Source: Sphagnum compactum | Lineage: Eukaryota | Direction of reading: 5' to 3' | DNA length: 64,000 nucleotides | NCBI GenBank assembly: GCA_965153455.1 | Contig: OZ234493.1 | Span: forward strand, 18,032,213-18,096,212 | Shown: positions 1 to 64,000 of the stretch, piece by piece | How the letters are laid out: every line of letters starts with the position of its first letter | Numbering within the stretch: position 1 is the stretch's first letter | The notes under the pieces: generated by a model | Told to the model about the DNA's origin: nothing | The model's input: only the letters and a program-made list of their open reading frames with translations | Databases searched by the model: none | Made by a program: the position numbers and the translations under genes

Positions 1-1495
1 TGATTTTGCATGCATTTGAACGTGCACATTTGGATTGCTTTATTTTGAATGGCACCCTTCACAAATCGCGACCCTGGTTCGCACACGAGGAAGAATTCAA
101 AAAATTTAAAGCACTTATAGCAAACTGAAAAAAAACTTGAAATGGAAACCTAATGGTTCCCTTCAATGGAAATTACTAAATTTCTACCAAATATTTCTAA
201 TCTAGTTGGACACCAAGCAATAACACTTTCACAAATGTTATCAAATACATTATTGATCAACTTCATAGTAATGTATTCACAAACATTTGTGGAAACACAC
301 AAACCCTAAACCTTGGTGTAGTTCCATGATAACCAACGTTGAATGAACTTAACAACAAAACTGAAACTCCTTTGTCAACCTTGTAATTCAAGAGAATGCA
401 CAAAATCAAGGTGAAGAAGTTGCTCAACCATGAAATTCATAGTGGCAAATTGTACTCGAATAGTTGGAGGATCCAAGGCGCTGCAACAACACCAAAAAGA
501 AAGCACAAAATGATGACGCTGAAACGCCCAGGCAAAGCTATTACAAAACGAAACCCTAATGGGGAAAAAATGACATCCCATGGCATGTTGTTTGCATGCA
601 TTCCATAAGGATGGGGATGGCATCACATCTTACGAAATGGGCATAATATATTCGTGTTACACAAAGGACGCGATTGGGACCAGGTTTCAGGGAAGGGAAG
701 CGTAACAGGAACGCCCGAGGACAAAACATGTCAGGCCGTACTTTTGTACCGTTCGCAATGCAATGGGGCCAAAAGTTATGGGTTGTAACTTCCCACTGAA
801 CAGCTAATGAGAGTGTCCTCCAGATTCTGAAGAGTTTCGTAGGTCCCTTTGAAATTAGCAGCTGAAAAGAAGTTGCCACTTAATTTTCGGAGTCCCATGC
901 CATAGCTGACAAATACTAGCCAATGGGGATCAAGGCCACTTGTCACAAGTTCAGGAAGACTGGCGGAACCCAACCGAAGAAGAAGAAGAAGTATTAGGGT
1001 TAGGGTTTGGAGAAGGTGGTGGACGATTAAAAAATTTGCGAGGACGACGGAGTCCGCGTCGATTTTAGAACTGTAAGCATTTGTAATCGATCCGAAGGTT
1101 TTGTTTGTTGTAGTGATCGGTTGCAGCAAAAATTACGATTGTTTTTTCTGTTGCTTGTTCACCTCTGAATCGGTCTCTTCTCCCACATCTACCTTAAATT
1201 CCCCTCCGGAAGCTTTCGTCAATCCGTAAGGAACTTGCCAAGATGTTCCTCGATTTCGAGAAGAAAGAAGAAGACGGCTGCGTACGGGGGTTGATGGTGC
1301 TAAGGATTTTCTGTAGATCGATTTAGTCCTTCGTTGCGAATTGCAAAAGAAAAAATAAAATAGGAAGAACGGAGGATCTTGAAGGAAAAGAAAGCAAGGC
1401 CCGTGGTGGTTGTGATTGGATTGCTTTTTTGGGTCTGAGGAAGGAAAGGCAAGCTGGAGGATCACGTAAGGTACAGAGGAGGTGGTGGTGGAGGA

Positions 1496-4400
1496 TTGGG
1501 GACGTCAAGTGGAGGTGCATTCGATGGAGGAGCGATATCTGCACATAGCCAGGCGGCAGCGCTCGACCCTTCGACGCGTCAGTCTCTAATTCGCAAACAA
1601 GGCGAGAACAAACTTCGAGGTACGATTCACACCAATCTGACTCATACTGGTCGCGGTCCTACTCTAGCTATGGAAGGTCATGGCGAGGAGGAGGCGGAGG
1701 AGGATCTCAGGGACAGCAGGAAGTAGCTGAATCTGGCATTGACTTCTACTGGTTTATTGGCTTCTTCGTGATCGTGGGTACGCCAGATTTTCTTTCCTCT
1801 TCAGCTTCTCCCTCTTTGTTTTTGTTTTGGTGCTTCGTTTTAGGTCAAATATTTAAGGGTTCAAACCAGTGTGGTGAGGGTACCCGGTTTGTAGTGTTAG
1901 ATTCTGGGGTTCAGGTTCTTGTGCCCTGGACTGGAGGTGGCACCCTTTTGTTGGAACTGGCACAAGAATGGCACCAAGGAACAAGCGTTTTTACAAGATC
2001 TGGACCTGAAAACGAAACCACTGTTGAATACATGTTCAGCTTGTTTAGATGGGCAAGTTGATCCTTTTTTGAAAAAGTTGGCAAGTAGGCTGAAATTTAT
2101 AATGAAGTATTAATTTTTCATGTAGTTGTTGAACTCTGTACCTCTACAGACCCCTGTTTTAATTTGTTGTAAAACTTATAAAATCTGGTATTCAGGAGTG
2201 TGTAGTATGTGCATGGAACCAGGCCTAGAGGTTCTTGAATTTGTACAATAATGTGCCAGAACCAGGACCATGGGGTTTAGAAATTGAAAGAACTAGATTC
2301 AAACCCACACCCAGAGAAACCAGGACCAGAGCTTCTCTTTAAAAGGAAGAACCGCACAATGCTGGTTCAAACCTGTTCGTGGATTGTTTTTGCTTGTTAA
2401 CTGAAATTTGTACTTCAAAGAATGGGAAAGATAATTTCCACACCTTTCACACAAAATCATCATCCATTTCAGTCCTGTTGTTATATCATTGTTGTTCTTT
2501 CAGCTTCTTGTGGATCTCCATTTTTATGGATGAATATTGCACCCACTGTGAGTGTGCAGTGTCGCTATGGATGCTTATCAGCCTGTATGGATCTCAAGTC
2601 TTGGAGATGAGATTATTTTATTCACTAGTCCTTTGTTGGTGAAGGAGATCAAGGTTGGTGAGCAATTGCTAATTGCTTATGAATCCAATGCACATGTGCC
2701 ATGTTTGCGTCCGTTTTGTGCTCAGAGTTGTGGTTTGGAAATGGTTGAATTGATGGGGGTTCATAATGTTGGACCATTGTGCTGAGTATCATCATCATCA
2801 GTATGGTGCTTTTTTGTGTGTGAGGGTTCAGGTTCAGAATCTTGGAGACCTTGGTCCAGTTGTGACTTCATTTGCAAAGCATCCAGGTTATGGTCATCCA
2901 TTCATTTCAGATGAAAAATTTAATGTGACAGTCAATCCACAGTTCCACCGGGCATGTATCTCTCTGCCATAGTTTCTGTTTGGATTTTGTGTTGGACTCT
3001 CCTGCTTTTCTTATATGATGGTGGGCAATTAAAATCACTTTGCATCCATCTGATTTTAAGCAGAATCTGATGTGGTAGTTCTTTTTAATTATCTGCAGTG
3101 ATATGGATTCTGGCTGAACAAAGGCTCATCTTTTACTCTCATATACAATGTGAAAGACTCTCAGGAAGAGCCTGGCGCTGGCAATTGTCAGAGGTGAAAA
3201 GGCTGTTATCTTCTTTGAGTTTGTTTGAAGGCAGAGCATTCAGTCATGGTACCCATGCACAGTGCTGGTTGATAGTCAAATTGTAGATGCAGCTGCAAAG
3301 AACTCCAATGACAAGGTATATCTCCTGTGAAAAATTTCGTCATGAAATTGGACTATTATTTATAAATCGTCTCTGAGTGTCATCTATTATTGACAAATGA
3401 ATGCCATTTGGTTTACTGTTGCAGGTGAAGATAGCTATCAGGAATGGACAAAGTATCCAAGTAATGCTCAATTAGTATCAGCATGGAAACGGATTTATGG
3501 CAAGACATTCATTCAGGAAGTCTCCTAGAGCACATCGGATGAAGTTGTATATGTTTGTTCAGCTAATTGCCAATCTTTGTATGACCGATTGGAGGTCAGG
3601 TTTGGTGGGTTGGGAGTCTTTCATCAAACTTCTGTGCTTACATGCCTATTCTCTCTTTGCAACATGCAGGAAGAGGTTCATTAAATTTTACAGTGACAGA
3701 ATTTGATGACTACTATGTTGCAAAGAAACTTGAATGCTCATGAAATGAAGGTGGGGGGTTCAACTGCCTATTCATTTCATATACAAGTTTACATGAGTGT
3801 GAACAAGTATACATGAGAGTTAACTCATGTGATCTGCTTTGCAACGTTGCATACAAGTCTCGATTGAGATCCTGGTTGACAGAGGAGAGGCATTTTTCAG
3901 AACAAGAGAAACCCAGATCTGTACTTAGCACATGAATATTGTGGTTATTTTTGTGCCAGATTTCCTTCGGCTTGAAAATGCATTGCATGATTTATTCTGT
4001 TCAAGATGTGGAATGTAAATGTTCAACGGTGAATGGGAACGTTTGCTGGGTGCCTCTGTCATTGTCCAAATCCAATTGGGTGCTAATATCTGGGCCTGAC
4101 AAGAAGCAGGTATTTGAACCCTGAGTACATATCTGAGTTTTTGATGAACAAATATAATGTTTCAACCAGAATAACGAGTCTGTCTTGCAGTTGTTTGAAG
4201 TTTTCCTTATTGGGTGGTCTGTCCAATCATCAATTTCTGCATAACAGGATGTAAAGCTGCATTTATGAGTAAGGGCATTCTTATTCTGGTAGCCTATATC
4301 TGTGAATTTTTGATATGCTGTGACCAGCCTGCCACTACTAAAGCCTTGGAGCTGGGGTTTGGAAGGTGAAAGTCTCATATATGCCACACTGGATTACCTA

Positions 4401-5730
4401 CTTCATATTGTGGAGTACGTTGTGTTTCCCTTCCTGGACCTGAGGGAAATGCTATGGTTTGCACCACTCAGTTTTTGTTGATTCAAGTTCTTCTATGATA
4501 TTTTGATGACAATCCTGAAATTTCCCCATTGGAGACGTTTGAAGCAAGTAATTTGATTTCAACTGTGTTGAGGTTGCAGCTGTAATAGGCTTGGACTATT
4601 AGGTATGGAGCGATGTAAATAAGGCAGGCAAGTTTCCACAAGTCAACAAGAGGTGGTTCGTCTCACCTCTGTAGAAGGAAATGAAAGCCTTGAAAATTTG
4701 GCAAGAGAGAGCCAGTCTGGTGACTTTTCACCAACTTTAGGATCTGAAAACTTTCAAGGGGGACAGGGAGAGCAATCTTTGGAGCAGCTGTGCACTGTGT
4801 GATTGGATGCACCTAAGGACAGTTTCTTTGATCGTGCTGGCCATCGCTGCACATGTTACTCCTGTGGCATGAGGTACCTACCCATCATCCAATGGCAACA
4901 AATGATTCCTTTTGCAGATGTTCTAGTTGTTTGCTGGTGGGTTTTTAAGCAGCTAGGACATGGGTAGTTGTCCAGCTGCAATTGCCCATGGCTCAGCAGT
5001 GCATGTTGTGTACTGTGATCAGAAATAATGTGGACCGCTGCTGTAGCACAAGGACAGTCTTGTTTCTCTATAAGTTTTCTGTTCGGAGCCTGTGGGCTGA
5101 CCATGAAACCATAATCGCTTGAATTGCAGGATACAAAATGGAGACATTGCAAGATGTCCCATTTGCCAGGAAAATGTGCTTGCTGTCCGTAGGATTTATG
5201 ACTCATAAACCCTTAGAAGCAAAATATGGCTCTGGAGCAATCTTCCTTGAAAGCTTAAGTTTTGTGACTGTAAAGCATCTGAACGAGAAAATTGCTGAGT
5301 TGATCACTAAGGCATTGCTTTTTTTCTGGTCTGTGAGTGACGATAAGCAAACCATGGTCATCTTGTGAACTGGACAATGAAAAGGTGTGTCATTGCAGTG
5401 TAGATATTATCAATTTCCCCTAGCACATCTAATTATCCTGAAGCATTTTGCAGTGAATGCTATGATGAAAAACAATCTTAGACACTGGTAAATGCAACAT
5501 GTCTAAGATTGTTGCAACAACTTGTAAATCTGTACAACTTCAGGTTTTGCCACCCTAGATAGACAGACTGTTTGTGTAATCTGTGTCCTATTGTGAATCT
5601 GAACTTGTGTACTTGGGATTCACCATTTGTGACTTGTGATCTGCAATTTTTATGATTGAGGTTTAGAGTTCCGAGGGGCATCAAGAGGAAATATCAACTC
5701 TGTGCGGAAATTGAAACATGTTAGAACATG
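1496..5730 (+). pseudogene. APD-family (aberrant pollen development) RING-HC E3 ubiquitin ligase pseudogene
   Basis: Exon-like pieces resemble APD1-4: 'LLLVYWLL' (~1745), 'VSLWMLISLYGSQVLEM..TSPLLVKEIKV' (2560-2655), 'VQNLGDLGPVVTSFAKHP' (~2832-2886), 'YGFWLNKGSSFTLIYNV' (~3100-3150) and RING 'LCTV*LDAPKDSFFDRAGHRCTCYSCGMR|gt' (4788-4873). The second RING Cys is TGA (4800-4802), and there are further stops and frameshifts. Outer boundaries are approximate. Confidence 0.75.
1867..2364. mobile_element. hAT-type non-autonomous element/MITE in an intron of the APD pseudogene
   Basis: Perfect 8-bp direct repeat GTTCAAAC at 1859-1866 and 2365-2372, flanking imperfect TIRs (CAGTGTGGTGAGG / reverse complement CAGCATTGTGCGG). 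Confidence 0.8.
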
Positions 5731-6977
5731 TGGACATTAAGTTCAATGCTGTTTTGGAGGGTACATTATAACGGGATGAGCATTTCTTAAAACGGAACAC
5801 TTGTCATATAACAGTATGGTGGGTATGTCATTTCATTTTACAAAAATGGTCGCCCCTGTTTTTTAAATTTTGGATGTGCTTTACATTGGCAACACCCACG
5901 GAGCAGGGGCATAACTGAAATAAGTACACCACCTCAGGAGGGTCCTTATTTCAGTAATGACCCGTTTATTGGGTGTTCACCCTACACATGAAGTACGAGC
6001 AGAAAATTTCTAGTGTATCTGGAGGACACATTATTTGGCAGAATTCTCATTGGCAAGTGTGCATTTCAGTTTTTTTCCCCAGTCATAGCTGGTGGGTATG
6101 CTGCCATATGTGCTGAGTATCATAGGAAAAGAAATGAAAACTAATTTTCTGCCAGTGCTGTACATCAGAACGCCCTCAGAGCAAGGTCTTACCCCAAAGA
6201 ACACACAGTGGCCAAAGCCAGGGCAGGCCTATTTCAGGGAGAATACCTCACTTGGATGGCATTACCCCACTCTAACTTGTGATATTAAAGTTATTCCTAA
6301 AGTCAGGAAAATATGGTACTGGAACACCCCCCCTGTTTCACTATTCACAGGGGCACACCCTCCCATGCTGTGGCCACTCATCGCAAGGCCATGGGACCAA
6401 GCAAAGTATCTGTACGTGGTATAATTATGCCTTGACCAAACCAGCATCTATATTGGTACTAAGTTTTTAAAAAAACACTTTGTGTTTGTTTTTAATCTTA
6501 GAAATTGTGAGTGCAGTTCATTACTCCTCATTCATTAGACCAATGAATTCATTATTTTTTAATTAGTCTCAATTTACTTAAACTGGTGAATTCATTGAAA
6601 ATCTAGTGAAATCACTTGACATTAAAAACACCTTTTGTTGGAGCTAAATTCATCTTTTAGAGCAGCAGGTTCACAGGTGCTCTGAGTATATGACAATGGA
6701 ACACAATATTTCCCAAAACCAGGATTAGTTTTTTTTTTCCCAACCCCGCACTAAAACTGACACTGCAAATAATCAGTAACCAATAATAGCTACTAGCAAC
6801 CCTTGGACCAACCACCTGTCTAAGAGTGTATCCAACACTCAGCAGCAGGTATTGTCCTTTGCTGAGCCTTTTGCCTCCCTTGGTATTATCAGGGAAAATG
6901 TCCATGCCAAAGTCATTGTGCTGAGCCAAATTTTACTGTCCATGGCCATATACCCAGAACCTGTGGAGCTGCCCTTA

Positions 6978-7322
6978 GGCCCACTTTACACTAGGAGTGG
7001 AGGCGGATGTTCAACTCAAATCACGCATTCCTATTGGTGAAAAAGTTGAAATCAGCCCCAAGGGCTAAATTACACTAGGAGTCAAGGCTGAAATAGACAA
7101 AATCTTTTCAATCTGCCCCAAGTTATTAATAAATGCTGAACTTTATGGTATTGGCCTCAAGGCTGAAGAAAAGGATACCATCAAATTTGGGAACCTGATT
7201 TGCAACCCTTGTGGCCGATGTTGTAGCATTTATTGGTAACTTGGGGCCAGACAAAAAGTCCAAAATGCTCAAACTTGGCCCCAAAAGTTTTTTCAGCCCT
7301 GACTCCGAGTGTAAAGCAGGCC
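6978..7322. mobile_element. Tourist-like (PIF/Harbinger) MITE
   Basis: TIRs GGCCCACTTTACACTAGGAGT / reverse complement GGCCTGCTTTACACTCGGAGT. TTA TSD at 6975-6977 and 7323-7325. A second left-end copy lies inside, near 7062-7093. Confidence 0.8.
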
Positions 7323-8092
7323 TTAGACTAAATCAGGGTCTCTGTGTTCAAATTTAACATTTCTTTGATGCGTGTTGCAGTTATTATCAGAGAAAGGCCT
7401 CGTTCAAGAAGGTGAGTGTAGTAATGTAGATGCATGTTCAGCCTGGCCATTAATTACAGGTTTCCCCAATTCCTTCACAAACAACAGACTTGGTTTGTGG
7501 GCACCATAACACAAAGCAAGTCAGAAAACCAAAAATGAGGAAAAAGTTACTGGCTTTCACTAGGCTAATGCCTCAGATCTGGGATCCAACATGTCTGCAC
7601 TTTGGACCAGATGTCAATCGTGCTGATTGTGGTTCTCCACATAAGGAGTCAAAAGGGTCTTGCAGTAAAACACCTTTAAGCCCACTTTAGACCAGGGTCC
7701 AGGGTCCAATTTCCTAGGAACCAATTTGGACTCATGTGAAGTAAATTGAATCCTTGATTTGGACTCATGTGAAGCAAATTGAATCCTTGAGTTGGAGTGT
7801 ACCTGGGTCCCTAGCCTGATTCTTGGTTCTCCAAATCAGGAGCTCTCCTTTTAGCACTGTCTTTTGGTCTGAACCAATTGATTTTCCCTCAAAAACAGGT
7901 CCTATATTAGCCTCAATTTCCCACTTTTTGGTCTTGGACCCTCATCTGAAGGCCTTGGGACCAATTTAAAGCTTTTGACCAATAAGATTGCTTGAATTCA
8001 TCGCTCCCTAGACCTTCGTGTATAGTCACCCTTAGTTTCACAACATGTTTTTCCATAATTCATTTAGAGTGCACACATATATACCTTTGTAC

Positions 8093-8264
8093 CAGTATTT
8101 TCTTTTTCTTTTTTTTTCTCAAATTTTTAGTTTGTAAACTTTGTCCATTTTTTTCCATTTTTGAGCTTTTTTTTCTCGAATTCACACTATTGAAAGGAAA
8201 TTTCCCAATTTCTTCAAAAACATTTTGTAGCCACAGTGCGAAAATTCACCAAGAAAAATCACTG
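8093..8264. mobile_element. Short hAT-like MITE
   Basis: CAGTATTTT...AAAAATCACTG ends. Flanks CTTTGTAC / CTCTATAC match 6 of 8, consistent with a decayed 8-bp TSD. Confidence 0.45.
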
Positions 8265-9691
8265 CTCTATACAGAATTTCTTTGTTTTTTCCACTCCGGA
8301 TTTAGTTGCTATGACCGTCCATGTAATTTTTCCTTCTTCCCCCCAGGCTCCTCCAATCATAGCCACTGGCCAGGGCGAACCAGCACCTAGACTGGTACAC
8401 TCACCTTCTTGAGTGAGGCCTCTTGGGTTTAGGTTTAGGGTTTCTGGTTGTAGATTCAGAGACCCTGATTTTGTCTAAGGATGCTTCATGTATCTATAAT
8501 GTTTTGAAGCTGCCCCCAAAAAATTTGGGATTTTCACCGTGGTTCTAATATAGGCCAGGTTCACCTGACCAAGGCAAATTGACCCCGCAAAGCCCATTTA
8601 AATTGCTCATAAATATTCTAAATATTTATAAATATCATTTCCCTAGACTAAATCGGGTTCCCAAAGTCCAGACTTATAATTTTTTCGGCCTAGTATGTCC
8701 ATTTGAATGGGTTTTGGGGGTTTTTATGGTGATCCCAATGTGGGGGTCAATTCACCCTGGCCGGTTCACGCAAGGCCCAATTAATCATGCATTGCCTGCA
8801 AGATGAGCTCTGGCAGAACGCTTCAATAATGCACTGGGTGAAATCAGCAAACGGCAGGAAACGTGTGGATTAATATTTTTTGGGTCAGTTTTGAGATATA
8901 GCCCAAGTGTCTATCATCGGTAGGAACATTTAGCCAGATTCGGCTATGAGCTAAATATGGCACTAGAAAATTTTAAACATCTTAGTCTTATTTTTGGCTA
9001 CCTACTTGAAAACCATGTATGGAAATCTGACGATTTTTCTTTGAATTTGGTTGTTTGGTTGAATTTTGGCTATTGAGAATCTCAAAAAGCATTTGATTTT
9101 AGCACTTTTTTTAAATTTATGACTTAGTTTTTTTTCGGCCATAGTTTTTTTGGTAAAAGAGAGGTTGGTGTGTGGATGTGAACAAAAGTCATGATGACAA
9201 TAATGGAGGAGGCCAGAGGGAAAAAGTAAAGCGTGTTTGACAAGTCTCAAGGTGACTTTGCATATTCCATCCTCAATTATGAGTAGAAAATAGAGACATG
9301 TGTTCCAGAAAAGAAAGTAATGAATTGTTCAGTGGCCAACGAATCGGTAAAGCGGGTATGCTCCAGTCTGAAGAGTCACGGCATAACCCTTCTAGAAATT
9401 TCTGGGGGAGGAGAAAATGAAGAAGAAGAAACATCTCTGAGAAAAGTCGAAAAAGGAGTAAGAGAAGAGAGTGGGAATTCCGTGAAGAGGAAAGGGGTTG
9501 ATGTTTTTTGGGGAGATCTAGTGGAAAGTTCAGCTTAGCTTGCGGGAATCTGTGATGTGAGGGACACCCATCATACCCTGTGTATGCTATTGGGATGGCA
9601 AAGGATTTGTAGCAGGTTTTATGAGACCAAAAGGTCAAGAGAAAAATATTTATGAGAGCAGTGAGCAATAGGAATATCAGTCGTGTGAAAT

Positions 9692-12600
9692 ATGGAAAAT
9701 TCATATGGCCTCAAGCGAAAAGGAGTTGATCTTTCACAAGGGACACCAAAAAGAAAGAGAGATGTTGTGCAGATACCTGCTAGGATTGAGACACCTTTGG
9801 TCCCCACTGAAAATGCTCCTTCAAGCTCTGGATGGCACAGCAATGTGGTGCTTCTTCTTGACCTTATGATGAGCTTTCTTTGCACAGTTTTTTCTTGGGC
9901 TTTGCCAAGTTACATGTTGAAGTTTGATTTTTCTTTACTTTTTTTATTTTGTTTGGGTCTTGACAATTTTCCTTGACCCTCACAACCATGATAGCTTATT
10001 GTCCTCACAAAGCATCAGGAGAAGGAGGTCTAGTTCAGATTTGAACTCCCAACCAGCGGCTTCACAACCATACCCTTTAGTCACTAGGGTACCTGAATGT
10101 CCTCAATCATTTACAAGCTTCCTTGTCGTACATTTTCACTTTGCCTACTTTCCAGTTTGTTTGTTTAGACAAAAACAATAGGAAATGGAGTCATCATTAT
10201 AGCCTCTTACATTAGGCTAGCAACTCAGTTGCTATATAACAAGTAGAATTGGTGAAAGGGAAATTTGTCAATTGGCATTAACTAAGAATATATTGAACTT
10301 GTAAGGATTGGAGCTTAGATTATGAGTTAAGTTCAATGTGTAGTCTTAATCCAACAACCTAAGGCAAATTATTAAGATGCTCTTGAACATTCTTAATGGG
10401 TTTGTGTCCCAATTCCTTAGGAGTTGGAGGCCTTAGGGGCCCAAATGTTGGGGAAAATGTCATGAAATACAAAGGAACCAAACTAGATGGCTGAGTCAGT
10501 CAACCCAAACTTGAAAGAATCCAATTCTTAGCATTAACCTTTATTGATTGGCATATGTTCCACCTACAACGTAACAATATTTACTCATTGAACTATGTTT
10601 TGAAACTTTGAGGTCTAGGACACATGTGAATGATCTTCATTTGTTAGTCATGCAAGATAGATTTGGTATTCTCCAATTCATCTATTATTGTAATCTTGTT
10701 AAACTTAATCTTTTCAATTAATCATGGACTTTATCTAACTACTATAATTTGTATATTGCATTTTTCTAATTTAATGTATAGTCAAATAATTTTCAAGAGA
10801 TGTTTGAAGAATTGTGTTGACTCTTTTTCATTTTCTTTGCAGAAATATCTAGTGTGTGATTTAAATCCCACTTGCAATTCCAATAATCCAAACTTGACCG
10901 TCATTTTTTTCCATGGGATTGCTTTTGGCACAAATGATGAATGGAAGGAAACATGGACAACATGCCCCACCAACAATAGAGAAGAGTGCATATGTTGGCC
11001 AGAAAAGTGGCTACCCGAAGACTTGAACAACAATGTTCGAATTTTATCATTGTCTTATGATTCTAACATTGTGGCAGGTGTTCACAATGATGTGACTGAA
11101 ATTGGCAAAAACCTCATACAAAGTTTGGTTATAAATTGAAGGTGTGATAATCTCCTCTATTTATGGACACATTAATTACTTCTCCTTGTGTACATTAAGG
11201 ATAATTGTTTACATCTTTAGAATTTTTTAAATGTTTTGCACAAGTTAATTATTCATGCGTGCTAATATTGTGATACACACCAAGAAGTTTCCATTTATTT
11301 GAATTGTTAGATTAATGTAGAAAACATAAAATGGGGCTTAAATGCAAATGTCCTTATTTGAAGATAATAGCAAAGTATATGTTCATATTATAAGTTCATG
11401 GTACACCTAGTTTGGTTTTGATGGCAATTTTTAATTCGCATTTTTTGAATCTTTATCTTTGGTAATGCAATTGAATTAAATTAAATTAAATTAATACATG
11501 TGTATAAAATTTGCACCATTTCATCACAAAAAAATTATTTCAGAAAAAGGGCATATCTTTTTCTCTTTTTTTTATTAAATTTCAACGGTATTTTCAAGGT
11601 AACACATAGAAGGTGAGTTGTACATTGACAAAAGAATGTAAACACTTATATACTTGTACATAATAATTATTTTACCAAAACATGGTTGTCACATTTTTTA
11701 AGTAGATTGATGGAGTCAATAAATGATAAATGCAAAGCAAATCAATTATGAACTTATGATTTAGGTCATGTGTGAATTGGAAAATTGCCTCAAGTACAAT
11801 AGGATAAATTTGTACATGCTACTACAATGTTGATAATGGAATTTTGGTGCATTGTTGAATATTTTGTAGTTATCAATCCTTTTGGGATGGACCAGTGGCA
11901 TTAGTTGCTTATAGTTTTGGAGGCCTTATACTCAAAAGCTTGGTGGTTGAAGCTCGCAAACATGTAAATCAAAGGCCAAGAAATGATTTGGATGATGAAG
12001 TATACAAATGTTGTGAGACATTTTTGAACAATGTTAAAGGTGTAGTATTTTATGGTGTACCACATGCTGGTGGTACCCAAGATTTATCAAATTATTTCAC
12101 TTGGCAACATCAACAAATCAACACATTGAACAAGTATGCAATCCAATCTGGTATTTTAAAAAATTTAGAATCTTTCAACCCACAAATGGAATACCTTTCA
12201 ATGGATTTTAAAAATGCCGTTCATGAAGACCTCAACATTTATGCATTTGGCGAAGGATTACCACTCGATGATAATTGGGTAAGATTTTCATTTCACCACA
12301 TTGAAAATTATCCGACTAGGTTCATTAGTTGAACATTTTTTGTATTGTCAAAATTTGTGTGAGATCATGTACTCAATACTCCTAAATATATTAAGGTGGT
12401 GAATGGGTCATGTGTTTTATGAACTTTGTTTCATGAATTACTATCGATGGAAAGGAAATTTGATTGATTTGAAACAACAAGAAATCGGTTTTAAATTTTC
12501 CCTTCATCAAACCAATTCCATATAAATATTTGTGAGGAAAACCATAACATCATTAAAACATGTAAGATTAATGAAATTAATATTTCATTTTTATTCAAAC

Positions 12601-15600
12601 ATCAATAGTTATCAAGCTATAGTTTCCTCCACCATTTGAAAGTATTTTACTTATAAGGTGAAGCATAAGAAAACAAGCAAATCAATGAGCTCCATTAATT
12701 TAATCTTTTGCATATGCAGGGAATTTTAGTGCCATTTGCCTCGGCTATTTAGTTGTCAAACAACAACCATTACAAAATTGAGGATGCTAATCACTTCACA
12801 ATTTGCAAGCCACCAAACAAAGATCATCCAAGCTATTCTTTATTGTTAAAATGTTTGAAAATATGTATGGAGGTAAAAACATCAAATCTAAGTTTTTTGA
12901 TTTCATATATGTTCATATAATTTGATACACATTAGGTCATAGCATTCTTGATGTGTATTGCATGTGCAATGTCATATATATTGGTTATCAAATAAGAAAA
13001 AAACATATAAATGACCTATATTTTGTGAATTTTGACAGAAAAATATATTGCTTCCACCTTTGCCATGTCATGAAGTGGCATTGGTTGACAAAGCAAAAGA
13101 CATAAACATCTTGTTACAAAAGGAATCTATTGTTGGTTTGGTCGGAATGGGTGGGATTGGGAAGACCACTTTGTGCAAAAAATTCTATCATTTGTTCCAC
13201 AACGAATATGACAAATCTAGTTTTTTGGAGGATGTGAAATCAAAGGACGATATCAATGATGTCATAAAACGACTCCTATGTGATTTGTGTGGCCAAAGGT
13301 TATGCAAGGATGAAAATGTGAATCAAAAAGACCTTGACCAAATTAGGCAATGTATGATATCGAAGAAAGTGTTAGTGGTGGTGGATGATGTTGGTAATGG
13401 GAAAGACCTTACATCCTTGCAACTTGTCATTAATAAATGTGCCAAGAATACAACTTCTAAAAGCAAAGTACTTGTGAATTGTCGAAATTGGCAAAATCTG
13501 AAATCTCATGTAAATGAAGATGGAAAGGTCGTCATGAAATCTTTGGAGGAAGAGCACGCAAGGGAACTTTTTATGTTCCATGCATTCAGTAATGCAAATC
13601 ATGTTCCAACAAAGGATTTCAAAGATATATGTATGAAAATTATAGAAGCTTGTGGGGGGCTCCCTTTAAGTCTTAAAATATTGGGTTCTTTTTTGTGCGA
13701 TACTAAAGAATTAGAAATCTGGGAAGGTGCATTGAACAAATTGAAAAGTGGGCAAAGTTTCACCGGGGGCAATGATAATGAAGAACTTTGGAGTAAATTG
13801 AAAATTTCTTATGACTACTTGGATAAGCAACATCAAAACATGTTTTTGGATATTGCTTGTTTTTTTCATGGTTTGAAAATAAGTACAATTTGTCGAACGT
13901 GGAGTGGAAATTATTTACACTCAAAATTTGAATTACGAAATTTACAACATAGATCTTTGATCCAATGGGCAGAAGGTGGAATCTTGTACATACATGAACA
14001 ATTACATGGGTCAAAATATTACAATGGAACTTCCAATTATGAATCGTTTTATATGGAAATCAAATAAACCAAATTTTTTTTTACAAAAGGATGAGGTTGT
14101 CACCATACTATTTCAATCTTTTAATTTTACTTTGATTTTTTTAATTTATTTTTTACTATGTCCAAAATAAAATGTTTTACCTTTTAGTTTTGATTTTATA
14201 AATACATTTTTTTCTAAAAAAACATTGGCACTAGGATGAAATGTTATTTTATATTGATAATCCTTTTGTTTTCATCTCATGTGATAGGTGGTGGAAAATC
14301 TAGAAGGCATTTCATTAAAACAATGTGACAATTTGCCTACATTGTCCCAAATTGGCTCAAAGGGATTTCACAAACTTAGGTTGGTTGACCTAACAGAAGC
14401 CTCCCCAACTATTGTGAATTTTTTCATCCAAGGGCGAAAGTTGAATAATGTTAAATGGTTGTGCTTCAAGAAATGCATGATTCAAACGTTGCCAAGTAAT
14501 TTGTTTTATTGTTTACAATTAAAAGTACTTGATTTGACAAAATGCCTAAATTTAGAAAAAATACCTTCATATATTGGCCAATTGAATGCACTCCAAGAGC
14601 TTGATTTAAATGGGTGTTCCAAGTTGAAAGAACTACCTTCATCTATTGGCCAATTGAATGCATTCCAAGAGCTCGATTTGAATGGGTGTTCCAACTTGAA
14701 AGAACTACCTTCATCTATTGGCCAACTGAATGCACTCCAAAAGCTTAATTTGAATTGGTGTTCCAACTTGAAAGAACTACCTTCATCTATTAGCCAATTG
14801 AATGCACTCCAAGAGCTTGTTTTGAGTGGGTCTTCCAACTTGAGAAAACTACCTTCATCTATTGGCCAATTGAATGCACTCCAAGAACTTCATTTGAGTG
14901 AATGTTCCAACTTGAGAGAACTACCTTCATCTATTGGCCAATTGAATGCACTCCAAATGCTTAATTTATATTGGTGTTCCAACTTGAAAGAACTACCTTC
15001 ATCTATTGGCCAATTGAATGCACTCCAAAAGCTTCATTTGGATTTGTGTCACAAGTTGAGAGAACTACCTTCATCTATTAGCGAATTGAATGCACTCCAA
15101 AAACTTGATTTGAATGGGTGTTCCAACTTGAAAGAACTACCTTCATCTATTGGCCAATTGAATGCACTCCAAGAGCTTAATTTGAACGGGTGTTGCAACT
15201 TGCAAGAATTACCTTCATCTATTGGCCAATTGAATGCACTCCAAAAGCTTAATTTGAATGGGTGTTACAACTTGAAAGAACTACCTTCATCTATTGGCCA
15301 ATTAAATGCACTCCAAAAGCTTAGTTTGAGTGCGTGTTTCAACTGGAAAAAACTACCTTCATCTATTGGCCAATTGAATGCACTCCAAGAACTCGATTTG
15401 AATGGGTGTTCCAACTTGAAAGAACTACCTTCATCTATTGGCCAATTGAATGCACTCCAAGAGCTCGATTTGAGTTTATGTTCCAACTTGAAAGAACTAC
15501 CTTCATCTATTGGCCAATTGAATGCACTCCAAAAGCTTAATTTGAATTGGTGTTCCAACTTGAAAGAACTACCTTCATCTATTGGCCAATTGAATGCACT

Positions 15601-16611
15601 CCAAGAGCTTGGTTTGAGTGGGTGTTCCAACTTGAAAGAACTACCTTCATTTATTGGCCAATTGAATGCACTCCAAAAGCTTGGTTTGAATGATTCGTCT
15701 AACTTGGAAGAACTACCTTCATCTATTGGGCACTTAAATGCATTCCAAAAGCTTAATTTGAATGGGTGTTACAACTTGAAAGAATTACCTTCATCTATTG
15801 GCCAATTGAATGCACTCCAAGAGCTTGATTTGAATAAGTGTTCCAACTTGAAAGAACTACCTTATCAATTGGTCAATTGAATGCACTCCAAAAGCTTAAT
15901 TTGAATGGGTGTTGCAACTTGAAAGAACTACCTTCATCTATTGGCCAATTGAATGCACTCCGAAAGCTTGGTTTGAGTGAATGTTCCAACTTGAGACAAC
16001 TACCTTCATCTATTGGCCAATTGAATGCACTCCAAGAGCTTGTTTTGAGTGGGTGTTCCAACTTGAAAGAAGTACCTTCATCTATTGGCCAATTGAATGC
16101 ACTCCAAAAGCTTGGTTTAAGTGACTGTTCTAACTTGAAAGAACTACCTTCATCAATTGGTCAATTGAATGCACTCCAAAAGCTTAATTTGAATGGGTGT
16201 TGCAACTTGAAAGAACTACCTTCATCTATTGGCCAATTGAATGAACTCCAAGAGCTTGATTTGAGTTTATGTTCCAATTTGAGAGAACTACCTTCATCTA
16301 TTGGCCAATTGAATGCACTCCAAAAGCTTAATTTGAATTGGTGTTCCAACTTGAAAGAACTACCTTCATCTATGGGCCAATTGAATGCACTCCAAAAGCT
16401 TAATTTGAACGGGTGTTGCAACTTGCAAGAATTACCTTCATCTATTGGCCAATTGAATGCACTCCAAAAGCTTAATTTGAATGGGTGTTACAATTTGCAA
16501 GAATTACCTTCATCTATTGGCCAATTGAATGCATTCCAAGAGCTTGTTTTGAGTGGGTCTTCCAACTTGAGAGAACTACCTTCATTTATTGGCCAATTGA
16601 ATACACTCTAG
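9692..16611 (+). pseudogene. Alpha/beta-hydrolase-NB-ARC-LRR immune receptor (Hyd-NLR), disrupted
   Basis: Phase-consistent GT-AG exons 9692-9847, 10843-11141, 11870-12278, 12720-12872, 13039-14095 and 14288-16611. Hydrolase motifs VIFFHG, WPEKWLPEDL, RILSLSYDS, AYSFGG, GVPHAG and DANHFTICKP. NB-ARC motifs GMGGIGKT, VLVVVDDV, CGGLPL, FLDIACFF and MHD-like IHE. Lesions: TGA 11137-11139, TAG 12750-12752, frameshift ~14005, 1-nt deletion ~15863, TAG 16609-16611. Confidence 0.92.
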
Positions 16612-17185
16612 GCTTTTATTTATAAGACTTCTTCAACTTGAAAGCATCTTGAGAAAAATGCATTCATCTATGGGCAAATTGAATGCACTCAAAGTGCTTC
16701 ATTTGTCGAGGCATTCCAACTTGAAATAACTATTTTCATCTATTGGCCAATTGAATACATTTGAAAAAGCTTCATTTGTCAAAGCAATCCAACTTGAAAC
16801 AACTACTTTCATCTACTAGCCAATTGAGTACAATCCAAAAGCTTCATTTGTCAAGGTGTTCCAACTTGAAATAATTATTTTCATCCACTAGCTAATTGCG
16901 TACATTCTAAAAGCTTCATTTGTCAAAATGTTCCAACTTGAAAAAAAAAAATTTCATCTATTGGTCATTGAGTGCACTTGAAAATCTTGATTTGTGTGAA
17001 TGCTACAATTTGCAGGAATTACTTACATGTACATTGACCAATTAAATGCACTCCAAAAGTTTTAATTCTGAGAATGGACGAGGTTGCAGGAATTACTTAT
17101 GTTTATTGGCCAATTTAATGCATTCAAGGAACTTAATTTGTTAAAGCGTTTCAAGTTGAGAGAATCACCTTCATCTATTGCCAAC
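14561..17185 (+). repeat. 72-bp tandem LRR-coding array: 28 complete near-identical units, a partial unit and ~8 degenerate units
   Basis: Unit LPSSIGQLNALQ[EK]LxLxxCxNL[KRQ]E. The DNA scaffold CTACCTTCATCTATTGGCCAATTGAATGCACTCCAA is almost invariant. Decayed copies continue past the stop at 16611. Confidence 0.95.
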
Positions 17186-18123
17186 TCAATCATTTGTAAA
17201 AAACCTCTTTTTTTCAACCAACCCACCTTCCACTTGACATCATCTTTGACTATGTTTCAATTGTAATTTTTTGAATATTTTAAACAATTATTCACAATTG
17301 GCAAGTAAATTGAACTGTCTATTCTTTTGGTGGACAAATGAAGGCAAATCCCAATTATTTCAAAATTCTTGGAATATTTTTAGCACCCCCATGGTCTACA
17401 ATTGAACTCTAGTTGAAACATTGACTTGGAAAATTACATAGTTTATATCAAGCTTCTCGGGGTGGCGTGTCAACTAAGAAAGTCCCATGTTCAACTACTA
17501 TGGTCAATTACAAAACATAGTGATGGATGATAGATCACACATGGATGGATGACATTGAGATTGGGACTAATGTCTTCGTTGTAAGTGCGCAGCAAGATTG
17601 TTTCTTGACTATAACTACAAGTTGAAAGGCAAAAAACGAATGTTGGGCACTTTTACAGATTATGTCAACGCCTCAATTGCAAGTGCTACTTAGTAAAGAT
17701 GACAACAACCATTGTGCCATGTTCTACAAACATTGGTATGCATGGTTATGGTTTTAATAAACAAATATTTATTGAAGTTGTCAAAGCCAACAAAGCCACA
17801 ATGATGAAATTATGTTCCTTATCTTTGAAAGACCCCAACAAGTAGATTTTGAAAACTATCAAGTTAATTGATGATTTGTCAAAAACATTCAAATCCTAGG
17901 TTCCATGATAGATGGTGGGCAAAAATGACTTAGCTTCCAAGAAAACATTATTCACATCAGGATGTGACCTTTCACCTAGCTCCCTGTTAAAAGAAATTTG
18001 GCATTGAAAAAATATATAATAAAACTAGTTTTCTCTATACTTTAATGTTTTTTTTATAAAAATGGACAAGGATAGCTTGATGCCCAAAAATAGAAATGAC
18101 ATTTTCGTCAATAGAAGCATTGT

Positions 18124-18375
18124 CATTAGTAGAAAAAGGTTCAAATGTAACCAAATTACATGTGATTACATGCGACTAATTGTTGTTTATAACTAACACT
18201 GGTGACATTTGTGACTGAAAATCACATCACACATTTTTTGATCACATTTTATGACTATGTCACAACTATTTATAAGTTTTTCATTCTTCCAGTGGAATGA
18301 CTTTTCACATTATTTTCATTTTTGAACACCTTTATATGGCCCATTAGTTGCAAAAGTGACCAAAAAATGTAACTA
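18124..18375 (+). mobile_element. CACTA-like left terminus (degenerate, CATTAGTAGAAAA)
   Basis: Terminal motif followed by (G)CGACTA/CAACTA subterminal repeats. Visibly homologous to 23843-24085 (shared 'ccattagttgcaaa.gt.accaaa'). Confidence 0.5.
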
Positions 18376-18619
18376 ATACTTATTTATACATTAAGTTATG
18401 TACATTACTAATTTTGTATAGGGTAAGTCATGCATTTTATGTTATGGTAATTAACAACCATGTATAATAAGCCTTGTGTATACATTATGCACTCCATATT
18501 CGTAATGGCATATATATGTATTATTCTTGTGGATTAGTTAGGCATGGTTTGAAAAAACTAGTATTGTATATTAGCCTCATATTAAGGCATATGTAAAGGT
18601 GGCAATACATCAATCATCC

Positions 18620-19520
18620 ATAGGTGTAAAAAAAACAAATACAATAATTATTGTAAAATTATTGTAATTATATCAATTACCAAAAAAAGTTATAAATAAT
18701 TATAAACAATCAAATTATCTAGAACTTAAAATTTATAAAATCCTTATTTAATCTTTTTAGACTCATCATAATGTAATTCGAGTATTCAATGTAATTATCA
18801 TCATTAATTGTAAAATTAATATATCTATTATTTATAATTACTTATATACTATGAATAAGTATTCCTCCAACATAGAAAATTCACCCTAATTATTTATTTT
18901 CTTACAATGCAAAATTTTTATTTAAAAAATTATATCATATGTAATTGCACTTAGTGATAATATTGATAATTTATAATTTAAATTAACATTTATAATTCTT
19001 ATGGAAATTTTATTATAACGTGAATAATTAATGTACTCATTGTAATTAAAATAATTCAATTATAGTACATTATTGTATGTAGAACCTATAATATTTTATT
19101 GAAAATGAATTATTATTATTACAACATTCATTTTAAATTATTTTGATATTGTATAAAGTAATAAAAATAATAAAAATTACAGTAAAATGATTTTAATCAA
19201 ATTAATTACTATAAAACCATTTTATTTATAGTAACTATAAATTTATTTAATAATATTATCATAATTAATTATAGAAATTTGATGATATTTATATGTTATA
19301 AATTATAATTGATTTGGGATTTAAAAAATTTACAATAATTATATTGTAATTAGAATCATGAATGTATTAATTATAAATTATTTTATTTATAACTTTAAAT
19401 TACTCTAAAATTAATTTATAGTTAACAATTATTAGCACTACAAAATATTCACATTAATTATTCATATTTTTATAGTAATCAAAATTAATCACTACAAGTA
19501 TAATATTTTAATGAGAGTTC
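18620..19520. repeat. Extremely AT-rich low-complexity tract
   Basis: Dense AATTA/TTATAA motifs, very few G or C, no ORFs. Confidence 0.7.
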
Positions 19521-22500
19521 ATGACTATATGTTTGGTGTATATTTTTGAATTTCATCATTATGTGCATACTCTTATTCAAAATGGCAATTTTTAATTTGT
19601 AAATGTTTTTGTCACATTGCTGATTTCACCATATGTTTATGACATTTGAATATAATACAGTATGTAGAAAATAAAATGTGATGAAAAAATGAGCCACCCT
19701 ATCTTGCAACTACCCCACATATCATCTTTGTGGATTGTGATTTAATTGCAATAATTTATTGACAACCTTTTATAAATATGGTACGATCACTCCCAATAGA
19801 AACACCCAACATTTCATTTTCAAACATGTGAAACATACTTTTGAATACATTTTGTTGTCTACATGTTTATGTTATTTATTTCCATTCATTTGTGTGTTTT
19901 GTTTCAATGTCTATGGTCTTCAAGAATCCATTTTCCATTGTTCTCTTTTAGTCCTTAATCCTGATGCACATGAATCTGTCTAGTTCATTGAATCTTAATT
20001 TCCTTTTCAATATCATCCTTAAGGAATTTCTTACATACACATGGTTAAGATTAATTAGTGCACCTTCATAATTTTTGTCACAAGATATGTCAAACCACTA
20101 GCTTTTTTAGGAACCAAGGTGTTGTTTCAAGAATTTAAAATCCTTAATAACTCTTAGTACAAGACCTTACAATTTTCCAAAATACAGGAAATTTTGGAAG
20201 GAAATGAATTAAATCCTTTTGAGTTGGGAATATGAGTCTTTGATTTTGTAGGAACATTTACTACCTAATGGTTTTTAGAAAATTGGATCCATGATTTAGG
20301 ATCCTCAATTTTTCGTTAAGACATGCAATCTTGTGTTAAGAATTGGATTCTTGGGTTACAACTCCACTTTTGTTTTATGAAACCCAATCTTGCATATATT
20401 AAGCTTAATTAAGTCTTATATTTCATTTTTCAATCCTACTTCAAGAGTGTGAATCCTAGACTAACAATATTATGTCCTATATTGAGGAAAATTCATTCCA
20501 TTTTTTATCATTGTATTTGTAGGGAAAGTACGAAACATCATTGGAAATATAATAGAAAGTTTTGGCATTAAAAATGTTTCACCACTTGTCTCCAAGGTTC
20601 TACAAATACTTGACCAACATCTTGCCAAAACAAAGCACAACAATTCATGATAGAAAAGAGAATGGTAGGGTAATGTTTCATGAACTCTTACCACATTCAT
20701 CAATAGGTGAAACATTCATTCCAATTGGCATAAACACAAGAAATCATGACAAGCTCTCCAATGTTGCATGTGAATATGCTTCAACAAACTAATGATAATT
20801 CTTGAATGCTTGCACATGGAGCAATGAACACACCCATTCCAACTATTGAATCATGTGATCATTTACCAAGTCAAATCTAATTTATTGGCCCAAATGCCCC
20901 AACAATGCATATATTGGCTATATTTCATCTAAAATTTGGTGTATGATGCGTATGTGGAGTTTTTATAATAAAAGGTTTCACCTTAAAAAGTGAAGGTGCC
21001 AATATATACTACATAGGTGATGGTCATTGTTCCTTTTTAGGAATTTTTGTTTGTAAAAATGATCATCCCTAAGAAGATTTAGCCAAATTTGGCTAGAAAC
21101 CAAATATGAAGTACAAATCTTTAATCATTTTTTAATAGTTTTGACTACACATTAAACATTAAATATTAGAATGGTGATTTTTATTAAGTTTTTTATTCAC
21201 TTATGGTCTTTGAAAACCTCCAATATTTATCTATGAAAGAAAGTAGTCTATTTGATTTCTTTGTCACATTGAAATCTCCCAAACCATGGTGCGTGTTGTC
21301 ATGTTCTTGGTGTCGTTGGAAAGTTTTCAATGAATAAGGGTGTATCAAGTTGGTTTCATAATGTTTCAACTTATAGTGAAGAAGTTATTGAAAACAAAAT
21401 TTTCATTGAAAATTCATTTAAATTAAAAAAAACCATAATGGAATTTGGGCACACTCTTGGTATTGTTAGAAAACTTTCAATTCATATATAGGATTTAATG
21501 AAGGCGTTTGGATTTGCGAAAGTCCAATGGCATTTGTGAAAAATATTGAATGTTGAATAGTTTTTTTTGTTTGAAATTCAATGAAATTACCAAAAAATGG
21601 TTTTAAAAGGAAGAAATGGGTAACCAATTCACATTCAGGCCAATGACATAGGCTACATTAATACATTTGAGTTATAATTTTTCATCAATGGTCATTGTGG
21701 AAAAAACAATGGCAAAACTTCTCACAAAATCTAGGTATGAAAAATGAGACTACCTTAGGAAAGGGAATGGAACCTTGGGACTTAAAAGTAACATATTTAT
21801 ATGTTATTAAAGTTTTGCTTTCATTTTACATGTAGAAGGTGTTAGTGACATTGTAGTGAATGTAGACAACCTTTATTTTGAGGTGTGTTGTTATTATAGG
21901 TGAAGGCTCATCTAGGCTAGCCATTCATTTAAATGTTCCTCCCCTCTCCTTATTTAATATGCTTATCACAATTGGGGGGGAGGGTTCAATTACTTGATTT
22001 CTTCTTGTTCCCCTTGCGATCTGCCCTCCTTGGAATATTTTTAATTTGCCAGGATTTGGGTCCTTCCATCTTGTACCTTTTTTCCTCCTTTGTTGGGTTC
22101 TTTGTTTTATTGATAATTGATAGGTTTTCATCATTTTTGAACTATTTCACGTGATGTAATAGTCGAACTTAGACATGCAACCTATTAAAAATTTCTATAG
22201 TTTTTTATGTCATGTAATCACACATATGTTAATTTCAAGTTTCAACCTAAAAAAGATGGAACCATTATTACTATTTGCTCGAGTCTTGGAAAGCAAGGGT
22301 ATTGTGAATCCAAAGCAGAGACAAAGTTTATTGTGACATATTTATCACATCCTTTGCAGGAAAAACAAGGTTATCCAAAATCCAAAAAGATACTCAATTA
22401 TGAAATGTCATTAGTGTATGGAAAGTCACTAGGATGATCATCAATTAAGATGCAACATATAAGATCATCCATTAAAATCTAACATAATGATCATCAATTT

Positions 22501-25011
22501 GAAATCACATCAAACATTGCAAGTTAAAAACATATAAACAAATTCAATTTTGCATCAGTAACAACTAGGTATGACATGAAAAAACCTCTTTTTTCTACAT
22601 TGTAGCAAAGGGATTTGAGGCCATTGGAAAGGTTAATAACATTCTATGATTGTGACCTTTGGATGCAAAAAGATTAGCACAAGAGGGAATAGATTTGTCG
22701 ACCTTCTGTTGCACCAAAGAATCAACGGTTAAATTTTCTTATTTTCACAAAAAAAAATTCTTCATCACCATTTTCAACCTTTAGCCTTGATGGATCAACT
22801 TTTTAATCCACTTGATATATATAACATCTACCAACAATCATATAACTCCAATTTAATGACAAAACTTCAAGTAACATTGTGGGCAAGTGTGGATTTTTTG
22901 GCCCTTGAAGGCCTCTATGACAACCACTCAATGAATGCACTGCTTAATGTATTCAGCTCACAATGGGAACACTTCATTGCAAGTCATGGTTACAATGGTT
23001 GCCCGCAATAATACTCTATTGATGGTTCTAATAATAAGCAACTAATGTTATTTTCTTTTTGATAAGTTGTTTGATGAAGGTCCCTCGTGAATATCATTAT
23101 AAATCTTGACAAGATCATGGTAGATTTTGTTTTTCCCATACTTTGAAATCATTGCCATGACTAAGTAACTCAAACTTCAAACGTAATAGTTCCAATAAAT
23201 CATCCACACAAGGTCACCACCCACATTAATAAGGCATTTTCAAAAATTTGAATCCATGATTCACGGCCCATACTTCAAACGAATAAATTATTCACCTCTC
23301 TCTCTATACAAAATTTTGACAACCCAATATAAGTAGTTGATGTTTTTGGGACTTTTAGATGGCTAGGATCTTGCTCCACCTTAAAGAGCCTTGATAATAT
23401 CTAGCCTAGTTAAGAAAGGGATTTTTTTCTTGATGCCCAAGCTATGGCTACCTTTGGTGTTAGTGCTCCAAAATTGTCACCATCCTTGCATAACATGACA
23501 CACCCAACTTGAAAGCAAACCATACAAAATTTCACCCACCCACGTGAAGAAAATCTTGCACTACTACCAACATTCAACATACTTGAACAATTGTTGTTGT
23601 TGTTGATTCCAATGGTGTAGCCACTAACAAACAAATAAAAGTATTCCTCATTGCATCCTCCACATTCGATTAAAGTTTAGGGTCTTAAAACATTTTTACA
23701 TTTAGGTGACATTTGTAAATCAATGCAATTCAAATAAAATTGTAAGTTTTTATGAAATGTGAAAAGGCCCAACCAAGCTCATTATGAAATGACCCCATTT
23801 GTCAATTTCAATTCAAAAGAAATTGAAATCAATAAACACCATCACTAGAAGAAAATTGGGTTTTTGTAACCAACCAATTTGCGACTAGCTGCGACTATTT
23901 GACATTTACAACTATTGTTGGTTATATCTACAACTACTTTTTGCATTTGGTCTTGCTTGCAACTACTCTATGACTAACTTGCGACTAATGGATTTTTTCA
24001 TCCTTTCATTTGGATAGCTTTCAACACAATTTCCATAGACGCCTCTACCTACCATTAGTTGCAAATGTCACCAAATGAGTCGTAGCCCCTATGGGTATTT
24101 CAAGTGTATTATACATATCTTAGGCATAAGGGGTCCACAATTTTGTATTGAATGTATTATACTCATTTTTATGTATAATGATTGTATGTAAGTTGTATTT
24201 GGAGCATATTTGAATATGTATTGCATACATCACCTTAGTTTTTGTCTAGTTTATTTATGTTAAATTTGTTTAAAATAATATACAGATTATACCCAAGTCA
24301 TATTACATGCCTTATGTGGTTTTCCAAATTAGTGTTCCAATATATTTGCCCAGATTTATGTGTTGCAGTCTAATAGGGGAAAAAAACATATATTTCTACT
24401 CCTATAATCCAAACATTTAAGTCTTCAATCCTAAATTTTTGTGATTTTATTGGCTCAAGAAAAATGTCATGTAGTACATCAATTTGATGCTTAGAAAAAC
24501 TAAATGCATCATTCTACACATTTCTAAGTAACTTAGCAAACTCTAGCAGGCCATGTAGCACATTAGACCTGCCCACAGGCGCTCCAACTAGTTTGAATAT
24601 AACCTGAGTAGTATAGATGAAAATGAAGACTTTTAACAAAATCAGGCCTGCCAGATGCTAGATTAACAATATATTTTAACCTAAGCACATTCCCAAACGA
24701 ATGCCAACACCCACCTTCATTCTTGCATTTACCATGACATCTCTCCATCATCTCCTTCCCAATGTCCTATTCCTTCCAAAGTATCGCAACAATGTCCTCC
24801 TCCTCCTACAGTAGCTACTTTGTCTCCAAAGTAGTACGGAAACATTTCACAAGGCCAAGACTTCATTTGGAAGCAGAATTTCAGATGTCTCATTGATTAT
24901 CTTGTCAACATGAAGTTTTTCACATTCTTTTCTTCATTAGTTTCTTTAATCCTCTCTAGTTTTGCTACCATCCCTGTGGAATTCTCTAACAAATGTCGTG
25001 CTGAAACTTAC

Positions 25012-27974
25012 CAATGAAAGATTGACGAACAACTTGTTCAACAACCCCTTCAGTCTTTGTGCCCTGGGCAAGCCACCTTGTTATGCGAATCATGGCCTGC
25101 AACATAATCTGTGGCCCAGCTCCTTGTACTGAGTCTGACCCTTGCTGCAACAGACCAATATAACAACATGATCAGCTGTATGGTTGTAAAAAACAGTCGC
25201 AGTGAAGCTGAATGCCGCTGTCCCTTGAAAATAAGCAAGATACAATAATATGCTGCAAGGACATTACCTCTCCCATGTCAAAGAGGGCCCCATGTGGATA
25301 CCGCTTTCATCTAGAAGAGAAGATGGTTCTCTGCATGTGTCCAATAGAGCCCATAATGCACAAAATGATGATGCTAGATTGTCCAGCCTACTTGCAAACA
25401 CAATTTTTTCACGTGCACCTCCCACACAACCAGGTTGCGTGTCATACACATTCAGCTCGAAGTCTGCAACCTCCATCACATCACAGTTGAGCTCCTCAGC
25501 TAACACCTGCAATTCCTTCCAACTACCTTCCCTTGTTGAGAGCCATGCCTGAATTTTCCTGCTAGGCCATAGAGTCCCCTTCCTCTTCCATCAGCCTTGG
25601 CCTTTGCTGCAGTGATATAGGCTTTAACTTAGGGTCTGACAAAATAAGGATTGCACCGTTTCATGCCTCTTTTCAATCTTGGTTTGGTATGGCACAGAGA
25701 TGAACATTTCAACAGACAGGAAAAGTCCTGAACTGAATAGCATAGGCCCATTTCCTCATTAGATGCAGTGTTGGAGTTCCAAGTAAGATATTAGAAAATT
25801 GTCGAAACTCACTTGCACTCCCTGAACACATAGCCAAGTTGGAAGACACAAGGTACCCCCAAACACCTCCACTGTGGATAGACAACAGCATCCACTCATT
25901 GTGGGATTACCTGTATCAAAAGAAGGTGATGTGGAGTTCTATTTTGAGGATAGACATGACCTATGCGCTCAAGATGTTCCACAGGCATTGATGACTCTAA
26001 ATCATATGGCACCGTCAGTTCTGACTCAATTTGGATAACCAAAATAGGTGCAAACTGTGCATCCATTTCAGCCTTGCCATCTTCAATTGCTAGACCACTG
26101 GAAATAGTATCATGACAAATATGAAATCAATGCAAGCAGAGAGAGGCATACAATTCTGCATCTATATAAGGCTTGTAACTCAGAACAATTGACCTTTGTC
26201 TAATGTCAGGTTTACTAAGGAGAAGTCTAAAAGTCTCTCAATACCTCCAGTCTCTCACAGATTCACCAAATATATCATCTTACAGAGTTCCCATTGCCCT
26301 GAACTTTACTTTTGCACACTTATTCAATATGGCCGGCTGTCAAGAGACAGACAGAGCAGATGGACCATTAGAATTTTATGTCCTCTGTCGCAGATTATGG
26401 ACAACATGCCCTACAACATAAGATCTGAAGAGAAAGAAAGTATTCAAACTCTCAGATAGATTTGGAAGAGAGGGGATGCGCAATATAGGTCGTCTGACTC
26501 TGACAAGTTCATGTACAAGCTTGCCATCTTTCCTTTGAAGCAAAACCCAACCTGCTACACTGAGGTCTCTGTCAAACCATGTATGCCACATCCCTGATCC
26601 ACAGGTCTTCACTTGAACATGCAAAAAGTTTCCGTTTGAGGAATGAGAGACTGGTGTCAACTTGGGACAGGGGCTGTCAGTGTGTGCAGCCACCACATGG
26701 AATCCATTGCCAGGCTTATATCTGCATTCACCAGTCAAAACTCCTAAAAAGGATGAGGAAGATATCCCAATTCAAAGACACTGTCTTCCATCATGATACG
26801 AATCAACCTTAGTATCACAATCAAGAAACTATGGGTAGGCAATGAGGGAACTTTGATATGTGAACACAGAAGCAAATTTTGTACAAAGAGGAAAAAACTC
26901 ACTAATTGTGAAGGGAGACATTTCGTGTGCTAAGCATGACTAAGGTCTCCCTTTTAGAGGTGGTGACTTTCCAACTATAGCAGGAGCAATGCGGTTGCCC
27001 CAAAAATCCCTCCCCCATGCCCCAAAAAAAACTCTTGACCCACAGATACCCATATAGTTTTTGGTGACTGGCTGACCCCATGATCCCTGCTCTAGCTCGA
27101 TTGGGTATGGTAGGTAATATCTAACATGGCCTAGTGGTGAATTGAAACCCCAACCACCTGCGAGGTGGCCATGAGTCCAACCATTTAGCTATTGCTTGAT
27201 GCTTATTATTTGCATGAAGTTCTGCATTAACAACATTGGAACAACATTCTGAGTACAATGGCTACACAACAGGGTGGAGACAATTGCAAAGTACAGTGTA
27301 TGCATTCAGGGCCCCTCAAAAAATCCAAGAGATTATAAAGTTCACTATAACAGAGGCTGGGGAGATGGTTTACTTGTGACCAATTGCGAAAGCAAATATG
27401 GAAGACATGTTACATATGAAGAAGTAGTGACCTCATGGCTGCAATGCCCATTCATCACACTCACTCAATTGCTGGAATCCCGCACCAAGCAAATGCCTCC
27501 TTGCCTCTGCTGGTTTTCATCCACACCTTCCTCTCAGTCACAATTATTGGTCTTCTAAAGGATCTTCATTAGTACCAAGGGTTTCTCCATACTTACATAT
27601 TGTCTTGTAGGATGTAACAGAATTGAAGAAAATAACAAGGTGTTCTTGCACTTTATGAAGTACATTAACATGAAGCTGCATTTACAGAGATGAGAATGCA
27701 TTTGTCATCAAGTCACAAAGACCCACTAAAGCATTGCAGAAAAGCACAGGAAAGATTTGGTGCATGAAGAATCATGTTGCAAAATTACCTCAAGAGTTCT
27801 AGCAGGATATAGTACCAACAACAGTAAGGACTTGTGGGAAAGATTGAGCTTTTTATTGCCACCTAAATTACTTTTACCTGTGCTTACCAGTGGCATGAAA
27901 TGGTGTGCAGGAGTGTTCACAAATTCAAGCAAATGAGGGATGATTGAAGCTTGCGATTGACAGCAATGAAGTCC
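25012..27974 (-). pseudogene. Aspartyl aminopeptidase (peptidase M18) pseudogene, 3'-truncated
   Basis: Exons encode 'SIIPHLLEFVN', 'AEARRHLLGAGFQQLSECDEWALQP*GHYFF..IFAFAIGHK' (TGA 27433-27435), 'YKPGNGFHVVAAHTDSPCPKL..WHTWFDRDLSVAG..PILRIPSL', 'VLAEELNC..DFELNVYDTQP..RLDNLASSFCAL' and 'GSDSVQGAG'. No C-terminal exons are recognisable below 25012. Confidence 0.9.
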
Positions 27975-28689
27975 CTGTACAGCCAAATCAATTTGTCCCA
28001 TAACAACTCAGACCATCAGCAATGACAAGGAGATTTGCACATTGAAACCCACACCCAATGCAAAAGAACAGAACTATCTCTCCCCTCTATTGCTCCCTCT
28101 ACTCTCTGCATTAAAAATGTAGTCAGCATACTTCTGTTTGCCAGGCTTTGGTATCTACAGTGCAACTACAATCAATGGCAAGTTGATCCCCAGGTTACTG
28201 AATATGGAGTATGGCATTTTTTCTAAAACCTTTGAGAATAGAGAAAATAACTAGTTCAATTTTGACAGCATACAAATCTGTAAGGGATAACAAAATCACA
28301 TTTTATTCCAGGGAAAAGTTTATAGTGACCTCCTCCCACAGACCTCCTCTACTAAATTCATGGCATGCCAAGGTGCCTCCACTTAAAACCCTCCTGCCAT
28401 CTTTAGCTGCTCATCCATCAGGTAGCAACTAGCAACCTGGTGATGGCGTATTGTAGCAATTCAGGTAGGTTTAGGGTTCACAACACTTTTTTGATTGTTT
28501 TTTTCTTGAGAATGTACAAGATATGCATTCTCAAGACCAGTGTCTGCATTCTTGATAATCCTGACACTGATGAGGATCCACAACGATCGAGATGATCAAA
28601 AGCATCCATGGCCAATCCATCCAATCACTAAACAGTAACAATTGATGGCACTGTTGATCAGATGTAAAGAACTAAATGGCATCCAACCT

Positions 28690-29030
28690 TTGGATTGTGG
28701 AGGGTGGGAGATTGAACATATTGGATTTTTTTTGTTGGTTTCAATGTATTCCCATGAAGTTCCCATCAAGTTTTTAATGTGTTCTCAACATGTTCCCCAA
28801 ATTCTCAATGTGTTCATCAACATGTTCCCAATGGCTTTTCATTTTACCCCATATCCTTTGCCCTAAATTCTACTCTTGTAACCTATGTAAGCAGCCCAAA
28901 GGAGATTTCAACATACATATTTTGGGAGAGTCCAAAGGTTGATTACTTTTATTTTGTGCTGGGCTGATCAATGATGCCCATCACAAATAACCCAAAAAAA
29001 AAGTGCTTCTAAGGTTCCCACAACTAATTG
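28690..29030. repeat. Interspersed repeat family (ATGTTCCC/ATGTTCTC-rich)
   Basis: Related copies at ~34080-34250 and, inverted, at ~46170-46440. Confidence 0.6.
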
Positions 29031-32000
29031 ATACGAGTGACAATATGGGATATTGGTGCCCTTTGCTGCCATGCCAGCAGACAACATAACCTGGCTAGAT
29101 TTGCCCTTATGTTTTGCAGCCTTATTATCTGCAATCATCTACAGAAATAATAACACAAACAACAATAACTAAAGCCATGCTACTATTTTTCTAGTGTTGC
29201 AGCAAGGCATGTTATAAAGATTTTTAGTTTAGAAATCGAACAATGCCTCCACAAAATGACAGAGCTTTCTATTTTTAAAAAGTTACTACTTGCCAGGTCC
29301 TCATTGAGTTATCACCAAAATTTTCTAAAAGAATGATGGAGTTTACATGGAGTAAGATATCTTTTATTTTTTTAAAAATTTGTGAGTTCCAAAGTTTGAT
29401 AAAATTTTGGCCATATTTTAGCTTTTTCAAATTACCCTAAGAATAATTCCCAAAAATGTCTTTATATTTTGTAAAGTATTGAAAAAGGTGAACATGCTAG
29501 TTGTTAACCCTTAAAGGATGCATTGGCAAATTGAAAAAACATATTTCCCTATCTAGTTACCACATTACATATAAATTGCATGAAAAGTTTAAAACACAAC
29601 ATTCTTGGAAGAAAGAAGATTTTTCCCCTTGAGTGAATACTACCTTTCAAAGGTAGCCTCCAAATATACATGGAAATTTCTCGGCAGGTTCCTCAAATTT
29701 AAAGCTCCTACAGAAAGAGACCAATATTGTGCCATTTCAATACATTGTAATTTCCAATGTTGTACAGTTATTTGATTTTTAAAAAAAACAGCGATTCTAG
29801 CTTTTAACAAAATTGATAATAAAAAAACCATTTTTTATTATTTTAAAAAATCACAATTAGAGAATTATTGGTTTTGGTTACATTGAAAGTATAAAATAAT
29901 CTACAGTTTTCATGAAATAACCTGTAAATAACCAAGCAGTAAGAAAGTTGCATTTTTTGTTTATTCAAAAATATTGAAACCCAAGGTTCTATACAAAAGC
30001 CATTTTTTATTTTTAATTAAATAATATGATTTAAAAAAAATATTCAAATTATTTTCCATAATATCATAACAATAGATGTACTTTAGAATTATTTAAGTTT
30101 TGTTATAAAAAAACCTTTTTGGGAACTCACATGACCCAAAGGAACTAAAAGAATCCACTAAATAATGTGATTTTGTTAAAAAATAATTCAAAATGTTTTC
30201 CATAATATCATAACAGTAAATTTACTTTCAAATCGCAGTTAATTACCTTTCTTGGAAAGAAAGGAACCAAGGGAACGATTCCTCCTAGTTCCTTTAGGTC
30301 AATGGTTGTTTTCAATGGTTGTTCCATTAGTAAAAACTAGCCGACCCAAGAACAACAACAATTGACCTCTCTATGTTATTGGCACATCTACCTTAGCTTC
30401 TCAGTTCCATGAACAAAACCTCTATCACATGGTGATTATTGGCCTCCCATCATTGGCATATCTATCTGGGAATCCGAATTGTCAAAAGGACGACAAGTGT
30501 CAAGGGCGGGGGCAAGGGGAGCAAAGCTGTGATGATGTCCTCACAACGCCCAATCTCCTCATAAATAGTGGTTTGTTAGCAATTTCGAATCGTCAGTAGG
30601 ACTGCAGGTGTCAAGCCGGGGGGAGTGTTACATTACTGCTATCGACAAGTGCGAAGGAGCTGGGTGTGAAGCAATCTAATTTTTTACATTTGAAATTTCG
30701 CCAAAAACATTCATACTTTAGCTCTTTATTTTTTGATAAAGGCAATCCTAATACAAAATTAAATTATACGTACTAAATTTAGCCCCAGGATTTTATCGAG
30801 GGGCTGGAAAACTGTTGTAGGTTTGAGCAAGTAGTCAGAAGGGCCAGTTTCCATGTCTTCAACCCATTGTCCAACCACAATTAGTTTGGTCAACTTATGG
30901 CCCCACCTTTTTCAATGCCTTTCATTTGACCTCCATTCTGGTTTTACAAAAACATTTGCTCAAAAAATTCCCATGGGTGTTGTAGGAGGGCAAGGATCAC
31001 CAAAACTACGGTTGTGCTCTCCCTTATCACCTTGTTAGTGGGAAGTTAATAGTTAATACAAATGTAAAGCATCCTATTGACATCCTTAAACATTCTAGGT
31101 GACCTATTAGAACCTACTGTTAAAATATGACAATTTGAGGAAAAATTTCCTTGAAACTAGATATTTACTTTTTACCAAGATCCTTATATGAATTGCAGTG
31201 CATTTGATATTTTTCACCAAGAGACAATATATTGCCAAAAACCAAATGCTGGTTGGTTGCTTGGTATTCAATATCCCCATGTCTTGGGGTTATTTGATGA
31301 CCTCTATTATAGATGGGCTGGCTATGTTATATAACAATTCAGAAACCAAAGTGATGACTTGAACAAATCAAGTTTTTTCATTTCAAAATATTTGTTAAAT
31401 TTTTCTTAAGAATTGAGCATGAACCATTTATGATATCTATTAATAACCTCCTCCTAAACAATGTAGGACAAGTATTAAATGCATTTGAAAACTTGGATTG
31501 AACCTTTGAAGTCAATCACTTTCAAGAATAAGATAAAATATCTAAGGAAGGTAGTTTATTTGTTCTCATTGTTTTGTTTGAGGAAGGTAGTTTATTCGTT
31601 TTAATTGTATTGTTTGTTTGTTTGTTAGGTTGAGATTTCCCAAACCTCATGGGCAAAGATGTTGGATTTTGTGGTACCCTTATACCATTGGGAAGCTCTC
31701 AATGAGTAGAGGTGCACTGAGGTGGTTTGATGGTGTTTACACTTGCAGTTCAGGAGTTATTGAATATTGAACAAATTTCTAGAACAAGTCAACAAAATCA
31801 TATATACATATAAGTAAGGAAATTGTAGCAAACTCTTGGTACTATTGGAAAGCTCTTGATGAGTGCGATTTCTTGGGGGTGATTTCATCATTTTAAAACC
31901 TACGATGAGGTGGATATTGAGTTTTGCATTATTTTCAATACTGGAAATTAATTTAAATTTTGAAATATTTTGTTGCCAATTTATTTATTTTTCATCCCTG

Positions 32001-35000
32001 AGCTATAGCCAAATTTGGTTGAATACTCTTGTGGATGATCGCCACTTTGGCATCAAAAATTTTGATTAAAAAAAAACCCTCCTTGGGAGAAAAAAACGCT
32101 CTAGTTCCATTGCCATCAAAAGTCTTCACAAACCCAATCATCCCTTCCCTTGAAAACCTCCTAACATCCAACAAATGAATTATTGGCAAGTCACCTCTAA
32201 GGGGATGGTGGATGACAAATATAGTTTTGGTCGCTTATTAATCCATAGTACATAGTTTTAAAATCATGTAAGATACCCTAGCACCGAGGTAAGGAGCTTC
32301 ACCTTACACCAAAAAACCAATGTTTTTCCCAATGTTGCAGTTATTTGAATTTATAGCTGCCTTGGTTATTGTGGCCAATGCCAAAACTATGTTTGCCCTT
32401 TGAAGCTGGCTAGCCCAAAACAACAACCAAGTTGGGATATTACTAGGACATAAGATGGAGGTGGAATGGTGTGAGAATTTTGTTCTCATGGTTTTCATTT
32501 TTGTAGGCGAAGATTTGTTTTCACATACCTATGTAGTTGATGTTGCACCAACATTGTAATACCAATTCCCAGGATCAAAAATACTGCATGATGCATAGTA
32601 GCACCCAAAGGGCTGGGGTTTGATCCCAAAATCTATTCTTTGAAGGCAAATATCATATGTTGGCCTATTGACCCCCACGGTCCTCCAGCTGATGACCATT
32701 CATAAAAATGGATATATACACTTATTTGGACCCCTTTTGATTCACTGTGTTCTATGTGGCCTTTCCCCAAAAATAGTGGTTTTTGAAACTTTTGCATAAG
32801 AATCCCAACTATTTGGGTGGGGAAAGGGAAAATTAGTGAGACCATGGCGACTCGTGGAAACATGCCATAATTAAGCCTGTAATTTCATGTTCCGCACTCC
32901 CACTTATTTGGACCACTAAAATATACACCCATAGTTCATGCCCTTGCCAATGGGGTAGGCTAAAAATGGCAAAGAACCGCAACATATTGATGCATCCCAT
33001 CTTCAAAATGATTATTTTGATTCTTATATATATAAATTTAAGTCCCATATGCCACAATGGAATTGGGTGAAGTCGCAATATTTTGAAATTCATTTGCATT
33101 TTGTCAACATTACGTTATTTATGATATTCTAATCCTTGATTTTCACATGCCATTTTCCAAATTAACTTGATGATGCCTTGGCTTTCATTATTGCAATGCT
33201 TGAAATTTGAATATGATGTTATGTGGCCTAATCATAAAAAGGAAAGAAAACTTGGAGTAGTCACTACACCATTATTTCAAAAATTTATAATTGTCATTTT
33301 TTTACAACAAATTGGGGAGTTTTTTTCTAGTTTAAAATCAACTAATTTCTGTTCATTGCTAGGTTATTTTTGTGAATTTGCAAAATAATTGACAATTCAA
33401 AAAAAAATAGAGCATTATACCATACCTCTAAAACACCATGAGAAATGGTTGTTCTTGTAAAGATTTGAGATATGCATAACCAGTGAACCTAACTGACTCA
33501 TATATAAAATAGTAAAAGGACCTTAATTTTCACAAGGGACCTATCTTCTTAGTTTATCCTCTCCTAAACAACCCACCCCCCCCCCCCCCCCCCCCGGGCG
33601 GTGTGCCACTCCGTTGAGCTATGCATAGCACAACAACCGACCTTTCCACGGCTATCTTGGTCAATCAAGTTGTTTGAGCCTAGTTGTATAGTTGTACCTG
33701 CCTGTGTACAACCTAAGTAACATGGGTTGCACGCCCCCCTCTTTACATCTTTTTAATGGGTTTTTACTCATCTCCATTAATGGTGGTGGACTAGACAGGC
33801 AGGGAATCCTTCCCTCTATCCTCCCTGGCTTTTCTGTTGTAGCCAAAGTGATAATGAACAATATAGCACAATATTTCACCAAATTTGGTTACAAGCTAAA
33901 TAAATATGGTTAAATACGGTGTGCTTTGTAGATGAGATTAGGTGAAGCAAAAAAATTGGTGACATCCATGTCTAGGAATAGAATATGTATGGAGCAAATG
34001 ACAAGATTGGACATAGACCCCGGAGGGTTCATCATTTTTCTTTTAGGGGAGGAGAAGGAGTGGGTGGGATTAGAAAATTTCTTGTGTTCCATTATGTTCC
34101 TATTGGTGTTCCCCATGTTCCCAATGGGTTCCTCATAAAATCCCTCAAGTTCTTAATAGTGCCTCACTTCATCCGATATCCTTTGCCCAAAGGTTTTCCC
34201 TTTCTCACCTATATGGCTCAATCAAAGGGGAGGCACTCCATACTCACATGAAAATGGGATTAGGGTAGGTAGGGGCAAGGATTGTTTGTTGGGTGGTGCA
34301 CTTCTGTCTAGGTGGGTGTGCATGAGCCTCAGCCAGTCGGTCAAGAAGGTACTTTCTAAATTTGGAGTTAACATACATTTGGAACACTTCTCTTATTTTA
34401 TGGTTGTTTCCTCTTCAGATTTTTTTCGCATATGCTTTCGGTAATGTTGGATTGTCATCTATAAATTAAAAATGATTTGTCACATGGAATCCACTAACTT
34501 TTTATTATGGGGAATGGGGTCACAAAGATGCTTATAATGGGGGCTACCCAATGTTTTTAAATGTCTGATGATGGGGCCAATCAAGATGGCTCATTCAAAG
34601 GAAATTAAAATAACTTTGGGTGCTTATCTCAATAAATAATATCAACAATATACACACAATTTTTAAATGTTGGTTAATGTTGAATCATTGTCCATGTACA
34701 TGTTCTTCCCATTTTTGTTCTCCTTTTGCAAGGGTGTTTTTTTTTGGTAGGGGTAAGGGGCGGAGGGTTTTCATGATGGGGGCGAAGCAACTGGGAAATT
34801 CAAGAAAATATTAAGAATGGAAAGTTATTATTACTCGGTGGACAACTTCTTTTGGAACTAGAACTGTTGGAGGTGAACCTGTTTCTTTTGGCACTCGAAA
34901 CAAGATGTAAATTAACTTTTGAACCGAAATTAAGTTAGTTGGATTCTAATCACAAGGAACAAAGAACATTATAATTTTGCAACTTGCAAAGAACTGTTCT

Positions 35001-37812
35001 TGGTTGTTATGTTGCCTTTGCCCTTGGGGGGGGGGAGGGACTACAAACTGACACATAATTCTTGTTGTCCTTTTATACATTAATTTTATCTAGTGCCCAT
35101 TGTTTTAATGGTCGTATACAATTAAGTTGAAATTTACTTGGGGATGTATTTTGCACCTTTCTTTTGGGGCTTGCTCTTGCTCTGTTGAATCGCAATCCTA
35201 ATATTATGCTTGCTGTCAAAAAAAATAATCGGAGCTTGGATCATACCTTATTTCATAAGTCCAGCTGTTGGCAAGTCTTGCTTTGGTCACAGGCTGCACG
35301 GACTCATCGACCTCCATAACGATCGTGGTTTAGGGTGTGTTGCAGGTTGCCATTAGCAATGGTGATTTTTCCTCTGAAGGTATGTAAGGATAGTTGCTTG
35401 ATATATGCCATGTGGTTTATCTTCATAGCTATGTGAAACTTTTTCGCCACACAGGCTTTCACAAGATTAACTTGCTCATGAATTTGCAAGCTCTTTTCAC
35501 ATTTTGCTCAAGACGAACATGTGATGTCTGTAGGAAGTAAGGTGGTTGTGCAATGTGAGAGCTATTTATTCCTCTCAGGTCAAGGATGTCCACAAAAGGG
35601 TTAGGCATTTTTTTTTGCTTGTGACTTGGGCCTTGTTACTTAATTAGGGTTTGTCTGGTGGAACACTTTGCATTGTAGGGGCTATTCAATTACTAGGATT
35701 TTGTGTCTGTGTTGGTAGCGGGCCAAACAAGCATCCACTAGAGTGGTAGTCTGAAGAAGGTTGGTTGGTTTTTATGCTCCAGCTTCAATCCAAGTTTGAT
35801 CAAAGTGATGCTTATGTAAAGATTTACTAATCACTTGTTCTTTGAGGTAGCCCGACATATTTTGTCGATAATATTCTGCAACTGTGCAGGATCTGGGCGG
35901 ATGCAACTTATAGTGTACTGTGTGTGCAAGTTTTTTATGATTATTTCACAGACTAGAAGGTATGGCGTATTTGGTAGTGACTCATTGTTGTCAAGGTAAT
36001 TACTGACAAATCAACTTTTGAGTCCTTTTTCCTTTGTCTTCTTCATCTATCATAGAAACAAAAGAGTGTGGTTTTTGCATACAATAATGAACTGCCCAAA
36101 CACTAATTACAATTTGACCAAGAACTTTGGGTTTTTCTACTATTCGCTTAATATATGTACCTTCACAGAAGTATCCTATTAGCCATATCCATCTTTTTTC
36201 CTCTCTTCCACCACAGCTTATCTGTAACAAACTGCATCTAAGTTTGATCAAGAATGAATTGTTGGTGTTTTTGCTCTTGCTTATATTATGCTGCTTCAAA
36301 TCTTTTGTAACTAATCAAATGAGTTTGTAGTAGCTTAGAAACCCCTTGTCCTTTACCTTGAGCTACTATTAGTTTTATATTGTCTATTGTGTAGATTGGC
36401 CATCTCATGCATTGAGAAGCTTTTCACAGGATCAAGAGGAGGAATCCTCGAAGTGACCTTTTACAAAAAAAATGATCAATTCTAAAATTAGTGTCGAACT
36501 TGGATCCAATGATGGGCACTTTGTAATGGTAGTGATATGGTTGTCATGTATGTTTACAACAAGTAACATGGTGGCCCTACTAAAGCTGTTTTGGTCAATT
36601 CTAGGTGCAGACAATGGAGTTACAGTAGTCCTCAGCTTTCCAGGTATCTCATCTCCAGCATATGTCTACTCATGACACTATTTGCAATAATTTTTTAATT
36701 TTTTAAATTCTCATTAGTGCAATTACCAATTTTTTGCATTACATAACTTGTGTACCTATCAAAACTTATTTACAAACTAGTGGTTGAAGAAAGAAAGGTG
36801 ACAACAAAACTGCTATCCAATTGGATAGAGGAGAATTGTTTGCAGTGTTGAGTGTATGTGAAGGAATGGACTATTTTGCCATGTATAATGGTGGTTGTGT
36901 GTTCAGGTTGAAGCAATAGGCTCAAAGATGGTTGGCAAGTATCCAACATCCAGCAAGAATATTGGTAAATCCTATAACAAGCTAAAGGAAAAAGTCAAGA
37001 ACGAGGTGAGTCTAGCATATTCTAAATTGAGTGCAATTAAACAAATTCAACCCCCCCCCCCCCCCCCCCCCCCTTGCCACCAATTTAGAGAATTTCAAGA
37101 CCACTAATCTCTATATACTTATCTACCCCCACTGTCAGGAGCTGATGAAGTCAGTGGGTACCAATGGCAGCTGGTTGCCACCATGCATCTAATACTTTGT
37201 GGGTGACACTTGCAAGGTTATGGTTGCACTCATTCTTCTTGTGTTTGTTTTAGCCTGGCTGGAACTGATACACAGTGATGTTCAAAGTGTTTTTGTGGAG
37301 TTTTCTCTGCAATGTTACAGAGATTTTAGTTCACACTTGTATTGAAGATATCTGGCCTTGATTCTTATCAGCTTTTACTTGGATGTCAGGAAGCATGTGA
37401 ATCCATGAATGTTGTGGCTGTTTCATGAATCCATGACATCCACCTTGGCCCCTTTGCATGAAGGGCAGGCAGTTATGAGCTGAAGAGAAGATGCTATTTC
37501 ACAATCAAAGAATGTTGAAAAACTACTGACAGTGAGAAGTCCCTAATTTTCTTTTGTTTAGTTTTGAGTCTAGAGGCTATCTGCTGAGTGCAAAAGGAAA
37601 TGTGTTGTTAGTGTTATTGTCCATGTGACTTGGTCAACAATATGCAGTGCAATTGTATTTTGTACTCTTCTTTGTGATTGCGTGTAACTGCTTTCTGGTG
37701 TACATGGTGTCTAACCAACTCTAAAAAAGGAAGAACGATCATGCTCCCATTCCAGGTGAAGGCATTAAAAGTGACATAAATGCCTGTTATTGGTGGGACG
37801 AATTTTGAGCAG

Positions 37813-40057
37813 ACTCGGGCCGAGCAGATTGCTGCTCAGCTGGAGATGGGGCATTTGGAAATTGACACAAATGAGGCTACCCGCCCTCCATCACCCCCTC
37901 CTATCTATGACTCTAATGGACAGCGCACCAACACTCAAGAGGTCAGTTTCACTGTTCTATTCAGGATTGCAAACTGTTGTCAGCATTGGTCCATTGCTTT
38001 GGGGTATTTCAACTTTGGTCTGGGGTAATCCATTCACTCTAGGGTAAGTGCAAAATTGGGAAGATTAATCTATCTCAGTTCTGGCTTATCTCTGCTAGTT
38101 GGTATGACCTTCATGTATATTGTCAGTCTTGAACCATAAGAGTTCTGGGGGCCTATGTTAGAAAGGGCTCTTGTGGATGCATTATGTCCCTATGCTTGTA
38201 GGAGGAGAGTGCTGAGTTGTGGGTAGATGGTGGTTATGAATGTTTCCAGGGAAGAAGACGGGAACAAATGGAGATAGAAAGGCGAGAGGTGATTGGTATA
38301 CTCTCACAAATCTGTTCTGTCTCCTTGGATTAAAGAGGCTTGGTTCATGTCATAGAGCACAATTGTACCATTTCTTCTCACATGGAATGGAAGACTGCAG
38401 GTGAATGTATGTTATTTCATCCTTCTTACAAGCCACCAGCAGGGTACAAACCACTACAAAGAAGCCAAGCTCTTCATTCCGGTGAGCAATGAACAGTTGT
38501 GGCAGAGATTCTCTTTGGTCTTTGAATGGGTATGTGAATTATGAACATTATGAATTTGGAGGTGTTGTCTCCTGTTGTGGGGTGTGCAGGTGAAGGACTA
38601 TCCAGGCTACAACTTCATAGGTCTCATACTTGGGCCACGTGGAAACACTCAGAAGCGCATGGAGGCAGTAAGAATCTAGAAAATTGGCAATTAAATTGTC
38701 AAGATATAGGTTACAGATACTTATTGCCAAACAGAATCTTCAAGAGTTTTCAAACTAGAATGACCCCTCTTTTGTCCAGCAGATATATGTATTCAAAAGT
38801 AGGCAAGCAGCAGACATGAAGTTGTGTAGCTTAAGATAATTTGTGTGCATATTCATGGCAGGAGAAAGGGACCAAAATTGCAATTCTTACTGCCCATGAG
38901 CCAAGGTGGTGATATAATAATGATTTCAACAGACTCTGAAATTTATCCTTGATCAAAACAATGCTTATTTGGAGGAAAGTCATATATGTTGTAGGCAAGG
39001 GTTTCCTGCCCACTTCTTTTACTGCATTTTATAGTGCTCAGAACTGGTATGTTGCAGCAACAACCCCAGCAAGTAGGCCGTCCTGATATAAAAGATGCAG
39101 AGGGTGCTTTTGAAGATTTGCATGTACACATCACAGCAGACACCATTGAGAAAGTGGAAGCAGCTGTTGCACTCATTGAACCTCTACTGACACCTGTGGA
39201 TGTAAGCTACCATGTCTTGGCTGAAAAGTAGGGAGGGAATCTTGACATGTTGTGGAATTTTGTTGTTTGTGGGAAATTTCTTGAATGGCTGGATGTGTTT
39301 GAGAGGTGATTATAAACAGGTGTTTTCTGATCAATGTCTTGGTGTGATTGTGATCAGTTATATGGATATGGTAAGTTTTGAGTTTTGGATGTTCTCTTTG
39401 TTTTCCATCTGATTTTATCTCTGAGATGGTTGTCTTCCCTGTGCTGTGTAGGAGGACAGAAATACTCACAAGCGCAAGCAGCTTCAGGAGCTAGCAGAAA
39501 TGAATGGTAAAGTAGATTGCTCTCCCTCCCTAGCTTCATTGACTAGTTAATCTACTGACATCTTGGTAGGAATTCTTGGTCTGGAGAAGCTCCTGTAGTT
39601 GCTTGGTTTATAAGGTAAAACAGTTAGCTGCATCTTCCCTGGAGCTTCAGATGATACTTGTGCTTGTTTGTGGCAGGAACCATGCGAGATTTTGGGAAGG
39701 CATGTGCTGTTTGTGGAGAAACTGGGCATCGAGAATGGCAGTGTGACAAGGACAAGCTAGTAACATTCCAGTCAAAGGTACAGCTAGCATTGTTGTCAAA
39801 GTCTTACAACAGAGTTCATATTGCTCTTTTGCACTAGACCCCTTTGTCAAAACTTTATGAGCTTGAATGATGTCAGTGTATTCATCAGGCTACAAAGCTT
39901 TAGTGAACCTTTCTTTGTATATATGTTGATGGGTGATTTGCAGGTTTGTTGTTGGGTGGTTGGGTGTTGGGTATCCTCAGGTGTCTTGCCAAATTTGTGG
40001 AGATGGTGGTCATCCAACCATCGATTGCCCACAGAAACATTCTGGCACTGATCTTGG
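37813..40057 (+). pseudogene. Splicing factor 1/branchpoint-bridging protein-like (KH-QUA2 plus two CCHC knuckles) pseudogene, apparently truncated
   Basis: Exons 37813-37941 (RPPSPPPIYDSNGQRTNT), 38250-38295, 38401-38481 (frameshift before EAKLFIP), 38590-38667 ([26 protein letters not shown]), ~39050-39201 (EDLHVHITAD..VEAAVALIEPLLTPVD), 39452-39506 (HKRKQLQELAEMNG), 39677-39777 (CAVCGETGHREWQC) and 39981-40057 (CQICGDGGHPTIDC). Confidence 0.85.
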
Positions 40058-40969
40058 GTAGGTCTGCACTTTTGGGGAGATGTGTAATTTCCTACCTCAG
40101 TACAGGGATTGCATGGAATTTTTTTCCTTGTGCAGAGTATTCAAGGTTAACGACAGGGAATAAAGAGAGTAAACCTGATTTTAAGTTCTCATATGCAATC
40201 TCTTGGTTTTGAATGGGAGTGTTTTGAAGCTTGATTTTTGCTCATTGCCATACTCTTGCAAACCTCATTGCCATATTTTCTCTTTCTCTTTACTATTTAT
40301 CAATTTTTTTTTGTTGCTTGCTTTTGTAATCTCTTTGTTGATTGTGCTAGCCAGAATGATGGCTGAGTCTTCTAGTTACCCCCAGACTTTGGCTGGTTTA
40401 ATCAATAACCACAAGATTTAGCAAATGAAGTTGTCAATGCCTCTAACATGATTTTATATCAAGCTTTGTGATGTAAAGGTAAGTCTTCACGTTTATGGAC
40501 TTGTTTGGAGGGGAAATGTGTGTTGGCACTTATACATCTGAATGGTGATGTATGTTTGCTCCTAAATGGTGATATTTGATTTGTGCAAGGTTATTCATGT
40601 AGGAAGGAGAATCTGCATTTCAACCCTAAGGATTCAACTATGGAGCCTAGGTTGTCTCAAAACATGCAAATTGCAGCCACATCAACTCCAACAAGTTGCT
40701 GGTGCCATCATTGTGTTTATATGTGGATCATCTAGTTATTCAAGTTAAGTATTGTTGATTACATTAAGGTAGGAACCCATGTTCAATACAAAACATTTTT
40801 CCATTTTTGCAAAACTTAAGGTGAGTGTGCTCAGTGAGTTTTTATTAGATTAATGGAAAACATTTTCTATGTCCACTTTGTGTGTGTGATTATGAGCCAT
40901 GGTAACCCTAACCCTAGAACATTGTTAATTAAACCCTAAAATGCTAACCTCAATTCATAATGTTAAACT

Positions 40970-41600
40970 AGGGTCCATTATTCCTTTTCAATAAAAAATA
41001 TTTTATAAATTATTTAACATCGCCATGTGGCATGTTTCTATTCCTCAATCTTTAGAAGATGTGGCAGATTTGAAATTTCCATTCAAATAATAATGCGACA
41101 CGTGTCAAGATCCTCATTCTTGACATTTGATGAATGGGATATATCTAGGGTTTTTTAATAAATATTTAATTGCCATGATGTTCGTAATCAGACACATGGC
41201 AGATTTCGATTAACCAAACACAAAAGATGTGGCCATTTCTTGGCCATAAGATTTAGAAAATTCTAGATCATCCAATATCACGATTTGGGAAAATCAAACC
41301 TTTTAATAAAATGCCACATTTGTAAACAGAAACATAAGAATTAGATGGTCCAGATATGTTTTTGGTATGTACATCAATTAATTTCCCAAATATTAGAAAC
41401 CATGCCATGTGGCAACAACCCATTAGTTAATTTTTTAAAAAACATGGCCACTCCCTACCCACAAGATCAGGAAAATTGATCTTACATTGTCTTACCACAT
41501 GTGACAATCCCAATGTGTTGAATCTAATGACCTAGATAAATCTAAAAGGATTTAAAGAAACATAATTTAAGTATTTCAATAGTTTACATGTGTCTCTGTT
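40970..41600. repeat. Subterminal region with multiple (TGC)CATGTGGCA/ACATGTG motifs
   Basis: About ten degenerate copies upstream of the CACTA-like right end. Confidence 0.55.
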
Positions 41601-42829
41601 GGAGTTTGGATCCACCAAAATAGTTGTAATTTATAATCGCAAAATGATGCCTTGTATACATTATGTATATACTAGTCCCATCGGATGAAACAATATATAC
41701 TAAATTTAGTCTTCATCTACCATTTGATGACGTCATCCTAATGTAATGTTTCATGCAACTATTTGTCGTCTGCGACTTGTCTTAGGCGACTATTAAATAG
41801 TTAGTTGTAAAATGTCTCTTTCGACTAAAAAACAGTCATAGACACCAGTTGCAAATCAAGTTTTTCCTTCTTGTGCATCAACAAACCCTTGAAATAACCA
41901 AACAACATTGTTGTGATATCAAAAAGGGGAACATGCCAACTTAACAACTTTGGAATGCTTAAGGTTTTATAGAAAGGATTTTGACATACTAGAATAGGAA
42001 AAATGCTTGCCAGTTTTGTAAGAACCACCGAAAGTTCAATGTGTCCATTTTGCACTTGTAGACCACTCGCATTCTCAATGCACAAAGAAAATGTGGCTTG
42101 GGGTATGAAACTCCTCACCAAATATCCTAGGTTTTTTTTTTTTGTCAATTTCATTTTTGAGGTTCATAACCTCTTGACAAAGCTCTACAAGCTGATGACA
42201 TGTGAAACTTCTCTTCGCATCAGGAGCACCGGTTTTCAACCTCTTATGATCAAGCAAAAATCCCATTGAGCATGAGCCTTGGCACATCTGTTTCTTCTCC
42301 TTTCCCATGTGCTGCAATATTGGATATTTTTTTGTTAAATTCATAATGCCTAATACTTATCAAAGCAGAACACCCTTTGATTTGTTGAAATGCTTATCCA
42401 TAGCTTTGCTTCATGAACATATGTGCAATTTTTTTGAATATATTGTTTAACCTAATGTTACCCAATGGGGTCATAATATCCAGCTTCTAAATACTTGTTC
42501 TTGTTTACCTTGTTTGCCACAAATGGTTGGAATCAGTGACTAAAATCTTCAAAGTGTTTTGTAAGTTTGTTTATAGATTGTTAAACTTTACACATTTAGT
42601 GCCAAAACCTCAATGTCTTTAAGTTGGGTACAAAACTAGATTAGTGCTATCATAACAACTCCTCACTAGACAAGCCAAGTAGAGCTGCAAGAACCCCAAT
42701 TAGAGAACTATTCCAAAAATTCTAGTAGAAACCAAACTCCCAACTGTTTCTACAAGAAGTTCAAAAAATGGAAATGATGGGAGTTTGTTGGAAATAAAAG
42801 AAGAAAAGTTGTGGGTGGGTAGTGGATAC

Positions 42830-43217
42830 CTCTCTAATGAAAACCAAGGGTAGAAGCGATCTCGTGAACCACAAAGATGTAGAGCTCCCCTCCTACTTTA
42901 GTCCTTAGAGTTTTGAGAGAAAGAGGAGAAAAAGAAGCTGTTGGGAAGAAAAGGTTAGTTTCGACCTCCCTAGATTCTAAGTCTAGAATTGCAATGCACG
43001 AGCCTTTCCTTAGGGCTTTTAGAGCCACACTCAAAGCTTGTTCCTCCATACTTCCTATGTAAATTCTAGCATTCAAATCAAACCTTGGGTCCTCTTTATT
43101 AGAGATCTAAGAAAAAGAGACAATTCTTGAGAGATAAGTTCTAGAAGCTGTTATGGTCATGAGCTCTTCTTGCATAGAAGATTTAGGCAAGCTTGTGGAT
43201 AAGCTTATCGCTGTCAT
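42830..43217 (-). pseudogene. ribB: Exon 1 remnant of an archaeal-type 3,4-dihydroxy-2-butanone 4-phosphate synthase
   Basis: 'VALKALRKGSCIAILDLESREVETNLFF...SPLSLKTLRTKVGGELYIFVVHEIASTLG' matches the RibB N-terminus from recall, with an archaeal-like RExET(D/N) motif. The in-frame Ser/Thr-rich leader has a stop at 43107-43109. The exon ends at GAG|GTATCC (donor 42829). Confidence 0.7.
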
Positions 43218-46200
43218 CCTTTTCCTCGCAACATTAGAGCTAAATATAGTTGACCAAAAAAAAAGAAAAAAAAAAAGGATACAATTCATGTGGGATGATA
43301 GATCAATCTAGCGATGATCAATCCTTCCCAAATGGAACTCATCATCTTATTCCCAAATGAAGATTGCATTAGTAATAGCAATGTGGAATGCCATTGTTGT
43401 TGCATCACTAAAACAAAACAATTTTAATGTATTGGATTGATTGAGAGCTTGCACCTTCTGTGGTTGCTCATGTTTGATGCTTCCTTGCCTTCTTGGCCAC
43501 AATGAACCAACACCCACCAATGCACCATGAAGGATGAATGATAAGTGGTCAGGAAACAATTTTTTGTTGGGTTTCAATTCCTTTGCTAACCATGGTGGTT
43601 ACCTAAATTGTTTTTTTTTCCTACCTACCTATTAACAACCCACAAGTAGGTTGTCAGTAGGTAGGTAGTAAAAACAACCTTTACATATGTATAAATAAAC
43701 CATCTACTTACCTAATAGTTACTATTTTCCTACCTACCTACCTATGCATGAGACCTATTTCCTATCACAAAACTTGGCATTTCTTGGCATTTATATATTT
43801 GATGGGGAGTTTGTCACCCTCTTCCATATACATCGTGAGGAGTTTACCACCCTCTTTCCATACCCTAGAGGTTTTGTAAGACTTGTCATTTACATTTACA
43901 TAAAGTATTCTGAAAAAAATTGTAATGCATTTGGAAGGCACCTTATATCCCATCAATTTCCCTCCTCGAAAATGGGAGGGATATTATGCATACTACTTAA
44001 AAGTGGGAAGGTTCTTACACCTAAAAGTAGGCATAATATCCCTCTCATTCCTACGCCTCATGATCTATATAAATTTGGCTCATGATAAATATTGCTTCAT
44101 GCTCTATGGTAGGTAAAGCCCATGGGTGGGGGACATTCCCAAAATGGGGGGCTGGACTTGGTTATTGTCTCATCTTAAACCCCTTATTTAAAAAATGCCC
44201 CTATCCTAGGGCTTTACTTTACACACGACACTTGGAATGGGGAAATTCTGAAAAGAACAAATTAAATCTAAAACTCTATCCAAACTCGTGACTTTAATAA
44301 CTTTTCAAATTTTAGGAACCTAAAGTGGAAAGTCCCCTTTTTAATCAAATTAGGATCTACCCCAAATGGAAGGTGTTACCCAAATTTAGGAACATGTGAC
44401 CTAATAGGTTGAAAATGTAAGCAAGTTATTAAACTGGACATGTGAATTAACTTGTTATTTAACCTAACCATATTTCTATGTGTGCTATGAGTGTACTAAA
44501 TTTCACTACAATGGCAGTTTTGATACACAATTAGGTACGGGTGGACTAATTTCACAATTGAACAAAGTGATGTCTTGATGATTTTTCTTACTGTCTTCAA
44601 ATGTGGCAATTGATAATATTTCTTAAGAGAATAAGGTTGGGCAGAAAATATCCTTCCATTGTTGTGCAAGAATCTTTTACAATATTTTTGTACCTTGAGT
44701 CATGGACAGCTACTTCATCGTTCACTTAGCCCTAACATGCAAAGAGAAGCAAATCATTTGGTTCATTGGCCTAATTATGAGCTTGAAAAATGAATTGTGA
44801 AAGAAATCTTGTATCTGTCAGGTGATTGAACCTAGAAGAAACAAAGGGACGCCCCTAAATTTTACTTACTAACAACACAAAAAAACATGGGTAATTGGTT
44901 CTACAGAAAATTTGAAGCAAAACCCAAATGAATTTTTCTAGTGAACAATTTTTGACAAGACTGCAACTTTTGCAAGGTAGGTCAAAACTCACAAGCCACA
45001 TGAGAATTCAAAAAGGTGAATTCACCCACCCAGAAAAATCTTGACATTTGCTTTCTTTCTCTAAAGGAGATAGAACAAAACAAAGTCTCAAATTCTAGCT
45101 TAAGAATTGCAGGTGAAGAAAAGAGTGATGGAAACAAAAATGAAAAAAAATCAAGAATTCAACTTGACACCCAATTAAATCAATTGGTGAATCAATCTCA
45201 CACCTAATGCTGGTGATGATGACAACAACGACGAGGTATCACGAATCAAATTCCATATAGATAGACAGATAAATACTGAAAATCAATGAATACAAGGAAG
45301 AAGGAATTCATGAATGCTCAAATAACCTCTAGAGTCTACATGAAACAAATTCAAATTTCAAAATATGTACAATTGGGTGCAAGTCTAGCAAATTGTAACA
45401 CAATTATGGGTGAACTTGCACTCAAATCATGTAGGGTTTAAGGTCTTGAATATTTTCCTTACTAGTTTGTTGCCTGCAATTAATGCCAAAATCTCATTAA
45501 AGTGGTTGATCCCCCATAGCTTCCAAGAAAGCAGGAAGAGACAAAAAGGGCTAGGTGTCTTGGGTGGATGCAAGTTATTTTGGAGCTCTCCACTTCTGCC
45601 ATATCCAAGTCCCTCTTTTTCCTTCTGGTTTTTTGGGTTAAATTTAACTAAATTTATTTTCAAAATGGCTAAAAATATGTGTTTTTCTTTCCCTCCTAGT
45701 AGAAAGATTTTGACAATTTTTTTGAAAAATCTCTAGATTTTTCTATTGGGTTCTAACATGTAGCCAAAAATGTAAAGGAGTCTTGAAGTTTCTTTCATTT
45801 TCATACCTAATCTATATTTAAATTTGGCTAAATCTTCTTGTGGATGATCGTCATTTTGGCTAGATCACAAAATTGGGGAAAAATATAAACCTTGCTTGAT
45901 GTTCCAACTAGTTCATTTGGCTTCACATTTTGAAGGATGTTGTTCACCCCATGTTAGTAGCTCCACCCCTATTACCCCCTATTTGAGCCTGGATCAATGT
46001 ACACTAATTATCACATTCAACATGATGCACACTTATGTCATGTTAGTGTGATATCCTTGCTTCATTCTCATTCAAGAGTGTGTGTGTTGATAGTGTGATT
46101 CATATTAATTAGTTCATGGATGCCCTTACATTTTTTTTAAAAAAATCTTTTGGGGAAGGAGTCACAATGATTATATCAACATCGATTTTTTTGGAACATT

Positions 46201-46454
46201 GGGTACTCCCCAATATAAGCACCTCTTTTGACCCAATATTGTAAAATAGAAAAAAATGTGCTCGCTTACTACCCACCTTTTTAGTTTATATACATGGGAA
46301 TTGAACTGTTGGCAAACCATATGGGATAAAATTGAGGTACTATATGAAACATCTTGGGAGAACAACATGGGAACTTGGGGAACCTTTTAAGAACATGATG
46401 GGACCACATTGAGAACAAGGAAAAAAAACAAAAATGCCTCCTCAAGATCAATGT

Positions 46455-46628
46455 CTTGTTGCAACTATGTTTTCGTTACATCACCTTTTTCTTGCAACTT
46501 TTTATTTAAATGACTATTGTCCTCAACGATTCGTCTGTAATGACTTTAAGGCTATTAGTCATTTTAGTCTTTTATGACTGGAATACCAATCATAAACTCA
46601 GTCATATATTTGAAATTGTTTTCTAGTG
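46455..46628 (-). mobile_element. CACTA-like right terminus
   Basis: Ends ...AATTGTTTTCTAGTG (reverse complement CACTAGAAAACAATT), with GCAACT/TGACT subterminal motifs similar to 41740-41875. Confidence 0.55.
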
Positions 46629-47559
46629 ATATGTACCATTGTCAATTTGTTGTTGAAATTTAGAAATTGGGCCACACTTATGAAAAGTAAATTTTCTCTA
46701 TTTTTAAAAAAAATTTGGCTATGCACATTTTTCTGTTTTATTTAAATGTACGAGCTTTTGCATTTTTTGTAAACATCTACATTTTGTTTTAATATTTGTC
46801 CAAACGTCTAAACTTATTCATTTTGTCTAAACATATGTGTTGTTCTTGTAAGTACATTGAGGTTGAGCTTGTGAAAACAATGAAGACTTTGAACTTGTGA
46901 ACACATTGAAGATGCCATCAAACTGACAAGTGTGTTCCTTTGAGCTCCATCCAAGTATGTCATTTTACACATTTCATTTTTTGAAAGGTCCAAATTACAA
47001 TAATCATTATTTCTTAATCTTTGTTGTTTTTTTTTTTGTTGATTGTAAAAAAAAAATCATCAACCAACCAAATCACAACTGCTTAACAAGTGATAGCTAT
47101 AACAATTTCATTAAGTTCTTTTTGCTCTTTTGTAGTTGGAATCAAAAGTGAAATTGTAATTGTTGCCTCCATTACCAAGTTCCAACAAGGATGATGTTGG
47201 ATCACAAACAAGTAAGTCAATCCTCCATCACCAAGTTTTGCAATCATGAAAAGAAGCTTCAAACAAAAACCTTCAAGGAGCCTCCATCATTAAGTTCTTT
47301 TTTGTTTCTACAATGTTAAAAGATAGTTTAAGTTCCAAATGTTGTTATTTTTGTTTGTGTAGGTGTCATTATGGTGGTTTTGATAGATAGACAATAATGG
47401 TCACTATTGGTTACTAGTTTTATCTTGTTGAATTTGAGCTTTATGCAATGCCTTAATTAAGTTCCAAATTGTTGTTATCTGTATTTGAAGCATTGGACAT
47501 AGACCCTCAATTGAATTCTCAACTCTTGTTGATGTTTGCTATATTGCATGATTACAAGA

Positions 47560-48560
47560 TGTCATATAATTTGTCAAAATTGGGTGAAAAGCTTGGACAT
47601 TGGGTGAAATTACAATTGAGTACATGGTTCATACATTTCTTTATTGACAAAATATGAAACCAATAGATGGATTGAACACTTTCAAATGTCCAAGGATACT
47701 TTTATGGACATTTGTAACCAAATGAGGCCTTTGATTTCAAAAGATGAATCTAGGTATAGAATGGCAATTCTTGTTGAAATTTGCATTTCATGTGTAATCT
47801 ACAAACTTGCGTAGGGTGTAAATATCTTTATTTGCCATTAAAAGATCCATTGTCATTCTTATGTTTCATGAAGTGTCATGGTAATCAATTTGATATCAAA
47901 AAATTCATTACTTGGCCAATGGGCAAAAATATGTAAATTATGATATTGTTGGATTAATTTAAAAATTGGTGTGGCATGCCTAATGTGATGGGTGTTATAG
48001 ATGGCACTTGCATTTTTATAGCAAAACTAGTTAGTCTTTATTCTAAAGGTTATTTCTTTCACAAGATGGGGGGGGGGGGGGGTACAACTTGAATGTGGTT
48101 TCACAAGTTGTGGTTGACAACCAAAAAATGTTCATGGATATTTATGTGTGAATGCTTGTGAGTGTGAACAACTCTCCTATGTTGAGGAAGTCTAGGTTGT
48201 ATCAATGTGCAATATTGGGGGTTTGTTTGACATGGTTGTTGGGTCACAAGATGGAGTGCACCACCTTATTTACTTAGAGATAGGGGGTATCCATTGCTTT
48301 CGTGGCTTATAACACCACATAAAGAAAAAGGGGAAGACCATTTAGTTTTGGAACTATTGTATAACCACAAACACAAGAGCGGTTTGTCAATGGTTGAAAA
48401 TGCATTTGGCATATTGAAGTAGACTTTCAAAAAAATTCTATAAAAAACTTAACTACATATAATTATTGTGCTTGATGTGTTTTATGCATGTTGTTTATTC
48501 CATAACCTATTATTGGGGAGAAAAAATATGGAGTTGGAGATGTTCATGCACAAAATTTCA
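47560..48560 (+). pseudogene. Harbinger (HARBI1/DDE_Tnp_4) transposase remnant
   Basis: Fragments 'RWIEHFQMSKDTF', 'CVIYKLA', 'GMPNVMGVIDGTCI', 'QVVVDN', 'YLLRDRGYPLLSWLITPH' and 'VENAFGILK', with many stops and frameshifts. Confidence 0.85.
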
Positions 48561-48899
48561 ATGGATTACATCATGGTGAGGAAAATGTTCATTCAAGGTC
48601 AAAGGTTATCATGATAGCAAAACATCGCAACCTAGAAATTTACCTCACTACACAACATCATTAACAATTGTACGAGGTATTCAATCCTTTTTTTTTTTTG
48701 ACATCCTTTCAATTTGAATCACATGCAAAAATGTGAACCTCTTTCAAAATCAAGATTGTTTGCAAGTCTATTCCAATTCTTCATTTGATGTGGTTTCAAT
48801 GTCTAATTTTAGATTGATATGTTGTGGATTTGGTGTAAGAACTAATCGATTGCCATGTACATCTTTTTGAAAGGCTAAGCTCATCATTTTTATAAACCT

Positions 48900-50330
48900 T
48901 GTTATTGCCTTGACCATGCCTTGCTAGGTTTGATTGATCTCCATATTTCGAAGTTTGAAATATTCCAATTGTTCTTGTGGAATTTCTTTTTGTGCCCAAG
49001 CTCATTTTTTCTAATTTGAATATTAACTTCATGGATATTGTTGATAAAATCAACCAATGCTACATTGCCCTTTTCTATTACTTCAACAAGGCTTTTATGA
49101 GCTTTTTTTTTTTGGTTTAACCCATATGCTCCCACTATTTTGCTAAGATTGACCAAAAACATTATCTCTAGTTAACTTTGTGTTTTTGTCTATTGTTGGT
49201 TGTGTATTATTTGTTGTGTGTTGAAATAAAGGAATACTTCCAACTTTTATTGGAGTGTGCATTGGTTGTGCAACTTGTTCCAACGGTGGGTTTGATCAAA
49301 GTTGTCCTCTTCCAAATTTGGACTTGAAAATGTTGGTTGAAACATTAGGCTTTACTAAGTTGCAATTGTCACATTGGTTTTGAGTCCAATTGGTGGAGAA
49401 GCAAAGTCAATTGGTGTGTTTTGTCCAAAAGTGTTGAGATTGGGAGGAATTGCCCAACAATACCTTTCCTCAAAAGTTTATGCATAATGTAATATTATAT
49501 AAACAAAAATGCATCTCTTTCCATAACTTCTTCATTGTTTAGTTCTTTGTTGAATTATTGATTTTCACATGGTGAAAAATTGTTGTAAGGTGGTGCATGA
49601 TACACATCATCATTTGGATTCTTGAAATCCCTTGAATGTGGGGATTAAAACAAGGTTTGATATTCATGAATGCATCAATGAGTTCAAAGAACAATTTGTT
49701 GAAGTTTCTCAGCAATCCTTGTGTGGCCTTGTATTCTACAAACATTTCCCAATAATTTTCATTGTGATTAGTAACACACAAATAATCATGGATTCTTTTG
49801 TAGTTTCCATACATAAACCCCCATTTGCCCTTGCACGTTGTTCCATTGCGGTGATGAATGTAATGACCATTGGTCATTACTAGTTCAAAGATGTGCTTCC
49901 ATTTTGTGATTGTTGTTTCCATATTGTTTATTGGATCAACAATGTCCAAGTCGGCTTCGTGCTTAACTTTCTTTGCACTTGTGGGGGCCAAGATTTTTGC
50001 ATTATTCCAATTGGCATATATGGGTTTTCTTGCTTCAATTTCTACATAGTCAAGATCAACAACCTTGTGTTTCCTTTTGTTCTTTTGAGTTGCATTCAGT
50101 GTTCTATCACCATTTTCATTAAGAACTGTGATGTTTGTAGAGTATCAAATTCCCATTATCCTCATACATTTCAAGTTATGTTTTCTATACAAGTTTGTTT
50201 TGCATTTTGTTTCTTCATTTAAAAAAATTTGTGTTATGAGGTTTGTGAATTCTTCCAAAGATATGCAAGGGAGTTTGACATTACTTGGAGCACCTTTGCC
50301 ACACTTGTTGTTGGTGCCATTTGGTGAGGC
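48900..50330 (-). pseudogene. Harbinger-associated Myb/SANT (trihelix)-like ORF remnant
   Basis: 'KWKHIFELVM..RNGTTCKGKWGFMYGNYKRIHDY..YWEM' (49539-49991), followed by a coiled-coil-like segment (48902-49162). Confidence 0.7.
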
Positions 50331-52918
50331 TGATTAAGGACAATAATTCATTATTTGTCAATTGTTTGTGGTTCACTTGTTGCAAACAATAGTCGATGAC
50401 CATTCTTGAAGAAATTTGATTGCTCACTTTCAAATGTCCTCATGTTAATTTTGATTGGAAATATGTTGAAGTCTATCCTTCATTGCAACACAAATCCTAT
50501 AGACCAGAGCCTTGCAAATTACATGTAAGGTATAATTTGTAGTTTTGATTTTTTGAGTAGCAATAAAATGCCAATAAAACATTGAGTTCCTTTATGAACA
50601 AAACGATGAGAGCACCTATGTTTCATAGAACTTGCAAGAAAGTGCATATGTTTAAAGTTTGCAAAATGGAATTCATAGGAGGGATATAAAAAGTTGGGAA
50701 ATCTAAAGAGAGAGGACAAGAATGCTAGTTAACATTAATTTAATCATTTGGGTTTTGAAGTCTTAAGTAACATCATTCATAGTTTTATTCTAAAATGTTC
50801 ATTTTTTGTAGATTTCAATGTTATTAAACATTGGCACTTAACATTGAAATAACCCCATTGCCATTTCATATGTCACTTCAACCTTGGTGTTAAGGAGGTT
50901 CACATGTTTGCACTCATTTGTTTTTTTAACATTGTAAACATTGATTTAATTTTGGTGTAAACACCAAGTGTGGTGGGGCCTTTAGTAAACAAACAATATT
51001 GCATGAAAATTTTCAAAAATTGACAACATTTAATTGAATTACATTTTAAAAAAAATTAAAAAATCACATTATAACCGTTAATATTAAAAATATTCCAAGA
51101 TTGTGAGTCAAATTATGGTGCTTGATTGTAAATTTTAATGATATATATATATATATATATATTGTTGGATTTAAGACCTATTGGACTTTTAATCCCCAAA
51201 ACAAAAAAAGGACTAAACATTTTTGCACATTATAATCAAAGTTTTTTTGGTGATGAATTCTCAACACTTGGTGACCCCCAAAAAAAATAAAATTATCATA
51301 GATTCATTGTGTTTTCGAAAAAAATTGCAAAATTTTGAAGAATTTTTGGAAAAAAAAGTTTCAAATTTTGCTTTTTTTTTGTATTTTCAAGGCATTTATT
51401 ATCACTTTTCTATTATTTGGACAATTTTCTAGAAGGTTGTTGCCACTTAGGACTAAATCTATTTTAGGATGCTTGTTGCAAAATGTTATTATGCCAAAAA
51501 AGTCAAGAAAAAACCTAGATAATAATAAATTTTTCATAAGGGAAAAAAATCCAAAACCCTAAAAAAATCTCAATCTTCTTTTTAATTTTGTTGTGTTCAC
51601 ATTGTATGGCTTCTTGATATTCTTTCTCTATTCACATGAGTTGGGTTTTGACACATTCTAGAAAACCATTTGGACAGTTACATCCATTGAAAACACACTA
51701 TTTTGGTCTTTGTTATTTTAATTGTCTATTTAGTTATGGGGCAATTTGTCACCTCTTTTTTGTTCTTTGGACAAATTTTTAGAAGGCCATCACCAATTAA
51801 TGTGAAATCTATCTTTTGATGTTCACCCACATAATTCTACTACAACATAAAATTGAAATAAAAAATAAAATCCTAATTACATAATGTTTATAGATTGAAA
51901 AATTCAAAATTTCTAATTAAAAAAAACCTTTTTTTTAACTTTGTCGTGTTCATTATGTAACTTCCTAAAATATTAGTAAAACCCTGTATATATATAAACA
52001 AGGATGGAAATCCATCCACAAAAAGTACAAGACATGTATAAGTAAGTGTGAACACACGAAAGGAAAACCAAGATAATTGCAATAGTAGTAATAAATGGAA
52101 GACATGGTGCTAAAAGGGCATCCTCTGCCACAAATAAGCTAGTGAAAGAGGTGCATTGATTGGTATGTGTGGAAGAGATAAAAAACTATGATTAAGTGTG
52201 ACACATTGAAAAATCACGATGGACTGTGCACGCTGGAAGGCTATCGACACTTGTTGCCTATAATAATATATAAACATCGAAGGTACCAAGGAGGTCTACT
52301 GATGGCAAGTTATACTAGCATGTACACAAGAAAATAGAAATGAATCAAAATGAGGATGGAAATAACCATAGGTCTCTATGGCAAGGGGAATGAAATCATC
52401 TCTTGGCGTTCATTCTATGTAGGATTGTGTTTTGTTTTGGCGACAATTGTTGCTGCATGCGTTGTCGTTGTTGAAGTTCACTGCACCAAATTTGTTTGAG
52501 TCAGATCGACAATGATAATATCCGCCAAGGTTCGAGCTCATATCTAGTGATGACAATATCCATTTGTTTTGGTGTATGGTAGGAAAAAAAATGGGAAACC
52601 TCTCTCTTTATGTGAGCTCCATTCTTTGATGAGATAATTACAATTATATTTTGAAACGTATAATGGGTTGTAGTGTGCTCACTCCTGCATGAGCAACATA
52701 ATACATGGATCCTCAAATCATCGATGGTATGACCACATTGACATCATGAAAGATGTGACATCACAGGATGTGATATATTGAGACAAATACGAAATGTTGT
52801 AATAAAATGGACGAAAGACAAACAAAATGAAGGGGTGTTAAACCCTTGTTGTTGGACCTACATAAGAGTGGAGATGTGTTCACATAACATCCGAAGGAAC
52901 ATATGCTAAAAGCGAAAT

Positions 52919-53419
52919 AAATTCTCTTTGTTCACATGAGCTAGGTTTCGACAAACTCTACCAAGCCCAACAAGACATTTATAGCCATTGAAAACACACC
53001 ACATGGCACACCAGATCTTGGCTTTAGTTCTTTGGCTCCTGCAAGCTTTCTTCTTCCCGCCACATTTTTCGCATTCACATTTTGTGGCTTCCCAAAATTC
53101 TCTCTCTGTTCACATGACCTGGGTTTGGACAAACTGTAGGCACCTGCCTGGACACATACAGCCATTGAAAGCGCACCACATGGCATAAGAGATCTTGGCC
53201 TTTGTTCTTTGGCTCTGCAGCTTTCTTCTTCAAGCCACATTTTTCATGTTCACATCATGTAACTTCCCAAAATTCTCTCTCTGTTCACATAAGCTGGGTT
53301 TAGACAAACTGTAGCAAGCCCAAAAGGACACTTAAAGCCATTGAAAACACGCCACATGGCACGCAATATCTTGGCCCTTTTGTTCTTTGGCTCCTGCAGG
53401 CTTTCTTCTTCCCGCCACA
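52919..53419 (+). repeat. ~176-bp tandem triplication in the MCM2 proximal promoter
   Basis: Units start at ~52919, 53095 and 53270 (AAATTCTCT..GTTCACAT..GACAAACT..GCCATTGAAA..CCACATGGCA..TCTTGGC..CTTTCTTCTTC). A decayed copy lies near 51620-51710. Confidence 0.9.
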
Positions 53420-53438
53420 ATACCCGCGCGTTCCCGCG
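53409..53438 (+). promoter_or_regulatory. E2F-like sites (TTCCCGCC 53409-53416, TTCCCGCG 53431-53438; another at 53054-53061)
   Basis: TTSSCSS cores ~130-160 bp upstream of the ATG of a replication-licensing gene, a known E2F target class. Confidence 0.6.
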
Positions 53439-53565
53439 CCGCCCACAATCTCTCTTCCGCCTCGCGGCAGCGAAATCCCTCCATCGCTTCTCTGCTAACG
53501 ACTTCCATTCTCAGTCAGCAAAGTTTCGCAAGCCACCGATCCCTCGTGTCCTTGGCATTTCCACA

Positions 53566-60331
<6,766 letters not shown>

Positions 60332-60759
60332 TCATCATTGTCTTAGCAAAACACTTTGGAATTTGTCAGAGTTTTAGATCTATGCTCAAGACATGTAACA
60401 TACAGTAAGTTTCCTCCCCTTTTTTATTTGTAACTCCAATCACAGATTTCAGTATTTGATTTTAGGATTAGAGGCTAAATCATCAGAGACTGCAGCCTGA
60501 TTGCAAAATTTAAAGCTCATTATTGAGCTGAGTTTTATTTGTTAGGCCATTGCTCAAGCAACAACAGATGTTTGCATTGTTTTCCAGCAGACTTGTGCCA
60601 TTGAACTTCCATTGGAATTTGTATCTGCTCATCCTGAAAGACCAATTGCTTGGAGATTTGTCCTTCCTCATGATCTTCCAACAATCGAGAAATCCCAATT
60701 GGACGGAGAAAAGAACGTGAACTCTTGAGAGGATGTATGATTCTGCAACGGAACTGTAG

Positions 60760-61132
60760 AGGGGTGTGTGTGCACATGTGAAGCCCATTTCTAGAGTATT
60801 AAGAACTCTTATGACGCCTATTCTGCCAAGGAAAATCAGATTAGGGGGTGTAATGTGCAAGGGTCAAGGCCACTTTTCAAAATGCTCATAACTCGTGAGA
60901 GGTCGATTCCGCCAGAACATCAAATAGGGTAATGTGCAAAGGTTCAAGAACGATTCTAGTACGCCGATTTTGCCATGGAACACTAGATGAGGGTGTGTTG
61001 TTGAAAGGTGGTGTCCAGAATGATAACAACTCTCTGGAGTCCAATTCTGCCGTGGAACCTTAGATTAGCGTGTGATGTGCAAGGGTTCAAGCCTGTTTCC
61101 AGAATTTTTTTTGAGAGGTCGATTTGGCCAAT
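60760..61132 (+). repeat. Degenerate tandem repeat, ~5 units of ~65-85 bp
   Basis: Recurrent GGGTGTAATGTGCAAGGGT(T)CAAG...CGATTCTGCC..GGAA..AGATTAG blocks downstream of MCM2. Confidence 0.7.
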
Positions 61133-61596
61133 CAGATAACTGAACGCACTTAGTCTTAGGCAGTCGATTCTACGAAATAAAATGCTCTAAATAAAACTGA
61201 TTATTACGACAATACATTTTTGTTGCCAATGCAATATGCGGTTTTCTATTTTCTAAACGAAAAGAAGGCGGCAGAATTGGCCTTCAAAACTGTTACGAGT
61301 TCGTTTGGTCGAATAAGCCACGTGCGTACGAGAACTGATCAGTCGTTCAGTCCAATTGAAAATTGACGAGTGGCAAATGAATCTGACTCTAGCGAGTTGT
61401 TATTATTTAGAGGGATGAAATGATTATAATTAATATTGGCCACAAGTGTGAATGTTTCGACAATATTTGGGCCAATCGGCAGACGACATCTGGCACGTGG
61501 ACCATACGAGGACGTAAGAAAAGCACACTTGGTGTGATTGTATTAGGGGCCAAAATGCAATTTGACCGAAGGCAGTAGGATGTAGGGCAATGGGCG

Positions 61597-62100
61597 GTAA
61601 CAGAAGGACCGCCGCGGCCCTAACAGAGGGCGGTATAAGAGGCGATTCTGTTTACAGCCCGGAGCGTTCCGGACTATGTTGTAACAGAAGGCGGTAAGAG
61701 GCGATTCTGTTACGGCCCTGATCCTTGGTATATGATGTAACACAAGGCCGTAAGGGGTGAATCTGTTGCGGCGCCAACCCTTGGCCTATGCTGTGTAACA
61801 CAAGGCGCTAAGACGCAAATCTGTTACGGCTCTTTTTATTGCAGCCTTGGCAATAACAGGAGAATTTGTTACAGCCCCGGCCCTTGAAGCCTAGGCCATG
61901 ACAGAAGGCGGTAAAAGGCAAATCTGCTACGGCCTCGGAACTTGCAGCCTATGCTGTAACAGAAGGCGGTAAGAGTCGAATCTGTTACGGCCGCGGCCCT
62001 CACAGCCTATGCTGTAACAGAAGGCGGCATAAGGCGAATTTGTTACGGGCGCGGCCCTTGCAGCCTATATATATTCTGTAACAGAATGCGGTAAGAGTGG
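61597..62100 (+). repeat. ~58-bp tandem array (~9-10 units), each with an internal inverted repeat GTAACAGA-N17-TCTGTTAC
   Basis: Units start at ~61621, 61681, 61737, 61795, 61853, 61898, 61956, 62014 and 62078. Confidence 0.9.
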
Positions 62101-62269
62101 TGTGCTCACGGGCTGCGTTGTAAGCTGTGGCTGAATTGCGCAAGGGCAGGCAGGTGCTTGCTCAGTACAGATCTCGTTGTCGCGGCACCGACCGACCCCG
62201 GGCTTGCTTGTCGATCATTCGCGCGCGCAATCCCCGTCGCTACTACTTGTTGCCATATCCCACCGACAT

Positions 62270-64000
62270 CTCTCCATTCGCGTCTCTTGCATCTCGGTTC
62301 TCTCTCTCTCTCTCTCTGCTCCCTCTCTCGTGCGTGTTTTGTGTCTCTGGCCCTTCCGTAATCTTCGTCAGAATTGCTCTTGTGGATTCTGCCTTTTCTC
62401 CAGCGGAGGAAGGCATATCAAAGCAAGGAACGAGAGGGAGGCATAACAAAAGCAGGGAATTAAGAAGCAGGAGTCGAGAGACGGGCCAAGCAGCGTTGCG
62501 GGGAAGCGTAGCATACTTGCATAGCGTAGCGGCTCTTTTCTCGTTTCTCGCACTACACCGTCTCGTCTCGTCTCCTCATCTCATCTGTCGGTAAGTACTT
62601 ACACGCTTGCCCTTGTCTTTTTTTCTTCCCAGAATCTCTCTCTCGCTCTCTCGCAATCTCTGTTGTTTTGCCCCGTCTGCGGTCTCTGCTTTCTTCGCAT
62701 GGCTCTCTCTGTTTCGGGAAGTTGTTCTTGCGGGGCCGAGGTTACAAGGGCCGGTTTGTGTTGCGTACGTTAGGAGGGCGTCTTCTTGTGTTCTGGCGCC
62801 AGATCGTTACTGGAATTCTGTCTTGTGAGGGTTTGATCCCTTGTCTGCTTTTTTGCTGCTAGCATCTGATGGTTGGGGAACGGATCCTGCGAGTTTGTCA
62901 CCGTGGTGCGTGTTCGTTTTTTCAGGAACACACACGGACGCCAGGCCTCCCAGTGTACCGGCCGTTGAATCGGGGGAGATCTATCAGTGACAACAGACAC
63001 CAGGTGGTGCTTCATCTTGAAGATTGCCTTGTGTTGTCGGTTTGTTGTTTGTGGGATGTGTGTGGTGATTGTGCGCCAGCAGGCCGGTGTTGTAGTGTGC
63101 AAGATCGATTCAGGTCATATATGTGGAAGAAGATTGTAGTTTTGCAGGATGATGACGCCGTCTCTTTGTAGATTTTGTGCGGGTCATGAGGATATGGAAA
63201 GACCACGCTTTCAGCTTGGTGTTTGGGAGAGGAATTTGCTTAGATTGCCCTGGATGATGAAGTCCTGGACAGTTTGGCTTGTCTGTTGCATACAAGCAGC
63301 ATAGTCTGTCTTGTGAAATACTTCCACTGAAGATCATCTGTTCAGTGTCTCTGAAAGACTTCTCCTAACTTTCATTCCCTTAGTCACTGTCTCTCTCTCG
63401 CTCTCTCAAGTTTGTTTTTATAGGAAATCCGGGATTTTGTATCACCTGACATCAGAGATGAACCTGTTCAGTACCTTTCTTCTTAGATGCTTCTGTAATC
63501 TCCATCTGCCCCCCATGCTCTTGCATCCTTCTGTCCTGGCCTCTTTGATGATGCATAGTTGTAGAGATTTCTGGATGCCTTTGGGAGCTCTTAACAAATC
63601 CGTAGGTCCCATGGCTGGAGTCAGCCTTTGAGGAAGGATGTGGCACCATGATGTGGACTGACTGCCTCCTTCACCACCTTGCTGGTCTTGATAGCACTCC
63701 TCTTGCTCCACCCAAATTTGGCCTGGGGTCTACAGACACAAGGCAAGCAGAGTCTCTGAGGTTGCTCGCTCTCTCTGCAAGAGGAGTTAATGGTATTGTG
63801 TATGTTTTGGTCAAATTATGTGACTATCACTGTTGTTCATATTGCGAATCCCATTGTTCTTTTTGGTCTAATTTGTTCCTTCTGTCTTTTTCTTCTTCTC
63901 AGTTCTTCAGTCCTTCACTGGGTGTTTGAACAAATATTCTCCTTGTCCTGGATTCCTTAATTGTGAGTATGGAAATTTTCTAGATGCTCATGAGAGTTAT
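62270..64000 (+). other. Probable 5' end (TSS, 5'UTR exons/introns) of an unidentified gene
   Basis: GC-rich island, CT-repeat Y-patches (62298-62329, 62634-62652), strong donor CG|GTAAGT (~62591) and a candidate exon ending AATG|GTATTG (~63792). No recognisable protein homology. Confidence 0.45.

Follow-up and report, generated by a model that had tools for sequence, protein, structure and literature searches.

Gene structure and lesions of the window copy

The window, a 64,000-nucleotide stretch of Sphagnum compactum DNA, carries on its plus strand a gene of six exons, the last of which (14288-16611) holds a tandem array of leucine-rich repeats (LRRs; Table 1). Pfam matches on the gene comprised NB-ARC, a Roq1-like winged helix and LRRs. 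For the N-terminal part, the DUF676 serine esterase domain scored E=4.4e-4 and 20.2 bits on the public gene model P0001, which is 0.1 bit under the cut-off of 20.3, and E=1.4e-5 and 25.1 bits, above the cut-off, on the homolog P0038. Single hydrolase exons on their own gave weak domain scores, and no significant PDB match was returned for the sequence of the first hydrolase exon. P0001 itself ends within exon 5 at 601 aa and has no LRRs.

The gene model agrees with the family around it. Homology from near 9700 onward was found in 53 of 60 paralogs, exon 2 has a modal length of 299 in 54 of 61 loci, and RNA contigs confirmed the 12278/12720 splice for family members. Phase-0 introns separate the hydrolase from the NB part (12873-13038) and the NB part from the LRRs (14096-14287). 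The NB-ARC was 100% identical to a protein assigned to Sphagnum compactum by its source. Of the 54 matches ranked after it, 53 had 76-88% identity, nearly all of them coming from six Sphagnum species, and the best protein matches outside Sphagnum were TIR-NLRs and Ceratodon proteins. Judged from sequence, these results support the locus as a hydrolase-NB-ARC-LRR gene of a moss. The initial annotation had likewise read it as a bryophyte hydrolase-type NLR, and the NB-ARC, the LRRs and the DUF676-like N-terminus agree with that reading.

Table 1. Features of the hydrolase-NB-ARC-LRR gene in the window
Feature	Position	Strand	Evidence or remark
Candidate first coding exon, 52 aa	9692..9847	+	Matches N-termini of annotated Sphagnum homologs (P0006, P0014); GT donor follows
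Exon 2, first part of alpha/beta-hydrolase domain	10843..11141	+	AG/GT boundaries conserved against 12 paralogs
Lesion 1, premature stop TGA	11137..11139	+	Serine codon in 12/12 aligned paralogs
Exon 3, hydrolase domain with nucleophile-elbow-like motif AYSFGG	11870..12278	+	DUF676 match; following intron spliced in family RNA contigs
Exon 4, end of hydrolase domain with His motif DANHxTICKP	12720..12872	+	Alignment to paralogs and homolog sequences
Lesion 2, premature stop TAG	12750..12752	+	Sense codon in 12/12 aligned paralogs (Gln 11, Arg 1)
Exon 5, NB-ARC and winged-helix domain	13039..14095	+	NB-ARC E=5.2e-33, WHD_ROQ1 E=2.9e-8 (Pfam)
Lesion 3, 5-bp deletion	after ~14003	+	Frame shifted just past IHE (MHD-equivalent) motif; deletion relative to 12/12 paralogs
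Exon 6 start, divergent LRR leader ahead of array	14288..14563	+	Paralog alignment
LRR array, 28 units of 72 bp	14564..16578	+	Strand at unit codons 12-14; variable codons 12, 14, 16, 17, 19, 22
Unit 19, 71 bp	15860..15930	+	1-bp deletion near 15864 (lesion 4); rest identical to unit 23
Partial unit 29 ending in TAG	16579..16611	+	End of shifted-frame ORF; TAG at 16609-16611
Decayed LRR units 3' of stop	16612..17170	+	Include an 82-bp unit, present in 23/60 paralogs too

As read from the assembly, the window copy is a pseudogene with four lesions, and it would be unable to make a receptor because of the stops at 11137 and 12750 and two frame-shifting deletions. No intact reading frame runs through NB-ARC and LRR. 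The units that had been reported before are real; the frameshift in unit 19, the three lesions upstream and the degenerate units that run on beyond the stop to ~17170 had been omitted from that account. The private changes of the window gene (8 nonsynonymous, 4 synonymous) are too few to date the loss. None of the 28 units in the window array bears a stop, against 10% of units family-wide (P=0.05), which hints that the loss was recent.

We also considered whether the array or the lesions could be assembly artefacts. Among 24 listed public sequencing runs, the highest share of locus words was 0.33, so the lesions rest on the assembly, and the contigs obtained over 10800-14550 from four runs were short paralog pieces; at position 11138, within the first stop, all covering contig depth in three of four public runs showed C rather than G, the fourth run being without cover. 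The 1-bp deletion, moreover, sits inside a repeat. On the other hand, the longest exact repeat measures 97 nt while units differ by 11% on average, two of the lesions are substitutions to stops and a third is a 5-bp deletion outside a homopolymer, and such arrays occur at 60 loci of the same genome as well as in independent assemblies of five other species. An artefact is thus very improbable.

Structure of the LRR array

The 28 tandem units, whose presence the initial annotation had reported, share a mean pairwise identity of 88.6% (range 79-100%) at the nucleotide level and 78% at the amino-acid level. Counted from the register start, 27 units measured 72 bp and unit 19 measured 71 bp, and Tandem Repeats Finder called a 72-bp array at 14555-17059. 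Unit statistics leave out units with indels or with less than 52/72 identity. An AlphaFold model of the leader and nine units (pLDDT 94.9) showed each unit as one strand and one helix and placed the strand at unit codons 12-14; a Foldseek search with the modelled LRR structure matched generic LRR solenoids. In LRR proteins, the x positions flanking the strand form the concave binding face. Variation in the window array was focused on codons 12, 14, 16, 17, 19 and 22, with an amino-acid entropy of 1.2-2.2 bits compared with 0-0.6 elsewhere, in agreement with the earlier placement of the variation at a presumed exposed strand.

Recurrence and order of units

All the unit recurrences that had been named were present, with 0-4 nucleotide differences: 4 between units 13 and 24, 0 between 14 and 25, 2 between 9 and 26, 3 between 10 and 27 and 3 between 4 and 28, while units 19 and 23 differed by a 1-bp gap only. 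These recurrences had been described as the same variants returning in new orders. The recurrence itself held: among 27 gap-free units, six pairs had identical variable segments, compared with 0.5 expected under independent columns (p=0.003), and recurrence above expectation was likewise found in 42 of 51 arrays tested. The recurrence of two-unit blocks did not, as consecutive two-unit recurrences were no commoner than in shuffled unit orders (seven thresholds, p=0.047 to 1.0).

We reject an origin of the array by one or two block duplications. The recurrences lie at offsets of 4, 10, 11, 17, 22 and 24, the longest exact repeats are 97, 92 and 90 nt, the diagonal test was at chance, and adjacent units were no more similar than distant ones.

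The description of the variants as discrete cassettes had to be given up. Four-gamete violations were detected at 15 codon pairs inside the variable segment, which is therefore not an indivisible cassette; units recombine or mutate recurrently inside it. A PHI-type test on the array showed no decay of compatibility with distance, a test that is uninformative under homoplasy, and recurrent mutation and intra-unit exchange are therefore inseparable from the window array alone.

The paralog family

The genome holds 57 further NB-ARC copies at 73-89% identity, and together with three more these make up the set of 60 paralogs; counts designated 'core' leave out L044, L075, L084, L086, L087 and L088. 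All 60 paralogs have their own in-exon 72-bp array, whose unit number runs from 8 to at least 69 with a median of 39.5, and with 34 anchors the window array is ordinary for the family. A lesion upstream of the array was found in 33 of the 60, and 24 had no upstream lesion together with at least 15 open units. Private changes had an omega of 0.96 in loci with a lesion (n=29) and of 0.64 in loci free of one (n=25). Most paralog ORFs stop inside the array at a nonsense codon or frameshift, with decayed units 3' of that point.

Turnover of units between close paralogs

Close paralogs were used as a time series, in which intron divergence was set against unit collinearity (REARRANGEMENT). In a pair at 0.7% intron divergence, 21 of 24 units were collinear, and at 1.3-1.5% about half were (20 of 40 in one pair; 25 in a pair of 61 and 48 units). 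Unit numbers in close pairs were 61 vs 48 at 1.5% intron divergence, 66 vs 41 at 2.2% and 12 vs 28 at 2.3%, the last pair having zero collinear units. Between the window gene and its closest relative, L067 (7.6%), the collinearity of coding units was no more than expected by chance. Across eight close pairs, the first four units were collinear in 18 of 32 cases, the middle units in 75 of 229 and the last six in 16 of 48; an edge effect was rejected, since the 5' end alone stands out.

Silent and scaffold variants have spread through single arrays. A silent change at codon 8, missing from 54 of 61 loci, occupies 126 of 188 units in a group of four sister loci. Two other sister loci carry a silent codon-5 change in 55 of their 78 units, and in L058 a codon-2 change has reached 66 of 69 units. 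Each of the deeper Sphagnum clades has a distinct unit consensus. Of 2077 paralog units, 835 had their nearest unit in their own locus and nowhere else, as did 12 of 27 window units, whereas the own locus makes up 2% of the pool.

The differences in unit number and order between close paralogs, together with the sweeps of silent variants through single clades, show concerted evolution within genes. Each gene gains units by duplication, loses them by deletion and has others overwritten, the tracts being about one unit long, and this is fast enough for number and order to change between genes a few percent apart. The proposal of unequal crossover or conversion among LRR modules within the gene is supported by these comparisons. 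The net silent divergence of units between loci was only 0.0095, compared with 0.115 in the NB and hydrolase exons, so that homogenisation is slow relative to reordering.

Scaffold constancy and exchange between loci

The scaffold of the units had been regarded as specially invariant, even at synonymous sites. Fourfold-site divergence was 0.115 between paralogous NB and hydrolase exons and 0.092 between units within an array. At seven fourfold scaffold sites, the deviation was 0.045, compared with 0.068 (0.018-0.150) at base-matched NB/hydrolase sites (P=0.31). We therefore reject anomalously frozen silent sites; the youth of the family largely accounts for the frozen look of the scaffold.

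Whether identical modules are shared between loci had also been raised as a question. For the window gene this was not the case, as none of its 28 units was found exactly among ~2070 units of other loci, and we observed no module sharing with distant loci. Across the family, 37 units were exactly shared between loci. Thirty-one of them join loci less than 5% apart, which common descent explains, and six connect loci 9-16% apart in introns, one of these units having six differences from the consensus. In 22 loci, trees of the 5' part and of the 3' tail gave largely the same clades, the window gene grouping with L067 and L054 in both; L046 was a long branch and L037/L039 were shifted on a long tail branch. 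No clear case of a crossover between loci through the array was seen among these 22 loci.

These observations bear on a het-e-like generator of diversity, in which units from a shared pool move between loci and mitotic reshuffling is so frequent that clonal mats become receptor mosaics. Rapid reordering between near-identical paralogs is in keeping with such a generator, as are a scaffold consensus that is nearly the same in more than 50 loci, the low net silent divergence, the six units shared between distant loci, and the fungal precedent, where intragenic and occasional intergenic exchange are described (PMC2873952, PMC13449251). The absence of exact window units from other loci, the close relationship of most loci that share units, the concordance of the trees and a scaffold constancy inside the range of matched silent sites all speak against it, and we consider it unlikely. 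Equally doubtful is its full form, in which the ~60 Sphagnum hydrolase-NLR genes would combine mitotic reshuffling, clonal mosaics and occasional inter-locus moves with a sensor length set by the first nonsense codon in an array that lacks a cap and can reach 70 units or more. For the family, the six distant-locus units and the low net divergence leave room for inter-locus exchange, but it is not needed.

In VLR-like programmed or somatic systems, separate donor cassettes supply an incomplete germline gene that is assembled somatically. We rejected an arrangement of this kind after comparison with the NB-ARC-bearing paralogs (n=60), every one of which carries its own in-exon array and none of which contains an exact window unit.

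Selection on exposed codons

In the window array, dN at codons 12, 14, 16, 17 and 19 was 0.455, compared with a dS of 0.11 over all codons. The ratio of exposed dN to array dS was 3.9 (bootstrap 2.9-6.0) and that of scaffold codons was 0.37 (0.21-0.64). In all 58 arrays the exposed ratio exceeded 1, and in 55 of the 58 the scaffold ratio was below 1, so the excess of nonsynonymous change at exposed sites, for which a per-codon check across paralogs had been proposed, was found throughout; pairwise dN/dS under recombination is, however, not a rigorous selection test. Within the exposed codons dS was raised as well (0.24 vs 0.09), and the same-codon dN/dS is therefore 1.2-1.9. Counts of distinct alleles in the window array were 23 nonsynonymous to 6 synonymous at exposed codons, compared with 15 to 10 at other codons (p=0.15). 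The same positions were the most variable among 333 units from four other Sphagnum species.

Third positions were raised at codons 15, 16, 19 and 20. At codons 14 and 17, more than half of the units depart from the commonest codon, and third-position deviation was 0.3-1.3% at codon 14 and 4.6% at codon 17. Because third positions at these two codons vary no more than scaffold sites, general hypermutation of the variable segment is unlikely. These findings show that the strand and turn positions retain amino-acid diversity and that the scaffold is under purifying selection.

The arrays might instead be mostly neutral, consisting of a young, minisatellite-like unit whose exposed positions are unconstrained or mutable, in decaying arrays with no role in recognition. 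The frequency of upstream lesions and of stop-bearing units, ORFs that end at nonsense codons within the array without a cap, the raised dS in the variable segment and the allele-count test would all suit this explanation. Relaxation, however, predicts that dN is about equal to dS, and exposed dN was roughly fourfold the array dS almost throughout. The low third-position deviation at codons 14 and 17, the 24 paralogs with open arrays and no upstream lesion, and the retention of the design in six Sphagnum species also argue against neutrality, which we judge quite unlikely.

Proposed mechanism

The explanation that we favour, with a probability of roughly three in four (0.76), is that the window gene is a recently disabled member of a shuffling hydrolase-NB-ARC-LRR family with intragenic turnover and selection on the exposed face. 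This estimate applies to the explanation as a whole, including the description of the family as a young, large Sphagnum group in which a single exon of tandem one-LRR units makes up the sensor.

Homologous recombination between misaligned 72-bp units, by unequal crossover and short-tract conversion, would account for the turnover, and dedicated machinery would not be needed. Exchanges would mostly resolve in the near-identical part of the unit, and because this part makes up about three quarters of it, the variable segment would travel as an apparent cassette. By analogy with other NLRs, the concave LRR face may bind pathogen ligands or control autoinhibition, with NB-ARC as the switch and the hydrolase domain probably in signalling. 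Diversifying selection and birth-and-death turnover could then leave many dead copies, the window gene among them.

Comparison with known systems

The comparisons that follow draw on parts of the cited papers. Fungal HIC NLRs have near-identical sensor repeats with few hypervariable positions, rearranged mainly within genes (PMC2873952), and a 2026 survey reports that HIC-type NLRs occur in plants as well (PMC13449251). The window array agrees with them in repeat identity (79-100%), concerted evolution and hypervariable positions under diversifying selection, the last less strongly when judged by same-codon dS and allele count. The Podospora HNWD family (het-e, het-d and het-r) shares with the Sphagnum family a STAND NTPase and sensor repeats that are 80-100% identical with few hypervariable positions (PMC2873952, PMC13449251), as well as gain, loss and shuffling of repeats mainly within the gene and many pseudogenes. 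The two differ in their parts, Sphagnum having a 24-aa LRR, NB-ARC and a hydrolase head and Podospora WD40 repeats with NACHT, and Sphagnum arrays reach at least 69 units. For Podospora it has been demonstrated that alleles are polymorphic, that repeats are exchanged between genes and that specificity is affected; the S. compactum loci were compared within one assembly.

Among angiosperms, rice Xa1/Xo1 (93 aa) and flax L/M (about 150 aa) contain near-perfect LRR repeats (PMC7004385), and for the 65-aa repeats of melon Vat/Pm-w unequal crossover has been proposed and repeat number tracks specificity (PMC10807702). Like the Sphagnum genes, these are NLRs with near-identical LRR repeats in variable number, so the contrast with angiosperm NLR LRRs drawn in the initial annotation was overstated. 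The differences lie in unit and scale: the angiosperm repeat spans several LRRs and occurs at single loci in few copies (Vat 1-7, Xa1 about five), whereas the Sphagnum unit is one LRR, present in 8 to at least 69 copies in each member of a dispersed family of ~60 genes.

Hydrolase-NLRs have been described in liverworts (HNL, Xue et al. 2012, PMC3352924) and in Sphagnum (Hyd-NLR, Chia et al. 2024, PMC11218826). The window gene shares with them the order alpha/beta-hydrolase, NB-ARC, LRR and phase-0 introns at both borders. Homogenised LRR arrays are a feature of the Sphagnum family, in which the window copy is disabled, and are absent from the HNL and Hyd-NLR descriptions in the portions of those two papers available to us. 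A search of open-access and bioRxiv full text (main texts) found no paper on these Sphagnum arrays.

More distant parallels are the brown algal ROCO and NB-ARC genes, for which exon shuffling is described (PMC3341825, PMC11378527), and the Tetrahymena LRR genes with 90-bp exons (PMC6564038). Both resemble Sphagnum in that recombination rearranges young arrays built from single-repeat LRR modules. The Tetrahymena genes have one exon per repeat, whereas in Sphagnum a single exon holds the whole array.

The class of mechanism is thus already known from fungi, rice, flax and melon, and it is the Sphagnum family, rather than the dead window copy, that carries the interest. This family is apparently a plant example of NLR evolution by repeat shuffling on an unusually large scale. 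Because its units are single LRRs and its dozens of paralogs span a gradation of ages, both the pace of unit turnover and the selection acting on the LRR face can be measured directly.

Units shared between loci

Exactly identical 72-bp units were found in three pairs of paralogous loci, differing from the family consensus at 6 positions (L078 and L090), 18 positions (L047 and L070) and 4 positions (L038 and L060). Intron divergence between the paired loci was 10-16%, and these shared units are the best candidates for inter-locus conversion.

Array ends and array length

Across the 60 genomic paralogs (L031-L090), a frameshift or nonsense codon within the array terminates most reading frames, and the array-ending stop is often a former Gln codon. 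Because decayed units follow the terminating lesion and a conserved cap is absent, the first stop seems to set sensor length in these loci.

Neighboring features

The close paralog L054, whose array comprises 62 units, lies about 12-21 kb ahead of the window start, and trees of both the 5' part and the 3' tail placed it in one clade with the window gene. Within the window, the sequence at 6500-8100 recurs 5' of 2-4 paralogous loci and is probably a mobile element or dispersed repeat. The exon with the MCM match belongs to an MCM helicase gene, and a C+T-rich stretch lies downstream of the ~58-bp tandem repeat.

Coordinates of features in the window and of two paralogs (G000:C1, Sphagnum compactum genome)
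Feature	Location	Strand	Details
Exon, MCM N-terminal domain match	window:55171-55698	+	Pfam E=1.1e-10
Tandem repeat, G+C-rich	window:61636-62068		unit about 58 bp, 7-8 copies
Tandem repeat	window:52919-53419		175 bp, 2.8 copies, 80% matches
L054, close paralog of window gene	G000:C1:18010680-18020679		
L058 array locus	L058:4980-10000; G000:C1:36.94 Mb		

A long open array

The L058 paralog has no lesion upstream of its array, which contains at least 69 in-frame units and is still open where the fetched stretch ends. Codon 2 is changed to Pro in 66 of these 69 units; the consensus of the S. fallax protein P0053, possibly an ortholog, also carries this Pro.

What the first reader, a model, noticed from the sequence alone, without database searches (positions are those of the whole stretch)
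23843..41875. Putative 18-kb cargo-carrying CACTA element holding a head-to-head pair of host genes
Seen: CACTA-like inverted termini (CACTAGAAGAAAA vs reverse complement CACAAGAAGGAAA), CAT on both flanks, and CGACTA/CAACTA subterminal repeats. No transposase is recognisable inside. Instead there are two divergently oriented, intron-containing housekeeping gene copies (aspartyl aminopeptidase on -, SF1-like on +). Each loses its 3' end within ~1-2 kb of the nearer terminus. Known: CACTA elements make 3-bp TSDs and can capture gene fragments (Pack-CACTA), usually short ones. Inference: a contiguous ~16-kb chromosomal block was captured and moved, making this a large cargo-mobilising element in a moss. 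A 3-bp TSD match can arise by chance (1/64 per end pairing).
Basis: partly seen in the sequence, partly recalled or inferred. Interest (0 to 1): 0.8.

Follow-up and report, generated by a model that had tools for sequence, protein, structure and literature searches.

The report
Peat-moss CACTA transposon with gene fragments
This is a real 18-kb cut-and-paste transposon of a peat moss that carries broken middle pieces of two unrelated host genes, picked up separately, which is a known way for plant transposons to shuffle gene parts, not the move of an intact gene pair.

Summary
The element is real. It spans 23843-41875 with CAT on both flanks. 15 of 15 other copies of the target repeat lack it and overlap by 3 bases. 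22 of 26 complete family copies (2-26 kb) have their own 3-bp duplication. The 'contiguous 16-kb captured gene pair' is wrong. The cargo is two internal, broken fragments, each missing both ends: aminopeptidase aa 267-619 of 756, SF1 aa 148-404 of 925. The SF1 donor is an intact gene elsewhere with no aminopeptidase in the 40 kb fetched around it. The 5.8 kb between them is DNA that lies upstream of a CACTA transposase; this copy has deleted that gene, but a 26-kb sibling keeps it, broken. Other copies carry other gene fragments. It is a Pack-CACTA/Tpn1-like family. One open oddity: the aminopeptidase donor's two ends were not found in this assembly. The scan noted a similar CACTA gene-fragment train on other DNA of this genome (e1-7226117).

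The parts
23840..23842 (+). left target-site duplication, CAT
   Evidence: single in 15 of 15 paralogous empty sites
23843..24845 (+). left arm: terminal inverted repeat (CACTAGAAGAAAA), subterminal YRACTA repeats in the first 300 bp, and family-shared sequence
   Evidence: 40 scored genome matches of 203 candidates; 38 exact pattern matches, control 0; shared out to 330-1000 bp by other copies
24844..28696 (-). internal fragment of an aspartyl aminopeptidase (M18) gene with introns, aa 267-619 of 756; six exons (27977-27877, 27510-27373, 26723-26451, 26096-25899, 25512-25291, 25147-25013), one premature stop and one frameshift
28697..29204 (.). deletion junction: here the C15 sibling has more aminopeptidase (back to aa 129) and a whole, stop-broken transposase gene; the window has a short dispersed repeat (about 28721-29046) and filler
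29205..34962 (.). element backbone lying directly upstream (5') of the transposase gene in the C4 relative; no coding domain found
   Evidence: 79-86% BLAST identity to G000:C4:17509789-17516433, which adjoins the transposase at C4:17496776-17509787
34963..37110 (.). 2.15-kb segment of unknown origin with splice-site-like features; present only in the three large siblings; no donor found
   Evidence: 8 matches of 9 candidates: self, 2 siblings, weak hits at 68-75%, one 39-bp hit
37111..40389 (+). internal fragment of a splicing factor 1 (branchpoint-bridging protein) gene with introns, aa 148-404 of 925; frameshifted exon and an 80-bp deletion
   Evidence: 97% to the intact donor G000:C14:13837596-13834230
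40385..41875 (+). right arm: family-shared sequence, subterminal repeats, terminal inverted repeat (reverse complement CACAAGAAGGAAA)
   Evidence: 40 scored matches of 128 candidates
41876..41878 (+). right target-site duplication, CAT

Best explanation
A dead, non-autonomous deletion derivative of a large CACTA transposon. Steps: (1, inferred) an ancestral element with a TnpD-type transposase gained host DNA at internal sites on either side of the transposase region, most likely by template switching during gap repair, copying the middle of an aminopeptidase gene downstream of the transposase and the middle of an SF1 gene on the other side. The 'head-to-head' look comes from that layout. (2, shown) The loaded element multiplied: near-full-length siblings sit on C14 (17.4 kb) and C15 (26 kb). 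(3, shown) The lineage of the window and C14 copies deleted the transposase and part of the aminopeptidase; the two copies have different TSDs (CAT, ATG), so the deleted form still moved, with a transposase supplied in trans (inferred). (4, shown) This copy landed in a dispersed repeat and made a 3-bp duplication. (5, inferred from C>T excess at CG and CHG) the cargo was methylated and decayed; it does not encode intact proteins.
For: 22 of 26 paired copies have TSDs and the interiors fall into many unrelated types. Empty sites in 15 of 15 paralogous repeats; contigs of 2 of 4 public runs join 23839 to 41876. The C15 sibling holds Transpos_assoc, Transposase_21 and DUF4216 pieces at the window's deletion point. 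Copies of that transposase at 89% or more occur only at C15, C11 and C4, plus 5' bits at two more places, all inside or beside this family's ends (40 of 63 candidates scored). The block [unknown 2.15 kb + SF1] sits at a point that is continuous in the C4 relative (17516433/17516447): left junction seen in the window, right junction in the C12 copy with an AACC overlap. The window's SF1/right-arm join is a later deletion at a GACTT overlap. SF1 copies differ from the donor by 2.4-2.8% and from each other by 3.1-3.2%, with few shared changes, so spread followed capture quickly. C>T changes hit 15.6% of CG, 7.4% of CHG and 1.2% of CHH sites. Other copies carry pieces of starch phosphorylase, S9 peptidase, CDT1, PGM/PMM, ThiF, HSP90, V-ATPase and copper oxidase, all above Pfam's cut-off.
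Against: 4 of 26 paired copies lack a perfect TSD, among them the C15 sibling that holds the transposase (TAG against TTG). The C4 relative has no intact termini in the 70 kb fetched, so the middle could be old captured DNA, not original backbone. No single copy keeps both SF1-block junctions. In two small copies (C14:15.50 Mb, C17:11.95 Mb) the transposase start points the other way, so the layout has been rearranged. No intact transposase of this subfamily and no TnpA were found. Microhomologies of 2-5 bases were not tested against chance. No aminopeptidase donor was found, so its capture boundaries cannot be checked.
Confidence: 0.85

Rival explanations
1. One contiguous ~16-kb chromosomal block with a native head-to-head DAP/SF1 pair was captured and moved.
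For: Divergent orientation, introns kept. The two orthologues are on the same chromosome in four Sphagnum species.
Against: The donor match stops at 37111 inside SF1 intron 1 and the donor's exon 1 and promoter are not in the element. No aminopeptidase in 40 kb around the donor. Orthologues about 62-71 gene models apart. The middle is transposase-adjacent DNA.
Confidence: 0.02
2. Capture by the tandem-insertion route (two nearby copies lose facing ends and move the DNA between them, as proposed for Arabidopsis Pack-CACTA), followed by internal shuffling. For the aminopeptidase this would have cut the middle out of the donor and destroyed it.
For: The aminopeptidase donor is missing from the assembly: aa 1-128 and 620-756 hit only paralogues (6 of 6 candidates scored, 13 of 13). 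The fragment abuts the left arm and, in the C11 copy, the 3' end of the transposase, which a half-element/half-element hybrid could give. Both donors were probably on one chromosome arm, which fits local hopping.
Against: The SF1 donor is intact, and backbone continues on both sides of the SF1 block. An excision would leave the donor's two ends behind, and none were found. A separate aminopeptidase fragment at C11:6808412-6810129 reaches about 30 bp beyond the element's junction and has no family termini near it, so the donor was copied at least twice.
Confidence: 0.12
3. The two remnants are leftovers of whole-genome duplication between two unrelated chance termini.
For: Sphagnum had two genome duplications (PMC9946827, passages), and true paralogues exist (C9 aminopeptidase, C1 SF1).
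Against: The SF1 fragment is 2.4% from its donor while the duplication paralogue is 13-15% away; published Ks peaks are 0.41 and 0.64. The same ends pair at 26 loci; empty sites exist.
Confidence: 0.01

Closest known systems
Tpn1 family of Ipomoea nil (En/Spm-CACTA; PMC5105172, passages read)
   Same: Conserved termini and subterminal repeats, interiors replaced by host gene regions, 3-bp TSDs; 339 copies, mean 7,081 bp, longest 40,619 bp; a few copies keep a TnpD homologue without TnpA. This family: 2.1-26 kb, a few copies with a broken TnpD-type gene.
   Different: A moss, not a flowering plant; at least 26 complete copies, not hundreds; no intact autonomous copy found here; activity not shown.
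Pack-CACTA of Arabidopsis (Catoni et al., PMC6379663, parts 2 and 3 of 5 of the text read)
   Same: Non-autonomous, CACTA termini, 3-bp TSD, groups with different captured DNA, some cargo without a findable origin.
   Different: Much larger here; cargo flanks a transposase remnant; the SF1 junctions point to insertion inside an element, not to the tandem half-element route.
Tgm-Express1 of soybean (PMC1947982, abstract and outline only)
   Same: CACTA ends around several unrelated, intron-containing host gene fragments.
   Different: 5.7 kb and spliced into a host transcript; expression of the moss cargo was not tested.
Pack-TIRs formed by gap filling or FoSTeST (PMC8277862, passages read)
   Same: Internal breakpoints, short microhomology, later amplification by transposition.
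   Different: Described in animals; here the mechanism is inferred from a few junctions.

Membership tests
CACTA (En/Spm) superfamily | Short terminal inverted repeats starting CACTA/CACTG | tested here: met
   Left end CACTAG; right end CACAAG in this copy (11 of 13 alike), CACTAG at both ends in many other copies
CACTA (En/Spm) superfamily | 3-bp target-site duplication | tested here: met
   CAT/CAT; 22 of 26 paired copies; 15 of 15 empty paralogous sites
CACTA (En/Spm) superfamily | Subterminal repeats | tested here: met
   YRACTA 27 and 20 per kb at the ends against 1.7 per kb inside
CACTA (En/Spm) superfamily | TnpD-type transposase (Transpos_assoc, Transposase_21, DUF4216) in the family | tested here: met
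   Absent from this copy, present but broken in the C15, C11 and C4 relatives
CACTA (En/Spm) superfamily | Second gene (TnpA-type) | tested here: inconclusive
   No such Pfam hit among 27 window ORFs of 62 aa or more in 28000-37200; short or decayed exons would be missed
Pack-CACTA / Pack-TYPE | No transposase of its own | tested here: met
   0 of 5 transposase pieces hit the window
Pack-CACTA / Pack-TYPE | Host gene fragments with introns, from more than one locus | tested here: met
   Aminopeptidase and SF1 fragments, separate origins
Pack-CACTA / Pack-TYPE | Moved with its cargo (same cargo at several sites with different TSDs) | tested here: met
   C1 (CAT) and C14 (ATG) share 95-98% of their length; C15 carries both fragments too
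Pack-CACTA / Pack-TYPE | Capture by tandem insertion and complementary terminal deletion | tested here: inconclusive
   SF1 block looks inserted inside the backbone; the aminopeptidase junctions allow either route
Pack-CACTA / Pack-TYPE | Present-day mobility or chimeric transcripts | not tested
   The one read-laying run used DNA contigs
Whole-genome-duplication remnant | Divergence at duplication age and syntenic context without termini | tested here: not met
   2.4% from the donor against 13-15% for the paralogue; bounded by TSD

The most novel reading that the evidence does not exclude
The aminopeptidase orthologue that is full length in other Sphagnum species has been lost from this genome and survives only as transposon cargo (at least 9 element-borne pieces plus one orphan), and the capture itself caused the loss, either by cutting the gene or by cargo-driven methylation of a dispensable duplicate. 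That would be a natural case of a Pack element deciding which duplicate gene survives after genome doubling.
Probability: 0.15. Interest if true: 0.6.

Novelty: new member of a known kind. Interest (0 to 1): 0.33.

Why it matters
It extends gene-fragment capture by CACTA elements, described in flowering plants, to a moss; I found no paper on it in the held library (searches; subscription papers are mostly missing). The family keeps intermediates, from transposase-bearing to deleted copies, so the order of capture and loss can be read off one genome. It also warns annotators: 97%-identical, intron-containing gene pieces inside these elements look like genes. Size and behaviour lie within the known range (Tpn1 up to 40.6 kb), so the surprise is modest.

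Tried and rejected
Locating the aminopeptidase donor by synteny: DNA searches with the neighbours of the C9 paralogue gave only repeats. C11:6808412-6810129 as donor: rejected, it is itself a broken fragment, aa 383-619. C9:2.56 Mb as donor: rejected, 26% diverged in the shared DNA and matching the other paralogue cluster. Donor for 34963-37110: none; the best other hit (68%) lies in an intron of a pyridine-nucleotide oxidoreductase gene on C2. Pfam on 400 ORFs from the window and from one representative of most interior types (ORFs filtered by length and GC, and 42 of the 442 listed left out): most gave nothing, so the cargo list is a lower bound; hits below Pfam's cut-off (Caskin, SCAPER, SH3, Agenet, MitMem, THOC3, DUF5318, CLIP1) are not counted as evidence. 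The joint 23839-41876 in runs X4 and X8 cannot be told from paralogous copies of the target repeat, and runs X2 and X10 did not show it, so it is not proof of an orthologous empty site. The abundant CACTA family with 642-aa frames is only about 67-72% alike to this transposase and was not followed. Sequence and word look-ups of earlier findings returned nothing. No supplements were read; they might list moss Pack elements.

Full report
Observation. The window is G000:C1:18032213-18096212 in a 382-Mb genome; the closest proteins come from Sphagnum. The first 300 bp hold 8 YRACTA motifs and the last 300 bp hold 6, against 1.74 per kb inside.

The ends belong together. The left end gave 40 scored matches of 203 candidates and the right end 40 of 128. 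A tight left-end pattern matched 38 times, its reversed control 0 times. Several left or right ends had no partner in the DNA fetched. The element sits in a dispersed repeat. In 15 of 15 other copies of that repeat the left and right flanks are contiguous with a 3-base overlap, CAT in 12. Contigs of 2 of 4 public runs also join 23839 to 41876, though these may be such paralogues.

The cargo is two internal fragments. Against a 756-aa Sphagnum aminopeptidase (P0136) the window covers aa 267-619, with a stop and a frameshift; against a 925-aa SF1 (P0170) it covers aa 148-404. SF1 has an intact donor at C14:13832215-13838773. The match is 97% but runs only from 37111 (inside intron 1) to 40389. 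The 40 kb fetched around the donor has no aminopeptidase hit. In S. fallax, S. magellanicum, S. jensenii and S. troendelagicum the two orthologues share a chromosome, with locus or accession numbers about 62-71 models apart (that numbers follow gene order is my assumption). So they were not a head-to-head pair.

The middle is element DNA. Window 29205-34962 matches C4:17509789-17516433 at 79-86%. On C4 this directly adjoins a CACTA transposase (17496776-17509787), and the 26-kb sibling on C15 holds the same gene where the window has a deletion. It shows Transpos_assoc (below cut-off), Transposase_21 and DUF4216, broken by stops. Copies at 89% or more lie only at C15, C11 and C4, plus two 5' pieces, all within this family. 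None of 5 transposase pieces hits the window or its C14 twin. The C14 twin shares the deletion and has its own TSD, ATG, so the transposase-free form kept moving. Host-derived DNA in the window is thus about 7 kb, plus 2.15 kb of unknown origin, in 18 kb.

How it was built. The block [unknown segment + SF1] sits at a point that is continuous in the C4 relative, with about 13 bp lost: the window shows the left junction, a copy on C12 the right one, with an AACC overlap between donor and backbone. The window then lost more by a deletion at a GACTT overlap. This fits copying into the interior of an existing element by template switching (PMC8277862, passages) better than the tandem half-element model of Catoni et al. 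(PMC6379663, parts 2-3 of 5); this step is inferred. The three large copies differ from the SF1 donor by 2.4-2.8% and from each other by 3.1-3.2%; most changes are private to one copy, so spread came soon after capture. The duplication paralogue is 13-15% away, and published Sphagnum duplication peaks are Ks 0.41 and 0.64 (PMC9946827, passages), which rules out fractionation. C>T changes fall on 15.6% of CG, 7.4% of CHG and 1.2% of CHH sites, the pattern expected of methylated transposon DNA.

The family is a general collector. Interiors fall into many unrelated types. Pfam hits above cut-off include starch phosphorylase, S9 peptidase, CDT1, PGM/PMM, ThiF, HSP90, V-ATPase and copper oxidase (ORFs scanned).

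Against my reading. The C15 sibling lacks a perfect TSD. The C4 relative has no intact termini in 70 kb. Two small copies carry the transposase start in the opposite direction. No intact transposase or TnpA was found. No single copy keeps both SF1-block junctions.

An open oddity. Family-wide, aa 129-619 of the aminopeptidase is present at mostly 80-99% identity, in element copies on C1, C14, C15, C17, C6, C7, C10, C11 and C4 and in one orphan piece on C11. Its first 128 and last 137 residues hit only paralogues (6 of 6 candidates scored, 13 of 13). The orthologue is full length in other Sphagnum species. Either the donor is lost here or it lies in an assembly gap; I could not reach the syntenic site.

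Comparison and novelty. The closest described system is the Tpn1 family of morning glory: 339 copies, mean 7,081 bp, longest 40,619 bp, 3-bp TSDs, captured gene regions, a few with TnpD only (PMC5105172, passages). Pack-CACTA with DNA from several loci is common in maize (PMC8903248, passages; it does not mention mosses), and captured fragments outside the transposase frame are described in Chenopodium (PMC8978399, passages). A 2026 review had no hit for 'moss' (PMC13317346, passages). Four searches for a moss case gave none (listings only). The scan itself noted a CACTA-borne gene-fragment train elsewhere in this genome (e1-7226117, not checked). Verdict: a new member of a known kind; interest 0.33.

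Noticed in passing
window 10648-16611 (+): NB-ARC-LRR gene; the 72-bp tandem array at 14555-17059 (34.6 copies) encodes its 24-aa LRRs, with a frameshift near 15850. Upstream exons look hydrolase-like (recalled resemblance; no Pfam hit)..
   Followed up: partly
window 55171-55698 (+): Exon with an MCM N-terminal domain.
   Followed up: no
window 18124: Another CACTA-like terminus (CATTAGTAGAAAAA) of a different subfamily, partner not found in the window.
   Followed up: no
window 61636-62068: 56-58-bp tandem repeats, about 7.6 copies, GC-rich, just before a GC-rich region at the window end.
   Followed up: no
window 7321-7449 and 8367-8480: Inverted duplication about 1 kb apart with an exon/intron border in each arm.
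   Followed up: no
window flanks 23540-23842 and 41876-42200: The target is a repeat with at least 16 copies, six clustered on C1 at 18.9-20.4 Mb; its nature was not worked out.
   Followed up: partly
G000:C4:17496776-17537709 (L101-L104, L122): A relative of more than 40 kb without intact termini: broken transposase, nested repeat, and a 20-kb train of host fragments (V-ATPase, copper oxidase, weak SCAPER)..
   Followed up: partly
family copies: By hand count, 12 of 15 named host fragments (weak hits included) point from the left arm to the right arm; the 3 that point back include the two downstream of the transposase. This hints at co-orientation with the element's own transcription.
   Followed up: partly
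G000:C11:6808412-6810129 (L070): Orphan aminopeptidase fragment fused behind unrelated GC-rich DNA, no termini of this family nearby: a second, independent capture.
   Followed up: partly
L008 and L013 (C6:9.67 Mb, C13:15.73 Mb): Two left ends share the same flank and have a right end about 310 bp upstream: closely spaced tandem copies, as in the Catoni model.
   Followed up: no
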